A stretch of 64,000 nucleotides of DNA from Paragordius varius (Eukaryota; Animalia; Nematomorpha). The notes beneath the pieces were generated by a model, which ran no database searches, had not been told where the DNA came from, and was given only the letters and a program-made list of their open reading frames with translations. The translations under genes and the position numbers were made by a program. Location of the stretch: contig OZ176056.1 in NCBI GenBank assembly GCA_964247055.1, forward strand, positions 1,178,001 to 1,242,000. Direction: 5' to 3'. This document shows, in pieces, positions 1-64,000 of this stretch (position 1 is the stretch's first letter; every line of letters begins with the position of its first letter).

Positions 1-1408
1 TGGCATAACAATTTTTAAAATAAATTAGTGATAATATTGAAATAAGGTAAAAAATTGAGCGACGCATTTAAAAAAACTGAAGATATAATTTTACAATTAT
101 TAGTATCGAAAATTAAAATTTAGATAAAATCTAAAAAAATAAAAAATAAAAATAATTGATGCAAATCACAAACGCTTTTTTATACCAATTATAAGTTAAT
201 ATTATCTAGAGAGGTGAGCTGTATCGTATATCAAATAGTTATTATCAGCTCAGATACAATTTGATTAATATCTGTATTTTTTTTTATAAAAATAGAAGCA
301 TACACCTTAGGTTTATTTGTACATTCACCTTCTTTTTAACAGGCTTGGGTTTTTTAAATTACATCGAACAAGATAATGTTAATATATGGACTGAATTTTG
401 CTTCAATATAACTAATATGTTAACAATCAAACATTACCAAATAAGGCAATGTTCGAAATCATTAATCTAATAATTATTATTGTATTGATATTTAAAAATA
501 GAAATTTTTTTACAAAAAAAAATCAATACATTTACAAAATACTAGAGTTAGTCTATGTTATACATTATATTGTGTAAATTATTTTAACCTTTATGAAAAT
601 TACATTACAATATAAACAAATATATCAAATATAGACGCATTTCGCAATATTTAGTGTAGCAATCGAAACAGTAACTAATAACTTCCGGTTCTAATACTAT
701 CTTTTAGCCAGTGGATATCTTTTTAACAAAAACAGTTTCCGATTTCATTAATTCAGGTTTCATCGTTTTGCCCAATTTTCTACATTTATTATGTAAATAA
801 ATATATACACAATTGTAGAAAAGCAAATTATACTATGCTATTTTTCGTTTTAATAAAGATGGGTAAGTATCGGGGTGTGTTAAAAATAAAATAAAGAAAA
901 AATATTTTTTGTCCCTCACTTCTGTTGTTGATTCCAAAAAGGCTAAAGGGTTTTAAAAAATAGTCAACTCTAATCCTGTCTATATCCACGCCACTGGTTA
1001 GCATATAAGTTAGTTGTCCAAAAAAGCTCCTGCAAATTTTAACAAAGTGTAGACTAATACAAATCGGAATATTTTTTATTTTATGTTTTTGTTTTATAAC
1101 AAATTTAACTAATCATTATATTTTATTTATTAAAATATTATTATTCTAAAACCATTTGTCCATAATAAGCGATTTAATATTAAAAAATAATTATTGTTGA
1201 AACTGCGATATCTCAATTGTCCCATTCTAATCCAGTTTATGTTTAAAAAGATGGTTAGTTCGCGTTACAAATATTTTTTACCATAATTTGCAAAATTTTA
1301 CATGATTTTGTTAAATAATTATATCTTATATCTGGGCCAAAATAATTTTTAAAAATTAGCTAGCAAAATAGGTATAAGATAATTAAAGTGAAAATATATG
1401 GTTCTTAT

Positions 1409-3369
1409 TACTAGTTGACACGACCCGAAATTGGGTTATTGTCAATATTAGTTGTTAAACCACTTATTTAACTCCATCTACCCTCTCCACAAAAAAGTTT
1501 TTTTGATCATCGCGCCAAAGTCTCAACAGTTTACATTTATAACAGATGCTGAAATAAATTAAAGGGTATTAAAAAAGCGGTATTTTCAAAAAATCGCGAA
1601 GCAATTTTATTGTGAGCGGAACCATATACCAATATTTTCCAATTATAACAGTTTATTTAATTTAATAGGCCATCAAAAATTTATTTTAATATTTACACCA
1701 AATTCACCATTTGTGTGTAATGTAATGTCCACAAATATATTTGATATAGAACTGTTCCATCTAATTTACTTGATCTTGGTCAATATTCACTCATGAATAC
1801 ATATACCGCGTTATTAAAAATAACATAAATTAGCGAATAAAAAAATTGCTTGAACTTAAGTCTATAGTTATATTAAATGTTAATTGAAGACGGGGCCTAT
1901 TTTAGTGATCTCAAGGATCATTTTATCTTTATAATGAAACCGTACGTGTTATTTTTTTTCTACCTATTAAGGTGAAATTAAACCACCAGATAGTATCCAA
2001 AAATCAAATAATTCAGGTTTAATTTTATGTGGATGTATTTTAATCAACTTTTCCTACAATTGGCATATCCAAAATATTAACCAAATATTAACCCAGTATT
2101 AAACATTGTCGGATCTCACTACGGTTAGAGTTCCAACTTATAGATAGTGTTAAATTTTACTTATGGTCCCATGGGAATCAGATAAATACCTGTTTAAGTA
2201 AAATGAGGTTTCCTAGAGGTCGATTTGATAGATTACACTGCTCAACAAGGTTTTGCACAACCCCATTATTTTTGCATTTTCTGATACCTAATGGCATGGA
2301 AAGGCCAAAACAAAAAAGAAAATTGATGCCACCAATAGGACTTTTCCAAAATTTAAATTTTAAATTTGTATTTAATTTAAAAATTACGATCATTCCTCGT
2401 GTACATATGTTTAAATATTCAAACGAGCAAGTCGATACAAGTAATATTCCATGCATGAATAACAAAATTCTAGGCATTAAATAAGATACTAAACAAGCTA
2501 AGAGCCAAAGTATTAAAAATCTAAAAGGGGCTAATGCATAGTGTGATAGATCCGGGCGGCTGCACAAGCTCTGCAAATCCCCTAAGCGATCCTATAATTA
2601 TGCCAGATATGGCAAAGATAACAATAAGTAATCGTAAAGTCCGATAAGAGAGACTTGCAAGCAAAATCCAGGCAAATTGACATGTCAAATTAACCAATTT
2701 ACAGAATAAGTTAGATAAATTCTACAGTTAAATTGAATATAAATTAGGTAAATACAAATGGTCCAATCCCATAACAGTAAATTGTACTAAAAGTGGCTAC
2801 ACAACATCCATCTGAAATTCAAAATACAAAACAACCAATAATTTTAAAAAATAAGGTATATCCACTAGGTATAAATAAAGGATTTTATATAAGAACCAAC
2901 TCAAGAGAAAAAGTCTAATAAGTACTCGAAAGAACGAAAACTAACAAAAAATATAGCCTATCTGAAAGCCGAAGGTTTAAACCATAGAATGCCTTTTTTA
3001 GTATTTTTTTAAAAAAGTTTTATATGTGTTAAAAATTCACTTGAAAAAAAGACTAAATTTTGATTAAGTCCGTGCTATTTTTTTCTCTCTGATATTTAAA
3101 TGACATATTTATATTTAAAAGATAGAGTTTAAAACGCTTTATTAAGTGATATTAAGTTTATAATATAATAACATTTTATTATAAAGTTATATTAAATTTT
3201 CTCTCGATTTTCTCTTGTTTTTGAAAAATTAAAAAACCTATAAAATTTGAAAATTCTAATTGGCGGGATCAAAATATTTTTCAAATTCGGTTTTAAAACA
3301 CTGAAATTAGTCATAATTTAAAAAGTTTGAGTGGTGGTGCTTAAAAATATCCAAATTTGTCGACTAGTG
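1409..3369. mobile_element. Non-autonomous or degenerate DNA transposon with (C/T)ACTAGT(T/C)GACA termini; CMC superfamily (Chapaev-like) by terminus and TSD length
   Basis: Left end TACTAGTTGACA (1409) and right end TGTCGACTAGTG (3358-3369) are inverted repeats. TTAT flanks both sides (1405-1408, 3370-3373), a 4-bp TSD. About 1.1 kb of it recurs inverted at 56965-58050. No transposase motif recognised. Confidence 0.55.
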
Positions 3370-3521
3370 TTATTGATATATATAAATAAAATAGAAATAG
3401 AATTTTCAGATATAACAATTATTAAAAGTCTGACTTTTTTAATAAAGTGATTTTCCAATTTTAATCAACGCTGCACTAATGGTTTATTGATTAACTAATT
3501 AAGCTTTTAAACAATTTAAAC

Positions 3522-5380
3522 CAGTGATACTCAAACCGCGGCCCGCGGGCCGCATGCGGCCCTAAGAGTACTTTAAAATTGCCCTATGACCAAATAGATA
3601 CATAAATTATTTTTTTTGATGAATTTTTAAAATACACATAAGCGATGTATTTTAATATTAATTTATTTTCTTTAAATTTAATTTTGGTAATTTTTAGTTT
3701 TTACCCAATTCGAAATGGAGGAAAATTTTCCTACATTAAAAATTCAAAATTTTGGTACACGTTGTTTTTTTTCTGTATTTTATTTTCTTTTCTATTTTAA
3801 AATTTTTATTGCATTTCTTTTTTGTAAAGCAAGCCTTTCACCCAAACTTGCATATTCTTTTCATTGCTATCTTACATCATTTTCTGATACTCATTTCCAT
3901 AAAATATTTTTTAAATCAACATCATTAAATTTCGTCCTGTTTATTTATAGCATATTCAAATTATATTCCTATTTTTTTGAAAAAATTTACATAATATTTA
4001 AACACAAATTCAAAGGATGACATCTAATGCTAAAAAACGTAAATTATCCGATGAAAATCGCTCCTTTAAAAAAGAATAGGAGGAAAATTTTTTGTCGTTT
4101 TTAAAAAATGTTGTTACCTGCCTTATATGTAAGGACCACATAATTATAAAAAATACAATATAGAAAGACATCTCAATGTGCGCTCTTCGTTAGAATTCGC
4201 AACGACAACATAATCAAAGAGTATTTATTTTTACCAATGAATAATACCACGATAAGAAGTAATTTTCTAGATATGATTAGCATTTTTTTCGATAATAATG
4301 GCATATCTATGAAAAAATTGGTTATGTGCACAGATGAGTGTCCCTCTATCATTGGAATAAACAAAGAATTTATTCCCCTTTTGAAAAATATAATTTGCAA
4401 AATATTTTATCCGTTTACTGCTTTATTCAGCAACTTGGTTTAGCGTATAAAAGATCACTCAATGAGGTAATTAAAACGGTTGTAGATATAGTTAACCACA
4501 TCCGTGGCAAAGAATTCAACGGCCGTAAATTCAAAAACCTTCTGAAAGATATCCACAGTGAATTTGACCATATTTGTATACCGCTTGCGATGGCTTAGCC
4601 TTACCAAAGTATTAAATAGATTTTTTGTTTTAAGGCATGAAATTGTATTATAAAAGATAACAGAAAGTTTGACGAGCAAATTAATAGCGACAAACAGTGG
4701 GTATTAGCCTACCTTTGCCGCATAGGTTATTATTTAACATTTTTATCAAATGAGATATTCAGAATTAAGAAATATTAAAAATTGCTTAAAACTCGTTGAA
4801 AATCCATGGCATATTATCCAATATTAAGCAACTTGAGCATTTCGGTTTTGACAGGCGCATATCATTGAAGAATTCGTAGATCTTAAAAACGATTCAGGGG
4901 GCTATATTCAAGGAGAATCGTAGGGAAAGAAGATATGTAGAGTTTTGGCAAGATGTGCCAAATAAATGTGAGAATATAAGAAAATGTGCTCAAGTTATCT
5001 TAACTGTTTTTCCTTCAACTTATACGTGTGAGGCGGCATATTCAAAATTGAAGCATGTCAAGAATACTAACAGAAATCGCTTAACCGATGATCATATGGA
5101 CGACGTATTAAGATTGGCCTGTCATGAGGCGAAAATAAATTTGTCAAAAATTATTGATTAATATCAAAATAAATGTTAACGAAATATTTTAATTTATTAA
5201 ATGGTGCAAAACGAGTTTTTAGCTGGATTTACATGCGATTCGCAAATTCATTGTGCTGATTTAGAGTATAAATAAGGGCATATGTGTCAAATAGCTGTGG
5301 AATATTTGCCATTGGTTCATGGCCCTCAAAAAAATAATATATTTTATTTGGCCCGTCAATTTTTTTGGTGAGTACCACTG
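3522..5380 (+). mobile_element. Internally deleted hAT (Buster/SPIN-type) DNA transposon
   Basis: TIRs CAGTGATACTCA / TGAGTACCACTG, subterminal GCGGCCCGCGGGCCGC palindrome and transposase remnants inside. TSD not preserved. Confidence 0.85.
4017..5161 (+). pseudogene. Decayed hAT transposase (GTF2IRD2/EPM2AIP1-like)
   Basis: MTSNAKKRKLSDENRSFKKE N-terminus, CTDECPSIIG (TDGAP-like), IVNHIRG, and FPSTYTCEAAYSKLKHVKNTNRNRLTDDHMDDVLRLA dimerisation domain. Many stops and frameshifts. Confidence 0.85.
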
Positions 5381-6948
5381 ATCATCGACTAATTGGCAGC
5401 ATAGTTTGCCTAAGCATATGATGCCGAAAATCATTGAATTAGACACAAAATATTAACTATACAATTTACTATCAAATACCAAATTCGTATTTCGCAATCC
5501 ATATCAGATAAATTAATATATTTTTGCAACATAGTGCATAAAACTGGGATGTTCAACAAATATCCTGATATTAAATTATATTTAAAATCAAATATATAAG
5601 TGTACTTTTTGGTTTTAATAAATTAAAAATATGATAATACTAAAAAGCAATTATGTCAACGCGTAAAGTAGTTGTACACCCATTTGATTCACTCAGAAAC
5701 CAAATTTAGCTTGTTCAACATTATCATATCAGTAAAGGATATTATATGAAATAATATTATAAGGTTTTAGGTTTTATCATATATTTAAATCCAATTATTT
5801 GGTTTTCAGCTCTAAAGATTAGTGAAATACATTTTACATCCATGTGTAAAATTGAATAAAAAATTATATTTTTTGTCCAAATTCATAAGTTGCAAATATG
5901 CTTATAAAATCTAGATGATTTGTCGTTCTTAAAGAAGTTTTCCAATCTATTCATTTGTCAAGAACTAGAAAAAAATGTATTATTGCGTTTGCATTTTGCA
6001 GTCATATGTTATGAAATTCAATAAATTATTTATGAATTCCCATATAAATCACAAATGCTACCCGCCGGATTTCATGAGTCAATCGCGGTCAGCGAGGCAG
6101 TTAGTGTTGTAGACCCTTGTTTGATCTTAGACATTAGTATGTTTCAATAAAACAATGAACTTAGGTTATTTTGTCTTACAGGCTCACAAAATAGTCAAAA
6201 TGAGACTAAAAATATTTATAAAAAAAAGCCTTTTATTTTTCTTACCTCATCTATCAATAGGATGCTAAATACTTATTAGGATTTAAATTACTTTAGACAT
6301 TATTATTGGTTAATTGTTAATACAATAGTACCGTGTGTTATAAAACAAAGTTTTCATAACAATAATTTTTATTTTTTATATTTTTTTGCGTAAATATAGC
6401 ATGAAAGCTAATATGCTTTTAGATCAGGGGTGTCCAACAGGGTACTCGCGAGCCACTAGTGGCTCATTGAAAATTTTAAGTGGCTCTTTGAAAACTTTGA
6501 AAAAAAGATTTTTTAAAAAAAAAAGTTATTTCTAATTTTTTTTGAAAAATTTTTATATGTAAATTATGCATTATTATTTTGACATTTAAATTATTTTTAG
6601 AAACTGTTAATAAAATTCTATATTATATATATCTATCATCGCATTCATTTAATCATTTATAAAACACAATTTTTCCTGCATGTTATTTCCAACTTCAAGA
6701 TAATAACTTTCACATTAAATTAAAGCATTAAATTACTTGCAAAAAATAGGCATTTAAAAGAATATATTTTGCTTTCATACCAATACTGGGAATTATAATT
6801 TGCCATTGAAACATTGAAATACTTGCTAAAAATAGGTATTTAAAATAATTTATTTAGCTTTCATACCAATACTGGGAACTATAAGGTCCATTGAAATATT
6901 AAATTACTTGCAAAAAAAGTATTTAAAATAATTTATTTAGCTTTCAAT

Positions 6949-8541
6949 ATGCATAAATCTAAAAAAGTAACTAGAAAATACATCTCGACTTGGAATTAAA
7001 ATATGGGTTTACTCAAATTTTCAACAAAGCGGAGTGCCTTATTTGCAAATTTACGACAAACGGGTTTCGCGAATAAAAAGACATGCCAATACAATGCATT
7101 TGGATTTTATTAATATGACTACAGAAATGAAAATAATAAAATTAGGATCTTTAAAAAATATTAATAATCTCCAACCAACAATTTCATTCACGCAACCTTA
7201 TCCAATAGTAAAGGCAAGTTATATTGTTGCCAATTTACTCGCCAAAACAATGAAGCCTTATTCTGATGGTGAGTTTGTAAAGGAATGCGTAGGAAATTAT
7301 AAAATGTGTTTTGCCTAATAAAGTTGAATTAATAGCCAGTATAAGCCTTTCGCGCAAATGTGTCGTAGAATTACAGACATCGCAGAAGTTCAACTTTCCC
7401 TAAAACAAAGAATTCAAAATTTTGTGGCGTTTTCCTTGTCATTTGATGAAATCACAGATATAAGCAACATATCACAAATGGTAGTCTTTATTCGAGGGAT
7501 AGATATGAATTTTTTAAAATAACAGAAGATGTGTTAGACTTACTTCCGATGAAAAATCTAAGGGAGATTATATGTTTCATGCAATTTTATGTATTGAGGA
7601 CAATAAATTAAATATGAGGGCGCTATCTTGTTTGACAACAGATGGTGCCCCAGCTATGATGGGAAAAAACAAGGGAACCGTGAAATTATTGTTAAATAAG
7701 ATGGAATCCGATGATATTAATATTGACCATATATATATAAGGCATTGCATGATTTACCGTGAAAATCTTTGCGCACATGCTCTGACAATGGACAATGTTA
7801 TGACCGTTGTTATTAAAATAGTTAATTTTATAAAATCTCATGCTTTGAAGCATAGGCTTTAAGGTGTTATTAAAAGAAATTTATTCAGAATATGGAGATC
7901 TTATATTTTCTTCAAATGTAAGGTGGCTTAGTCGAGGGAAATGTCTAAAAAGGTTTTATTATTTATTAAAAGAAATAAATATTTTTCTGTTGCAGAATAA
8001 TTATTTGGTAGAATTAACCAATGGAGATTGGTTGTCAGATTTATGCTTTTCCGTGGATATTACCGAAAAACAAAATCAATTAAATGAATTCTTGCAAAAG
8101 CAAGATAATTTAATTGTTGATGCGAATAACCATATTAAAGCGTTTTGTAAAAAATTGACGTTATTTGAATGCCATTTAAAAAAAATAATGCTGAACATTT
8201 TCCAGAATTGAATAGATTTGAAGCTGGTAAAACTAACGATTTTTAAAAGTATCCAATAATAATTAAAATAATTATTTGGGCTAACAAATAAAATTGAATT
8301 TTATAAAAAATATATAAGGTGTGATAAATTTCCTAATTTAAGAATTTTTGCACAAAGATTAATTTGTGCTTTTGGATCCACTTATCTTTGTGAAATTATT
8401 TTTCTAAAATGAAATACACAAAATCTCTTTCTTTATTAACTGATGAAAACTTGGAGGATGAATTGAGATGTGCTGTATCAAATATTGATATAGATCTGAA
8501 TAAATTAAGCAAAAAAAATTACAAAACAAATATCCCATTAA
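6949..8541 (+). pseudogene. Frameshifted hAT transposase (GTF2IRD2-like)
   Basis: VANLLAKTMKPYSDGEFVKEC, LTTDGAPAMMGKNKG, HCMIYRENLCAH, NVRWLSRGKCLKRF and FGSTYLCE-type motifs spread over ORF fragments 7034-7318, 7572-7862 and 7864-8211. Confidence 0.9.
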
Positions 8542-8559
8542 AAATTTAATTATGCAGTG

Positions 8560-8965
8560 ATTATTTATTTCTTTTATTTTTATTAGATAAAAAAACTTTA
8601 TTAGACATTTTCCTCGACAACAATCATGTGCACAGAGATTTTTACGGTATCAATGCATTATATATATTTGATCATATTTATGGCATCGGTTTCCATCTCA
8701 CGCTCATATTTAACTAAATACATTTTAAATTGCATGATTATCATCCCCCTTTAAGAAGGTAACATTTTGTAGAGACTATCAATTGAGGACTAATATATGT
8801 GCTTTTATGTACTTTCTTTTAAGTCAGGTCCATTGGTTGATTTATCGTGATCTTGTATCGCGCAAAATACTTAAAACACATTTTATAAACTCATGAACGC
8901 ACCCCATGATAAATTCGCTGTCTGAATAAATAAGGTTACATTTTGGCGATTAAATTTGCCACAGT
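8560..8965 (-). pseudogene. Inverted, heavily deleted transposase fragment of the same hAT family inside the 6425-9227 element
   Basis: The reverse complement contains, in order, diverged matches to about 7220-7290 (GCAAATTTAATCGCCAAAATG...CCTTAT), 7560 (AAGGGGGATGAT...CATGCAATTT), 7700-7780 (GATGGAAACCGATG...TGCATTGATACCGTAAAAATCTCTGTGCAC) and 7930 (GTCGAGGAAAATGTCTAA). Confidence 0.75.
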
Positions 8966-9273
8966 CCACCCTAGTCATACTATCGAATTGCAATAAATTT
9001 ACCAAATTCATGTATTTTTATCTTTTTTTTATACATTGAAATAATTTAATTAGCAAAGCATTATTATATTTCTGTTTATTTTTTTATAAGAAAATTGGCA
9101 CATCTATATGTTAATATAATAAATTTATTTGTTACCAATGTCTTGATATATATAAATAAAAAGTGGCTCTTTGGAATTTTGAGGTCGAAAAGGTGGCTCT
9201 TCAAGCCATTTGTGTTAGACACCCCTGTTTTAGATAATTTATTTTTAACATTATATATTGTACTTAATTATAT

Positions 9274-10588
9274 TTAATCTTTTCCTTGATTTTCTGGCGG
9301 AATTGGTGAGTCTGGATAGCGTACGGTGAAGTAAGGGAGAAGCTTGTTTTCTGTGAAATTATCTGTTAAACAACATTATTTACACTATGTATCTCTAAAA
9401 TCGTTTTAATTTGATATAGGTGAATACTAAAATATTTTTTCGATTCGACGAACGAGCTTATCAAGTTGATAATATATTGATTGTATGGATTTACAGTTTA
9501 ACATACAGATTATTTTTTATTCTTTCATTATATTTACTTAAATTTTACCCATATGTAAGTTTGGATTAAGCTGTATTCTGTTTTTTGAAAATTTGCTATT
9601 TAAAGTAGAGTGAAATTCTAAGTCAGGAATAAACGAAATTTTTTGATATTATATAGCTTCCAAATACCACTTGGTAAGTGTTCAGAATTTTCGATTGGTA
9701 CTGCATTTCTAGGTTGGCCTGTAGCGGTTTGTTCCTTATTTGTTTTGTTTTTGAAGTAAATGGCAAAAAGAGCTTCTATGCTAAATTTATTTTGTTGGTG
9801 ATTATTCTTTCCATTTTCATCTTCTTTGTAATTATTTAATAGTATATCTTGAGCTGAAGTAGTTGAGGAAATGGCGGTTTCGACGGTGGATTTGTTGTCT
9901 TTTAAACAAATATCGTAAAAATTTAATTTATAAAGAGACAAAACTTAACCAACAAAAAAATGTAGCATATGAGCTCTTTTTCGCATTTGCTTTAAAAACA
10001 AAACAAATACGGAAAAAACCGCCAATAGAAATGCAGTACAATTGAAAATTCTGAATCTTACCAAGTGGTATTTGGAAGCTATATAATATAAAAGAAACCT
10101 TTTTTTTATTCCTGACTTTTGAATTTAGTCATACTAATTATTTTTTGACAATTCAAATATTAAATAAATGCTGAAATATTTTACAAAATAATAAATTTAA
10201 AATGGTCAAATTTCATATAGCTAGTTGCAATTCCACAAATATGGAATAAAATCAAGGAATATTGAATGATGGATTAAAAAAGTATTTCAGACTCTCAAAA
10301 ATTACTTTTAGTTTTGGAAGAATAGATTTTTACAGAATTATACTTTCCATTTTAATCCACCTTACCATTATTCAATAGTATAATTTGTTGAGGAAATGGC
10401 GGTTTTGGCCATGGATTTGTTGTCTTTGGAATGTATGTAACTGTGGGTGAAACTTTTTAGTTCCCTTTGAGTGATGAAACCCCTTTTACCACCGGTGATA
10501 GACGGGTATCTCCTATCAAATCGGGACGATCCTCCAAGTAAAGTTTTGAATTGACTGTTGGGGGTAATGAGGGACAAGGGGTTATTAA
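9274..10588 (-). CDS. Candidate 3' exons of an unidentified Pro-rich protein gene (exons 10588-10490, 10423-10366, 9362-9274)
   Basis: Canonical AG/GT sites join into LITPCPSLPPTVNSKLYLEDRPDLIGDTRLSPV-TTNPWPKPPFPQQIILLNN-DNFTENKLLPYFTVRYPDSPIPPENQGKD*. These are GC-richer islands in AT-rich DNA. The frame of the first exon is ambiguous and no homology was recognised. Confidence 0.4.
9603..10137. mobile_element. Long-TIR element (about 115-bp arms) carrying a copy of a neighbouring exon
   Basis: About 9603-9722 and 10018-10137 are inverted repeats (e.g. TATAGCTTCCAAATACCACTTGGTAAG / CTTACCAAGTGGTATTTGGAAGCTATA). Internal 9833-9901 resembles 10366-10426. Confidence 0.7.
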
Positions 10589-11232
10589 CTACAAACAAGT
10601 AAAGATTACATTTATCAAGAAAAATAGTTAAAAAAATTTCTGTAAGAATCTTTGTTTCCATTAACTTGCATAACAAAAATGGATAAAATTTGTTTTTATT
10701 GCCTTTTATCGAACTCAAATAGGTTTAAAATATTTGTATTTAATTTATTAAATAAAGATGCAAGAATGTGTTTATAAATATTCCTATTTCATAGCCAATC
10801 AGATACAAAATTAACACATACCCTCCTAAAAATCCTTCTTATAAACCGTCCGAGTCTTTAGATATTTATACTTACATAATCACCAAAAAACTTCTTTATT
10901 ACATATATATAATGGTAAAAATATATCAACTCACAATTTATTTAAAAAATATTACCAAGTTAATAGAATAAAGAGGGTCGAGGTTATATTGAGTTTATAA
11001 TCAATAAAAGAGAAAATGTTAAAAACTTATTCTAATTATATAAATATTATATTATATATATATATATAATATTTATATATATAAGCGCTATTTTGGTAGA
11101 GAAAACGAAGGGATACTCCACACCGTTTGATAATAATCGCCACAATTAGGTATTTTTAGTTTTTTAACATATTTAAGTTAGAAATTGTTTGGGTTATGCC
11201 TTTATTATAACTCAAATATACATATCATTTAA

Positions 11233-12320
11233 CACTGTGTGCAAAAAAGAGGGTTAATATTTTTTAACAAAATTTTTTTTCGTGAGATAGCTTAAGACCA
11301 GCGTATTCATTTGCCGCAAAAATTGTAGACGACCTAGTTTTTCAAATATTAAAACAAAATCAAAATTGAGAAAAAAGTGAAAATAAAGAATTAAGAATAA
11401 TTCAAAAAATAATGATAAAAGTTAGGGCATTATGGTATGTTTTATTATCATTTAAAGAGATATTTTGATAATGTAAATAGTCTAAAATCATATAGTTAGG
11501 GTATCTATATAATCTTTTAAAAGATGGCTTTTTTCTTTTAAGACACCTAAAAGAAAAATAAATTTTCATGAAACCTTATTAAAATAATTTATTTAATTAT
11601 TTACTAGCTAAACTCACTATTGTGATCTTAACATTCATATTTTATCTCAGTAAAAAAACTCTAAAAAATATTTATTTTTCCATTTTTTTGTCATCTGGCT
11701 TATGACGGTATAAAAAATTTACTGATATAATATTTCAAATCAGCTGATAAAGTATCTAAATTAATACAAAGTAAAATTTACAAGTATTGGAATATCAACC
11801 AAAAATCCGTTTATATCCCAGTAACATTTTTTTATTTGTGTTTAAACAAACTTGTTACAGGGATATAGCGTCATAAACCAAAAGAAAAAAATGAAGAAAT
11901 AAAAATTAATATTTTTAGTTTTATTTTATATATAAGCTATTTTAACTGAATAAAAAAAAATGTTAAGATCACAATAGTGAGTTTAGCTGGTAAATAATTG
12001 AAATAAATTATTTTAATAAGGTCCATGAAAATTTCTTTTCTTTTAGGTGTTTTAAAAGGAAGAGGATATCTTTTGAACTAAGAAACCCTAACTATAGGAT
12101 TTTAGACTATTTTATATTATGAAAATATTTCCTAATGTCATAATAAACCATAATATCTCAATTATCAATATTTTTTGAATTATAGTTTATTTTCGCTTTT
12201 TGCCCGATTTCGATTTTCTCTTAATATTAAAACTAGGTCGTAAAGAAATAAAAGTTTTTACGGGAAGGCATAAGCTATCTCATAAAAAATGATTATTATG
12301 TGAATTTTTTTCACACAGAG
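11233..12320. mobile_element. Foldback MITE (long imperfect TIRs starting CA[C/A]TGTGTGC), same family as 14709-16477
   Basis: The left arm 11233-11760 is an imperfect inverted repeat of about 11870-12320, and the termini match those of 14709-16477. Confidence 0.75.
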
Positions 12321-12367
12321 TAATAAATCTAAATAACCTATTAAATAACTCGAATAATTAACCTTAC

Positions 12368-12585
12368 CTTGAGTCCACCTGTAATTCTTTAATTTTAATT
12401 CTTAAAACTATAAAACCATTGCGAAGTTGTTTATCACTATTTAGGGGTCTTAAAACATATCTATTTTCCATTTCTGAAGATCCTTTACTAACAAGGTCGT
12501 TTAAGTATATTGTTGATGATGCTGTCATATGTTGCATATTTTTAAATTTTTTATTGAATAATCGCGTATGTTTTCGTTTAGCTTC
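12368..12585 (-). CDS. Candidate internal exon of an unidentified gene
   Basis: 72 open codons between acceptor AAATAG and donor GTAAGG: EAKRKHTRLFNKKFKNMQHMTASSTIYLNDLVSKGSSEMENRYVLRPLNSDKQLRNGFIVLRIKIKELQVDS. It does not join in frame directly to the 10588 exon. Confidence 0.3.
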
Positions 12586-13674
12586 CTATTTCTTTTCTAA
12601 AATTTCATAAAGTAAATAAATTATCATCGCAAATGGTTCTTTATATAATTATTTTTAATTTTAATAAAAACTAAATAATACTGTTTGTTGCAAATTTAAT
12701 TTAGAGACCAAAATTATATTTTTTAAAATGCTGGTTTGGCAATTATCGCAATCAAAATATTTACCTAACATGTCGTATTTAGCTAAATGCCTTTTGGTTT
12801 ATAATAATTTTAGTAAATAGCTCATCATTCGATTATTATAAATGTAACATGCATGTTATTGTTTGGCAAAAAATTGACTGGTACTAGTAAAAAAATTTAC
12901 ATTAGAAGTCAAAAGTAGTCACCATAAATTCAAACATCTGATTACCAAGATTTGTCTTCGTTTTTTATCGGTCTTAAGATGAGCAATTTATTAAGTTCCT
13001 CGGTTAAATTAATTACGTCTTTTTATATCAGAACCATTGTTTTCACTCAGAAATAAATTTATAATTAGGAGCTTGGAATCAACTAAAACATGGGATTTTG
13101 AGCTTTCTTACATGATAATAGAATACAGGAACATGTACAGAAAGTCTTGCGAATTTCAGATTCGTTTTATATATGTCAGGCTCTCTAAAAAATATTTCTC
13201 TAGCCATCGTAGCAAACTACTGTGAATATTGCACTCCCTTTTAACATTTTGCCAACTTCCTTCCCTGACCCTAGCCCATAAACTTTTAAGCTTAAGTGTT
13301 TTAACCTGATAAATCTAACTTTTTAAATATTCTAACTCTATAAAGGATTTTCAAGGGATTACAAATTTTATTCGAATTTTATTATTTAAAACCCAAACTT
13401 CGATCCAAAGTGCCGAAAACCAATAATGTCTGAATGGTAAATGTTTAACAAAATATACAGGATATTCATATAAATATGGATATTTAGACTTTTTTAAAAT
13501 AGTTTTAAATATATTCCTAACAAATAATCTCATAATATAATTTGCATAAATTATTCATTTTCGCAAAATCCATTTAATAATATATTATAAAAAGTTAAGA
13601 CCAACTTGAAGTGTTTAATATACCAAATATTTTTCTTGATAAATTTTTATAATCCATCAAAAAATATTTTATGA

Positions 13675-13714
<40 letters not shown>
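13675..13714. repeat. (TA)n microsatellite
   Basis: Direct reading. Other (TA)n tracts occur at about 55091-55127, 47455-47477 and 63610-63650. Confidence 0.95.
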
Positions 13715-13719
<5 letters not shown>

Positions 13720-13721
<2 letters not shown>

Positions 13722-14290
13722 GGGTGACCAGACTTCCTGCTTTTAACGGGACAGTCCCGATTTTTTACCATTTGTCCCGCGTCCCGCTACTTTTTCCAGA
13801 TAAATTTTAATTAAACTCATTGTTTTGCGCTTTTCTGTGTTGGTACTGCTAATTGAACAGTCGAATCAAATCTGCTACTTACGCTCACCATAGAAAATTA
13901 TAATAAGTAATTTTTTATATTGATTTTATATTTTTTAAAAAATTCGAATAGAGAATGTAAATTTACCGATAATTTAAGAAGTGATTTCTTTCATTAAAAA
14001 ATCTAAAAAGGATTACATAGTTATAAGTCAACGCAATGGCGTATTATTTTGGACGGAGGAAATATTTCTATATCAAAGCCTTTGGCGACACAGAAATATA
14101 CACAATGTGTGCTGCATCATCTTCCATAATGCCAGATTTTTCAAAAAACAACTTATGGAGATCAAGAAAATAATTTAGCATTAGCAGAAGACTTATATTA
14201 TTCTAGCTGTTAATCACAATCTTTCCTTCAGATCTATGAATTGGACATTCAAAGTTATCAGAAAGCTTTAAAATATATACCTGTGATAGA
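13720..14290 (+). mobile_element. Left end and N-terminal transposase remnant of a hAT-Tip100-type element
   Basis: Terminus TAGGGTGACCAGA with GGGAC/GTCCC subterminal motifs. Remnant peptides RECKFTDNLRSDF, SSSIMPDFFKK, LALAED and HNLSFRSMN match the typical HNHSFRSMDCTSKL motif of this family. Confidence 0.75.
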
Positions 14291-14708
14291 ACAAAGGAGG
14301 AATAGTGTGTGAAGAAATAAAAATTAATATATGAATAGTTATTTTATAACTATATATTTTGACGCAAATCATAATGAAATAAAATTATTTACAACCATAA
14401 AATTTTAGATTTAATTTCTTTACCCGATGAAAATTTTAAAATAATTTTTAGTTCTATTATCGATATTTTGGAAAAAAATAATTTAAAACAAAAAATTATC
14501 GCATATTGTACAAATACGAACTAATTTCGTGGGAACAGCGAAAAGAAGCACAAATAATATTTTTCATAAAAGAGCGAAAGATCTGAATCAAAATGTTGGT
14601 GTTGGTGGGCAGCGCATATTATACATAAGGCTATTCAAACAGCTACTGACTTGTTACCAGTAGATGTGTTAAATATTGTGTTAAAATATGAATTTGTTTC
14701 TATATATA

Positions 14709-16477
14709 CAATGTGTGCCAAAAAGAAGGTTAATTTTAACAAAATTTTTTTTCATGAGATAGTTTATGGCCAGCCAATTCATATGCCGCAATTTTTATTT
14801 GTTGACGACCTATGGAATATTAAGAGAAAATCGAAATTGGTCAAAAGTGAAGATTAAGGATAATTAAGGATAATTTTAAAAAATATTGATATATCTTGAG
14901 ATATGTTTAATTCAAATTTTAGGAGATATTTTTTATATATAAATAGCGTATATATAGGGTATGTATAAAATATACAAATGGTGTTTTTTTATCATACTTC
15001 ACTTGGATCCAACACATTCATTTCAGTCCTTCGATTCAAATTGGGTTATTTGGATGCCCCAGGCCTATTTAAAATTAAATTACTTTGAAAAATATGGAAG
15101 GGATCGAAACCATGGCAAGTGCACTTATATAACATTAATAAACCGAAATATATAAAAACTTTATTCAAAAATAGAATTACTTATTTTAATGTAAAACCCA
15201 AAGGTAAAAATTTAGACAACGTAACATGTGTGCAATGGCTAAATTTAAAAACAATATAAAATAAACCACTTTTTCTATTTCTATCAATGTTAGATATAAT
15301 TTAAATAAAAATTTAGTTTTAATTTCACATTTAAAATAAAAGAAACACGATTTTTGCAAAAAAAAAATTTAAAATAAAAATGGCGCCGTTGTTTGACATG
15401 AGACTTATTTTCAAAATGAAATATTATCTAGATATTATGGCTTTTTTATATAATTTTTATTAAAATAGAAGCATAATTAAATTGGGACAGTTTTCAGTAG
15501 TTTTTCAATTTTAATTTAAATTTAGTCTGGGGTATTTAGATACTCCAATTTGAATCGAAGTGTTAAAGACAATAATTTATGAAACTATATTAAAATATTT
15601 TTTTAAAATTATTTACTAGACAAACTCACCATTAAAATCTTATTTTTTTATTCAAAAAAACTAATAACTACAATGAAACTAAAATTATTGTTATTTAATT
15701 TTCATTTTTTGTCATCTGGTTTCTGAGTGTATAAAAAATTTATACTGTTTTATTTTGGAATCTTACATGAGGGGCAATTATAAAGTATTATCCAAAATTT
15801 ATCAAAGTAATGGAATATCATCCACTAATCCGTATTTTTTGTAACAGGTTTGTTTTAACACAAATTAATATTTTTATTGAGATTCGTACGGATTGTTGAT
15901 TGATATTCCACTACTATAAAATCCTATTTTACATAAATTATATATATAATAATTCCCACTCATGGAAGATTCAAAAACAGTATAAAATTTTTATACACCC
16001 GTAAACCAGATGACAAAATGAAGAAATAAAAAACAATATTTTTGAGTTTCATTTTGATACATAAGTTTTTTTATTGAATAAAAAATGAATGTTTAGGTTT
16101 TAATAATAAGTTTAGCTAGTAAATAAGTGAAAAAATTTTTTTAATCAAGAATCATAAAAAATTTTGTCTTTTAAGTATATTAAAAGAACGCCATCCTTTG
16201 AACTGAGATTTTATATAAATTCTAACTATATCATTTTAGGCAATTTATATATAAAAAATAGCTTTTAAATGATAATAAACCATAATATTTCAATTTTTAT
16301 CCTTATTTTTTGAATTATCTTAAATTATCCTTAATTTTTACTTTTTGCCCGATTTCCATTTTCTCTCAATATATCAAAAATAGGTCGTAAACAATTAAAA
16401 GTTTTAGGCAAATAAATTCGCTGGTCATATGGTATCTCATGGAAAAAATTTTGTTAAAATTCTTTTTGCAAACACTG
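14709..16477. mobile_element. Foldback MITE with TA TSD (Tc1/mariner-type), nested in the Tip100-type hAT
   Basis: TA|CAATGTGTGCCAAAAAG ... CTTTTTGCAAACACTG|TA with inverted arms over 200 bp. It lies between the two halves of the hAT transposase remnant. Confidence 0.75.
15025..15567. mobile_element. MITE nested in the 14709-16477 element; second copy at about 61970-62490
   Basis: About 45-bp TIR (CTTCGATTCAAATTGG...CCCCAGGCC / GTCTGGGGTATTTAGATACTCCAATTTGAATCGAAG). Internal AAAAATTTAG[A/T]CAACGTAACATGTGTGCAATG is shared with 62130-62160. Confidence 0.7.
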
Positions 16478-16479
16478 TA

Positions 16480-16790
16480 TTCACTGTAGGCGTTGAAATG
16501 CTTAAAGAATTCTGTGAAAATGCGGAAACTAAATATCAGAAAACACTTGAATACGGTAAAACGCATTGGTTAGCTCTTCTGCCAGCCATCGGAAGAATAT
16601 CGAAAATGTATGACTTCTTTCATACTAACTATCGCAAGACAAATGTCCTACAGTTTTAGAAAAGTTTTTTGCTAAAACTTAAAAAATATTGCTAGAGTTT
16701 CTACAAAATCGAGCTTCTCTTTTACAGAACATCATTAAATTATTGATGAAGACAAATCTCTTATCGAAGTCACAAATGTTAATAATTAGT
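16480..16790 (+). pseudogene. Central fragment of the Tip100-type hAT transposase
   Basis: FTVGVEMLKEFCENAETKYQKTLEYGKTHWLALLPAIGRISKMY (TRWLS-type motif), followed by a DKCPTVLEKFF-like segment. Confidence 0.8.
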
Positions 16791-17297
16791 AAACAGCATA
16801 TTAACGTTAAAAATTAAATACATTAATATCTAATACATTTTCACTAAAATGTTAGGAAATAGTTTTTCATTGTTCATTGCAATTATTAGATTATTGCATA
16901 ATGCCAGTGTGTTTCCCGTTTTCTCACATTTTTTTTGAAGTTGAGGAATATTGATCAATGTCATAAGCAGCACCACATGCCAACATAATTGTATCTGTAA
17001 ATTAAAAATTTTGCCCTATTATTCCTTTGGAGTACAAGCCGCCACAACAATTATATTTCGGGCAGCAAAACCTCACGTGACAGGTCGCTCTTTAGCTTAT
17101 TTAAACCAATATCATATAACTTTATTAAGACATTTTTTGAATTATCCAAATCGTTTGTATTATATTTAAATTTTACAAAGTAACTAACATAATTTTTCGC
17201 TTTAAAAGAAAATCAAATATAATAACGCACAAATTCAGTATAAAATGTTATAATACAAATCAAATAGAGCATTGCATTTTATAGCCCAATCCAGATT

Positions 17298-18503
17298 TTA
17301 TAAGGGAGGATATAACCATTGGTCCATGTTAATAGGATTTTTTTGAATTTTATTTATGAGATTTATGTATAAAACACCCTGTACTCGAGGTAAAGTACCT
17401 GTAATATGAACATCCTCTAAATAAGTATGTGATTGGGCAAAATAGGCATTATACAATTTAAATACTAAAGATGGTGTCATGGCATAAAACCAACCATAAC
17501 AATATGGTGGAAAATATGGACTTGGATATTCATTTGTGCTAATATAATATTTCATATTTGGGTCCCTTATAGGTTTAGTATTCATATGCACTGGGCAAAA
17601 CAAAATATCATCATAATTATTTGATAATTCAAACTTTGACTGATGTTCTTTCCAAAGCCGATGATCGATACTTAGCATGTTGAAGTTAAAAGGGTTACAA
17701 ACATCCTTTTTTATTCGCATAACCATATTTTTGCGTTTGTTGTAACGGTTGAGGAGTTCAGCACCGAGATTAGAATCTTCCAGAACATAATCAAAAGATA
17801 CTCTTGATTCAATATTTTTTTGATGATATGCTTGTTCAATAATTAGGTTTGACTGAGGCTTTAAAACCTGCCAATATTTTTTAATAAATTTTCCGTGTTC
17901 GATCTCAAAATTTTTGAAGTACCTGATCACTTGGATTATATCTAAATGAATATCGTCATCAATTTTAATGATAAAATTAGCCTTGGGACAGTACTCTAAA
18001 ACCCATTTGAAGCCCATAATCACGGCATATGTGAGATTAAAATATGAATCGTGAAAGTTGATTTGCAAAATATCATTGTATATTTGACTTTCATTACTAA
18101 TCAATCGTTGTAAATCAGTATCAGCCACTCTTCCCATAAGAAAAATATGACGAACATTCGAATTTTTATTCAGTATATCCGCATCATAGCTATTTCGAAG
18201 GGATTGCCTCTGATTAAAATGTGTAGGATTTGATAACTGTAGAAACAAAATAAAAATCGGATTTGATCCACAAACGGAGGTTCCTGGATCAATCATTCGG
18301 TTAAAAACATTTTGTTTCAATATTTTGTTTTTGTTAACGAAACATCCATGAAAAATGTCATATTTTTCTTTGAAAGGGGCAAAACAATTTTCATTTATTG
18401 GTTTTAAATTGTCATTAAAATTACGATGAAGGACCCATTTAATTTGATTATAGTGATAATGATTTTCATATTGTGAATACATGTATAAACTTATCAATGC
18501 CAA
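17298..18503 (-). CDS. Glycosyltransferase family 31 (beta-1,3-galactosyltransferase/B3GNT-like), type II membrane protein, single long coding exon
   Basis: 401-aa ORF with RQSLRNSY, FLMGR, ESQIYNDILQINFHDSYFNLT, WVLEYCPKANFIIKIDDD, YFPPYCYG and LEDVHITG motifs. The frame extends to 18521 (IWLVVLALISLY, TM anchor) behind an AG acceptor, so the true start is probably on an upstream exon. Confidence 0.92.
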   Translation of the reverse strand: MALISLYMYSQYENHYHYNQIKWVLHRNFNDNLKPINENCFAPFKEKYDIFHGCFVNKNKILKQNVFNRMIDPGTSVCGSNPIFILFLQLSNPTHFNQRQSLRNSYDADILNKNSNVRHIFLMGRVADTDLQRLISNESQIYNDILQINFHDSYFNLTYAVIMGFKWVLEYCPKANFIIKIDDDIHLDIIQVIRYFKNFEIEHGKFIKKYWQVLKPQSNLIIEQAYHQKNIESRVSFDYVLEDSNLGAELLNRYNKRKNMVMRIKKDVCNPFNFNMLSIDHRLWKEHQSKFELSNNYDDILFCPVHMNTKPIRDPNMKYYISTNEYPSPYFPPYCYGWFYAMTPSLVFKLYNAYFAQSHTYLEDVHITGTLPRVQGVLYINLINKIQKNPINMDQWLYPPL

Positions 18504-20441
18504 TACAACTAGCCATATCTATTATAAAATATTTTTTAAAAAAGGAAACGCATCGGCCAGCGATATTTTTTAAATCCCCAACAGATCAGAATTGTTATGG
18601 CAGCAGATCCTAAATGGTCCATCGATGGAATTAAATTAATATCTGCATTTTTTTGATAGCACTAATTCCTAACAAACGATTTGCAAATTTTAAAGCACAA
18701 TTTACCTATATTACAAGATAAAATGCATATTTTATTAATTTAAAATCCATCCTTTTTAAGCAATAGTTATTATTTACACAATCTTTGCCACGCCAAATTT
18801 AAGTAATGATTAATGAAATTAATTGATGAAATCAATTTTAAATTTTTATCTTGATATCTATACCATTTACGCTTCAAAGTTTCCTTGATAATTTTTCCTG
18901 AAACCCTTCAAGTTGGTCCTTTCAAGTTAGTTAAACGTTTTTTTTTAACTTTGATTAATCAAACCATGTAACATTCATATTGTCACTTTTAATCTTTTCA
19001 ATTTATTTGACCTAAATTTCAATGTTATCAACTTTTTTATTCACGAACCGTATATCTTTATTAATTATTTGAAATAAGTTTTCTTAAAAAATGTGTAATT
19101 AATGATGCTAATTTTAGTAATTTTTAAATGTGTAAAAAATTAGTCAGAAACGTAAAAGTTTTTTTTAATATGTTCACAACTCAAAGTGTTTAAGGACCAA
19201 CTTAGAATGTTGGACCAACTTAAAGTGTTCAACACTTTTACAGTGCAAATCCAAACAGATCCGATCAAATTATTAGTAAGCCTGATTACTACATAAATTA
19301 TTTTTCATAGTGTGCCGAATATAGCAATAATGTAGTTTGAATAATATTTTGAAGAAAAAGTATTTCAAGTGTTTCATAATAAAACAAATATAAAAACGGA
19401 AACATCCGTTTTTCTAGTTATTACAAAAACTTTCTTTATGAAACAAAACGGCGCCAGGATTTTATGGTAAAATAGAAAAATTCAAGAGCACGTGTTTTAA
19501 TCATCAACATTCATCAAAAGCATCTAAAACAGTGGTACACAAACTGCGGCATAAAAGTGATATTATGTCTTTTTTAATGTATAAATATTTGCATATGTAT
19601 CAAACAGCTATGCAATATTTATTGATATTATAGAGGGGGGGGCTATGAAGCAAAAAATTTAATATATTTTTGATGAGTATAACTAGTCTAAATAGATAAA
19701 TTAACTAATTCATTATATTCCTTATAATTAATTTTGAAAAAGTTTGTCAAAACTTAGTTTTCGCAAGCTAACCAATAACCTTTTGCATAAGAATATGAGA
19801 TTTTTCGTTATCTGATATGGAGAAATAATTTAATTCACCGTCTTAAAATAAACTAGTACATAGTGTTATAAATAAGGAAGTTTTTCCTCTTACTGAAATA
19901 CTGATAATATTCTGAAAATACTTAGATTTCATTTCTCCATCTAAGATACCAAATTGGTTAATCACATGTTTTGATACAAAAAGTTGGATAGTGTACACAA
20001 TTTAACGTCTACAAAAACGATACTTTGGTAATACCAGATTTCAAACCCAGTTTTATGAAATATTTTTAATTTAATTTCAGTAATGATTATAGAATTGGTT
20101 TTTTTGCTAATATCGAAGGTGCTTAAAATTAATAAAAACTGACAATAAATCCTTTAAGGTTATTTATCTAAGCAATGTGGCCTTTGGATTCTAAAAGCCA
20201 ATGATTTTCATTTCCCAACAAAGATTAGATTCATTTTTGATCCTTAGGACACACTATTATTTGAAAACCCATATTCGAAATAAATTTGTTTCTTTAATTT
20301 AAAATGTATAATTTGGTATTATTCAAAAATATTTATTTTTTTTCCATAGATTCTTACAAAAAATTCTATATTAGCGACCCTGTTTTGTATGTTCACATAT
20401 TTAAACTTCAAAATTGGTTAAATGCAAAGTACGTGTTTTAT

Positions 20442-20701
20442 TATACCATTTATAGTTTAAATTAACAGTTGAACAATTCAAATTCCCTAAAATAAATTGT
20501 TTTTTAAGATTAAAAATTACTAATATTTTTTTATATTTTAAAAAATGTCGTTTAAAATTTAAATAATACTGAAAAAATAACTATGCCATTAAGATATATT
20601 TCACATTATTATATTAAACCTAAAACACATAATTAGGGTAAATTTCAATTGTTCGAGGCTGAGTTTAAATTGTTTAAGGGTGAATTTGAATAAATGGTAT
20701 A
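20442..20701. mobile_element. MITE with TATACCATTT termini and 21-bp AATTCACCCTCGAACAATT-type subrepeats
   Basis: TATACCATTT ... AAATGGTATA inverted termini. Other family members lie at 48064-48348, about 49755-49830 and 63667-63895. Confidence 0.7.
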
Positions 20702-22279
20702 ACAATGTAGTATCAAGATCAATATTGAGCAATCTCCATATTGGATTTACTAGCTTAACATTAAATTTGAAACATTTATCATATAAAAATATTAAAAACA
20801 CTTTGCTTTCGATCATCAAATATCTACTGATAATTGATAAAATATAATGGGCGATAATTTTACTTTTTTGATTTTAAATTAAAAAAAAAGATATCGTGCC
20901 TTGAAATCTATAGCAGCACATTAAAGTTTATAAAAAAAAAATATTAATAGTGCGACTTACATATGAATTGTAGCATAAACGGATATAAAACATTTGAAAG
21001 AATGTAATAATATTGGTGTGATATATTTTTTATAATTTATTTTATTTAGACAAGGTCAAAAACAACAAAAACAAGATATCAATTTTTATAACTATAACTA
21101 TAAAATATTCGTTGAAACAAATGACGTTACGATATTATTTATATATATTAATAACTGGTGTTTTCATTTAACAACATCTCTAGATACTATAATATTGACC
21201 AAAATAACTCATTAATCATAGATAATTGTAATACGCGATAGGAAGTCAAAAAATTTGCAAGGTATTAAAATCAATAGCTCTCAGCTTCGGGATAATGAAT
21301 ATTGAATTGATTATTTACGGTTGAAACACTTAAAAATTATTTTAATTTTTCTAATTTAAAAATTAGCATTTTTTAAACATTTTAAAATAAATACAATAGA
21401 GCCAACATGTCTATTGATGATATTATAAGGATAATCCTAAAAATATCATCATGATAATTTTACTTTTTCACAGATAGTGCTCATACAAGAAAAGTTAATC
21501 GTCGCACTTTGGTGACAAATTTGACACTTGTTACTATTTTTTTTAACTTGATATCAATGTAGTTGTTAAGCTTGTAGTTGATTACTAACTCGGTTATGTC
21601 GTGGGCTTTTTAGATTTGCAGTGACATTTTGGAAATGTATAAAATTTGGTGGTCTATTGGTTGTGCGCAAAATAAATCAACGACTGTATCCCAAAAAGAT
21701 AAAAGATGCATCATGGAGCGAGATAATGACAGGCCTAAAAGTATTTAATCCCACAAAATCGAAATTTCAAAGCAGATTTAAATTTTTTCGACTTGTGCGG
21801 AGCAACGCTGAATCTTTCACCGAATTTCTAGAACGGGTTAAGATCGCAGCCGAAAGGCCAAATTTAATGATTCGATTGAGGAATGTATTCGGGATGCTTT
21901 CGTCATTGGTTTACGGCAATCGCAATTGGAAATCGATATATATTCAAGGTATCTCGATGCCGTATCAACGGACAACCCGTGCCTCTAGAAACGATAGTGG
22001 ATCTCGCACTAGCACACGAGGCTGCTAGGGCTGGCCTTCATAACAATAATGATAATACCAATTATAACTATGGTAATAATTTAAATCGATTACAACACAC
22101 CAATAATAATAATAAGGCCATGCGTTCACGACAAAACAGCAAAACCCCTAACTCATTCGTGCAATCGTTATGGGATTAGCCATGGACCAAACAAATGTCC
22201 TGCCTGGAACCGCAATTGCAAATGCGGAAAACCTCATCACTTCGCAAAAATTTGTAGATCAAAAAACACTGCCAAAAAT

Positions 22280-25072
22280 TTGTTTACATGCCAGATCCAT
22301 AGAAAAGCAATGTCAACCTCACCATGGACCGTAAAAATAATGATAAACAACACAGAACAAACGTTAATCTATGACACTGGAGCTGACATCAGTGTTATCA
22401 GCTTTGAAACCTGGAAACAAGTTGGCAAGCCAAATATTAGACCCATACCGCCAGTAAAAGCCTACAGTAATAGTATAGTACCTCTACTGGGCGTAACAAC
22501 AGTCACAGTGCAAATCAATGGGCAAAACTTGGGGAACGCAGAATGTTGTGTATTGAAAGAAAAAATGTCAAAGGCACCGCTCATTTGTGGCTTGGATTGG
22601 ATCACGAGATTTAACATCGACATTCCTAAAGTACGAATTAACTTTCTTAAACTTGATAAAATAATTGATTTCCCTAATCTATTTAAAGAGGAATTAGGTT
22701 GTTACATTGAGCCAGTTACAATTCATATAGCACCCAATGCCTCGCCCAAAGTTTGGCCTTGTCATCGAGCGTATCCCTTAAAAGCAAAAGTTAAGGAATT
22801 GCTAAGATTACAGAAGTTAGACATTTTGGAGCCAATAGATCCCAACCTTACACCTCTGACATGGGCCACGCCCACCGTTAATGTGCTCAAAGCGAATGGA
22901 GAGGTAAGAATTTGCAGCGATTTCAGAGTTACCATCAACAAGTGGCTCACTGAGGACTCTCATATCATTCCAACGTTTGATGATTTAGTGAGTAAGATTG
23001 GCGAAGGCCAAGTTTTCACTAAGATTGACTTGAAAGATGCCTATCTACAAATGCCCATAACCAAAGAATCACAAGATCTCTTGACAATTGCGACTCACAA
23101 AGGATTTTTTCGCTACAAAAGGATGCCTTTCGGACTGTCAACAGCACCAATAATTTTCCAACGAGTCATGGACCAGGTTATAAAAGATTGTCCCTGCACT
23201 TGTGCATATTTAGATGATGTTTTAGTAACTGGCAAATCTGAAGAGGAACATTTAAGAAATCTTAATAATGTTTTAAATCGGTTAGAATTAGCAGGTTTTA
23301 GATTAAGAAAAGATAAAATAAAAATTGGTGAACCTTCAGTAAGTTATCTGGGATTTGAAATAAGTAATAAAGGTATAAGTCCTTGCAAGAATAAAGTAAA
23401 AGCAATCAATGATTTTAAAAAACCTGTGGATAGAAACCTTTAAGAAGTTTTCTAGGAATTTTAACGTTTCATGAAAGATTTATACCCAAGCTTCAATTGA
23501 TTGTAGGTGATTTACATAGTTTAACAAGTAAGAACGTCATATGGAACTGGTCGAAAAACACGAGAATTGTTGGAAAGCCGCTAAGGAATTATTAAGTGAA
23601 CAAGTATTTTTAACACCGTAAAATTCGGATAGAAAGTTAGAAATTGAAACCGATGCCTCAGATATAGGGTTTGGATGTATTTTAAGTCATGTTGTAAATG
23701 AAAGGAAACCGATTGCCTATGGTTCAAGAAAATGTAGTACCGCAGAATTAAACTACTTCACGATAGAAAAGGAATTAAAGGCTATTGTTTTTGCAATAGA
23801 AAAGTTTCATAACTTCATTTATGGTAGAAAGTTTAAAATTTTGACAGACCACTTACCACTGGTTAGGTTGATAAATAGGGATAGAAATTTGAAAGAAATT
23901 TAAAATGCGAATTAAGATGGGTTAACCGACTGAATGATTATGATTTTGAATTAAGTTATCAGGCGGGTCCGAAAAATAGAGCCGATTACTTGTCAAGATG
24001 TCCCGGTGAAGATAATGTTGACACAATTGATAGAGATCACATGGTAATGAGACATCTTAGGTTCCTAAATTGTCATAACGTTCATTTAAGTCGAGATGAG
24101 ATCCGGAGAGAGACAGTTAACGATAAAATTTTGCAGAATGTAATCAAGGCGATTCATAACCAAGATTGGAGTGATGTTGAGTTGGCTGGGTTTACGAACA
24201 GGAAAGGAGAAATTTCGTACCAATACGGATTGCTCAGTTTGAATGATCGAATCATCCCCAGAAAGCTTACAGGCGAATGTGGTCAATTATTTACACAGCG
24301 GGCATAATAATGTAGAAACGATCAAAGCAATGGCAAGGTTTACCTGTTTTTGGCCAAAATTAGAAAACGATTTGGTAAGAAGGTTCGGTTAATTTAGCTC
24401 ATGTCAAGTAAACAAGTTAAGCCTAGGTGAAAATCCTACTCATTAATGGGATTCAAATGCTGCGATATGGGAGCGGTTACACATCGATATAGCGAGACCA
24501 GTTGATGGGTATTATTGGTTGTTGTTGAGTAATAGCTCATCAAAATGGTCGGAAGGGTTCATGTTAAAACGGGTTAATTCGGTAAACATATTGCACAAAC
24601 TCGAGGAAACCTTTGCCCGGTTTGGGTTTCCGAGGACGGTAATTAGTGATATCGCTTCTTATTTCAATATTTCGTACTTTACATCCACCCTAACAAACTT
24701 GAGAATTAAGCACGGAGGGTAACCCCCTATCATCCTAAAAGTAATGGGATAGTAGAAAGGTTAGTGGGGACCCTAAAGGGCAAGTACAGAAAAATCAAAA
24801 ATTATAATATTTCACCACAAGAAGCTTTCAATACTACTTTATGGTCGTACCGTAAACATGTTACCACAAAAGAAACCCCCTTTCAACTACTCTTTAAACG
24901 AGTCTCCCAAACACCCCTGACCTGGATTAACACGAAAACAACAGTCTTAGATGCACCCCGTCCACGTCGTGAGTTTTCAATGGACCAACGCATAATGATG
25001 AAAAACGAACAAAATGCTGGATGGCGAGCCGACGATGTTGTTGATAGAACTGGTCTCCTTTCGAGTGTGTGA
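22280..25072 (+). pseudogene. Gypsy pol (protease-RT-RNaseH-integrase), fragmented after RT
   Basis: A 387-aa open PR-RT segment at 22280-23443, then multiple stops and frameshifts through RNase H and integrase. Confidence 0.9.
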
Positions 25073-25165
25073 GATCAGGTAAACCAGAAGATTGTCAGAA
25101 AGCATGCAGACCAGTTGAAACATGTAGACCCACCCGCCAACCCAACTGCACCGGTCACCCAAAAC

Positions 25166-25305
25166 AATAGTAATGATAGTGATAAAGACAATAACAATAA
25201 TAATAATGGTAACAGTATTGATAATAATAATAATAATGAGAAAATAAATGATAATAATAATGAAAGTAGTAATGATAACATTAATAACAATAATGACAAT
25301 ATCAA
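25166..25305 (+). repeat. (AAT/GAT)n-rich imperfect trinucleotide tract in the 3' end of the Gypsy pol region
   Basis: Reads as poly-Asn/Asp in ORF 25115-25366, which ends PHKRRYPERIRKPVRFS, a typical Gypsy integrase tail. Confidence 0.85.
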
Positions 25306-25542
25306 TGAAATTCCGCACAAGCGTCGTTACCCTGAGAGAATTCGGAAGCCGGTCCGGTTCTCCTAAGGGGAAGTGATGTTACATGCAAATTTGAAATATA
25401 TACTTTAGTTGTATATCATAATTTTCTGTGAGATTTGAATTGTATTATTTTTATATTTTTTTGGTACTATGTAAATATTATATCCTTTGTTACACGAAAT
25501 TTTATTGTTATAAAATTATGTACACCTAAAAATAGTATATAT

Positions 25543-28258
25543 CAGGGGTGGCCACACTTTTTTTGTCGAGAGCTTTTTTTTTGGCTTTTTTGTTAAAAAA
25601 AGAGTTCGCGGTCACCCAGAAATATTTATCAAAAAAACTCAATCAACACTTTAAATGATGTATATACCTGCTTTACAGATTAGAGTGACTTGTTTAAACC
25701 ATTTTAAAATTGTAATTTTTTTATCTATCAACCAAATACAAAAATAATTTTAATTAAAAGACAATGGGTTATTAACTACCTTAATTTTTTAACCAACATA
25801 AAACACTTCAAAATATTTATTTATTAAATTTCTATTATATGAAATTTTACAATATAAAAATTTAAACAATGCATTTGAAATTACAGGGGAGAATACATTA
25901 TGATACAAAAAATAAAAGAAATAAAAAATAGCATTCCAATTTAGAACCATAATTTGAACATAAATAAGAGTACATTAAAATTGTATCAGTTTTAATTCTA
26001 TCCACATATTTTTTAGTAAATCGGCTTTTTCCTAAGCGAAAATACAACTCGATAAACATCCATATTTAATAAAGAAATAAATATTTAAAACGCCCGACTG
26101 CGAAAAAATTCAGAAAGTTTATCTAAATTAGGTTCAAATGAAGTCAAAGCAATTCTCAAACATGATTCTAAATGTTTATTAGTTAATTGTGACCTCTGTT
26201 TAGTTTTGATAGCATTCATAATTGAAAAAGCCGATTCACATAAATATGTGGATCCAAAAAAAGAATTGAATAATGCAGCGGTTTTCCAAATATGGGGGTA
26301 TTTATCTTTATTTATAAATTTATATATATCTGATCCTAATGATTTTAGATGGATATCGCATTTAACATTTATTAATTCCTTTTCCAACTCTGCTAAATTT
26401 GGTACACCAAGAAAGTGGCTGAGTTTTTGAGCAATATATTCAACATTATTATTATTATTAAATGGGCATGATAAAAAAATAACGATGTATTCAAGTTTAT
26501 TTATAGATGAAAATCGTTTTTCAAAATCATTAATAAGCAGACCAATATCATCTGCATATTTTTCAAAAGAGAGATTCTCTATTTTTTCAGACACCGCTGC
26601 CAGATTAAAAAAATGTTTTAAATCTCGGTTTTTTAATTGTGTTTCTACTACTGTTAGTGTTTCCTTAAAAGATTTTAAAGCACCCATCATATCCATTATT
26701 GTTTTATCTTTTCCTTGTAATTGGATGTTTAATTTATGCAATTTTTCCGTGATATCGCATAAAAATGCAAGATCAAGCAGCCAATCTTGATCTTTCAATT
26801 CAGGGTATGAAAATTTAGAATTCTCTAAAAAAATTTCTATTTGTGGTAAAAGTTGCCTAAATCTAATTAAAAATGCGGCACGACTCAACCACCTTACATC
26901 AGTATGTAATAAAAGTTCTCCATATTCCACGCCGCAATCATTTAACAAAATTCGAAATTGGCAGCGGGACAAGCTTTTTGTTCGAATGGCGTTAACAATT
27001 TTAAAACAGGGGTTCATTACATGATGGTATTTTAAAACTTTTGAACATAAAACTTGATTATGGATTATACAATGGTAATCAATGAGCACTGTGATTTTTA
27101 CATAAAGCGATAAAGCCGTTGTTAACGCCAATCATAGCTGGAGCTCCATCAGTAGTTATAGATGCGAGTTTTACGATGGGAAGTTTCGTATCTGTGATAA
27201 ATTTATAAAAAGAATCAAAAATATCCTGCCCTCTGGTTCGTTCGTGGAGAAGTATTATAGTTAATAATTCCTCCTTTGCAGATAAATCACTAAATATCAT
27301 ACGAATAAAAATGCATAATTGGGCGATTCCAACATAATCGGTGGACTCATCGAGTTGCAAGGAAAAAAAATACAGTTATTAATATTTTCATGTAAAATTT
27401 CATCAAGATTATTACTAATATCTTCAGCCCTGCGCATAACGGTATTTCTCGATAAGCTTATGCTTTTAATAGCTGTCATAATATTATTTTTGTTATCAAA
27501 ATTTTCAAATAAAATATCACAAGCGCTAATAAAGGCTTCTTTAAATATTTCACCATCTTGAAATGGCTTATTGTTCCGAATGAGTATTTCCGCTACCTTG
27601 GATGAAGCAATCGTAGCATTTTTATAGTCTTTGTTGTATTTAAGTATGCTATTTTGTGAGGCGGATAATTGTTCTTTTAATTCCTTTACTTTAATGTTGC
27701 GTTCTTGAGTTTGTAAGGGGTAGTTTTTGGAGTAATGTGGATGCAGAGATCTATAATGTCTTTCAATATTTGACTTTTTGGGCAAAGCAACAGTACTATT
27801 GCATATTAGACAGGTGCATGTTTCATTTATCATAATAAAAAAGTATTCATGCTCCCAATCTTTCTTGTATCTGTACAACTTTTTTTGGCTCATTCTAAAA
27901 TATAAGTTTTAAAAACCTACTTTTGGTGTATCAAATCAAATCTAACTTCACGATTATGCTTCTGATTTATGAATAAGCTTTGCTCAAAGTTTTGATATAT
28001 TCAAGGGAAATGACTGATTTTAAGTTTTAATGCAAATGCCCAAAAACATATGAATTATAATTAATAAAATAATTTTTTTACACCCTTTTCTTAGACGTTT
28101 TTTTAAAATTTAAACCGTATTTTTTTGTATTTTAAATTTAAATTCGCTCAGAAGTAGCCAACTATCCGAAAAAAATCAATAAAATTTTTAAAAAAAAATA
28201 TTTTCAGGAGTTGTCGCGGTCACGAAAGTGACCGCGGTCACCTCGTTGGCCACCCCTG
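25543..28258 (-). mobile_element. Full-length hAT (Buster-type) DNA transposon, 2716 bp
   Basis: TIRs CAGGGGTGGCCA / TGGCCACCCCTG with a perfect 8-bp TSD GTATATAT (25535-25542, 28259-28266). GCGGTCAC subterminal motifs at both ends. Confidence 0.97.
26085..27893 (-). pseudogene. Nearly complete hAT transposase (GTF2IRD2/EPM2AIP1-like) with two frameshifts
   Basis: ORFs 27893-27297, 27360-27079 and 27131-26085 tile a protein of about 600 aa: BED-like CLIC...HY, QLDES, TTDGAPAMIG, YHCIIH, VRWLSR and FGSTYLCES. One shift lies in a T8 homopolymer at about 27363-27370. Confidence 0.93.
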
Positions 28259-28295
28259 GTATATATAAAGTACAAAAAAAACTCAAAATATCATT

Positions 28296-28625
28296 TCACG
28301 TTACTTTCTGCTCTTCAAATACGATAGCTATGCGTCCTTGTATGTCTTGTGAACTGGTGCTTGATTTGTTGATAATGACTTCGGGGTATGTGTATTCGTT
28401 AACCACTTTTGTTGCGTTAATAATCCGAATCGAGTCAGAGAAATAACTGGATATGATATGTAATATTTTAGTTTTTTTGAGATTTAATGTTGGATTGTAT
28501 TTTTGGCACATTTTTATAAAACTTCGGAAACTGTTTTCAAGGCTTGTTTGTGAATTAACTAAGATTACCGTGTCGTCGGCGTAGTGGACAGTCGCCAGAA
28601 TGCCCCCACATTTATTCCTTGCAAG
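28296..28625 (-). pseudogene. Non-LTR retrotransposon (LINE, RTE-like) reverse transcriptase fragment
   Basis: The minus strand reads GINVG...TVHYADDTVILVNSQTSLENSF...LNLKKTKILHI...VVNEYTYPEVIINK...DIQGRIA. The YADD codons are at 28572-28583. Confidence 0.85.
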
Positions 28626-28714
28626 ATTTTAATAAAGAATTATTATTTATCTTTCAATTATTTTTATCCATTATATGTGTATCAAGTATTTTATAATTCA
28701 TTTTTTCATATAGC

Positions 28715-30110
28715 AAATTTACATTTTTTATGCGATTTCAAAAATATTTGGCGTGATGATGAGACTACCTATCGTCGTAAAACAAATATAGCGAAAGCCG
28801 ATCAAATATGGATTTTAGCCAAAACTTTTGTCTTAAAACCGTAAATTTTTTTTCCGATTATCAAAATTTAAAAAATTCATATAAATTACATTTTTAATGC
28901 GATTTCAAAAAAATTTGGGGTAATGATAGGATTACCTATGGGTTACACAAAAAGAATTATGGCGACATCAGCTGATTAAATTTGGTTTTTGGGTAACCAT
29001 TTATGTTTTAAACTTCTTTAAAAACCCTTTTTCATATAAAATTTATATAATTTATATAAATTACATTTTTAAGCGCTTCAAAAAAATTTGGGGTGATAAA
29101 AATATCTATGGGGTACGTAAAAAATTATGGCGACACTAGCAAATCAAATTTGGATTTTAGATAGCCATTTTTGTATTAAACTTCATTAACACCTTTTCCA
29201 TATAATGAAAATTTAAATCATTTATATAAAATACATTTATAATGCTATTTCAAAAATTTAGGGGTGATGATAAGACTACCTATGGGTTACCTAAAAAAAT
29301 ATATGGTGAAATCAACTGATCGAATTTGGATTTTAGGGAGCCATTTTTCATGAAAAAATGGTTATTTTTAATATTTTTTTAATTTAATTTTTTAAATTTA
29401 TCATCATTTCGTCTTTTATTATAATTTTTAATATAATTTTTTAATTTATTATTTAATTTTTATTTTTTTTATATTTTTTTAATTTTTAATATTTTGTTAT
29501 TTTAGATTATTTTTTTTATTTTTTAATTTTTATTATTTTCTTTTTAATATTTATTTTATTATTCATTTTTCATTTTTTTATTTTTTTTTAATTATTTTTT
29601 TATTTTGATTTTTTTTAATTTAATTTTATTATTTTTAATATTAATTTATTTATTTTTATTATTTTATTTTTTTTATTTTATTATTTTTATCTTATTATTT
29701 TTTAATTTTTATTAATTAATTTATTTATATTTATATTTATTTTTATATTTTAATTTTCAATTTATTAGTTTCATATTACATATTTTATTATTATTATTAA
29801 ATTTGTTTATTTGAATTTTTGATTTTTTGATTTTTTTTATTATTTTTTTATTTTTATTTTGAATATTTTTAATATTTTATTAATTTTATTTTTAATTTAT
29901 TATTAAATTTAATTTTTAATATTTTTTATATTTTTATTATTTATTTATTTTTATTATTTTTTATTATTTTATCCTTAATAAAATTCATATATGTTACATT
30001 TATAGTCAAATCTCAAAAATATTTGGGGTGATGATGGAACTTCCAAAGGGTTTCAAAAAAAATTATGGCGACATCACCTAATCAAATTTGGATTTTAGGC
30101 AGCCATTTTT
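28715..30110. repeat. Degenerate ~170-bp tandem repeat (4 units plus 1) interrupted by a ~620-bp almost pure A/T tract
   Basis: Recurrent TACATTTTTAATGCGATTTCAAAAAATTTGGGG(G/T)GATGAT...TACCTATGGG...ATTATGGCGACA at about 28720, 28887, 29062, 29232 and 29995. T-rich low-complexity DNA at 29365-29990. Confidence 0.8.
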
Positions 30111-30154
30111 ATTCTTATAAACTTAGTAAACTATATTATCATAGTTAAATAATA

Positions 30155-32300
30155 TTGGAAAATATTTTTTAATCTTAAAAGCAATTTAATTTTGTCTTAG
30201 GCTGTTATAACTTTTAAGATAGAATGTTTGTTAACTTGTTTATATATTACATTGTAGTTGGAGCGTACCTTGTACTATAGAAAACTGACCTTATAAAATG
30301 TTTTTTCAACGTGATATCCAAATATTTTTTTAAAAATTATTTTATTAAATATTCCGATGATGAATGCTATTATGCGAACATTAATTTATAATTTTATAGC
30401 ATGTATTCTACTAAGTCAAACGACAGGTAATTTGCGGCAGTTTGTGCTTTTAGGAAAACTTTTTGACTGCTTTAAATAGCAAATTATGTCAATTTTTAAT
30501 TTTAAAAATAATTTACAGATTCTTAGATTTTCACTGTAAAACTTATATTTCGAGTGATATGGTCTTCTGATTAGATAGAGTAAGGATTCGTCAATGTTAG
30601 TAAATAGATATAAAAACAGTCATTCACTTATTAGATACCTTTAATAATAATAAAATGTCTCTACTTCATATCTGTCCAATAACCTTTTTAGACTTTAGCT
30701 ATGCAGTAATTTTCTAAATTTTGAGTTTCTATAAAATGCCAACAATATATAAATTTGATATTATAATACCAAACAAATATGAAATCGATATGTAAAATCA
30801 ATCATTATATAAAACGCCATTATCAGTGTTATGACATGACATTATGTGATAAATCTCTTTTTATAGCATTTTTAAAGTCGGTAAAACTTCAATGGAATAA
30901 TTTAATAAAAATGCGTAACTTTAATCCTTAGTGATTAAGCCATAATTTATTATTTGATAGACAAAATATATATTTTTATTTGCTTAAAAAATAAAAAAAT
31001 TGTAAACGTTTTTTTAATGAATAATAATCATATTTACTTTATATTAATTGAAAAAAATCTAAATTTTAAATGATATCACTATTTTATTTATTAGCAATAT
31101 TGATTGTGACTGAATAGTTTAGTTTATATTATACCACACCTCTTCATCTTGAATAAACTTCTTATTGATTTGCATATTCTCAGTACCATGGCATTTTTAT
31201 AGTATTGATAATTTTAAAAATTTTATTATACACAAATTTAGGGAATTTAAGATAATCAAAAACACACATTTTTTTAAAACGTTATTTTAAAGTTTGAGGG
31301 TGTTAAAGTGTTTAAAAAATTTGAGGAGTAATGGTATATTTTTTTTAAATATTGATAAAAGTTTGCGAATAATTACGCCAATCGACCGGTTTTTTAAATT
31401 GATTCGTGCTATACGAATTTTTATTTTTTTATATAATTATATAGCATATCGTAAACAAATTGTATTCGGTAAAGATATATATACACTTACATATTTTTAT
31501 GTTTTTACCTGATTATGATTTATTAAATTACTTCAGAATATTAATATTTATGATTAACTAATATAAACAAAACTTTTTTATAAAAAGTATTAGCAAAAGT
31601 CAATTGATATTTTTTACATATAGTTAACATTTTATTGTAAATTAGTTATTGAGATCAAGGATGACAATTATTCACTTAATACTAATCAATCCAAAACGGA
31701 CATTGAACAAAGTATATCTATCTATTTATATATATTTACATATATATATATGCCTTTGTCGAAAAAAATATTTAAATATGCATTACAATGGTTGATACTA
31801 GAATTATATTTTAAAATTGGTTCCAAATATGAATAAACAATTTTTTGTTTTGACTTTTCCACATATTTTTTGAAAATAAACTTTTATGGTTTCATTTTAA
31901 ATTCGGTTTTAGTTTTAGTGTCTTTGATACAGCTCGTTTTTGAAGTGATTGTCAAATCTTGATTTCATATTTTTTAAAATATTATAAAGAACCGGACATC
32001 GTATGATTCTAAATCATACATTATAAAAGATTTTTAAAAAGGAAAATGTGAATTTTTACACTGTTTATTACAGCGGTTTCGATTACAAATGCAATGCTGT
32101 TTCTATCGTATTATAATAAAATTTATATTTAAATATTTATTATTAGGAATTTCAAATATACAAGTTATAATTAAATATAACCCTTTTTTGCATAATTATT
32201 TTTATTAGGCAATCATTATTTGTCTAATTCGAATTAGATTTTGCAGGATCTCACTAAAATACCGAACGTGTCGGTTACTGAATTCGCGATAAGTAATATT
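30155..32300 (+). repeat. 2.1-kb local segmental duplication (paralog of about 45970-48035) covering promoter and exons 1-5 of genes A and B
   Basis: Colinear similarity from AATCTTAAAA...TTAGGCTGTTATAAC through the exon-5 donor. Exons are more conserved than introns. Confidence 0.93.
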
Positions 32301-32672
32301 TTTATACTATGGTTAGTTTGAAAAAGTATTTGTCTTTGTATTTTTACTGTTATCTCTATAATTTCAATTTTTAGCTGTAAAATATTTTGAGAGATGTTCT
32401 GTTTGTATAAGCATCAATTTTTACTGTCTTACAAATCTCTTATATTATATATATATATATATATATTCGTACGACCCAAAAATTTTATGTATTTGTATAA
32501 AAACTAATGTGTGCATTTCTTTTTTTAGGCGGTTTCTGATAATTATCGCTTCTCATATGTTTTGCCCGATACGGAATACGAGATTGTGGTTAGACCAGTC
32601 TTTATAGATCAAGATGCCGCATCCACAGAAGCAAGTTCACATCGTGTTTATGTTCAAACGAATCACTGCTAA
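30357..32672 (+). CDS. Gene A: small secreted protein (~128 aa), FN3-like C-terminal half; exons 30357-30426, 31445-31468, 31646-31711, 31990-32000, 32247-32292, 32375-32400, 32529-32672
   Basis: All introns are GT-AG and phases chain without stops: MMNAIMRTLIYNFIACILLSQTT-AYRKQIVF-VIEIKDDNYSLNTNQSKTDIEQ-KPDI-DLTKIPNVSVTEFAI-TVKYFERCS-AVSDNYRFSYVLPDTEYEIVVRPVFIDQDAASTEASSHRVYVQTNHC*. Exons 1-5 are conserved in the paralog with mostly synonymous changes. AATAAA at 32713. Confidence 0.72.
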
Positions 32673-33059
32673 TCATGAAACTAAATTTTAGAAAAAACTA
32701 TTATATAATTAAAATAAATATGGGTTATCGGGCGATGGTTTAAATTACGATGTGATATGTTTGATTTACAGATTAATCCCCTTTTTTAATAATCTATCTA
32801 TAGTATATCCTGGAAAGTACAAATAAATTTTAGTTATTATGGCCAATAGATATAAATATATACTGATCGAGTTGGGGTTTTATTTGCTTAATATTCTACA
32901 TTACGCTTTTGTTGATAAAAGATCTCTCTCTGATGTTTCAATATCTACCCGTGATTTATTTTATGGACCCCAGTTTGAATTGAGAAATATTAGGAGATGA
33001 CTTGTTGTAATACATTAATCAATATCAATTTATTTATTATCACTAACCTACGGATAGGA

Positions 33060-33240
33060 AACTAACTTGATTATACTTTAACGGTCTACACAGATTATCG
33101 TATTATTGTGTTTTACATCCACTGATTACCAAAGTCGCCATTTTTCAGTAACAAGATTGATGTTTAATGTTGTCTTATACGAGTAAATTGCAAGCAGATT
33201 GTGGAGGTCGGTTTATATCAAAACTAAATTGGTTTGAAGA
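33060..33240 (-). repeat. Single diverged, inverted monomer of the 168-bp satellite
   Basis: CTAACTTGATTATACTTTAACGGTCTACACAGATTATCGTATTATTGTG...ACATCCACTGATTACC...TTCAGTAACAAGAT aligns to the reverse complement of the array unit. Confidence 0.75.
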
Positions 33241-33719
33241 AATATGAGACTAACACACTAGGTGGATATCCTATAAAAAGTCGATTTTCTTATAAGTTAT
33301 TATCTTTAATATTTTCAAATTTTCGCTAATTTTTGTATGAAACTTACAGTAATTTAACTTACACAGACAACATGCAAAAATTAAAAATAACCATTTCTTT
33401 TTTTTGTTTTTTTATTTAACTCTTTGGGTTGTGAAATGGGGATTAGAGATGTAAATTGGTTTAGCTTATTTTTATAATTATGGGAATCATAATTTATGAA
33501 TAAGTAGAGTAGTCTTTTAAAAAATGATTTTTCAATTTTTCCATGTTGTGTTTGTAATATTAATATTTGTGAAATAGCTTTTTCTCGTTATTGTACAAAA
33601 TGCTTAAAACATGAGCATATATAATTTAAGCAACAATCATTTTATTAAAGTTAATGTTTTTTAAATAATAACACACAAATAGAATACATAAACCCTACAA
33701 CCTTCTCTTGTTTTGAAAA

Positions 33720-36700
33720 TCGGTGGGTTCGGTGATGAGTGGTGGTAAAAAACAATAAAACGGTAACCTATTTAGTTTTTTACAGTAAACTCAAGTTAGC
33801 CAAGTCTTTACAATAAAATGTCCGGCAAAATCTGTTTTCAATCAATTCTCAACTCGTTCACAACCAAAACACCGTCTATCTTGTTACTGAATGGCGGCTT
33901 CGGTGATGAGTGGATGTACACAATAATACTTTAATCTGTTTAGTCTTTACAGTAAACTCAAGTTAGGCAAGTCTTTACAATAAACCGTCCGGCAAAATCT
34001 GTTTTCAATCAATTCTCAACTCGTTAACAACCAAAACACCGTCTATCTTGTTACTGAATTGGGGCTTCGGTGATGAGTGGATGTACACAATAATACTTTA
34101 ATCTGTTTAGTCCTTTACAGTAAATCTGTTTTCAATCGATTCTCAACTCGTTCACAACCAAAACACCGTCTATCTTGTTACTGAATTGGGGCTTCGGTGA
34201 TGAGTGGATGTACACAATAATACTTTAATCTGTTTAGTCTTTTACAGTAAACTCAAGTTAGCCAAATCTTACAATAAACCGTCCGGCGAAATCTGTTTTC
34301 AATCAATTCTCAACTCGTTAACAACCAAAACACCGTCTATCTTGTTACTGAATTGGGGCTTCGGTGATGAGTGGATGTACACAATAATACTTTAATCTGT
34401 TTAGTCCTTTACAGTAAACTCAAGTTAGCCAAGTCTTTACAATAAACCGTCCGGCAAAATCTGTTTTCAATCAATTCTCAACTCGTTAACAACCAAAACA
34501 CCGTCTATCTTGTTACTGAATTGGGGCTTCGGTGATGAGTGGATGTACACAATAATACTTTAATCTGTTTAGTCCTTTACAGTAAACTCAAGTTAGCCAA
34601 GTCTTTACAATAAACCGTCCGGCAAAATCTGTTTTCAATCAATTTTCAACTCGTTAACAACCAAAACACCGTCTATCTTGTTACTGAATTGGGGCTTCGG
34701 TGATGAGTGGATGTACACAATAATACTTTAATCTGTTTAGTCCTTTACAGTAAACTCAAGTTAGCCAAGTCTTTACAATAAAATGTCCGGCAAAATCTGT
34801 TTTCAATCAATTCTCAACTCGTTCACAACCAAAACACCGTCTATCTTGTTACTGAATGGCGGCTTCGGTGATGAGTGGATATACACAATAATACTTTAAT
34901 CTGTTTAGTCTTTACAGTAAACTCAAGTTAGGCAAGTCTTTACAATAAACCGTCCGGCAAAATCTGTTTTCAATCAATTCTCAACTCGTTAACAACCAAA
35001 ACACCGTCTATCTTGTTACTGAATTGGGGCTTCGGTGATGAGTGGATGTACACAATAATACTTTAATCTGTTTAGTCCTTTACAGTAAACTCAAGTTAGC
35101 CAAATCTTACAATAAACCGTCCGGCGAACTCTGTTTTCAATCAATTCTCAACTCGTTAACAACCAAAACACCGTCTATCTTGTTACTGAATTGGGGCTTC
35201 GGTGATGAGTGGATGTACACAATAATACTTTAATCTGTTTAGTCCTTTACAGTAAACTCAAGTTAGCCAGGTCTTTACAATAAACCGTCCGGCAAAATCT
35301 GTTTTCAATCAATTCTCAACTCGTTCACAACCAAAACACCGTCTATCTTGTTACTGAATTGGGGCTTCGGTGATGAGTGGATGTACACAATAATACTTTA
35401 ATCTGTTTAGTCCTTTACAGTAAACTCAAGTTAGCCAAGTCTTTACAATAAACCGTCCGGCAAAATCTGTTTTCAATAAATTTTCAACTCGTTAACAACC
35501 AAAACACCCTCTATCTTGTTACTGAATTGGGGCTTCGGTGATGAGTGGATGTACACAATAATACTTTAATCTGTTTAGTCCTTTACAGTAAACTCAAGTT
35601 AGCCAAGTCTTACAATAAACCGTCCGGCAAAATCTGTTTTCAATCAATTCTCAACCAAAACACCGTCTATCTTGTTACTGAATTGGGGCTTCGGTGATGA
35701 GTGGATGTACACAATAATACTTTAATCTGTTTAGTTCTTTACAGTAAACTCAAGTTAGCCAACAATAAACCGTCCGGCAAAATCTGTTTTCAATCAATTC
35801 TCAACTCGTTAACAACCAAACCGTCTATCTTGTTACTGAATTGGGGCTTCGGTGATGAGTGGATATACACAATAATACTTTAATCTGTTTAGTCCTTTAC
35901 AGTAAACTCAAGTTAGCCAAGTCTTTACAATAAACCGTCCGGCAAAATCTGTTTTCAATCAATTCTCAACTCGTTAACAACCAAAATACCGTCTATCTTG
36001 TTACTGAATTGGGGCTTCGGTGATGAGTGGATGTACACAATAATACTTTAATCTGTTTAGTCCTTTACAGTAAATCTGTTTTCAATCGATTCTCAACTCG
36101 TTCACAACCAAAACACCGTCTATCTTGTTACTGAATTGGGGCTTCGGTGATGAGTGGATGTACACAATAATACTTTAATCTGTTTAGTCTTTTACAGTAA
36201 ACTCAAGTTAGCCAAATCTTACAATAAACCGTCCGGCGAAATCTGTTTTCAATCAATTCTCAACTCGTTAACAACCAAAACACCGTCTATCTTGTTACTG
36301 AATTGGGGCTTCGGTGATGAGTGGATGTACACAATAATACTTTAATCTGTTTAGTCCTTTACAGTAAACTCAAGTTAGCCAAGTCTTTACAATAAACCGT
36401 CCGGCAAAATCTGTTTTCAATCAATTCTCAACTCGTTAACAACCAAAACACCGTCTATCTTGTTACTGAATGGCGGCTTCGGTGATGAGTGGATGTACAC
36501 AATAATACTTTAATCTGTTTAGTCCTTTACAGTAAACTCAAGTTAGCCAAGTCTTTACAATAAACCGTCCGGCAAAATCTGTTTTCAATCAATTTTCAAC
36601 TCGTTAACAACCAAAACACCGTCTATCTTGTTACTGAATTGGGGCTTCGGTGATGAGTGGATGTACACAATAATACTTTAATCTGTTTAGTCCTTTACAG

Positions 36701-39700
36701 TAAACTCAAGTTAGCCAAGTCTTTACAATAAAATGTCCGGCAAAATCTGTTTTCAATCAATTCTCAACTCGTTCACAACCAAAACACCGTCTATCTTGTT
36801 ACTGAATGGCGGCTTCGGTGATGAGTGGATGTACACAATAATACTTTAATCTGTTTAGTCTTTACAGTAAACTCAAGTTAGGCAAGTCTTTACAATAAAC
36901 CGTCCGGCAAAATCTGTTTTCAATCAATTCTCAACTCGTTAACAACCAAAACACCGTCTATCTTGTTACTGAATTGGGGCTTCGGTGATGAGTGGATGTA
37001 CACAATAATACTTTAATCTGTTTAGTCCTTTACAGTAAATCTGTTTTCAATCGATTCTCAACTCGTTCACAACCAAAACACCGTCTATCTTGTTACTGAA
37101 TTGGGGCTTCGGTGATGAGTGGATGTACACAATAATACTTTAATCTGTTTAGTCTTTTACAGTAAACTCAAGTTAGCCAAATCTTACAATAAACCGTCCG
37201 GCGAAATCTGTTTTCAATCAATTCTCAACTCGTTAACAACCAAAACACCGTCTATCTTGTTACTGAAATGGGGCTTCGGTGATGAGTGGATGTACACAAT
37301 AATACTTTAATCTGTTTAGTTCTTTACAGTAAACTCAAGTTAGCCAACAATAAACCGTCCGGCAAAATCTGTTTTCAATCAATTCTCAACTCGTTAACAA
37401 CCAAACCGTCTATCTTGTTACTGAATTGGGGCTTCGGTGATGAGTGGATATACACAATAATACTTTAATCTGTTTAGTCCTTTACAGTAAACTCAAGTTA
37501 GCCAAGTCTTTACAATAAACCGTCCGGCAAAATCTGTTTTCAATCAATTCTCAACTCGTTAACAACCAAAATACCGTCTATCTTGTTACTGAATTGGGGC
37601 TTCGGTGATGAGTGGATGTACACAATAATACTTTAATCTGTTTAGTCCTTTACAGTAAATCTGTTTTCAATCGATTCTCAACTCGTTCACAACCAAAACA
37701 CCGTCTATCTTGTTACTGAATTGGGGCTTCGGTGATGAGTGGATGTACACAATAATACTTTAATCTGTTTAGTCTTTTACAGTAAACTCAAGTTAGCCAA
37801 ATCTTACAATAAACCGTCCGGCGAAATCTGTTTTCAATCAATTCTCAACTCGTTAACAACCAAAACACCGTCTATCTTGTTACTGAATTGGGGCTTCGGT
37901 GATGAGTGGATGTACACAATAATACTTTAATCTGTTTAGTCCTTTACAGTAAACTCAAGTTAGCCAAGTCTTTACAATAAACCGTCCGGCAAAATCTGTT
38001 TTCAATCAATTCTCAACTCGTTAACAACCAAAACACCGTCTATCTTGTTACTGAATGGCGGCTTCGGTGATGAGTGGATGTACACAATAATACTTTAATC
38101 TGTTTAGTCCTTTACAGTAAACTCAAGTTAGCCAAGTCTTTACAATAAACCGTCCGGCAAAATCTGTTTTCAATCAATTTTCAACTCGTTAACAACCAAA
38201 ACACCGTCTATCTTGTTACTGAATTGGGGCTTCGGTGATGAGTGGATGTACACAATAATACTTTAATCTGTTTAGTCCTTTACAGTAAACTCAAGTTAGC
38301 CAAGTCTTTACAATAAAATGTCCGGCAAAATCTGTTTTCAATCAATTCTCAACTCGTTCACAACCAAAACACCGTCTATCTTGTTACTGAATGGCGGCTT
38401 CGGTGATGAGTGGATGTACACAATAATACTTTAATCTGTTTAGTCTTTACAGTAAACTCAAGTTAGGCAAGTCTTTACAATAAACCGTCCGGCAAAATCT
38501 GTTTTCAATCAATTCTCAACTCGTTAACAACCAAAACACCGTCTATCTTGTTACTGAATTGGGGCTTCGGTGATGAGTGGATGTACACAATAATACTTTA
38601 ATCTGTTTAGTCCTTTACAGTAAACTCAAGTTAGCCAAATCTTACAATAAACCGTCCGGCGAACTCTGTTTTCAATCAATTCTCAACTCGTTAACAACCA
38701 AAACACCGTCTATCTTGTTACTGAATTGGGGCTTCGGTGATGAGTGGATGTACACAATAATACTTTAATCTGTTTAGTCCTTTACAGTAAACTCAATTTA
38801 GCCAGGTCTTTACAATAAACCGTCCGGCAAAATCTGTTTTCAATCAATTCTCAACTCGTTCACAACCAAAACACCGTCTATCTTGTTACTGAATTGGGGC
38901 TTCGGTGATGAGTGGATGTACACAATAATACTTTAATCTGTTTAGTCCTTTACAGTAAACTCAAGTTAGCCAAGTCTTTACAATAAACCGTCCGGCAAAA
39001 TCTGTTTTCAATCAATTTTCAACTCGTTAACAACCAAAACACCGTCTATCTTGTTACTGAATTGGGGCTTCGGTGATGAGTGGATGTACACAATAATACT
39101 TTAATCTGTTTATTCCTTTACAGTAAACTCAAGTTAGCCAAGTCTTTACAATAAAATGTCCGGCAAAATCTGTTTTCAATCAATTCTCAACTCGTTCACA
39201 ACCAAAACACCGTCTATCTTGTTACTGAATTGGGGCTTCGGTGATGAGTGGATGTACACAATAATACTTTAATCTGTTTAGTCCTTTACAGTAAACTCAA
39301 GTTAGCCATGTCTTTACAATAATCTGTCCCGAATCTGTTTTCAATCAATTCTCAACTCGTTAACAACCAAAACACCGTCTATCTTGTTACTGAATTGGGG
39401 CTTCGGTGATGAGTGGATGTACACAATAATACTTTAATCTGTTTAGTCCTTTACAGTAAACTCAAGTTAGCCAAGTCTTTACAATAAACCGTCCGGCAAA
39501 ATCTGTTTTCAATCAATTCTCAACTCGTTAACAACCAAAATACCGTCTATCTTGTTACTGAATTGGGGCTTCGGTGATGAGTGGATGTACACAATAATAC
39601 TTTAATCTGTTTAGTCCTTTACAGTAAACTCAAGTTAGCCAAGTCTTTACAATAAACCGTCCGGCAAAATCTGTTTTCAATCAATTCTCAACTCGTTAAC

Positions 39701-42700
39701 AACCAAAACACCGTCTATCTTGTTACTGATTTGGGGCTTCGGTGATGAGTGGATGTACACAATAATACTTTAATCTGTTTAGTCCTTTACAGTAAACTCA
39801 AGTTAGCCAAGTCTTACAATAAACCGTCCGGCAAAATCTGTTTTCAATCAATTCTCAACCAAAACACCGTCTATCTTGTTACTGAATTGGGGCTTCGGTG
39901 ATGAGTGGATGTACACAATAATACTTTAATCTGTTTAGTTCTTTACAGTAAACTCAAGTTAGCCAACAATAAACCGTCCGGCAAAATCTGTTTTCAATCA
40001 ATTCTCAACTCGTTAACAACCAAACCGTCTATCTTGTTACTGAATTGGGGCTTCGGTGATGAGTGGATATACACAATAATACTTTAATCTGTTTAGTCCT
40101 TTACAGTAAACTCAAGTTAGGCAAGTCTTTACAATAAACCGTCCGGCAAAATCTGTTTTCAATCAATTCTCAACTCGTTAACAACCAAAACACCGTCTAT
40201 CTTGTTACTGAATTGGGGCTTCGGTGATGAGTGGATGTACACAATAATACTTTAATCTGTTTAGTCCTTTACAGTAAACTCAAGTTAGCCAAATCTTACA
40301 ATAAACCGTCCGGCGAACTCTGTTTTCAATCAATTCTCAACTCGTTAACAACCAAAACACCGTCTATCTTGTTACTGAATTGGGGCTTCGGTGATGAGTG
40401 GATGTACACAATAATACTTTAATCTGTTTAGTCCTTTACAGTAAACTCAATTTAGCCAGGTCTTTACAATAAACCGTCCGGCAAAATCTGTTTTCAATCA
40501 ATTCTCAACTCGTTCACAACCAAAACACCGTCTATCTTGTTACTGAATTGGGGCTTCGGTGATGAGTGGATGTACACAATAATACTTTAATCTGTTTAGT
40601 CCTTTACAGTAAATCTGTTTTCAATCGATTCTCAACTCGTTCACAACCAAAACACCGTCTATCTTGTTACTGAATTGGGGCTTCGGTGATGAGTGGATGT
40701 ACACAATAATACTTTAATCTGTTTAGTCTTTTACAGTAAACTCAAGTTAGCCAAATCTTACAATAAACCGTCCGGCGAAATCTGTTTTCAATCAATTCTC
40801 AACTCGTTAACAACCAAAACACCGTCTATCTTGTTACTGAATTGGGGCTTCGGTGATGAGTGGATGTACACAATAATACTTTAATCTGTTTAGTTCTTTA
40901 CAGTAAACTCAAGTTAGCCAACAATAAACCGTCCGGCAAAATCTGTTTTCAATCAATTCTCAACTCGTTAACAACCAAACCGTCTATCTTGTTACTGAAT
41001 TGGGGCTTCGGTGATGAGTGGATATACACAATAATACTTTAATCTGTTTAGTCCTTTACAGTAAACTCAAGTTAGCCAAGTCTTTACAATAAACCGTCCG
41101 GCAAAATCTGTTTTCAATCAATTCTCAACTCGTTAACAACCAAAATACCGTCTATCTTGTTACTGAATTGGGGCTTCGGTGATGAGTGGATGTACACAAT
41201 AATACTTTAATCTGTTTAGTCCTTTACAGTAAATCTGTTTTCAATCGATTCTCAACTCGTTCACAACCAAAACACCGTCTATCTTGTTACTGAATTGGGG
41301 CTTCGGTGATGAGTGGATGTACACAATAATACTTTAATCTGTTTAGTCTTTTACAGTAAACTCAAGTTAGCCAAATCTTACAATAAACCGTCCGGCGAAA
41401 TCTGTTTTCAATCAATTCTCAACTCGTTAACAACCAAAACACCGTCTATCTTGTTACTGAATTGGGGCTTCGGTGATGAGTGGATGTACACAATAATACT
41501 TTAATCTGTTTAGTCCTTTACAGTAAACTCAAGTTAGCCAAGTCTTTACAATAAACCGTCCGGCAAAATCTGTTTTCAATCAATTCTCAACTCGTTAACA
41601 ACCAAAACACCGTCTATCTTGTTACTGAATGGCGGCTTCGGTGATGAGTGGATGTACACAATAATACTTTAATCTGTTTAGTCCTTTACAGTAAACTCAA
41701 GTTAGCCAAGTCTTTACAATAAACCGTCCGGCAAAATCTGTTTTCAATCAATTTTCAACTCGTTAACAACCAAAACACCGTCTATCTTGTTACTGAATTG
41801 GGGCTTCGGTGATGAGTGGATGTACACAATAATACTTTAATCTGTTTAGTCCTTTACAGTAAACTCAAGTTAGCCAAGTCTTTACAATAAAATATCCGGC
41901 AAAATCTGTTTTCAATCAATTCTCAACTCGTTCACAACCAAAACACCGTCTATCTTGTTACTGAATGGCGGCTTCGGTGATGAGTGGATGTACACAATAA
42001 TACTTTAATCTGTTTAGTCTTTACAGTAAACTCAAGTTAGGCAAGTCTTTACAATAAACCGTCCGGCAAAATCTGTTTTCAATCAATTCTCAACTCGTTA
42101 ACAACCAAAACACCGTCTATCTTGTTACTGAATTGGGGCTTCGGTGATGAGTGGATGTACACAATAATACTTTAATCTGTTTAGTCCTTTACAGTAAACT
42201 CAAGTTAGCCAAATCTTACAATAAACCGTCCGGCGAACTCTGTTTTCAATCAATTCTCAACTCGTTAACAACCAAAACACCGTCTATCTTGTTACTGAAT
42301 TGGGGCTTCGGTGATGAGTGGATGTACACAATAATACTTTAATCTGTTTAGTCCTTTACAGTAAACTCAATTTAGCCAGGTCTTTACAATAAACCGTCCG
42401 GCAAAATCTGTTTTCAATCAATTCTCAACTCGTTCACAACCAAAACACCGTCTATCTTGTTACTGAATTGGGGCTTCGGTGATGAGTGGATGTACACAAT
42501 AATACTTTAATCTGTTTAGTCCTTTACAGTAAACTCAAGTTAGCCAAGTCTTTACAATAAACCGTCCGGCAAAATCTGTTTTCAATCAATTTTCAACTCG
42601 TTAACAACCAAAACACCGTCTATCTTGTTACTGAATTGGGGCTTCGGTGATGAGTGGATGTACACAATAATACTTTAATCTGTTTAGTCCTTTACAGTAA

Positions 42701-43810
42701 ACTCAAGTTAGCCAAGTCTTTACAATAAAATGTCCGGCAAAATCTGTTTTCAATCAATTCTCAACTCGTTCACAACCAAAACACCGTCTATCTTGTTACT
42801 GAATTGGGGCTTCGGTGATGAGTGGATGTACACAATAATACTTTAATCTGTTTAGTCCTTTACAGTAAACTCAAGTTAGCCATGTCTTTACAATAATCTG
42901 TCCCGAATCTGTTTTCAATCAATTCTCAACTCGTTAACAACCAAAACACCGTCTATCTTGTTACTGAATTGGGGCTTCGGTGATGAGTGGATGTACACAA
43001 TAATACTTTAATCTGTTTAGTCCTTTACAGTAAACTCAAGTTAGCCAAGTCTTTACAATAAACCGTCCGGCAAAATCTGTTTTCAATCAATTCTCAACTC
43101 GTTAACAACCAAAATACCGTCTATCTTGTTACTGAATTGGGGCTTCGGTGATGAGTGGATGTACACAATAATACTTTAATCTGTTTAGTCCTTTACAGTA
43201 AACTCAAGTTAGCCAAGTCTTTACAATAAACCGTCCGGCAAAATCTGTTTTCAATCAATTCTCAACTCGTTAACAACCAAAACACCGTCTATCTTGTTAC
43301 TGATTTGGGGCTTCGGTGATGAGTGGATGTACACAATAATACTTTAATCTGTTTAGTCCTTTACAGTAAACTCAAGTTAGCCAAGTCTTACAATAAACCG
43401 TCCGGCAAAATCTGTTTTCAATCAATTCTCAACCAAAACACCGTCTATCTTGTTACTGAATTGGGGCTTCGGTGATGAGTGGATGTACACAATAATACTT
43501 TAATCTGTTTAGTTCTTTACAGTAAACTCAAGTTAGCCAACAATAAACCGTCCGGCAAAATCTGTTTTCAATCAATTCTCAACTCGTTAACAACCAAACC
43601 GTCTATCTTGTTACTGAATTGGGGCTTCGGTGATGAGTGGATATACACAATAATACTTTAATCTGTTTAGTCCTTTACAGTAAACTCAAGTTAGCCAAGT
43701 CTTACAATAAACCGTCCGGCAAAATCTGTTTTCAATCAATTCTCAACACGTTAACAACTAAAACACCATCTATCTTGTTACTGAATCACGGGCTTCAATG
43801 ACGAGTGGTT
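33720..43810. repeat. Satellite DNA array, 168-bp canonical monomer, about 60 copies, with higher-order duplications
   Basis: Unit ACAACCAAAACACCGTCTATCTTGTTACTGAATTGGGGCTTCGGTGATGAGTGGATGTACACAATAATAC... recurs at 34321 and 34489 (168 bp). All six frames are closed within the unit. Diverged monomers sit at both edges. Confidence 0.98.
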
Positions 43811-45404
43811 ATAAAAGACTAGGCCAGAAGGTTTTTTATCGATACATCAAAAACATCTTAATAGCATTACCACATTTTTCACACGATTTCAATTTGCCTT
43901 TCTCACTCTTATTTTTGTCACATATCTTATTCTCCAACTCTCGAAACAAACTACAAAAGACTTGCAGCCATTACATTTATTTTGATATCCAATATTTATT
44001 AATGTTTTATTAAATAATACATATATAACCCCAAATATGGGGTCATAACACCTTACAAAATAAAAAATAAATAATTTTAATCGTATATAATATTCAAATA
44101 TTCTGTGGTTATTTTATTTATTATAGTTTAGATATCTTGATATAAAACAATTAGACAGACACAGCGATACCGTATACTACCTTCAATTATTTAACCAAAT
44201 TAAAAGTTATTGGCAAGATATATTTAAAAAATAAATAAATTTTTAAAAATTAAAATTATGCAGTAAACAAAATGTAAAAACTAAAAACATATAAGTTTTA
44301 GAAAAGTTTACCATATTTCTTAACCAATTTTATAGAATCACCGTTTTGTGTTGCAAAGTATGATATATCGATTTACGATCATATAAACTTAAAAGATTAA
44401 TTCTAGTTTATGTAGGAATTATCTAGTTTTAAAAGAGTTGCTTATCTTATTAAATATTTATTTGTCTTTTAATTTTTGTTTTATCTGTAGATAATTTTTA
44501 TTGTAAAATCGTAAATAAAAAGTTTAAATGTCCACAAATTTGGGGGTGGTATGAAAAAGTACCCAATTATATATATTCTGATAAAAAAATGATAAGAATT
44601 CTATGTTGCTTTTGTTTTGGGTCTTACCATTAGGTTGTGAAAAACGGACGAACGGATCCTAAAATGAATGGTTCCCCTAAAATAACGGAACATGCCGAGA
44701 TTGCGTGTGAACACCTATGACATTAAAAAAATTTGTTTTAAGAAAAATGTTTTAAAACTAAGATTTTGGCAAAATATTGTGGAAAACGTATTGCATGCCA
44801 TTTTCAAACATACATGACGAACGCAGTTTAAATATACGCTTTTATAAAAAGACTTTTTTATATTATTAATAATGCTTAACATATCATCCTAGAATTTCGA
44901 TTAAAAAATAGTTTTTTTAAGTAAGTTGCATATATATTTTTACAAAACAATTTGGAAGCAAACAAACGTTTAATTCAAATTCCGATGTGATAAGAATGTT
45001 TATCATTGAATTATTTACTAAAAAAGTTTTTTTATCCTATAATTTGGCCGAAATAGGAGAGTTTTTGGTGTATTGCCAATTAGAGGCATTTCAGAATTAA
45101 TTTTGTTCAAAATAGTAGAAAGTTGGGTATGTTGTCTGACATATTTGTTTGGAGAAGTTTTTAAAGGATTTATTAATTAATTCGTTATGTATGTCCAGCT
45201 TTCAATAGTAATGTGAGGAATACTGGATCTGCTATTGGCTTTTAATTTGATATCATGCGACGACCAAATCTTATTGTATTTTTAAGGGGTTAAAAATTTC
45301 CCACATAGAATGTGTTTTAATGGTTAACTGGTTCCGGCAATTTCTTAAAATTTTTAATTTTATTAACTAATGCGAACAATTTTTAAATATATGATTTGAA
45401 TTCC

Positions 45405-45600
45405 AAAATATTTTATCAAAAAAATTTTTTTCGTTAAATGGGCATAAATATTTGGTAAAGAATGGAAAAAACAAGAGCTCTATATTAGTTCTTTATACCT
45501 TTAAATGATATGGTTAATACCATAGAGCTCTTGTTTTTTCCATTCTTTACCAAATATTTATACCCATTTAACGAAAAAAAATAAATTTTTGATAAAATAA
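45405..45600. mobile_element. Hairpin MITE (about 75-bp near-perfect inverted arms); second copy at about 50900-51085
   Basis: TTCGTTAAATGGGCATAAATATTTGGTAAAGAATGGAAAAAACAAGAGCTC ... GAGCTCTTGTTTTTTCCATTCTTTACCAAATATTTATACCCATTTAACGAA. Confidence 0.8.
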
Positions 45601-45969
45601 AGGATACATGACTGTAATTAATTATATGGTGGCTGTAATGGTCTTGCTTTTAATTCGATTAAAAATATTTGACGATATTTTTGAGCTGAGATGACTGCCT
45701 TCATTTTGAAGGAATCAGTTGTCGTTAATCCATCCTTTTTACATTTATGTTCCATAATTAGCGAAATTTAATTAATAAATGGCATAATCGTAACATTTAA
45801 AATTAAAATACAGGAATAAGTATTTATTAATTTTACTTAACCTCAAATAATGTGAAAAAGGATGTTTTTTGCTTCAAATTATAGTTTTATTTACTTAAAA
45901 ACTTATATTGTTGCTTAAATACATGTATTTCGCACGGATTTACAAATCCCTTCAAAATTAAATTTGTTT

Positions 45970-48035
45970 ACAAATATTTTAAATCTTAAAAACAATTTAA
46001 CATATTTTGCTTAGGCTGTTATAACGTTTAAGAAAGAATGTTTGTTAACTTGTTGTAGTTGGAACGTACCTTGTACTATGGATATCTGACCTTATAAAAT
46101 GTTTTTTAACATGAATATCAAAATATTTTTTTAAATATTTTATTAAATATTCCAATGATGAATGTTATTATGCGAACCTTAATTTTTAATTTTATAGCAT
46201 GTATTCTACTAAGTCAAACGACGGACGGTAATTTGCCGCAGTTTGTGCTTTTAGGAAATTTTTTGACTGCTTTAAATAGCAAATTATGTCAATTATTAAT
46301 TTTAAAAATAATTTACAGATTCTTTAGATTTTCACAGTAATAGAAACAGTCAGTCACCTATTAGATACCTTTAACAATAAGACGTCTCTACTTCATATCC
46401 GACCAATAACATTTTTAGACTTTAGCTATGAATTTTGAGTTTCTATAAATTGCCAACAATATATAAATTTAATATATTATAATACTAAATAAATATAACA
46501 AAATCGATTATGTTAAATAATCATTATATAAACGATTCATCATCAGTATGACCTGAACATTATGTGACAAATGGCATTCGTATATTTTAGCATTTTATTT
46601 TATGCTTGTCGGTTTAATATTTCTTTAGAATAAATAATAACGCAATAATTTACCTTAGTGATTAACCCATAATTTATTATTTGATAGACAAAATATATAT
46701 TTAAATATATTTGATTAAAATATGAAAAAATTAAAAACGTTTTATCCTTAATGAATAATAATCATATTTACTTTATATTAATTGCGAAAAAATCTGAATT
46801 TCAAATGATATCATTGTTTTTTTATTAGCAATATTGATTGTGATTGAATAGTTTAGTTTATATTATACTACCACCTCTTCATCTTGAATAAACTTCTTAT
46901 TAATTTTCATATTTCTCAATACCTTGGAATTTTTTTAGTATTATAATTTTAAAAATTTTCTTATGCATAAATTTAGGGCATTTAAGATATTCAAAAACAC
47001 ATTTATTATAGCGTTATTTTAAAGTTTGAGGGTGAATTTAAAGTTTTCAAGAATAAATTTGAGGAGTAATGGTATATTTTTTTTAAATATTGATAAAAGT
47101 TTGCGAATAATTTTCTTACGCCAATCGACAGGTTTTTTAAATTGATTCGTGCTATACGAATTTTAATATTTTTTATATAATTATATAGCATATCGTAAAC
47201 AAATTGTATTCGGTAAGGATATACACTTACATATTTTTATGTTTTTACCTGATTATGATTTATTAAATTACTTCAGAATATTAATATTTATGATTAATTA
47301 ATATAAATATAATTTAATAAAAAAAATATTTTAACAAAAGTCAATTGATATTTATTACATATGGATATTTATTAACATGTTAAATTAGTTATTGAGATCA
47401 AGGATGATAATTATTCACCTAATACCAATCAATCCAAAACGGACATTGAACAAAGTATATATATATATATATATATACTTTTTTAAAAAATATTTAAATA
47501 TGTATTTCAATGGTTGATACTAGAATTATTTTTTAAAATTGGTTCCAAATAAACATTTTTTGTTTTGACTTTTCCACATATTTTTTGAAAATAAACTTTT
47601 ATGATTTCATTTTAATGCCATATCGGTTTTAGTTTTAGTGTCTTTGATACAGCTGGTTTTTAAAGTCATTGTAAAATCTTGATTTCATATTTTTTAAAAC
47701 CATTTTTGTAAAGAACCGGACATCGTATGATTCTAAATCATACATAATAAGAGATTTTTAAAAAGGAAAATGTGAATTTTTAAACTGTTTATTACCGCGG
47801 TTTCGATTACAAATACAATGCTGTTTCTATCGTATTATAAAATAATTTATAATTAATATATTTAATATTAGGGATTTCAGAAAATATTCAAGTTATAATT
47901 AAATATAATCCCTTTTATGTTACCATAATTATTTTTAATATGCAATTATTAACTGGCTAATTCAAATTTTTTATTTTGAAGAATCTCACTAAAATACCAA
48001 ACGTGTCAGTTACTGAATACGCAATAAGTAATAAT
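45970..48035 (+). repeat. Second copy of the 2.1-kb segmental duplication
   Basis: Colinear with about 30155-32300. Confidence 0.93.
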
Positions 48036-51000
48036 TTTTGGATTAAAATATATAATCTTTATATATACCATTTACAATTCTAATTCACCCTCGAACAATT
48101 TAAATTCACCCTAAAATAAATTGAATGTTTTTTAAGATTAAACCTTATATTTTTATGTTTTGAAAGAATAAACATTTATTTAAAATTGAAATAATACTGA
48201 AAATTAATAAACAAAGGTAATAAGATATATTTCATATTAATAAGGAGTCATATTAGCCCGAAAACATCTAAATTATTTTAGGTTGATTTCAATTGTTCAG
48301 GGGTGAATGTGAATTGTTTAAGAGTAAATTTTAATTGTAAACGGTATATGCAATATTTTCATTTGGTTTAAAGTAGAGGTGTCCAACACTTCCGTGAAAA
48401 TTGGTGCGGCACGGGGAAAATTTGGAAATATATTTTTAAAAAATATGCCTATGAATATAAAATTAATATTTCTTAAAATATTTTCTATATTTTATTCGAT
48501 AGACAATAAACTAAAATGATGCATTTTTTAATATATATTAAAAGATCAAATATTTATAAATACCTATATATACAAAATATTTCAAATGCGGTCCGCCAAT
48601 TTTTTTGAGTCAAAAAGACCTGCGAAGCCATTTGTGTTGGATACCCCTGGTTTTATGATAATATAATATTAAACTATGTATTGTACGTGATTCTTTGTTG
48701 ATTCAGGGTTCCATATATCAGAAATATTGGTTTGACCGATTAAAAAATATTTCAGAATTAATTTTGTTCAAAATAGTAGAGAATTGGGTATTTTGTCTGA
48801 CATATATAGAGAAGTTTTTAAAGCATTTATTAATTAATTCGTTATGTATGTCCAGCTTTTCAATAGTAATGTGAGGAATACTGGATCTGCTTATCATATT
48901 TCTATTAGCCATATCATATGGTTGTTTTTGACTGGTTATTTTTAATACTTACAAGCACGAATTTGTAACCGGGGACAGTCTCAATAAGGAAAAATAGTAA
49001 AATTTGTTTAATTTTTTCAGATACAAATGAAACACAGTTGATGGATAAATATTATTATGAACAGGTCTCGTAATTATAAAACTTAATTATCTTCTGTATA
49101 ATAATGTTTACAGTAAAATTAAATTATACAGACTAAACGTAAAAAAATAAATACAAATATCATTCACGGCTATAGTTTTTAAGACTTGATTATTTCAATT
49201 ATAACTCATTGTTTTAAAATGCAAAGTATGAAATAAAGATGTTAATTGGTAACACAATTTATATATTCTACAATTGTAAATAAATAGTTTATATTGGAAA
49301 AATTAAGATTTCAAAAAGTATGATTGCTTTTCAAAAAAATATATTTGTCCTTATGTTTTAAGGTTTTGTCTTAGAATTCCGATTTTTACTGTACAATATA
49401 AATTTAGGCTATATAAAAAAATTTAAACATACTTTTTTAGGCAGGGCCAGGAGAAACAAGTAAAAGCGTGTGGGTATTATTCTATCTAAATTTTATGTTG
49501 AACATGTTTTAACAAAGATAATAGATAAATAAGAAATATAAATTTTTATTACAGCATGCATTTTAATGGTTGCTTATTTTACACTATAGTAGGGCAATTT
49601 GCAACACAGTATTTAATGTATGGAAAAAACAACAAAATGTTGGATAAACAATTTATTCCTTTCTTTTTTCCATACATACACTCCTGTGTTGCAAATTGGC
49701 CTATTATAGTGCAAAATAAGCAACCATTAAAATGGATACTGTATATAACATTTACATTTCAAATTCACCATTAACAATTCAAATTCACCCTCGAACAATT
49801 AAATTCACAAAAATAAATTATGTGTTTTCGAACTAATATCTCATTATTATTTTATATATATCTTATTTTTACGTAAAAGAACTTATTACCTCCTTTTTTA
49901 GTCTAAAGGTTTTTATATTTTTACACAATAATCAAGGATCTTTATAAATTTGTTTAATAATTGGAAGCAGATATTGGGCAGTTTTTAAAGCTCATATTTA
50001 GGATTAAAGAGCATCCACTTATTTAAATAAAAGCTTAACGATAATTGAGAATAAAAAAACAAAATTTGATTTGACCGATTTGGAATACAGTTCCGAAACC
50101 ATTTTTGTAATTCGTAATTTTAACGGTTAAAGATTTTAATGTGAAGTTTTTAAATAATAATGAGGAATTCATTTTCAATATAGCTGTGAATATAAAGAAA
50201 GACCCTAATAAAACGGTATTTATATTCAAAAAATTGCATTAATAACCAGGCTTTATTTTTGTGTTGATAGGAAGAAGTTATTAATAAATTAATTATTAAT
50301 TTTATTGATATTGCATCATATTAAAAAAAAATTTAATTTGCTTACTTTTATTATAATTATAAGATTTTAACTGACATTTTTCCGTGCTTAGAATTTTAGC
50401 ATTATAAAATTTCGATATCATTGCGATACGTTTAAAATAAATTCAGTGGTATGAAATTGACATTAAATAAAACTTTATAGTAATATTAAAATTCTTAGAA
50501 GAAGTATGAAGAGCCGAACAAAACAAACCCAATTTCCAAAGGTCGGACTCAAGTATCAAAATATATTTGATATAAAAAGGACTCTGTCATTGATGAAAAA
50601 AAACTTTCAGCTGCTTCTCCTGGTATACTATTTCTACATAAATTCATATATTTTAAAATAAATTTTAAATGAGACACCTTGAAATAGTTTGACATAATGG
50701 CATTTATTTTCATTTTTAAGTATTTAATTTAAGGATTTTATCAATAAAAATAAAAACAGTACATTAACATTTTAAGATATAATAAAATTAATTACTTTGA
50801 TGACTCATAATTTAATATATGAATGGGTAAAGAACAGGGGTAACTAATACAAATGGCTTCATGGAACGCATTTTTGACTTTCAGACATGTATCCTTTATT
50901 TATTAAAAAATTATTTTTTTCGTTAAATGGGAATAAACATTTGTTAAGAATGGAAATAGCTCTATGGTAATACTTATACTTTTTTGATGAATATGATATT

Positions 51001-54000
51001 GTTAATACCATAGAGCTCTTTTTTTCCATTCTTTACCAAATATTTATACCAATTTAACGAAAAAAAATAATTTTTGATAAAATATTTCGTAATATATATA
51101 AATATATACAAATTATTCACCAATTTAGCAAAATTTATCCAGAAAATTTGAATATTTAAAAATTTTATTGGCATATTTTCCCATTCATTATATTTTCATA
51201 TTTAATTGATAATTTACAAAATATGTTGAAGGACGGTGTAGGATACCCCTGAATAAAACATAATTTTAAGAATTACATCATTTTTAATCTTGTAAAAGAA
51301 TAATACCAGTTATTTAAATTTTTTGTGCATAAATATCGAAGAGTTTTGTCTTAAAAATTTATTTCTAATTGAAATTAATCATGGAAATAAATTAGTTGTG
51401 GCAGCGATCGGAATAGGTAAATGTCTTATAAATATATTTTTGCTTTATAAACTTCTTAGGTGCTCTAACTCCACAAGGTATTTCTTATAATTAATTTACA
51501 TCAAACATAAAATTTAGTAATTTTAACCGTTAAGATTTAGATTAAAAAATATAGAAATAATTAAATAATTATATTTTATCCAATATTTGATAAATATTGA
51601 TATTTATAAAATTCTTTATTGCTAAATTGATTTAATTTTCAGAATTACTTTAAATTTGTTTTAATGTTATATTTTGGACCATTTTACATAAATCTTTTAA
51701 ACTAGTTATTATTAATGGTTAAAATGAGGCTTTATTACGCTCATGTAATTCTTATGATTAAAATTTACCAAAAAAATAGCACAATAAAAATATTTTTTAT
51801 TAAGTTATATTAATCAATATTTTTAGTGGCAGGTAAACTATGATTTGATTTATATTGCAAATATTTTAATATTACCGGATAAAAGTTCAGGACAACCGCA
51901 ATTTAATACATAATTTATTATTTATTCGAAAATAAAATTTTTGAATTATGGTAAAATAAATAAATTACCTTATTCATACAAACAAAAGGGAAAAACTCAA
52001 AGAAAGATTTCTTTCTATAAAAGACAACTCTTTCTTAAAATCTTGACTTATTATAAAATTAACTTAGCCTTTTGTAGCTTCCAAAATGATATGAGATTTA
52101 ATAAAAACATGAATTTAATTTTGGGGAAAATCAAGGCAAAAGAATGATTAACTTTGTGAGAAATCCTTATTTTTAACGTTTTGTCCGTATAGTTTCACAA
52201 AACATATTCTTGTAACAATAAAGAACAAGTTTTGTTTCAAAGAGGCTAACTGATTTGACCTTTTTAAGATATGAACTTATATTAGTTTGTATGAATATAT
52301 CTAGTGTTATTTGATCCTAACTCTCCATATTTTAATTCAAAATTATTTTATTTAGTGCAAAGAAAATATGAAAACATTTATGTTTCAGCCATTACTTATT
52401 TTCTTTGAGTCGTATTTAAAATTGCTTCATTTCAACTTGTATGTATATATACAGTACAGTAAAAAGTGATATTATACGGACCAAACGTAAAAATATTAAG
52501 ACAAAATTTTTATTTCAAAAGACCACCATATTTTTCATAAAACTCTATAAAAATCATTTAATCGCAATAAATACATAATTAATTGTTTTTCCAATATACA
52601 TCTTTAATACATACTTTACAGTTCAAAACAAGGAATTATACAGTAAAAACTGAATATATACGGACAAGTAAAAATTTAAAAAATATTTTTTATATTTTTT
52701 TAAATCTAAATCTCCATATAAATTATTTAACAATATGTAAAATATGTAATTGATTGTGTTATCAATATATTTATATATCCAATTTTGCAAACAATTATTA
52801 AAATTTTAAAAAAATATGATTTAAAAAGTATGGTTGTCTTTTAGAAAGAAAATATTTGATTACAATTTGTCCGTCTAATTTAGATTTTTACTGTATATTT
52901 ATCATTCTAAACCGACAACATTACCAAGAAATCTGATAAGGAATAAAGAAAAAAAGATTTATTTGCAAGAATTGTAAAATATCAAAAATATATCTTTACT
53001 ATTTTTCAAAAGCTTAAAAATGGTTACATTTAATTGATTTTATTGCTTTTTGCTCTTTATGAGGTCCCCAAAAAATAACAACTAGTCAAAACTATTATTT
53101 AAAGTCAAGATCTATTTAAACATCGAAACATGAGCTTATTTTTTAGCGCGTTACTATAGTTTGCTGTGAAGGCCATTTAAGGCGAGACGAATGTATAAGG
53201 ACTCTGATTTTTATAAAAATTAATTTTGGCATATTGTCATTTTTTTCTAATAAAGCAAAATTAAAGAGTTAACTGACGAAATATATATATAAATTTAATA
53301 TAATTTTCTTTAATTACGATAATAAGTTATTCACCTACTATAACCATAAAAACATAAATTTTAGCCTTGTAATTTTTGTATGAATTTCCAACTTTATTTT
53401 GTTATTTTAATTAAATAATTTTTTTTTACTAATTGCTTTGTTTAAAAAACGGTCACTTCATCGATAATTTTTCATATTTTTAATTATATAAAAATATAAT
53501 TTATAATACAGATTTTTAAACATTTAGCTACTGTCCTCACAGGTAAAACTCAAATAATTTTTACAAATAAAAATATTGTAGATGGAGGTATATAATTTGA
53601 TCAAAAATTTATATGTTATGATAAAAATTAACTATCAAATTAACCATATATTATAAAATTTACTTTGGTTTATAAATTTTATTTTATTTTAAAATAGTTG
53701 AAATCACTGAGGGAGCCAAATTGGTTGAAACAATTGCTAATACTGGTAATATATATAAATATAATTAAATATTTTTAAAATAACTTTTTGTTTTGTAATT
53801 TTTGGTTTTTTAATATTACAATATGTAAACACACTGCAAATTATTAAAAAATTTTAATTGAAATATTTGCTGAAACCAATTAAAATCTATTTTGGAAATT
53901 TTTATACATTGATTAAAAATCTAAACATCTAGAAAATGGAGGCGAATTGGCTCAATTAGAACCAGGTAATGACAAGTTAGTGTTAATTTTTGGTGGCAAA

Positions 54001-55088
54001 ATAATTAACAAATTTTAAAATTTGTTCAAATACCATTATTTTTAGAAGCATTTTTTACTTTTTTTGACTGTTTTATACCCTAACCTATGTATTTTTGGGG
54101 GTTAGTGTTTAAAAATCAAAAAAACATACTTTTTAATTAAAACCAAATATTTAATTTTTATCAGGGCTCAGTATAGATCCACCAACAACTGAAGGTTTTT
54201 TTAATTCGGCATTATCTATTTATACATTATTTTATGATAATATAAATAAAAGAATTAGAAAATACTATTGTTGTTGAAAAATTAAGACACTAGCCTGTGA
54301 TTTTTATACTTTTTATCTGAAAACATATATTCTTTAGGTTCTGATAATACCATATCTGAAATTACCCCACAAAGCACATTAGGTTTTAATTAAAATACTA
54401 GCTAAATATTTTTATGATATACATATAATTTATTTCCAATTATATTTTAAACAGAGGCCACAGAACCCCAACCTGGACCATCCGGTCTTCAAAGAAGTAG
54501 ATTTTTATAAAAAAATTATTAGGTTATATGACCTTAGCCGTGCCCGCTTTCAAAAATATTCAAAAACATCATATGATATGGTGGATGTACAATTATGTTT
54601 ACAATAAATTTTTAGCTAAAAAATTTGCTTGTGTTTTAATTTAATAATATTTGGTTTGTAATTTATTAAAATAAATTAATAATGCCTATATTATTTTTGC
54701 TTCCAAAGTTTTTTAACATATAAGCAGTTTAACCCTAGGTCGGCTAAATATTATATCAATTATGAAATGTATGAGTCCATATCACATATCATGAAACCAA
54801 ATTATAAAAAATAGGTCTCCAAAAAAACTGATGAAAATTTTTTTAACCTTTTAATTAATATGCAATTAAAATAGACATCTTTAAAAAGATGTATGACAAT
54901 AAAATACCATATTTTACATAAAAGTTTAAAAATAATCACGAAATTATAAATTATATATAATTTGGCTAATTTATATTATGTAAATAATGCATAAACTTAG
55001 GGTCAGTTGACAGATAAAATTTAAGGCCAAAATTAAGTTAGTTTTTAAGACTCCATTTAAATTTTTGCTTATCCAGTTCTGATCTTAA

Positions 55089-55132
<44 letters not shown>

Positions 55133-58100
55133 AAATTTAGACTCTGAGGTAGTTGACGATGATATAAGCGGTATAATTTACATTTTAATCCAAAAAAGAA
55201 ATATTTTAATATTTTAAAAGCCGATATTTTTTGCAAATAATGAATTGTTAAATATAGAGTTATTTATATATATAAGTAATCTAGACTTCTTTGTTTAAAT
55301 AAATTCAAAAAAATAAATTGGGTACTCAGCATTTTTTAAAACAAAAGGGGATAAAGTCATTTGAGATTGTAAATTCCTTTTTATTAAGCTTCATTTATTT
55401 GGATTAACAAATATATATTTTTTTAGAAAGGTAACCATAAAACTTTTCATCACTTTATATATACACATAAAACTCCTCTATCAAAATTGTTTCAGATCGG
55501 ATAAATTTGACTTAAATACGATTAAGGTTAAATCAACAATTTATAATTTCTTTCGTATATCAATTAAGGACTTAGGCCAAGTATACTATTTATAATATTT
55601 TACATAAGGCAAAAGATTTAAAACCAGCCATGCCAGAATCGTTCAAGGTAAAAACTAAAAAAAATTTCATACTTTTTCAAAAAAGAATTTTAATCCACTT
55701 CAATTATAAAGGCCGACAAATATTGGAGCGTATGTTTTTCAAATCTAAAATTTTTCATATTAAATATTTTTATAAAACACATCTTTTAAAGCTAATTAAG
55801 CAATTTTGAAAACCACTTTTGCAAATATTATATATCGTTTTGATTTTAACGCTATAAACCATATATTTCAGATGTCGAAAATTTGAATACAGGTATTTAG
55901 TAATTTATTGATATATTGAATATATTTACATAATTTTACATCTGTAGAAGGATCTAATCTTATGGAAGGTATATGCCTTACTTATAATCAATATTGATAA
56001 AAATTAAAATTATAAGGACAAAGCATGAAAACTAACGCCTGGAAAACCAGGTCATAAAACCAAAATCAGAATGTTTTCTGCTCGGTTATAACCACAATCG
56101 GGTTGTAAAAAATTTAAAATAAACAGCCTGGCTTATAGTATAACTTTTTAATACCGGTTTTTAACAAACCGATCTCTTAGATGTATACTGACTTTTCAAT
56201 AAATACGTTTTATAAAATTTATTTATTTTTAAAATATAAACCGAAATTCAACTGTTATAAATTAAAATTTATTGGAAGAATGATGATAAAAAGTATAAAG
56301 TTAATGTATAATTTATCATTATCACATTCTAAAAAAATTATTTAGCTTTAATGCATTGAAATGAGCAAAAAGTATTTGTAAAAAACAAATATATAATTAT
56401 CGAGAAGTTTGTTTAAAAACATAGTCTTACTAAAAACTTAAGTTACTTATATGGATATTTGGCTAATTTAAATAATTTAGGTGTGAAGAGTTTTCATATT
56501 TTCCCATTTTTTCTAGTATTGGTTTATGAATTTATACTGGTTGTACGCTTTTAAGAGACTTGTGTTTTTGTATAAAGCCAGATTAATTTAAACCGCAGCC
56601 CTAAAAGCTCTTTTACGGCCCATTAAAATTTTTAAGGAAATACCACTGCGATTGACTTTCAATTCCCTTTAATCCTTATGAGAGGCCAGTGCCCTAAAAG
56701 ATAAATAATGCAAATAACCAAGAGAAACAAATGTTTTGTGTTTTAACTCTTTTATTTAGTAGCACGTTTAAAAATTTTACCATATTTGTAATATAAAAAT
56801 CTTTAAAACATAAAAAAAAAATCAAAAAAACTTAAATCTGATTTTTTATATCTAAATGTATGACTTAAAATAATTTATAAGATTCCAATAAGGTTTAAAT
56901 TACTTTATGGCAGCTGATATATTTTTAAAATTTAATTTGAATTTTAAAAAGCTCGACTATATAACACTAGTCGACAAATTTGGACATTTTTAAGCACCAC
57001 CACTCAAACTTTTTAAATTATGACTAATATCAGTGTTTTAAAACCGAATTTGAAAAAACTTTTGATCCCGTTAATCAGAAATTTGAAATTTTATAGGTTT
57101 TTCAATTTTTCAAAAACAAGAGAAAATCAAGAGTAACCTTATAATAAAATGTTATTATATTATTAACTTAATATCATTTAATAAAGCGTTTTAAACTCTA
57201 TCTTTTGAATATAAATATGTCATTTAAATATCAGAGAGAAAAAAATAGTACGGACTTAAACGTCAAAATTTAGCCTTTTTTTTCAAGTGAATTTTTAACA
57301 CTATAAAATTTTTTAAATACTAAAATAGGCATTCTATGGTTTAAACCTTCGGCTTTCAGATAGGCTATATTTTTTTGTTAGATTTCGTTCTTTCGAGTAC
57401 TTATTAGACTATTTCTCTTGAGTTGGTTCTTATAAAAAATCCTTCTATTTATACCTAGTGGATATACCTTATTTTTTGAAATTATTGGTTGTTTTGTATT
57501 TTGAATTTCAGATGGATGTTGTGTAGCTACTTTTAGTGTTGAACCATTTGTATTTACCTAATTTATAATCAATTTGATTGTAGAATTTATCTAACTTTAT
57601 TCTGTAAATTGGTTAATTTGACATTTGCAAGTCTCTCTTATCGGACTTTACCATTACTTATTGTTATCTTTGTCATAACTGGCATAATTATAGGATCGCT
57701 TGGGGGATATATAGAGCTTGTGCAGCCGCCCATATCTATCACACTATACATAAGCCCCTTTTAGATTTTTAATACTTTGGCTCTTAGCTTGTTTAGTATC
57801 TTATTTAATGCCTAGAATTTGTTATCCCTTCATGGAATATTACTTGTATCGACTTGCTTGTTTGAATATTTAAACATATGTACACGAGGAATGATAGTTA
57901 TTTTTGAATTAAATAAAAATTTAAAAATTTAATTTTGGAAAAATCCGTGGCCTCAATTTTATTTTTTGTTTTGGCCTTTCCATGCCATTAGGTATCAGAA
58001 AATGCAAAAATAATGGGGTGGTGCAAAACCTTGTTGAGCAGTGTAATTATACCATTTTTAGTCAAAAGCGACATTTATTCATCGCAACATTTTTCAGCTA

Positions 58101-60588
58101 AAAGAACCATTTTTAATTTTATTTGGATAGAAAACGTTGCGTTTGGTTAAAAAATAATATGTAGAATCATGTGATTTCAAGATGGAATAACTTAAAAAAG
58201 ATTTTTTTGATTATATAATGTTTATTGTATTTTCCCAAGAACTGCTGAAGACTCTAATAAAATTAAACTATCAATGTTTTAGCATATATATACCGATTTT
58301 TATAAATCGATGACCTTTTATTTTTAAATCAATATAGCTTTGTATTACAATATACTCTTCAAACATTTTAGGATCTAATCTTAATCCTATGATTTTTATG
58401 TGTTATTTTGCATTTTATTTTTTAAAATCTTTAATTAAAATTATCCATATATATATAATTAGAATCAAAAAACTTTTTGGAGGAAACGCGAAATATTAGT
58501 AACATATTTTTATTATATAGTTTTTATTATAAAAATTATATTTAAAATATTTTGATTCGAGATTAGGTCCAGAAAATATAAGTAATTTTTATGGCAATAT
58601 AATTTATAAATTTTAATTAAATCATTAAATTTCATAAAGATCGGGCCCATATTGGTATTTTTTTAAAATAAATAAATGAAACTTGGTTTAATAAAAAAAA
58701 TAATTGTAGTAAAGATTAATTTAAGAACCCAGATTAGGATAAACTTTGCAAAAAAAGTTAAGTAATTTATATAAATTATGTTTAAATTAATTATTGTGAT
58801 TTAATTGGCGACATTAGTTTAAAATCACCTAAATTACTATTAATTACAATAAAATATTTGATTTAAATTAAACTGGGTTTCAAGGACACTTTCAAATAGT
58901 GATTTTCCAATCTTTTCTAAATTCAAATCACATGGAATATGGGATTAAAATTGTTAATATTTTAAAAATGATATTCTCTTTGATGGAAATTTGCTTTAAA
59001 GTTAATCTTTTGTGTTTTGCTTTATTATTTATATGATTTTATAGACGGCATGAAAATATCCATAAAATGTATACTTTATAATAATAAAAATTGAAAAAAA
59101 TTTCAAAATTCAATAAATTATATATTTCAAATTTAGATTTGAAAGAGCGCATTAGCAGTATATTTTTTGCATGGCTAATTTTGTTACAGACTTTAATATA
59201 TAAAAATAATATTTTTGGTTTTAAACAATATATATATATATATATCTAGATATGATGGACACTATTCAAGGTGAAATAAAGCTTTCTTTTTAATAAACGC
59301 AAAAACTTCCCAAAAAAGTTTTATTTAGGCTTAAATTAAATTTATAATATCTTAAAAAATTAATTTTAAATATTCTATTTTATAATTTATCGGTTTATTA
59401 ATTAAAGTAAAAATTGGAATTACACGGACAAAATGTAGATATTTTTTCTAAAAGACAACCATACTATTAAATCTTATTTTTAAGTCATCTGATGAATATT
59501 GGAAAAACAATCAATTTTATATTTTAAAGTGGTTAGTAAATATTTTATATAAGAAAAATAAAGGTATAAAAAGTATGGTTGTATTTTGAAATTACATTTA
59601 GTCCGTATAATCCAATATTTATTGTATATTTTAAATTTAATTACAATATAGGAATTTTATAGTTTTAATTTGAAAGAACATCCACGAAATTTTTTATTAA
59701 TACAAAAAAAATTAATTGGGTTTAATAAAAAATACTTTAAAAATTTGGTTTTAATTTATAAAAGCAACAAATTTTTATCCATTTAACAACAAAGGATCCT
59801 TATATAGCGGGCTTCATTTTTTCATAATTATGCTATCTTAAATTAGATTTAATCGACAAAGCAAATGAAAGTGAATAATTATAATATAATTATTATTAAT
59901 TATTAAATAAAATTGAAAAAAAATATATTTAAAAAACTTGACAAATTACTTAATTAATTATATAATTTTTTTCTTTTAAAATATTGTTAATTTGAATATA
60001 TCAAATATCTGGTTATATGGCATAATTTTAATTATTAATTTTATTTTTTTAGGTGCCATGATTCCAGATGCAGGAGTAGACGGTAATAAATTTTTTATAA
60101 AATTGTACAATATAATTTTATTTTTTTTAAAAAATTATTTTTAATAATTTTATTATTTCGATTGTAATTTAAGCAAATTGATAATCCTGTCATACATGAT
60201 GTCAAAATCAATAAATATAATTTGGAATAGAAAATTTGAAACCCATGTATAAATTGACTGTAAAATTGTATGTACAATATATTTCCTATGATAAAGAAAA
60301 AAATATTTATTTAATATTAATTATGAGTTCTTTATTTTATTTGTTATTCATTATACTCGATAATAATCAATATAAATTCTAATTTGGCAAAATAAACTAT
60401 TTTTTTATGATAATCCTAGATGCATTAGGCTTAGAGGAATCTGATATATCAAAAGGTATATATAGATAACAAACTATAACATACAGTATTAAACATTAAT
60501 AATATATATTTGCTCATGTGATATATAATTCCTAATTTTAGAAGTTTTGGAAGAAGCCATTAGAAATCTAAAGCCGGCACCTGAATAA
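46155..60588 (+). CDS. Gene B: micro-exon gene (MEG-like), secreted low-complexity protein of ~325 aa, about 34 exons
   Basis: Signal-peptide exon 46155-46227, then 47189-47212, 47389-47454, 47714-47724, 47982-48027, 49021-49064, 49441-49459, 50184-50215, 50499-50541. Symmetric phase-1 exons follow: 50611-50622, 51405-51416, 51460-51477, 51827-51832, 53528-53542, 53582-53587, 53698-53745, 53933-53965, 54165-54194, 54338-54382, 54455-54496, 55141-55170, 55569-55580, 55609-55647, 55712-55729, 55872-55892, 55948-55968, 58567-58581, 58640-58654, 59045-59068, 59137-59157, 59250-59270, 60053-60082, 60420-60455. Last exon 60542-60588 (EVLEEAIRNLKPAPE*). All are AG/GT bounded, stop-free and GC-richer than the flanking introns. 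Confidence 0.72.
48064..48348. mobile_element. MITE of the TATACCATTT / 21-bp subrepeat family, in a gene B intron
   Basis: TATACCATTTACAATT...AATTCACCCTCGAACAATT on the left and AATTGTTCAGGGGTGAAT...TGTAAACGGTATA on the right. Confidence 0.7.
48374..48649. mobile_element. hAT MITE
   Basis: TAGAGGTGTCCAAC ... GTTGGATACCCCTG, same TIR type as the 6425-9227 element. Degenerate TSD GTTTAAAG/GTTTTATG. Confidence 0.75.
49557..49737. mobile_element. Small inverted-repeat element (MITE-like)
   Basis: CATTTTAATGGTTGCTTATTTTACACTATAGTAGGGCAATTTGCAACACAG ... CTGTGTTGCAAATTGGCCTATTATAGTGCAAAATAAGCAACCATTAAAATG. Confidence 0.75.
52455..52895. mobile_element. MITE with TACAGTAAAAA...TACGGAC termini; related copy at about 59400-59620
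   Basis: TACAGTAAAAAGTGATATTATACGGACC versus GTCCGTCTAATTTAGATTTTTACTGTA. Similar ends at about 59403 and 59600-59620. Confidence 0.6.
56965..58050. mobile_element. Truncated copy of the CACTAG-ended element (inverted relative to 2250-3369), in a gene B intron
   Basis: Begins CACTAGTCGACAAATTTGG and is colinear with the reverse complement of about 2250-3369. Confidence 0.85.
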
Positions 60589-60670
60589 CTTATTTGTCAT
60601 ATATAAGATTTTTCTAATGAATATGATAGATGAAATATTGTAGCAAAACTATTCACTAAGTTATTTATCC

Positions 60671-60676
60671 AATAAA
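60671..60676 (+). promoter_or_regulatory. Candidate polyadenylation signal of gene B
   Basis: AATAAA 83 nt after the predicted stop. Weak evidence on its own in AT-rich DNA. Confidence 0.35.
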
Positions 60677-60859
60677 TATATTTGATATGTGTTTATATTT
60701 CTAATTGAAGGGAAAAATAAAACAAAGACTAATCGTTTAGAAGTAACTTTAAGTTAATTTTAGATGCTTGTAAATTATAGAAACTGCATTAGCCTTAAGA
60801 AAAAATTTACGTATAGATACTTTTCGAAATAGACATGCATCGCAAATATTGATTTAATT

Positions 60860-61110
60860 CAGGGTTGTCCAACGAACAACCCTCCAAGACCTCACGTGCG
60901 CCCCGCGAAATATTCGGAAAATCATAATTGGCAACATTTGCTCACAAAACCATATGAAAATTTATGTTTAAAAAAACATTTCTACATATACATCTACCCG
61001 ATTGGCAAAAACTGGAAAAGTTGTTTTTACGTTTGAAATAATAAATTATTTATAAATGCTCATAGATATTTTAAATGCGGCCCGCGAAATACTTGCTTTT
61101 GACACTCCTG
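60860..61110. mobile_element. hAT MITE
   Basis: CAGGGTTGTCCAAC ... TTGACACTCCTG, GCGGCCCGCGAA subterminal motif, TSD ATTTAATT/ATTTAAAT (7 of 8). Confidence 0.8.
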
Positions 61111-62863
61111 ATTTAAATTGTAAACATACTGTTAGTTTGCCCATTTTACTCATCTTTTTTATTTTCAAACAATATTCTTTATATAAAACCGCTGTTCTTT
61201 GTACCTCAATAAATATACATTTCTTTCATTTTATGCAGGTGGAATACCAGATAAAAATATAGGGTATTCGTACGTCAGAATCATAAAATATAAAAAATAA
61301 TTTAAAATTTATCAGAAAAGATAAATTCTAGTTTCTAAAATATAGAAAACACTTAATTTCACAATTAAAACCAACGACTCACTCCAAAACTAAATAAATG
61401 GTTAACACTTTATTACATTATCTGTACGAGAGCATGTTGAGGGTGGTTTTCTAGTCATTGCTTTTAATGCTACTGTTTTAAAATCTGTTCGGCTAAATTT
61501 ATTTTCTAATATCTTTTCTGGATAAAAAAACTTACATTTTTACATATAACTTTTATATCCTAGCGGATAACTCCAAAACATTTAAGCAAGTAGCTGATAT
61601 TAATAAATATCAAAAATTTCTATGTAATTTGAAAACTTTTTCATCATAATACATTTATTTACATGTTGTATTCGCAATTAAAAAAAAATTAATGGTAAAA
61701 ATGTCACCAAAAAGTTTATAGCCATTTTTTACCTATTTATTTTATAATGCGCCTAGGAGGCTAAAACAGCACATCATTAAATTTTGCCTAACGCTATAAA
61801 TATTTTTGAAATAAGGGACACTTGGTTGTAACACTTTGTCAAAAAATCATAAAGTGTTATGGAAAAAATAATTAAATTTTTATTTTTTAACAATTATACA
61901 CCAAAAAATGAAGTTTAAGTAAATTTTTTTAAATCATACTTTGTTAACACTTGGATAAAACACATTGATTTTAGTCCTTCAATTCAAATTAGGGTAGTTA
62001 AATACCCCAGGCCTGTTTAAAATAAAATATTTTTAAAATATGGAAGGAATTGAAGCCATGGCAAACTTTTGCCCTTATATAATATTAATAAACCGCTTGA
62101 TATTACTTTTAAGCTAAAACTGAATGGTAAAAATTTAGTCAACGTAACATGTGTGCAATGATAAAATTGAAAATAATACAAAGTAAAATGCTTTTTCTAT
62201 TTTTATTGACGTTAGATGTAATTTAAATAAAAATTTAGCTTTAATTTTACCCTTAAAATTAAAAGGACGATATTTTGCCAAAATTTTGTAAAATAAAAAT
62301 GTCGAAGTATTTTGACATGGAACTTTTTATTCAAAACAAAATTTTATTAAGATATTTTAGCTTATTAAAATAATCTTTATTAGGACTGAGGTATAAATTT
62401 AAATTAGGACCGTTTCTCTCAATAGTTTTTTAGAGTTTAATTTTAATTTAGTATGGGGTATTTAGATACAAATATAATCGAAGTGTTAAATAAATTTTTT
62501 CGCACACTACACATGGCCGTAGAATATTTTTTTAAGATTTGGACCATATTTTAAAACGTACCTCCTCTTGAATAATGAATTACCCTATAAAAATTGTAGC
62601 GGTCAAAAAATAATAAGCACAAATCGAATTACCAAACATATATTCTAAACTAATTTAAATAATTATTTTTTGATCTTAAATTTACAATATTATTTTTAAG
62701 TTTTATTTGGCTATTTTCATACTTTATAAGGAAATCATTAACGATAAATTTTGAGCTTAATAATGAAAATACCCTGTTCTATTATAAATTAGCACAGCTT
62801 CAATATCATACAATCACGTAATAACGCGTGTTTTTTCGCTTTAAATTATTATAATCAGATTTT

Positions 62864-63157
62864 ATGTCATCCGATATAAGCGTTTTGGATACATCGATAA
62901 ATAATATAAGTACTTCAAAACATGGTTCGCTTACCCTATCCAATCCCGAAGAATTTGTTATAAAATTTGGAGGAACCACTCTAATTCAAAAGGTAATTTT
63001 TATAATGTTTAAATTTAGATCCTTATTGCCAATAATGGTATAGCTGCGGTTAAATGTATGCGATCTATCCGAAGATGGGCATACGAAATGTTTCGAAATG
63101 AACGAGCGATAAAATTTGTTGTCATGGTGACTCCCGAAGATTTAAAAGCTAATGCTG
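62864..63157 (+). CDS. ACC: Acetyl-CoA carboxylase, first two visible coding exons (62864-62992, 63019-63157); gene continues beyond the window
   Basis: ...[16 protein letters not shown]|[46 protein letters not shown] is the unmistakable start of the eukaryotic ACC biotin-carboxylase domain. The start codon at 62864 is tentative (AG acceptor at 62857-62858). Confidence 0.97.
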
Positions 63158-63607
63158 GTAACATATACATCATTATAAGCAAGAGCAATTTTAATTAATT
63201 TTTTTTGACTGTTGATTGATTTAATATTCGGCTTGTTTAATGCTATCTCTAGTTAGTTTTCATTTTTTAATTAAATATAAATTCAAAAATTAAAAATTGG
63301 TTTGAAAATTAATTTATGGACTAATTTTATTTATTTTTCCAATTCCCCTTTAATCACCTCATATATAATTTTTAAAAAAAAACAACGCTTATAAAATAAT
63401 TAACATTTTGCTGATTTTTATGAACTTTTCTGATTTTTTAAAATAAACCTTCTCGAAATGGTTTGTTGGTATTTAAAACGCTCTAATCCATCATTTAATC
63501 TAAATTATTTTAAATTTCATGTAAAATAAAATACCATAACTGATAAAATTGTAAATCTCACAATTTAACTTTTATATATTCTTTAAAAATGCATTGATGC
63601 ATAAATA

Positions 63608-63650
<43 letters not shown>

Positions 63651-63666
63651 TAATTCCCCCTTAATA

Positions 63667-63870
63667 ATATACCATTTACAGTTCAAATTCACCCTTGAAC
63701 AATTGAAATTCACCCTCGAACAATTCAAATTCACTCTTGAACAATTCAAATTCACCCTCGAACAATTCAAATTCACCCTTGAACAATTGAAATTCACCCT
63801 CGAACAATTCAAATTCACTCTTGAACAATTCAAATTCACCCTCGAACAATTCAAATCACCCTAAAAATAA
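63667..63870. repeat. 21-bp tandem repeat (~9 units) expanded inside a TATACCATTT-family MITE in an ACC intron
   Basis: AATTCACCCT(C/T)GAACAATT(C/G)A units with variant order A-B-C-B-A-B-C-B. Confidence 0.9.
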
Positions 63871-64000
63871 ATTATGTGTTTTCGAACTAATATAACTCAT
63901 TATTAATATAAAATATATCTTTATGGCATAATTAATTATTTTTTTCAGTATTATTTTAATTTAAAACAAAATTTTATTTTTAAAAATATATAAAAATATA

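Follow-up and report, generated by a model that had tools for sequence, protein, structure and literature searches.

A predicted hairworm gene with a signal-peptide-like first exon and a chain of frame-neutral micro-exons

Can an AT-rich stretch of hairworm DNA hold a gene whose coding sequence is divided among exons of only a few to a few dozen nucleotides? The question is raised by a locus of Paragordius varius (Nematomorpha), contig OZ176056.1, positions 1,178,001-1,242,000 of the forward strand; all coordinates below refer to this 64,000-nt stretch (the window). The original prediction had placed here a gene resembling the micro-exon genes (MEGs) of Schistosoma, and that architecture was recovered: behind a signal-peptide-like exon 1 lies an extended series of micro-exons, symmetric and in phase 1. 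Judged from its sequence, the locus very probably holds a real gene in ~20-30 tiny, frame-neutral exons, whose product would be secreted, acidic and unstructured. The specific model preferred here, which we consider likely, is a single predicted gene on the + strand spanning ~46.1-60.7 kb, in which the signal-peptide-like exon leads into short exons that are mostly phase 1-1.

Exon 1 would encode a cleavable signal-peptide-like N-terminus ending in phase 1, and would be followed by roughly 17-29 predicted exons of 6-66 nt, nearly all of them symmetric (1-1), separated by AT-rich introns of 39 nt to ~4 kb that contain transposon debris (Table 1). A strict set of about 18 well-supported exons gives a model of 218 aa. 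The larger assembled model comprises 291 aa with an intact frame across 30 segments, and 25 of its 28 internal exons are phase 1-1 and 6-66 nt long; a protein of ~325 aa, as first proposed, was not obtained from either set. The frame runs continuously from the ATG, through an asymmetric trio of exons (44+33+43), to the stop, with a TATA box and an AATAAA signal suitably placed, and the strong exons contain no frameshift or stop. Nearly all exons have G as their final base, so the splice-joined codons are GNN. We infer splicing at the predicted sites, with constitutive splicing of the exons as the default assumption.

Table 1. Predicted features of the locus, with the number of chance matches expected for each exon where calculated
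Feature	Position	Strand	Chance matches expected	Remarks
TATA box	46093..46098	+		about 60 nt 5' of ATG; kept in upstream duplicate
Exon 1, 73 nt	46155..46227	+		ATG, hydrophobic signal-peptide-like N-terminus; phase 1 end on G; donor GTAATT
Exon 2, 66 nt, phase 1-1	47389..47454	+		absent from original list; frame-blind score 14.6
Exon 3, 44 nt, phase 1>0	49021..49064	+		absent from original list; low GC; weak donor GTCTCG
Exon 4, 33 nt, phase 0-0	49441..49473	+		score 25, among stronger frame-blind candidates
Exon 5, 43 nt, phase 0>1	50499..50541	+		donor AAG/GTCGGA
12-nt exon, phase 1-1	50611..50622	+	2.2	good CAG acceptor, donor CTG/GTATAC
21-nt exon	51396..51416	+	0.06	12-nt form from inner acceptor 51405: 5.1
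18-nt exon, phase 1-1	51460..51477	+	about 0.3-0.4	preceded by 43-nt intron
6-nt candidate exon TGGCAG	51827..51832	+	0.04	strong TTTTTAG acceptor, CAG/GTAAAC donor; frame-dispensable
15-nt exon, phase 1-1	53528..53542	+	0.29	
6-nt candidate exon ATGGAG	53582..53587	+	0.29	preceded by 39-nt intron
48-nt exon, phase 1-1	53698..53745	+	0.0	
33-nt exon, phase 1-1	53933..53965	+	1.75	AG/GT-bounded GC island
30-nt exon, phase 1-1	54165..54194	+	1.3	AG/GT-bounded GC island; donor GTTTTT
45-nt exon, phase 1-1	54338..54382	+	4.3	donor GTTTTA; peptide composition like neighbours; weak score
42-nt exon, phase 1-1	54455..54496	+	0.0	inner donor (54484) allows 30-nt form
30-nt exon, phase 1 its only open phase	55141..55170	+	0.9	
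Five doubtful listed exons	55569..55968	+		alternative frame-consistent chains in zone
Doubtful, AAG acceptors	55569-55580, 55609-55647, 55712-55729	+		
Doubtful, good AG/GT sites, low GC	55872-55892, 55948-55968	+		
Intronic repeat, outside coding chain	56961..58047	.		89% identical to 2232-3373, other strand
Five uncertain listed exons	58131-58145, 58640-58654, 59045-59068, 59137-59157, 59250-59270	+	0.07-1.1 each	
30-nt exon, phase 1-1	60053..60082	+	0.0	top frame-blind score
36-nt exon, phase 1-1	60420..60455	+	3.7	AAG/GTATAT donor; acidic peptide like last exon; weak composition score
Last coding exon	60542..60588	+		phase 1 entry, TAA end
AATAAA polyadenylation signal	60671..60676	+		84 nt 3' of last exon

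The hydrophobic first exon was found where it had been predicted, and it ends in the phase that the chain requires. Its signal-like core, which follows a basic residue and precedes a polar Ser-Gln-Thr-Thr-Asp end, has a 10-residue Kyte-Doolittle mean of 2.75, hydrophobicity being the one criterion used for the signal peptide call. Upstream of the chain, no other hydrophobic exon was found that starts with ATG and has a phase-1 donor. Four exons beyond those originally listed, the 66-nt 1-1 exon and the 44+33+43 trio (phases 1>0>0>1), connect the signal exon to the chain in frame. Exon 4 requires the preceding 44-nt exon because its phase 1 holds a stop, and exon 3 is supported mainly by frame closure with exons 4 and 5 (44+33+43 = 120). 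Alternative donors at 49069 (49 nt) and 50552 (54 nt) could be set aside by reasoning, as no combination of them closes the frame. Exons 1-2 would be joined to the chain from 49 kb on phase compatibility alone.

Downstream of the trio, all 24 exon lengths of the original list map to AG-exon-GT segments between 50611 and 60455 that are stop-free in phase 1-1, and the peptides quoted for them were reproduced. Only two 15-nt exons of that list are ambiguous, with four candidate positions (56070, 57382, 58131 and 58640). Candidate exons at 57382 and 57512 were discounted, since they fall inside the intronic repeat. The tandem acceptors 51396 and 51405 are 9 nt apart and both keep the frame; the latter had been used in the list. 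Because symmetric exons are never required for the frame, no single micro-exon is proven.

The exons had partly been chosen by frame, as the original prediction conceded, and a scan that is blind to frame, using only composition and splice dinucleotides, still returned an excess of multiples of three: 15/20 candidates for the + strand as opposed to 2/11 for the - strand (p = 1.7e-4, binomial; p = 0.003, Fisher). Short phase-1 candidates with a high score numbered 10 on the + strand and 0 on the - strand. When GC islands were located by composition alone, 12/30 were bounded by AG and GT in the + orientation, and 11 of these 12 lie on exons of the model. G occupies donor position -1 in 15/17 strict exons and 8/12 extra exons, with a background of about 0.2. 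The region 1-29000 proved a poor null as a control for long exons because it contains real genes and transposon ORFs; the - strand and Markov sequences were used instead.

For each exon, the equal-or-better matches expected by chance were obtained from 100 order-3 Markov simulations, and the observed candidate counts were several-fold above the Markov expectation. The chance expectation was 0.3 or less for the exons at 51396/51405-51416, 51827, 53528, 53582, 53698, 54455, 55609, 58640, 59045 and 60053, and ~0.3-0.4 for that at 51460. It was at least 2, inseparable from chance, for those at 50611, 51405 (the 12-mer), 54338, 55569, 55712, 55872, 55948 and 60420. Eight of the 24 listed exons, about a third, are therefore individually at chance level, so that the proposed count of at least 24 reads better as an upper-range estimate, even with every segment present.

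Most exons in the 55.2-59.3 kb zone are indistinguishable from chance picks. Four exons (55569, 55609, 55712 and 58640) have weak AAG acceptors, the doubtful exons code for a different amino-acid mix, and the peptides of the uncertain exons at 58131-59270 contain more R/H/F/M than the strict set. Dynamic programming, for which the 18 exons of the strict set served to train the splice matrices, found other chains in this zone that also keep the frame; the resulting gene model was over-fitted, its number of internal exons varying from 24 to 72 with the penalty, and did not single out one chain here. An Rfam scan of 44000-60100 found no known RNAs at the unexplained GC islands, only sub-threshold hairpin matches. 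These hairpins are MITE-like palindromes.

At the 3' end, words sampled from 60542-60700 were present at a fraction of 0.56 in X10, a small run from the same sample, which was not among the runs listed for the 10-kb stretch that includes the introns. This pattern hints at expression.

The predicted product of 218-291 aa has a mature pI of 4.1-4.4. In both models the mature protein contains 0 Cys and is rich in Glu/Thr/Ser/Pro/Asp, and four N-glycosylation sequons are present in the predicted mature product. The Uversky charge-hydropathy test placed the mature protein on the disordered side. Secretion and intrinsic disorder are predicted properties, and the exon chain would have arisen as such a protein grew module by module. 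As to its biological role, secretion and a cuticle or host-interface factor are guesses.

The micro-exon architecture is supported, and its likeness to fluke MEGs and aphid bicycle genes is one of architecture, not of family membership. Schistosoma MEGs have a signal-peptide first exon and carry most of their coding sequence in symmetric multiple-of-3 exons (published ranges 3-81 or 6-36 bp), with introns from 0.1 to 5 kb; their secreted products are orphans, and they are difficult for gene finders. The hairworm model shares with them the signal-peptide-like exon 1 (by the hydrophobicity criterion only) and most of its coding sequence in symmetric micro-exons, between introns that are mostly much longer (0.04-4 kb). 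However, MEGs are described as Schistosomatidae-specific, and the product here is longer (218-291 aa, compared with 189 aa for the longest aligned MEG), lacks by eye the hydrophobic/aromatic motif that follows the MEG signal peptide, and is missing the cysteine motifs of one MEG clade. Aphid bicycle genes encode an N-terminal signal peptide and have ~17 exons on average, with unusually small internal exons, almost all of which start at codon position 2; we read this as phase-1 introns, as in the present model, whose numerous short internal exons also begin, with few exceptions, at codon position 2. In contrast, paired CYC (Cys-Tyr-Cys) motifs are the defining feature of bicycle proteins, whereas the mature protein here is without Cys, and aphids belong to another phylum.

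Vertebrate SCPP genes (caseins, enamel and salivary proteins) also place numerous small symmetric exons behind a signal-peptide exon, and their acidic, disordered, cysteine-poor, secreted products have grown by exon duplication. Their exons are phase 0-0, unlike the 1-1 exons found here, and homology of this gene to them is not expected.

The first alternative to constitutive splicing is a MEG-like generator of variation, in which symmetric cassettes would be skipped in many combinations to give secreted variants at the host interface. A 1-1 exon is neutral to the frame, therefore gain, loss, duplication or skipping could occur without breaking it; every such exon of the model is skippable, and the in-frame tandem acceptors (51396/51405) and alternative donors (54484/54496) would yield further variants. 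The architecture also matches that of the published Schistosoma MEGs, whose exon skipping gives many isoforms, and the source organism is a parasite. Nevertheless, frame-neutral exons permit skipping without implying it, and single-exon skipping is impossible within the 44/33/43 trio. According to PMC3632108, symmetric exons are associated with structural disorder, symmetry being a general rule in exons of disordered extracellular proteins, which counts against this reading; the shortness of the exons here (6-21 nt) and their number per small protein far exceed the usual case of phase 1-1 modules. On balance, combinatorial skipping is considered unlikely.

A further reading starts from a 2.07-kb duplication that takes in the promoter, the first two exons with intron 1 between them, and a part of intron 2, but nothing else. 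Its two copies, copy A at 30.3 kb and the gene's own at 46.2 kb, are 85-88% identical, and both retain the ORF and splice sites, with exons 1 and 2 intact. Exons 1-2 of the duplicate show 90-95% identity, compared with 79-84% in the introns, and an in-frame 3-nt deletion; exon 2 and its duplicate (31646-31711) are 95.5% identical with no indel. This preservation of the two exons speaks for the preferred model. The 5' cassette (promoter and exons 1-2) could accordingly be a movable module, with either the chain from 49 kb forming a separate transcript or the cassettes at 30.3 and 46.2 kb serving as alternative first exons for the same downstream micro-exons. The confinement of the duplication to this segment favours such an arrangement, as does the finding of no phase-compatible exon chain 3' of copy A, before the satellite. 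However, 46.3-50.6 kb contains no second first exon that resembles a signal-peptide exon and whose donor would be compatible, and copy A would need a >17-kb intron containing a 10-kb satellite. Separate transcription units, or a 3' body shared by the two cassettes, are considered improbable.

That the chain is no gene, or the remnant of a dead one, made up of chance AG...GT segments in AT-rich DNA, can draw on the 118 AG/GT candidates, open in phase 1, that 10 kb offers at the listed lengths, on the many alternative chains from dynamic programming and on the listed exons at chance level, but it is very unlikely, as chance would give neither the strand asymmetry, the frame-blind multiple-of-3 excess and the -1 G excess nor an intact frame over 30 segments with promoter and poly(A) signals, and the strong exons are free of the stops and frameshifts of a decayed gene.

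The preferred reading, a single gene of short symmetric exons behind a signal-peptide-like exon, bears on annotation, since standard gene finders miss or mangle genes of 6-50 nt exons, and the secreted proteome of hairworms, a little-studied parasite group, may be under-annotated. Hairworms parasitise arthropods and alter host behaviour. A search of one full-text library listed no paper that combines micro-exon with hairworm terms. It is doubtful that hairworms own a convergent micro-exon gene family of which this gene is one member, its exons skipped combinatorially to vary host-facing secreted proteins; if true, this would be a third independent origin after flukes/tapeworms and aphids. Independent evolution of the design itself is plausible. 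The design is known from blood flukes and aphids; were a third lineage of parasites, unrelated to these, to have it as well, this would speak for convergent evolution of a means of building or varying secreted proteins that evolve fast.

The original prediction held that 24 consecutive symmetric micro-exons form a single chain, and all 24 lengths were matched to AG/GT-bounded segments between 50611 and 60455 that are stop-free in phase 1-1; the peptides quoted from them were reproduced from these segments. The sole ambiguous exons were the two of 15 nt, for which four candidate segments exist. The segment at 46155 is the only hydrophobic exon upstream of the chain that starts with ATG and has a phase-1 donor. 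Four exons missing from the earlier list would connect it with the chain, three of them forming a trio (44 + 33 + 43 = 120 nt) that restores phase 1. The 33-nt exon, which was among the stronger candidates in a frame-blind scan, contains a stop in phase 1 and is therefore readable only after the frame shift of the 44-nt exon. The full model comprises 30 exons (876 nt, 291 aa), and a strict model of 18 well-supported exons encodes 218 aa. Introns of 43 nt (51417-51459) and 39 nt (53543-53581) lie between micro-exons of this gene and adjoin others of 1-4 kb; a low-complexity A/T stretch (60108-60154) is found inside another intron.

Predicted features of the micro-exon locus, its upstream copy and other genes in the window
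Feature	Position	Strand	Remarks
Galactosyltransferase domain protein	17298-18503	-	long ORF
Retroelement pol (protease, reverse transcriptase)	22280-23443	+	long ORF
hAT transposase C-terminus	26085-27131	-	long ORF
Spin-doc zinc finger	27297-27893	-	long ORF
Upstream copy, signal-peptide exon	30357-30426		intact
Upstream copy, exon 2	31646-31711		
TATA box	46093	+	
Exon 1	46155-46227	+	73 nt; ends on G in phase 1
Added exon (exon 2)	47389-47454	+	66 nt, phase 1-1
Added trio, first exon	49021-49064	+	44 nt, phase 1 to 0
Added trio, second exon	49441-49473	+	33 nt, phase 0 to 0
Added trio, third exon	50499-50541	+	43 nt, phase 0 to 1
Last exon	60542-60588	+	entered in phase 1; TAA end
AATAAA	60671	+	

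Since the exons had admittedly been chosen in part by frame, the scan was run without it: AG...GT segments between 12 and 90 nt long were taken if position -3 was a pyrimidine and position +3 a purine, and were scored on exon-like versus intron-like base composition alone. At a threshold of 12, lengths were multiples of 3 in 15 of 20 non-overlapping candidates on the + strand, versus 2 of 11 candidates on the - strand (binomial p = 1.7e-4; Fisher p = 0.003). Short phase-1-open candidates (9-18 nt, score of at least 14) numbered 10 on the + strand and 0 on the - strand. When GC islands were defined from composition alone, 12 of 30 were bounded by AG and GT in the + strand orientation, and model exons coincide with 11 of these 12. 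A final G, a feature outside the scoring, was present in 15/17 strict exons and in 8/12 of the extra exons outside the strict set (binomial p = 6e-4 for the latter), the background frequency immediately preceding GT dinucleotides of the region being about 0.2. A GC-rich island of 46 nt at 53147-53192, flanked by a GTATAA donor and an acceptor that is strong (TTTTTTAG), does not fit the chain, given its length and its being closed in phase 1.

Support for individual exons was expressed as the number of equal-or-better candidates expected by chance under an order-3 Markov model of the region (100 simulations). This was at most 0.3 for the exons at 51396-51416, 51460, 51827, 53528, 53582, 53698, 54455, 55609, 58640, 59045 and 60053, between 0.4 and 1.8 for 47389, 53933, 54165, 55141, 58131, 59137 and 59250, and at least 2 for 50611, 51405 as a 12-mer, 54338, 55569, 55712, 55872, 55948 and 60420. 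The exons at 54338 and 60420 are scored too low by this crude measure, as their peptides match those of their neighbours. AAG acceptors precede 55569, 55609, 55712 and 58640 and occur in no strict exon, and Arg, His, Phe and Met are commoner in the peptides of the doubtful exons than in the strict set. Use of either acceptor, 51396 or 51405 (9 nt apart), leaves the frame intact, with the better score at the outer site. A dynamic-programming model did not settle the 55.2-59.3 kb interval, where alternative frame-consistent chains were found. A 1.1-kb repeat inside a long intron (56961-58047) recurs on the other strand at 2232-3373 with 89% identity and is probably a transposon fragment; candidate exons within it were discounted because the stretch is a repeat. 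Every segment of the predicted chain is present, but the exon count was somewhat inflated, some being at chance level in the simulations; we estimate 18-25 real exons.

The 5' end of the gene lies in a 2.07-kb segmental duplication (45972-48038 versus 30160-32303, 85-88% identity) spanning the promoter, exon 1, intron 1, exon 2 and part of intron 2. The ATG, hydrophobic core, both splice sites and frame are intact in both copies. The sole indel in exon 1 is an in-frame 3-nt deletion in the upstream copy; exon 2 shows three substitutions in 66 nt, of which two are synonymous. The copies are 90% identical in exon 1 and 95.5% in exon 2, compared with 79-84% in the introns; as some intron windows are equally conserved, this lends the exons modest support. 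A phase-compatible exon chain was looked for downstream of the upstream copy and was not found. The copies are separated by a 10-kb satellite array (33728-43808) whose tandem 168-bp units have about 37% GC and 95% matches; variants of 127 bp occur among them at regular intervals, and the higher-order period is 335/336 bp. Long near-perfect hairpins at 49562-49732 and 45456-45549 matched unrelated miRNA families below threshold, on both strands, and look like MITE-type palindromes rather than miRNA genes; related short repeats were found at 48058-48348, 49736-49867, 20437-20701 and 63600-64000.

After the signal peptide, the product of both models is acidic (pI 4.1-4.4) and hydrophilic (GRAVY about -0.7). 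The predicted mature protein is rich in Glu, Thr, Ser, Pro, Asp and Gly, contains four N-x-S/T sequons, lacks both cysteine and a second hydrophobic segment, and plots within the disordered area of the charge-hydropathy diagram. From its sequence, it can be read as a secreted, glycosylated and intrinsically disordered protein.

About half of the words of a 10-kb stretch, introns included, were present in sequencing runs X1-X4, which are of unrecorded kind and probably DNA. X10, a small run from the same sample, matched 0.56 of the words in the last exon plus 3' UTR but was not among the runs listed for the 10-kb stretch, a hint of expression that proves nothing.

GC content is 20-27% over most of the window and 18-27% across the micro-exon locus; positions 29001-30000, a short way upstream of the 5' duplication, have only 11.5% GC and a strong T over A skew. 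Tiny exons are not universal among the genes of the window, because ordinary long ORFs occur elsewhere in it.

The defining features of Schistosoma MEGs are a signal peptide, symmetric exons (3-81 bp or 6-36 bp long) with introns of 0.1-5 kb, and isoforms that arise by exon skipping. A predicted signal peptide and symmetric micro-exons are likewise found here. That this chain would also yield protein variants, as first proposed, seems unlikely. In aphid bicycle genes, internal exons begin at codon position 2, which we read as phase-1 introns; this exon phase is common to both, but the defining CYC motifs are absent here. Among the papers listed from a full-text library, none contained terms for micro-exons and for hairworms together. 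The gene is thus built like the MEG and bicycle families, but is not assigned to either, and the locus is quite likely a real, hidden micro-exon gene that would encode a secreted, disordered protein in P. varius.
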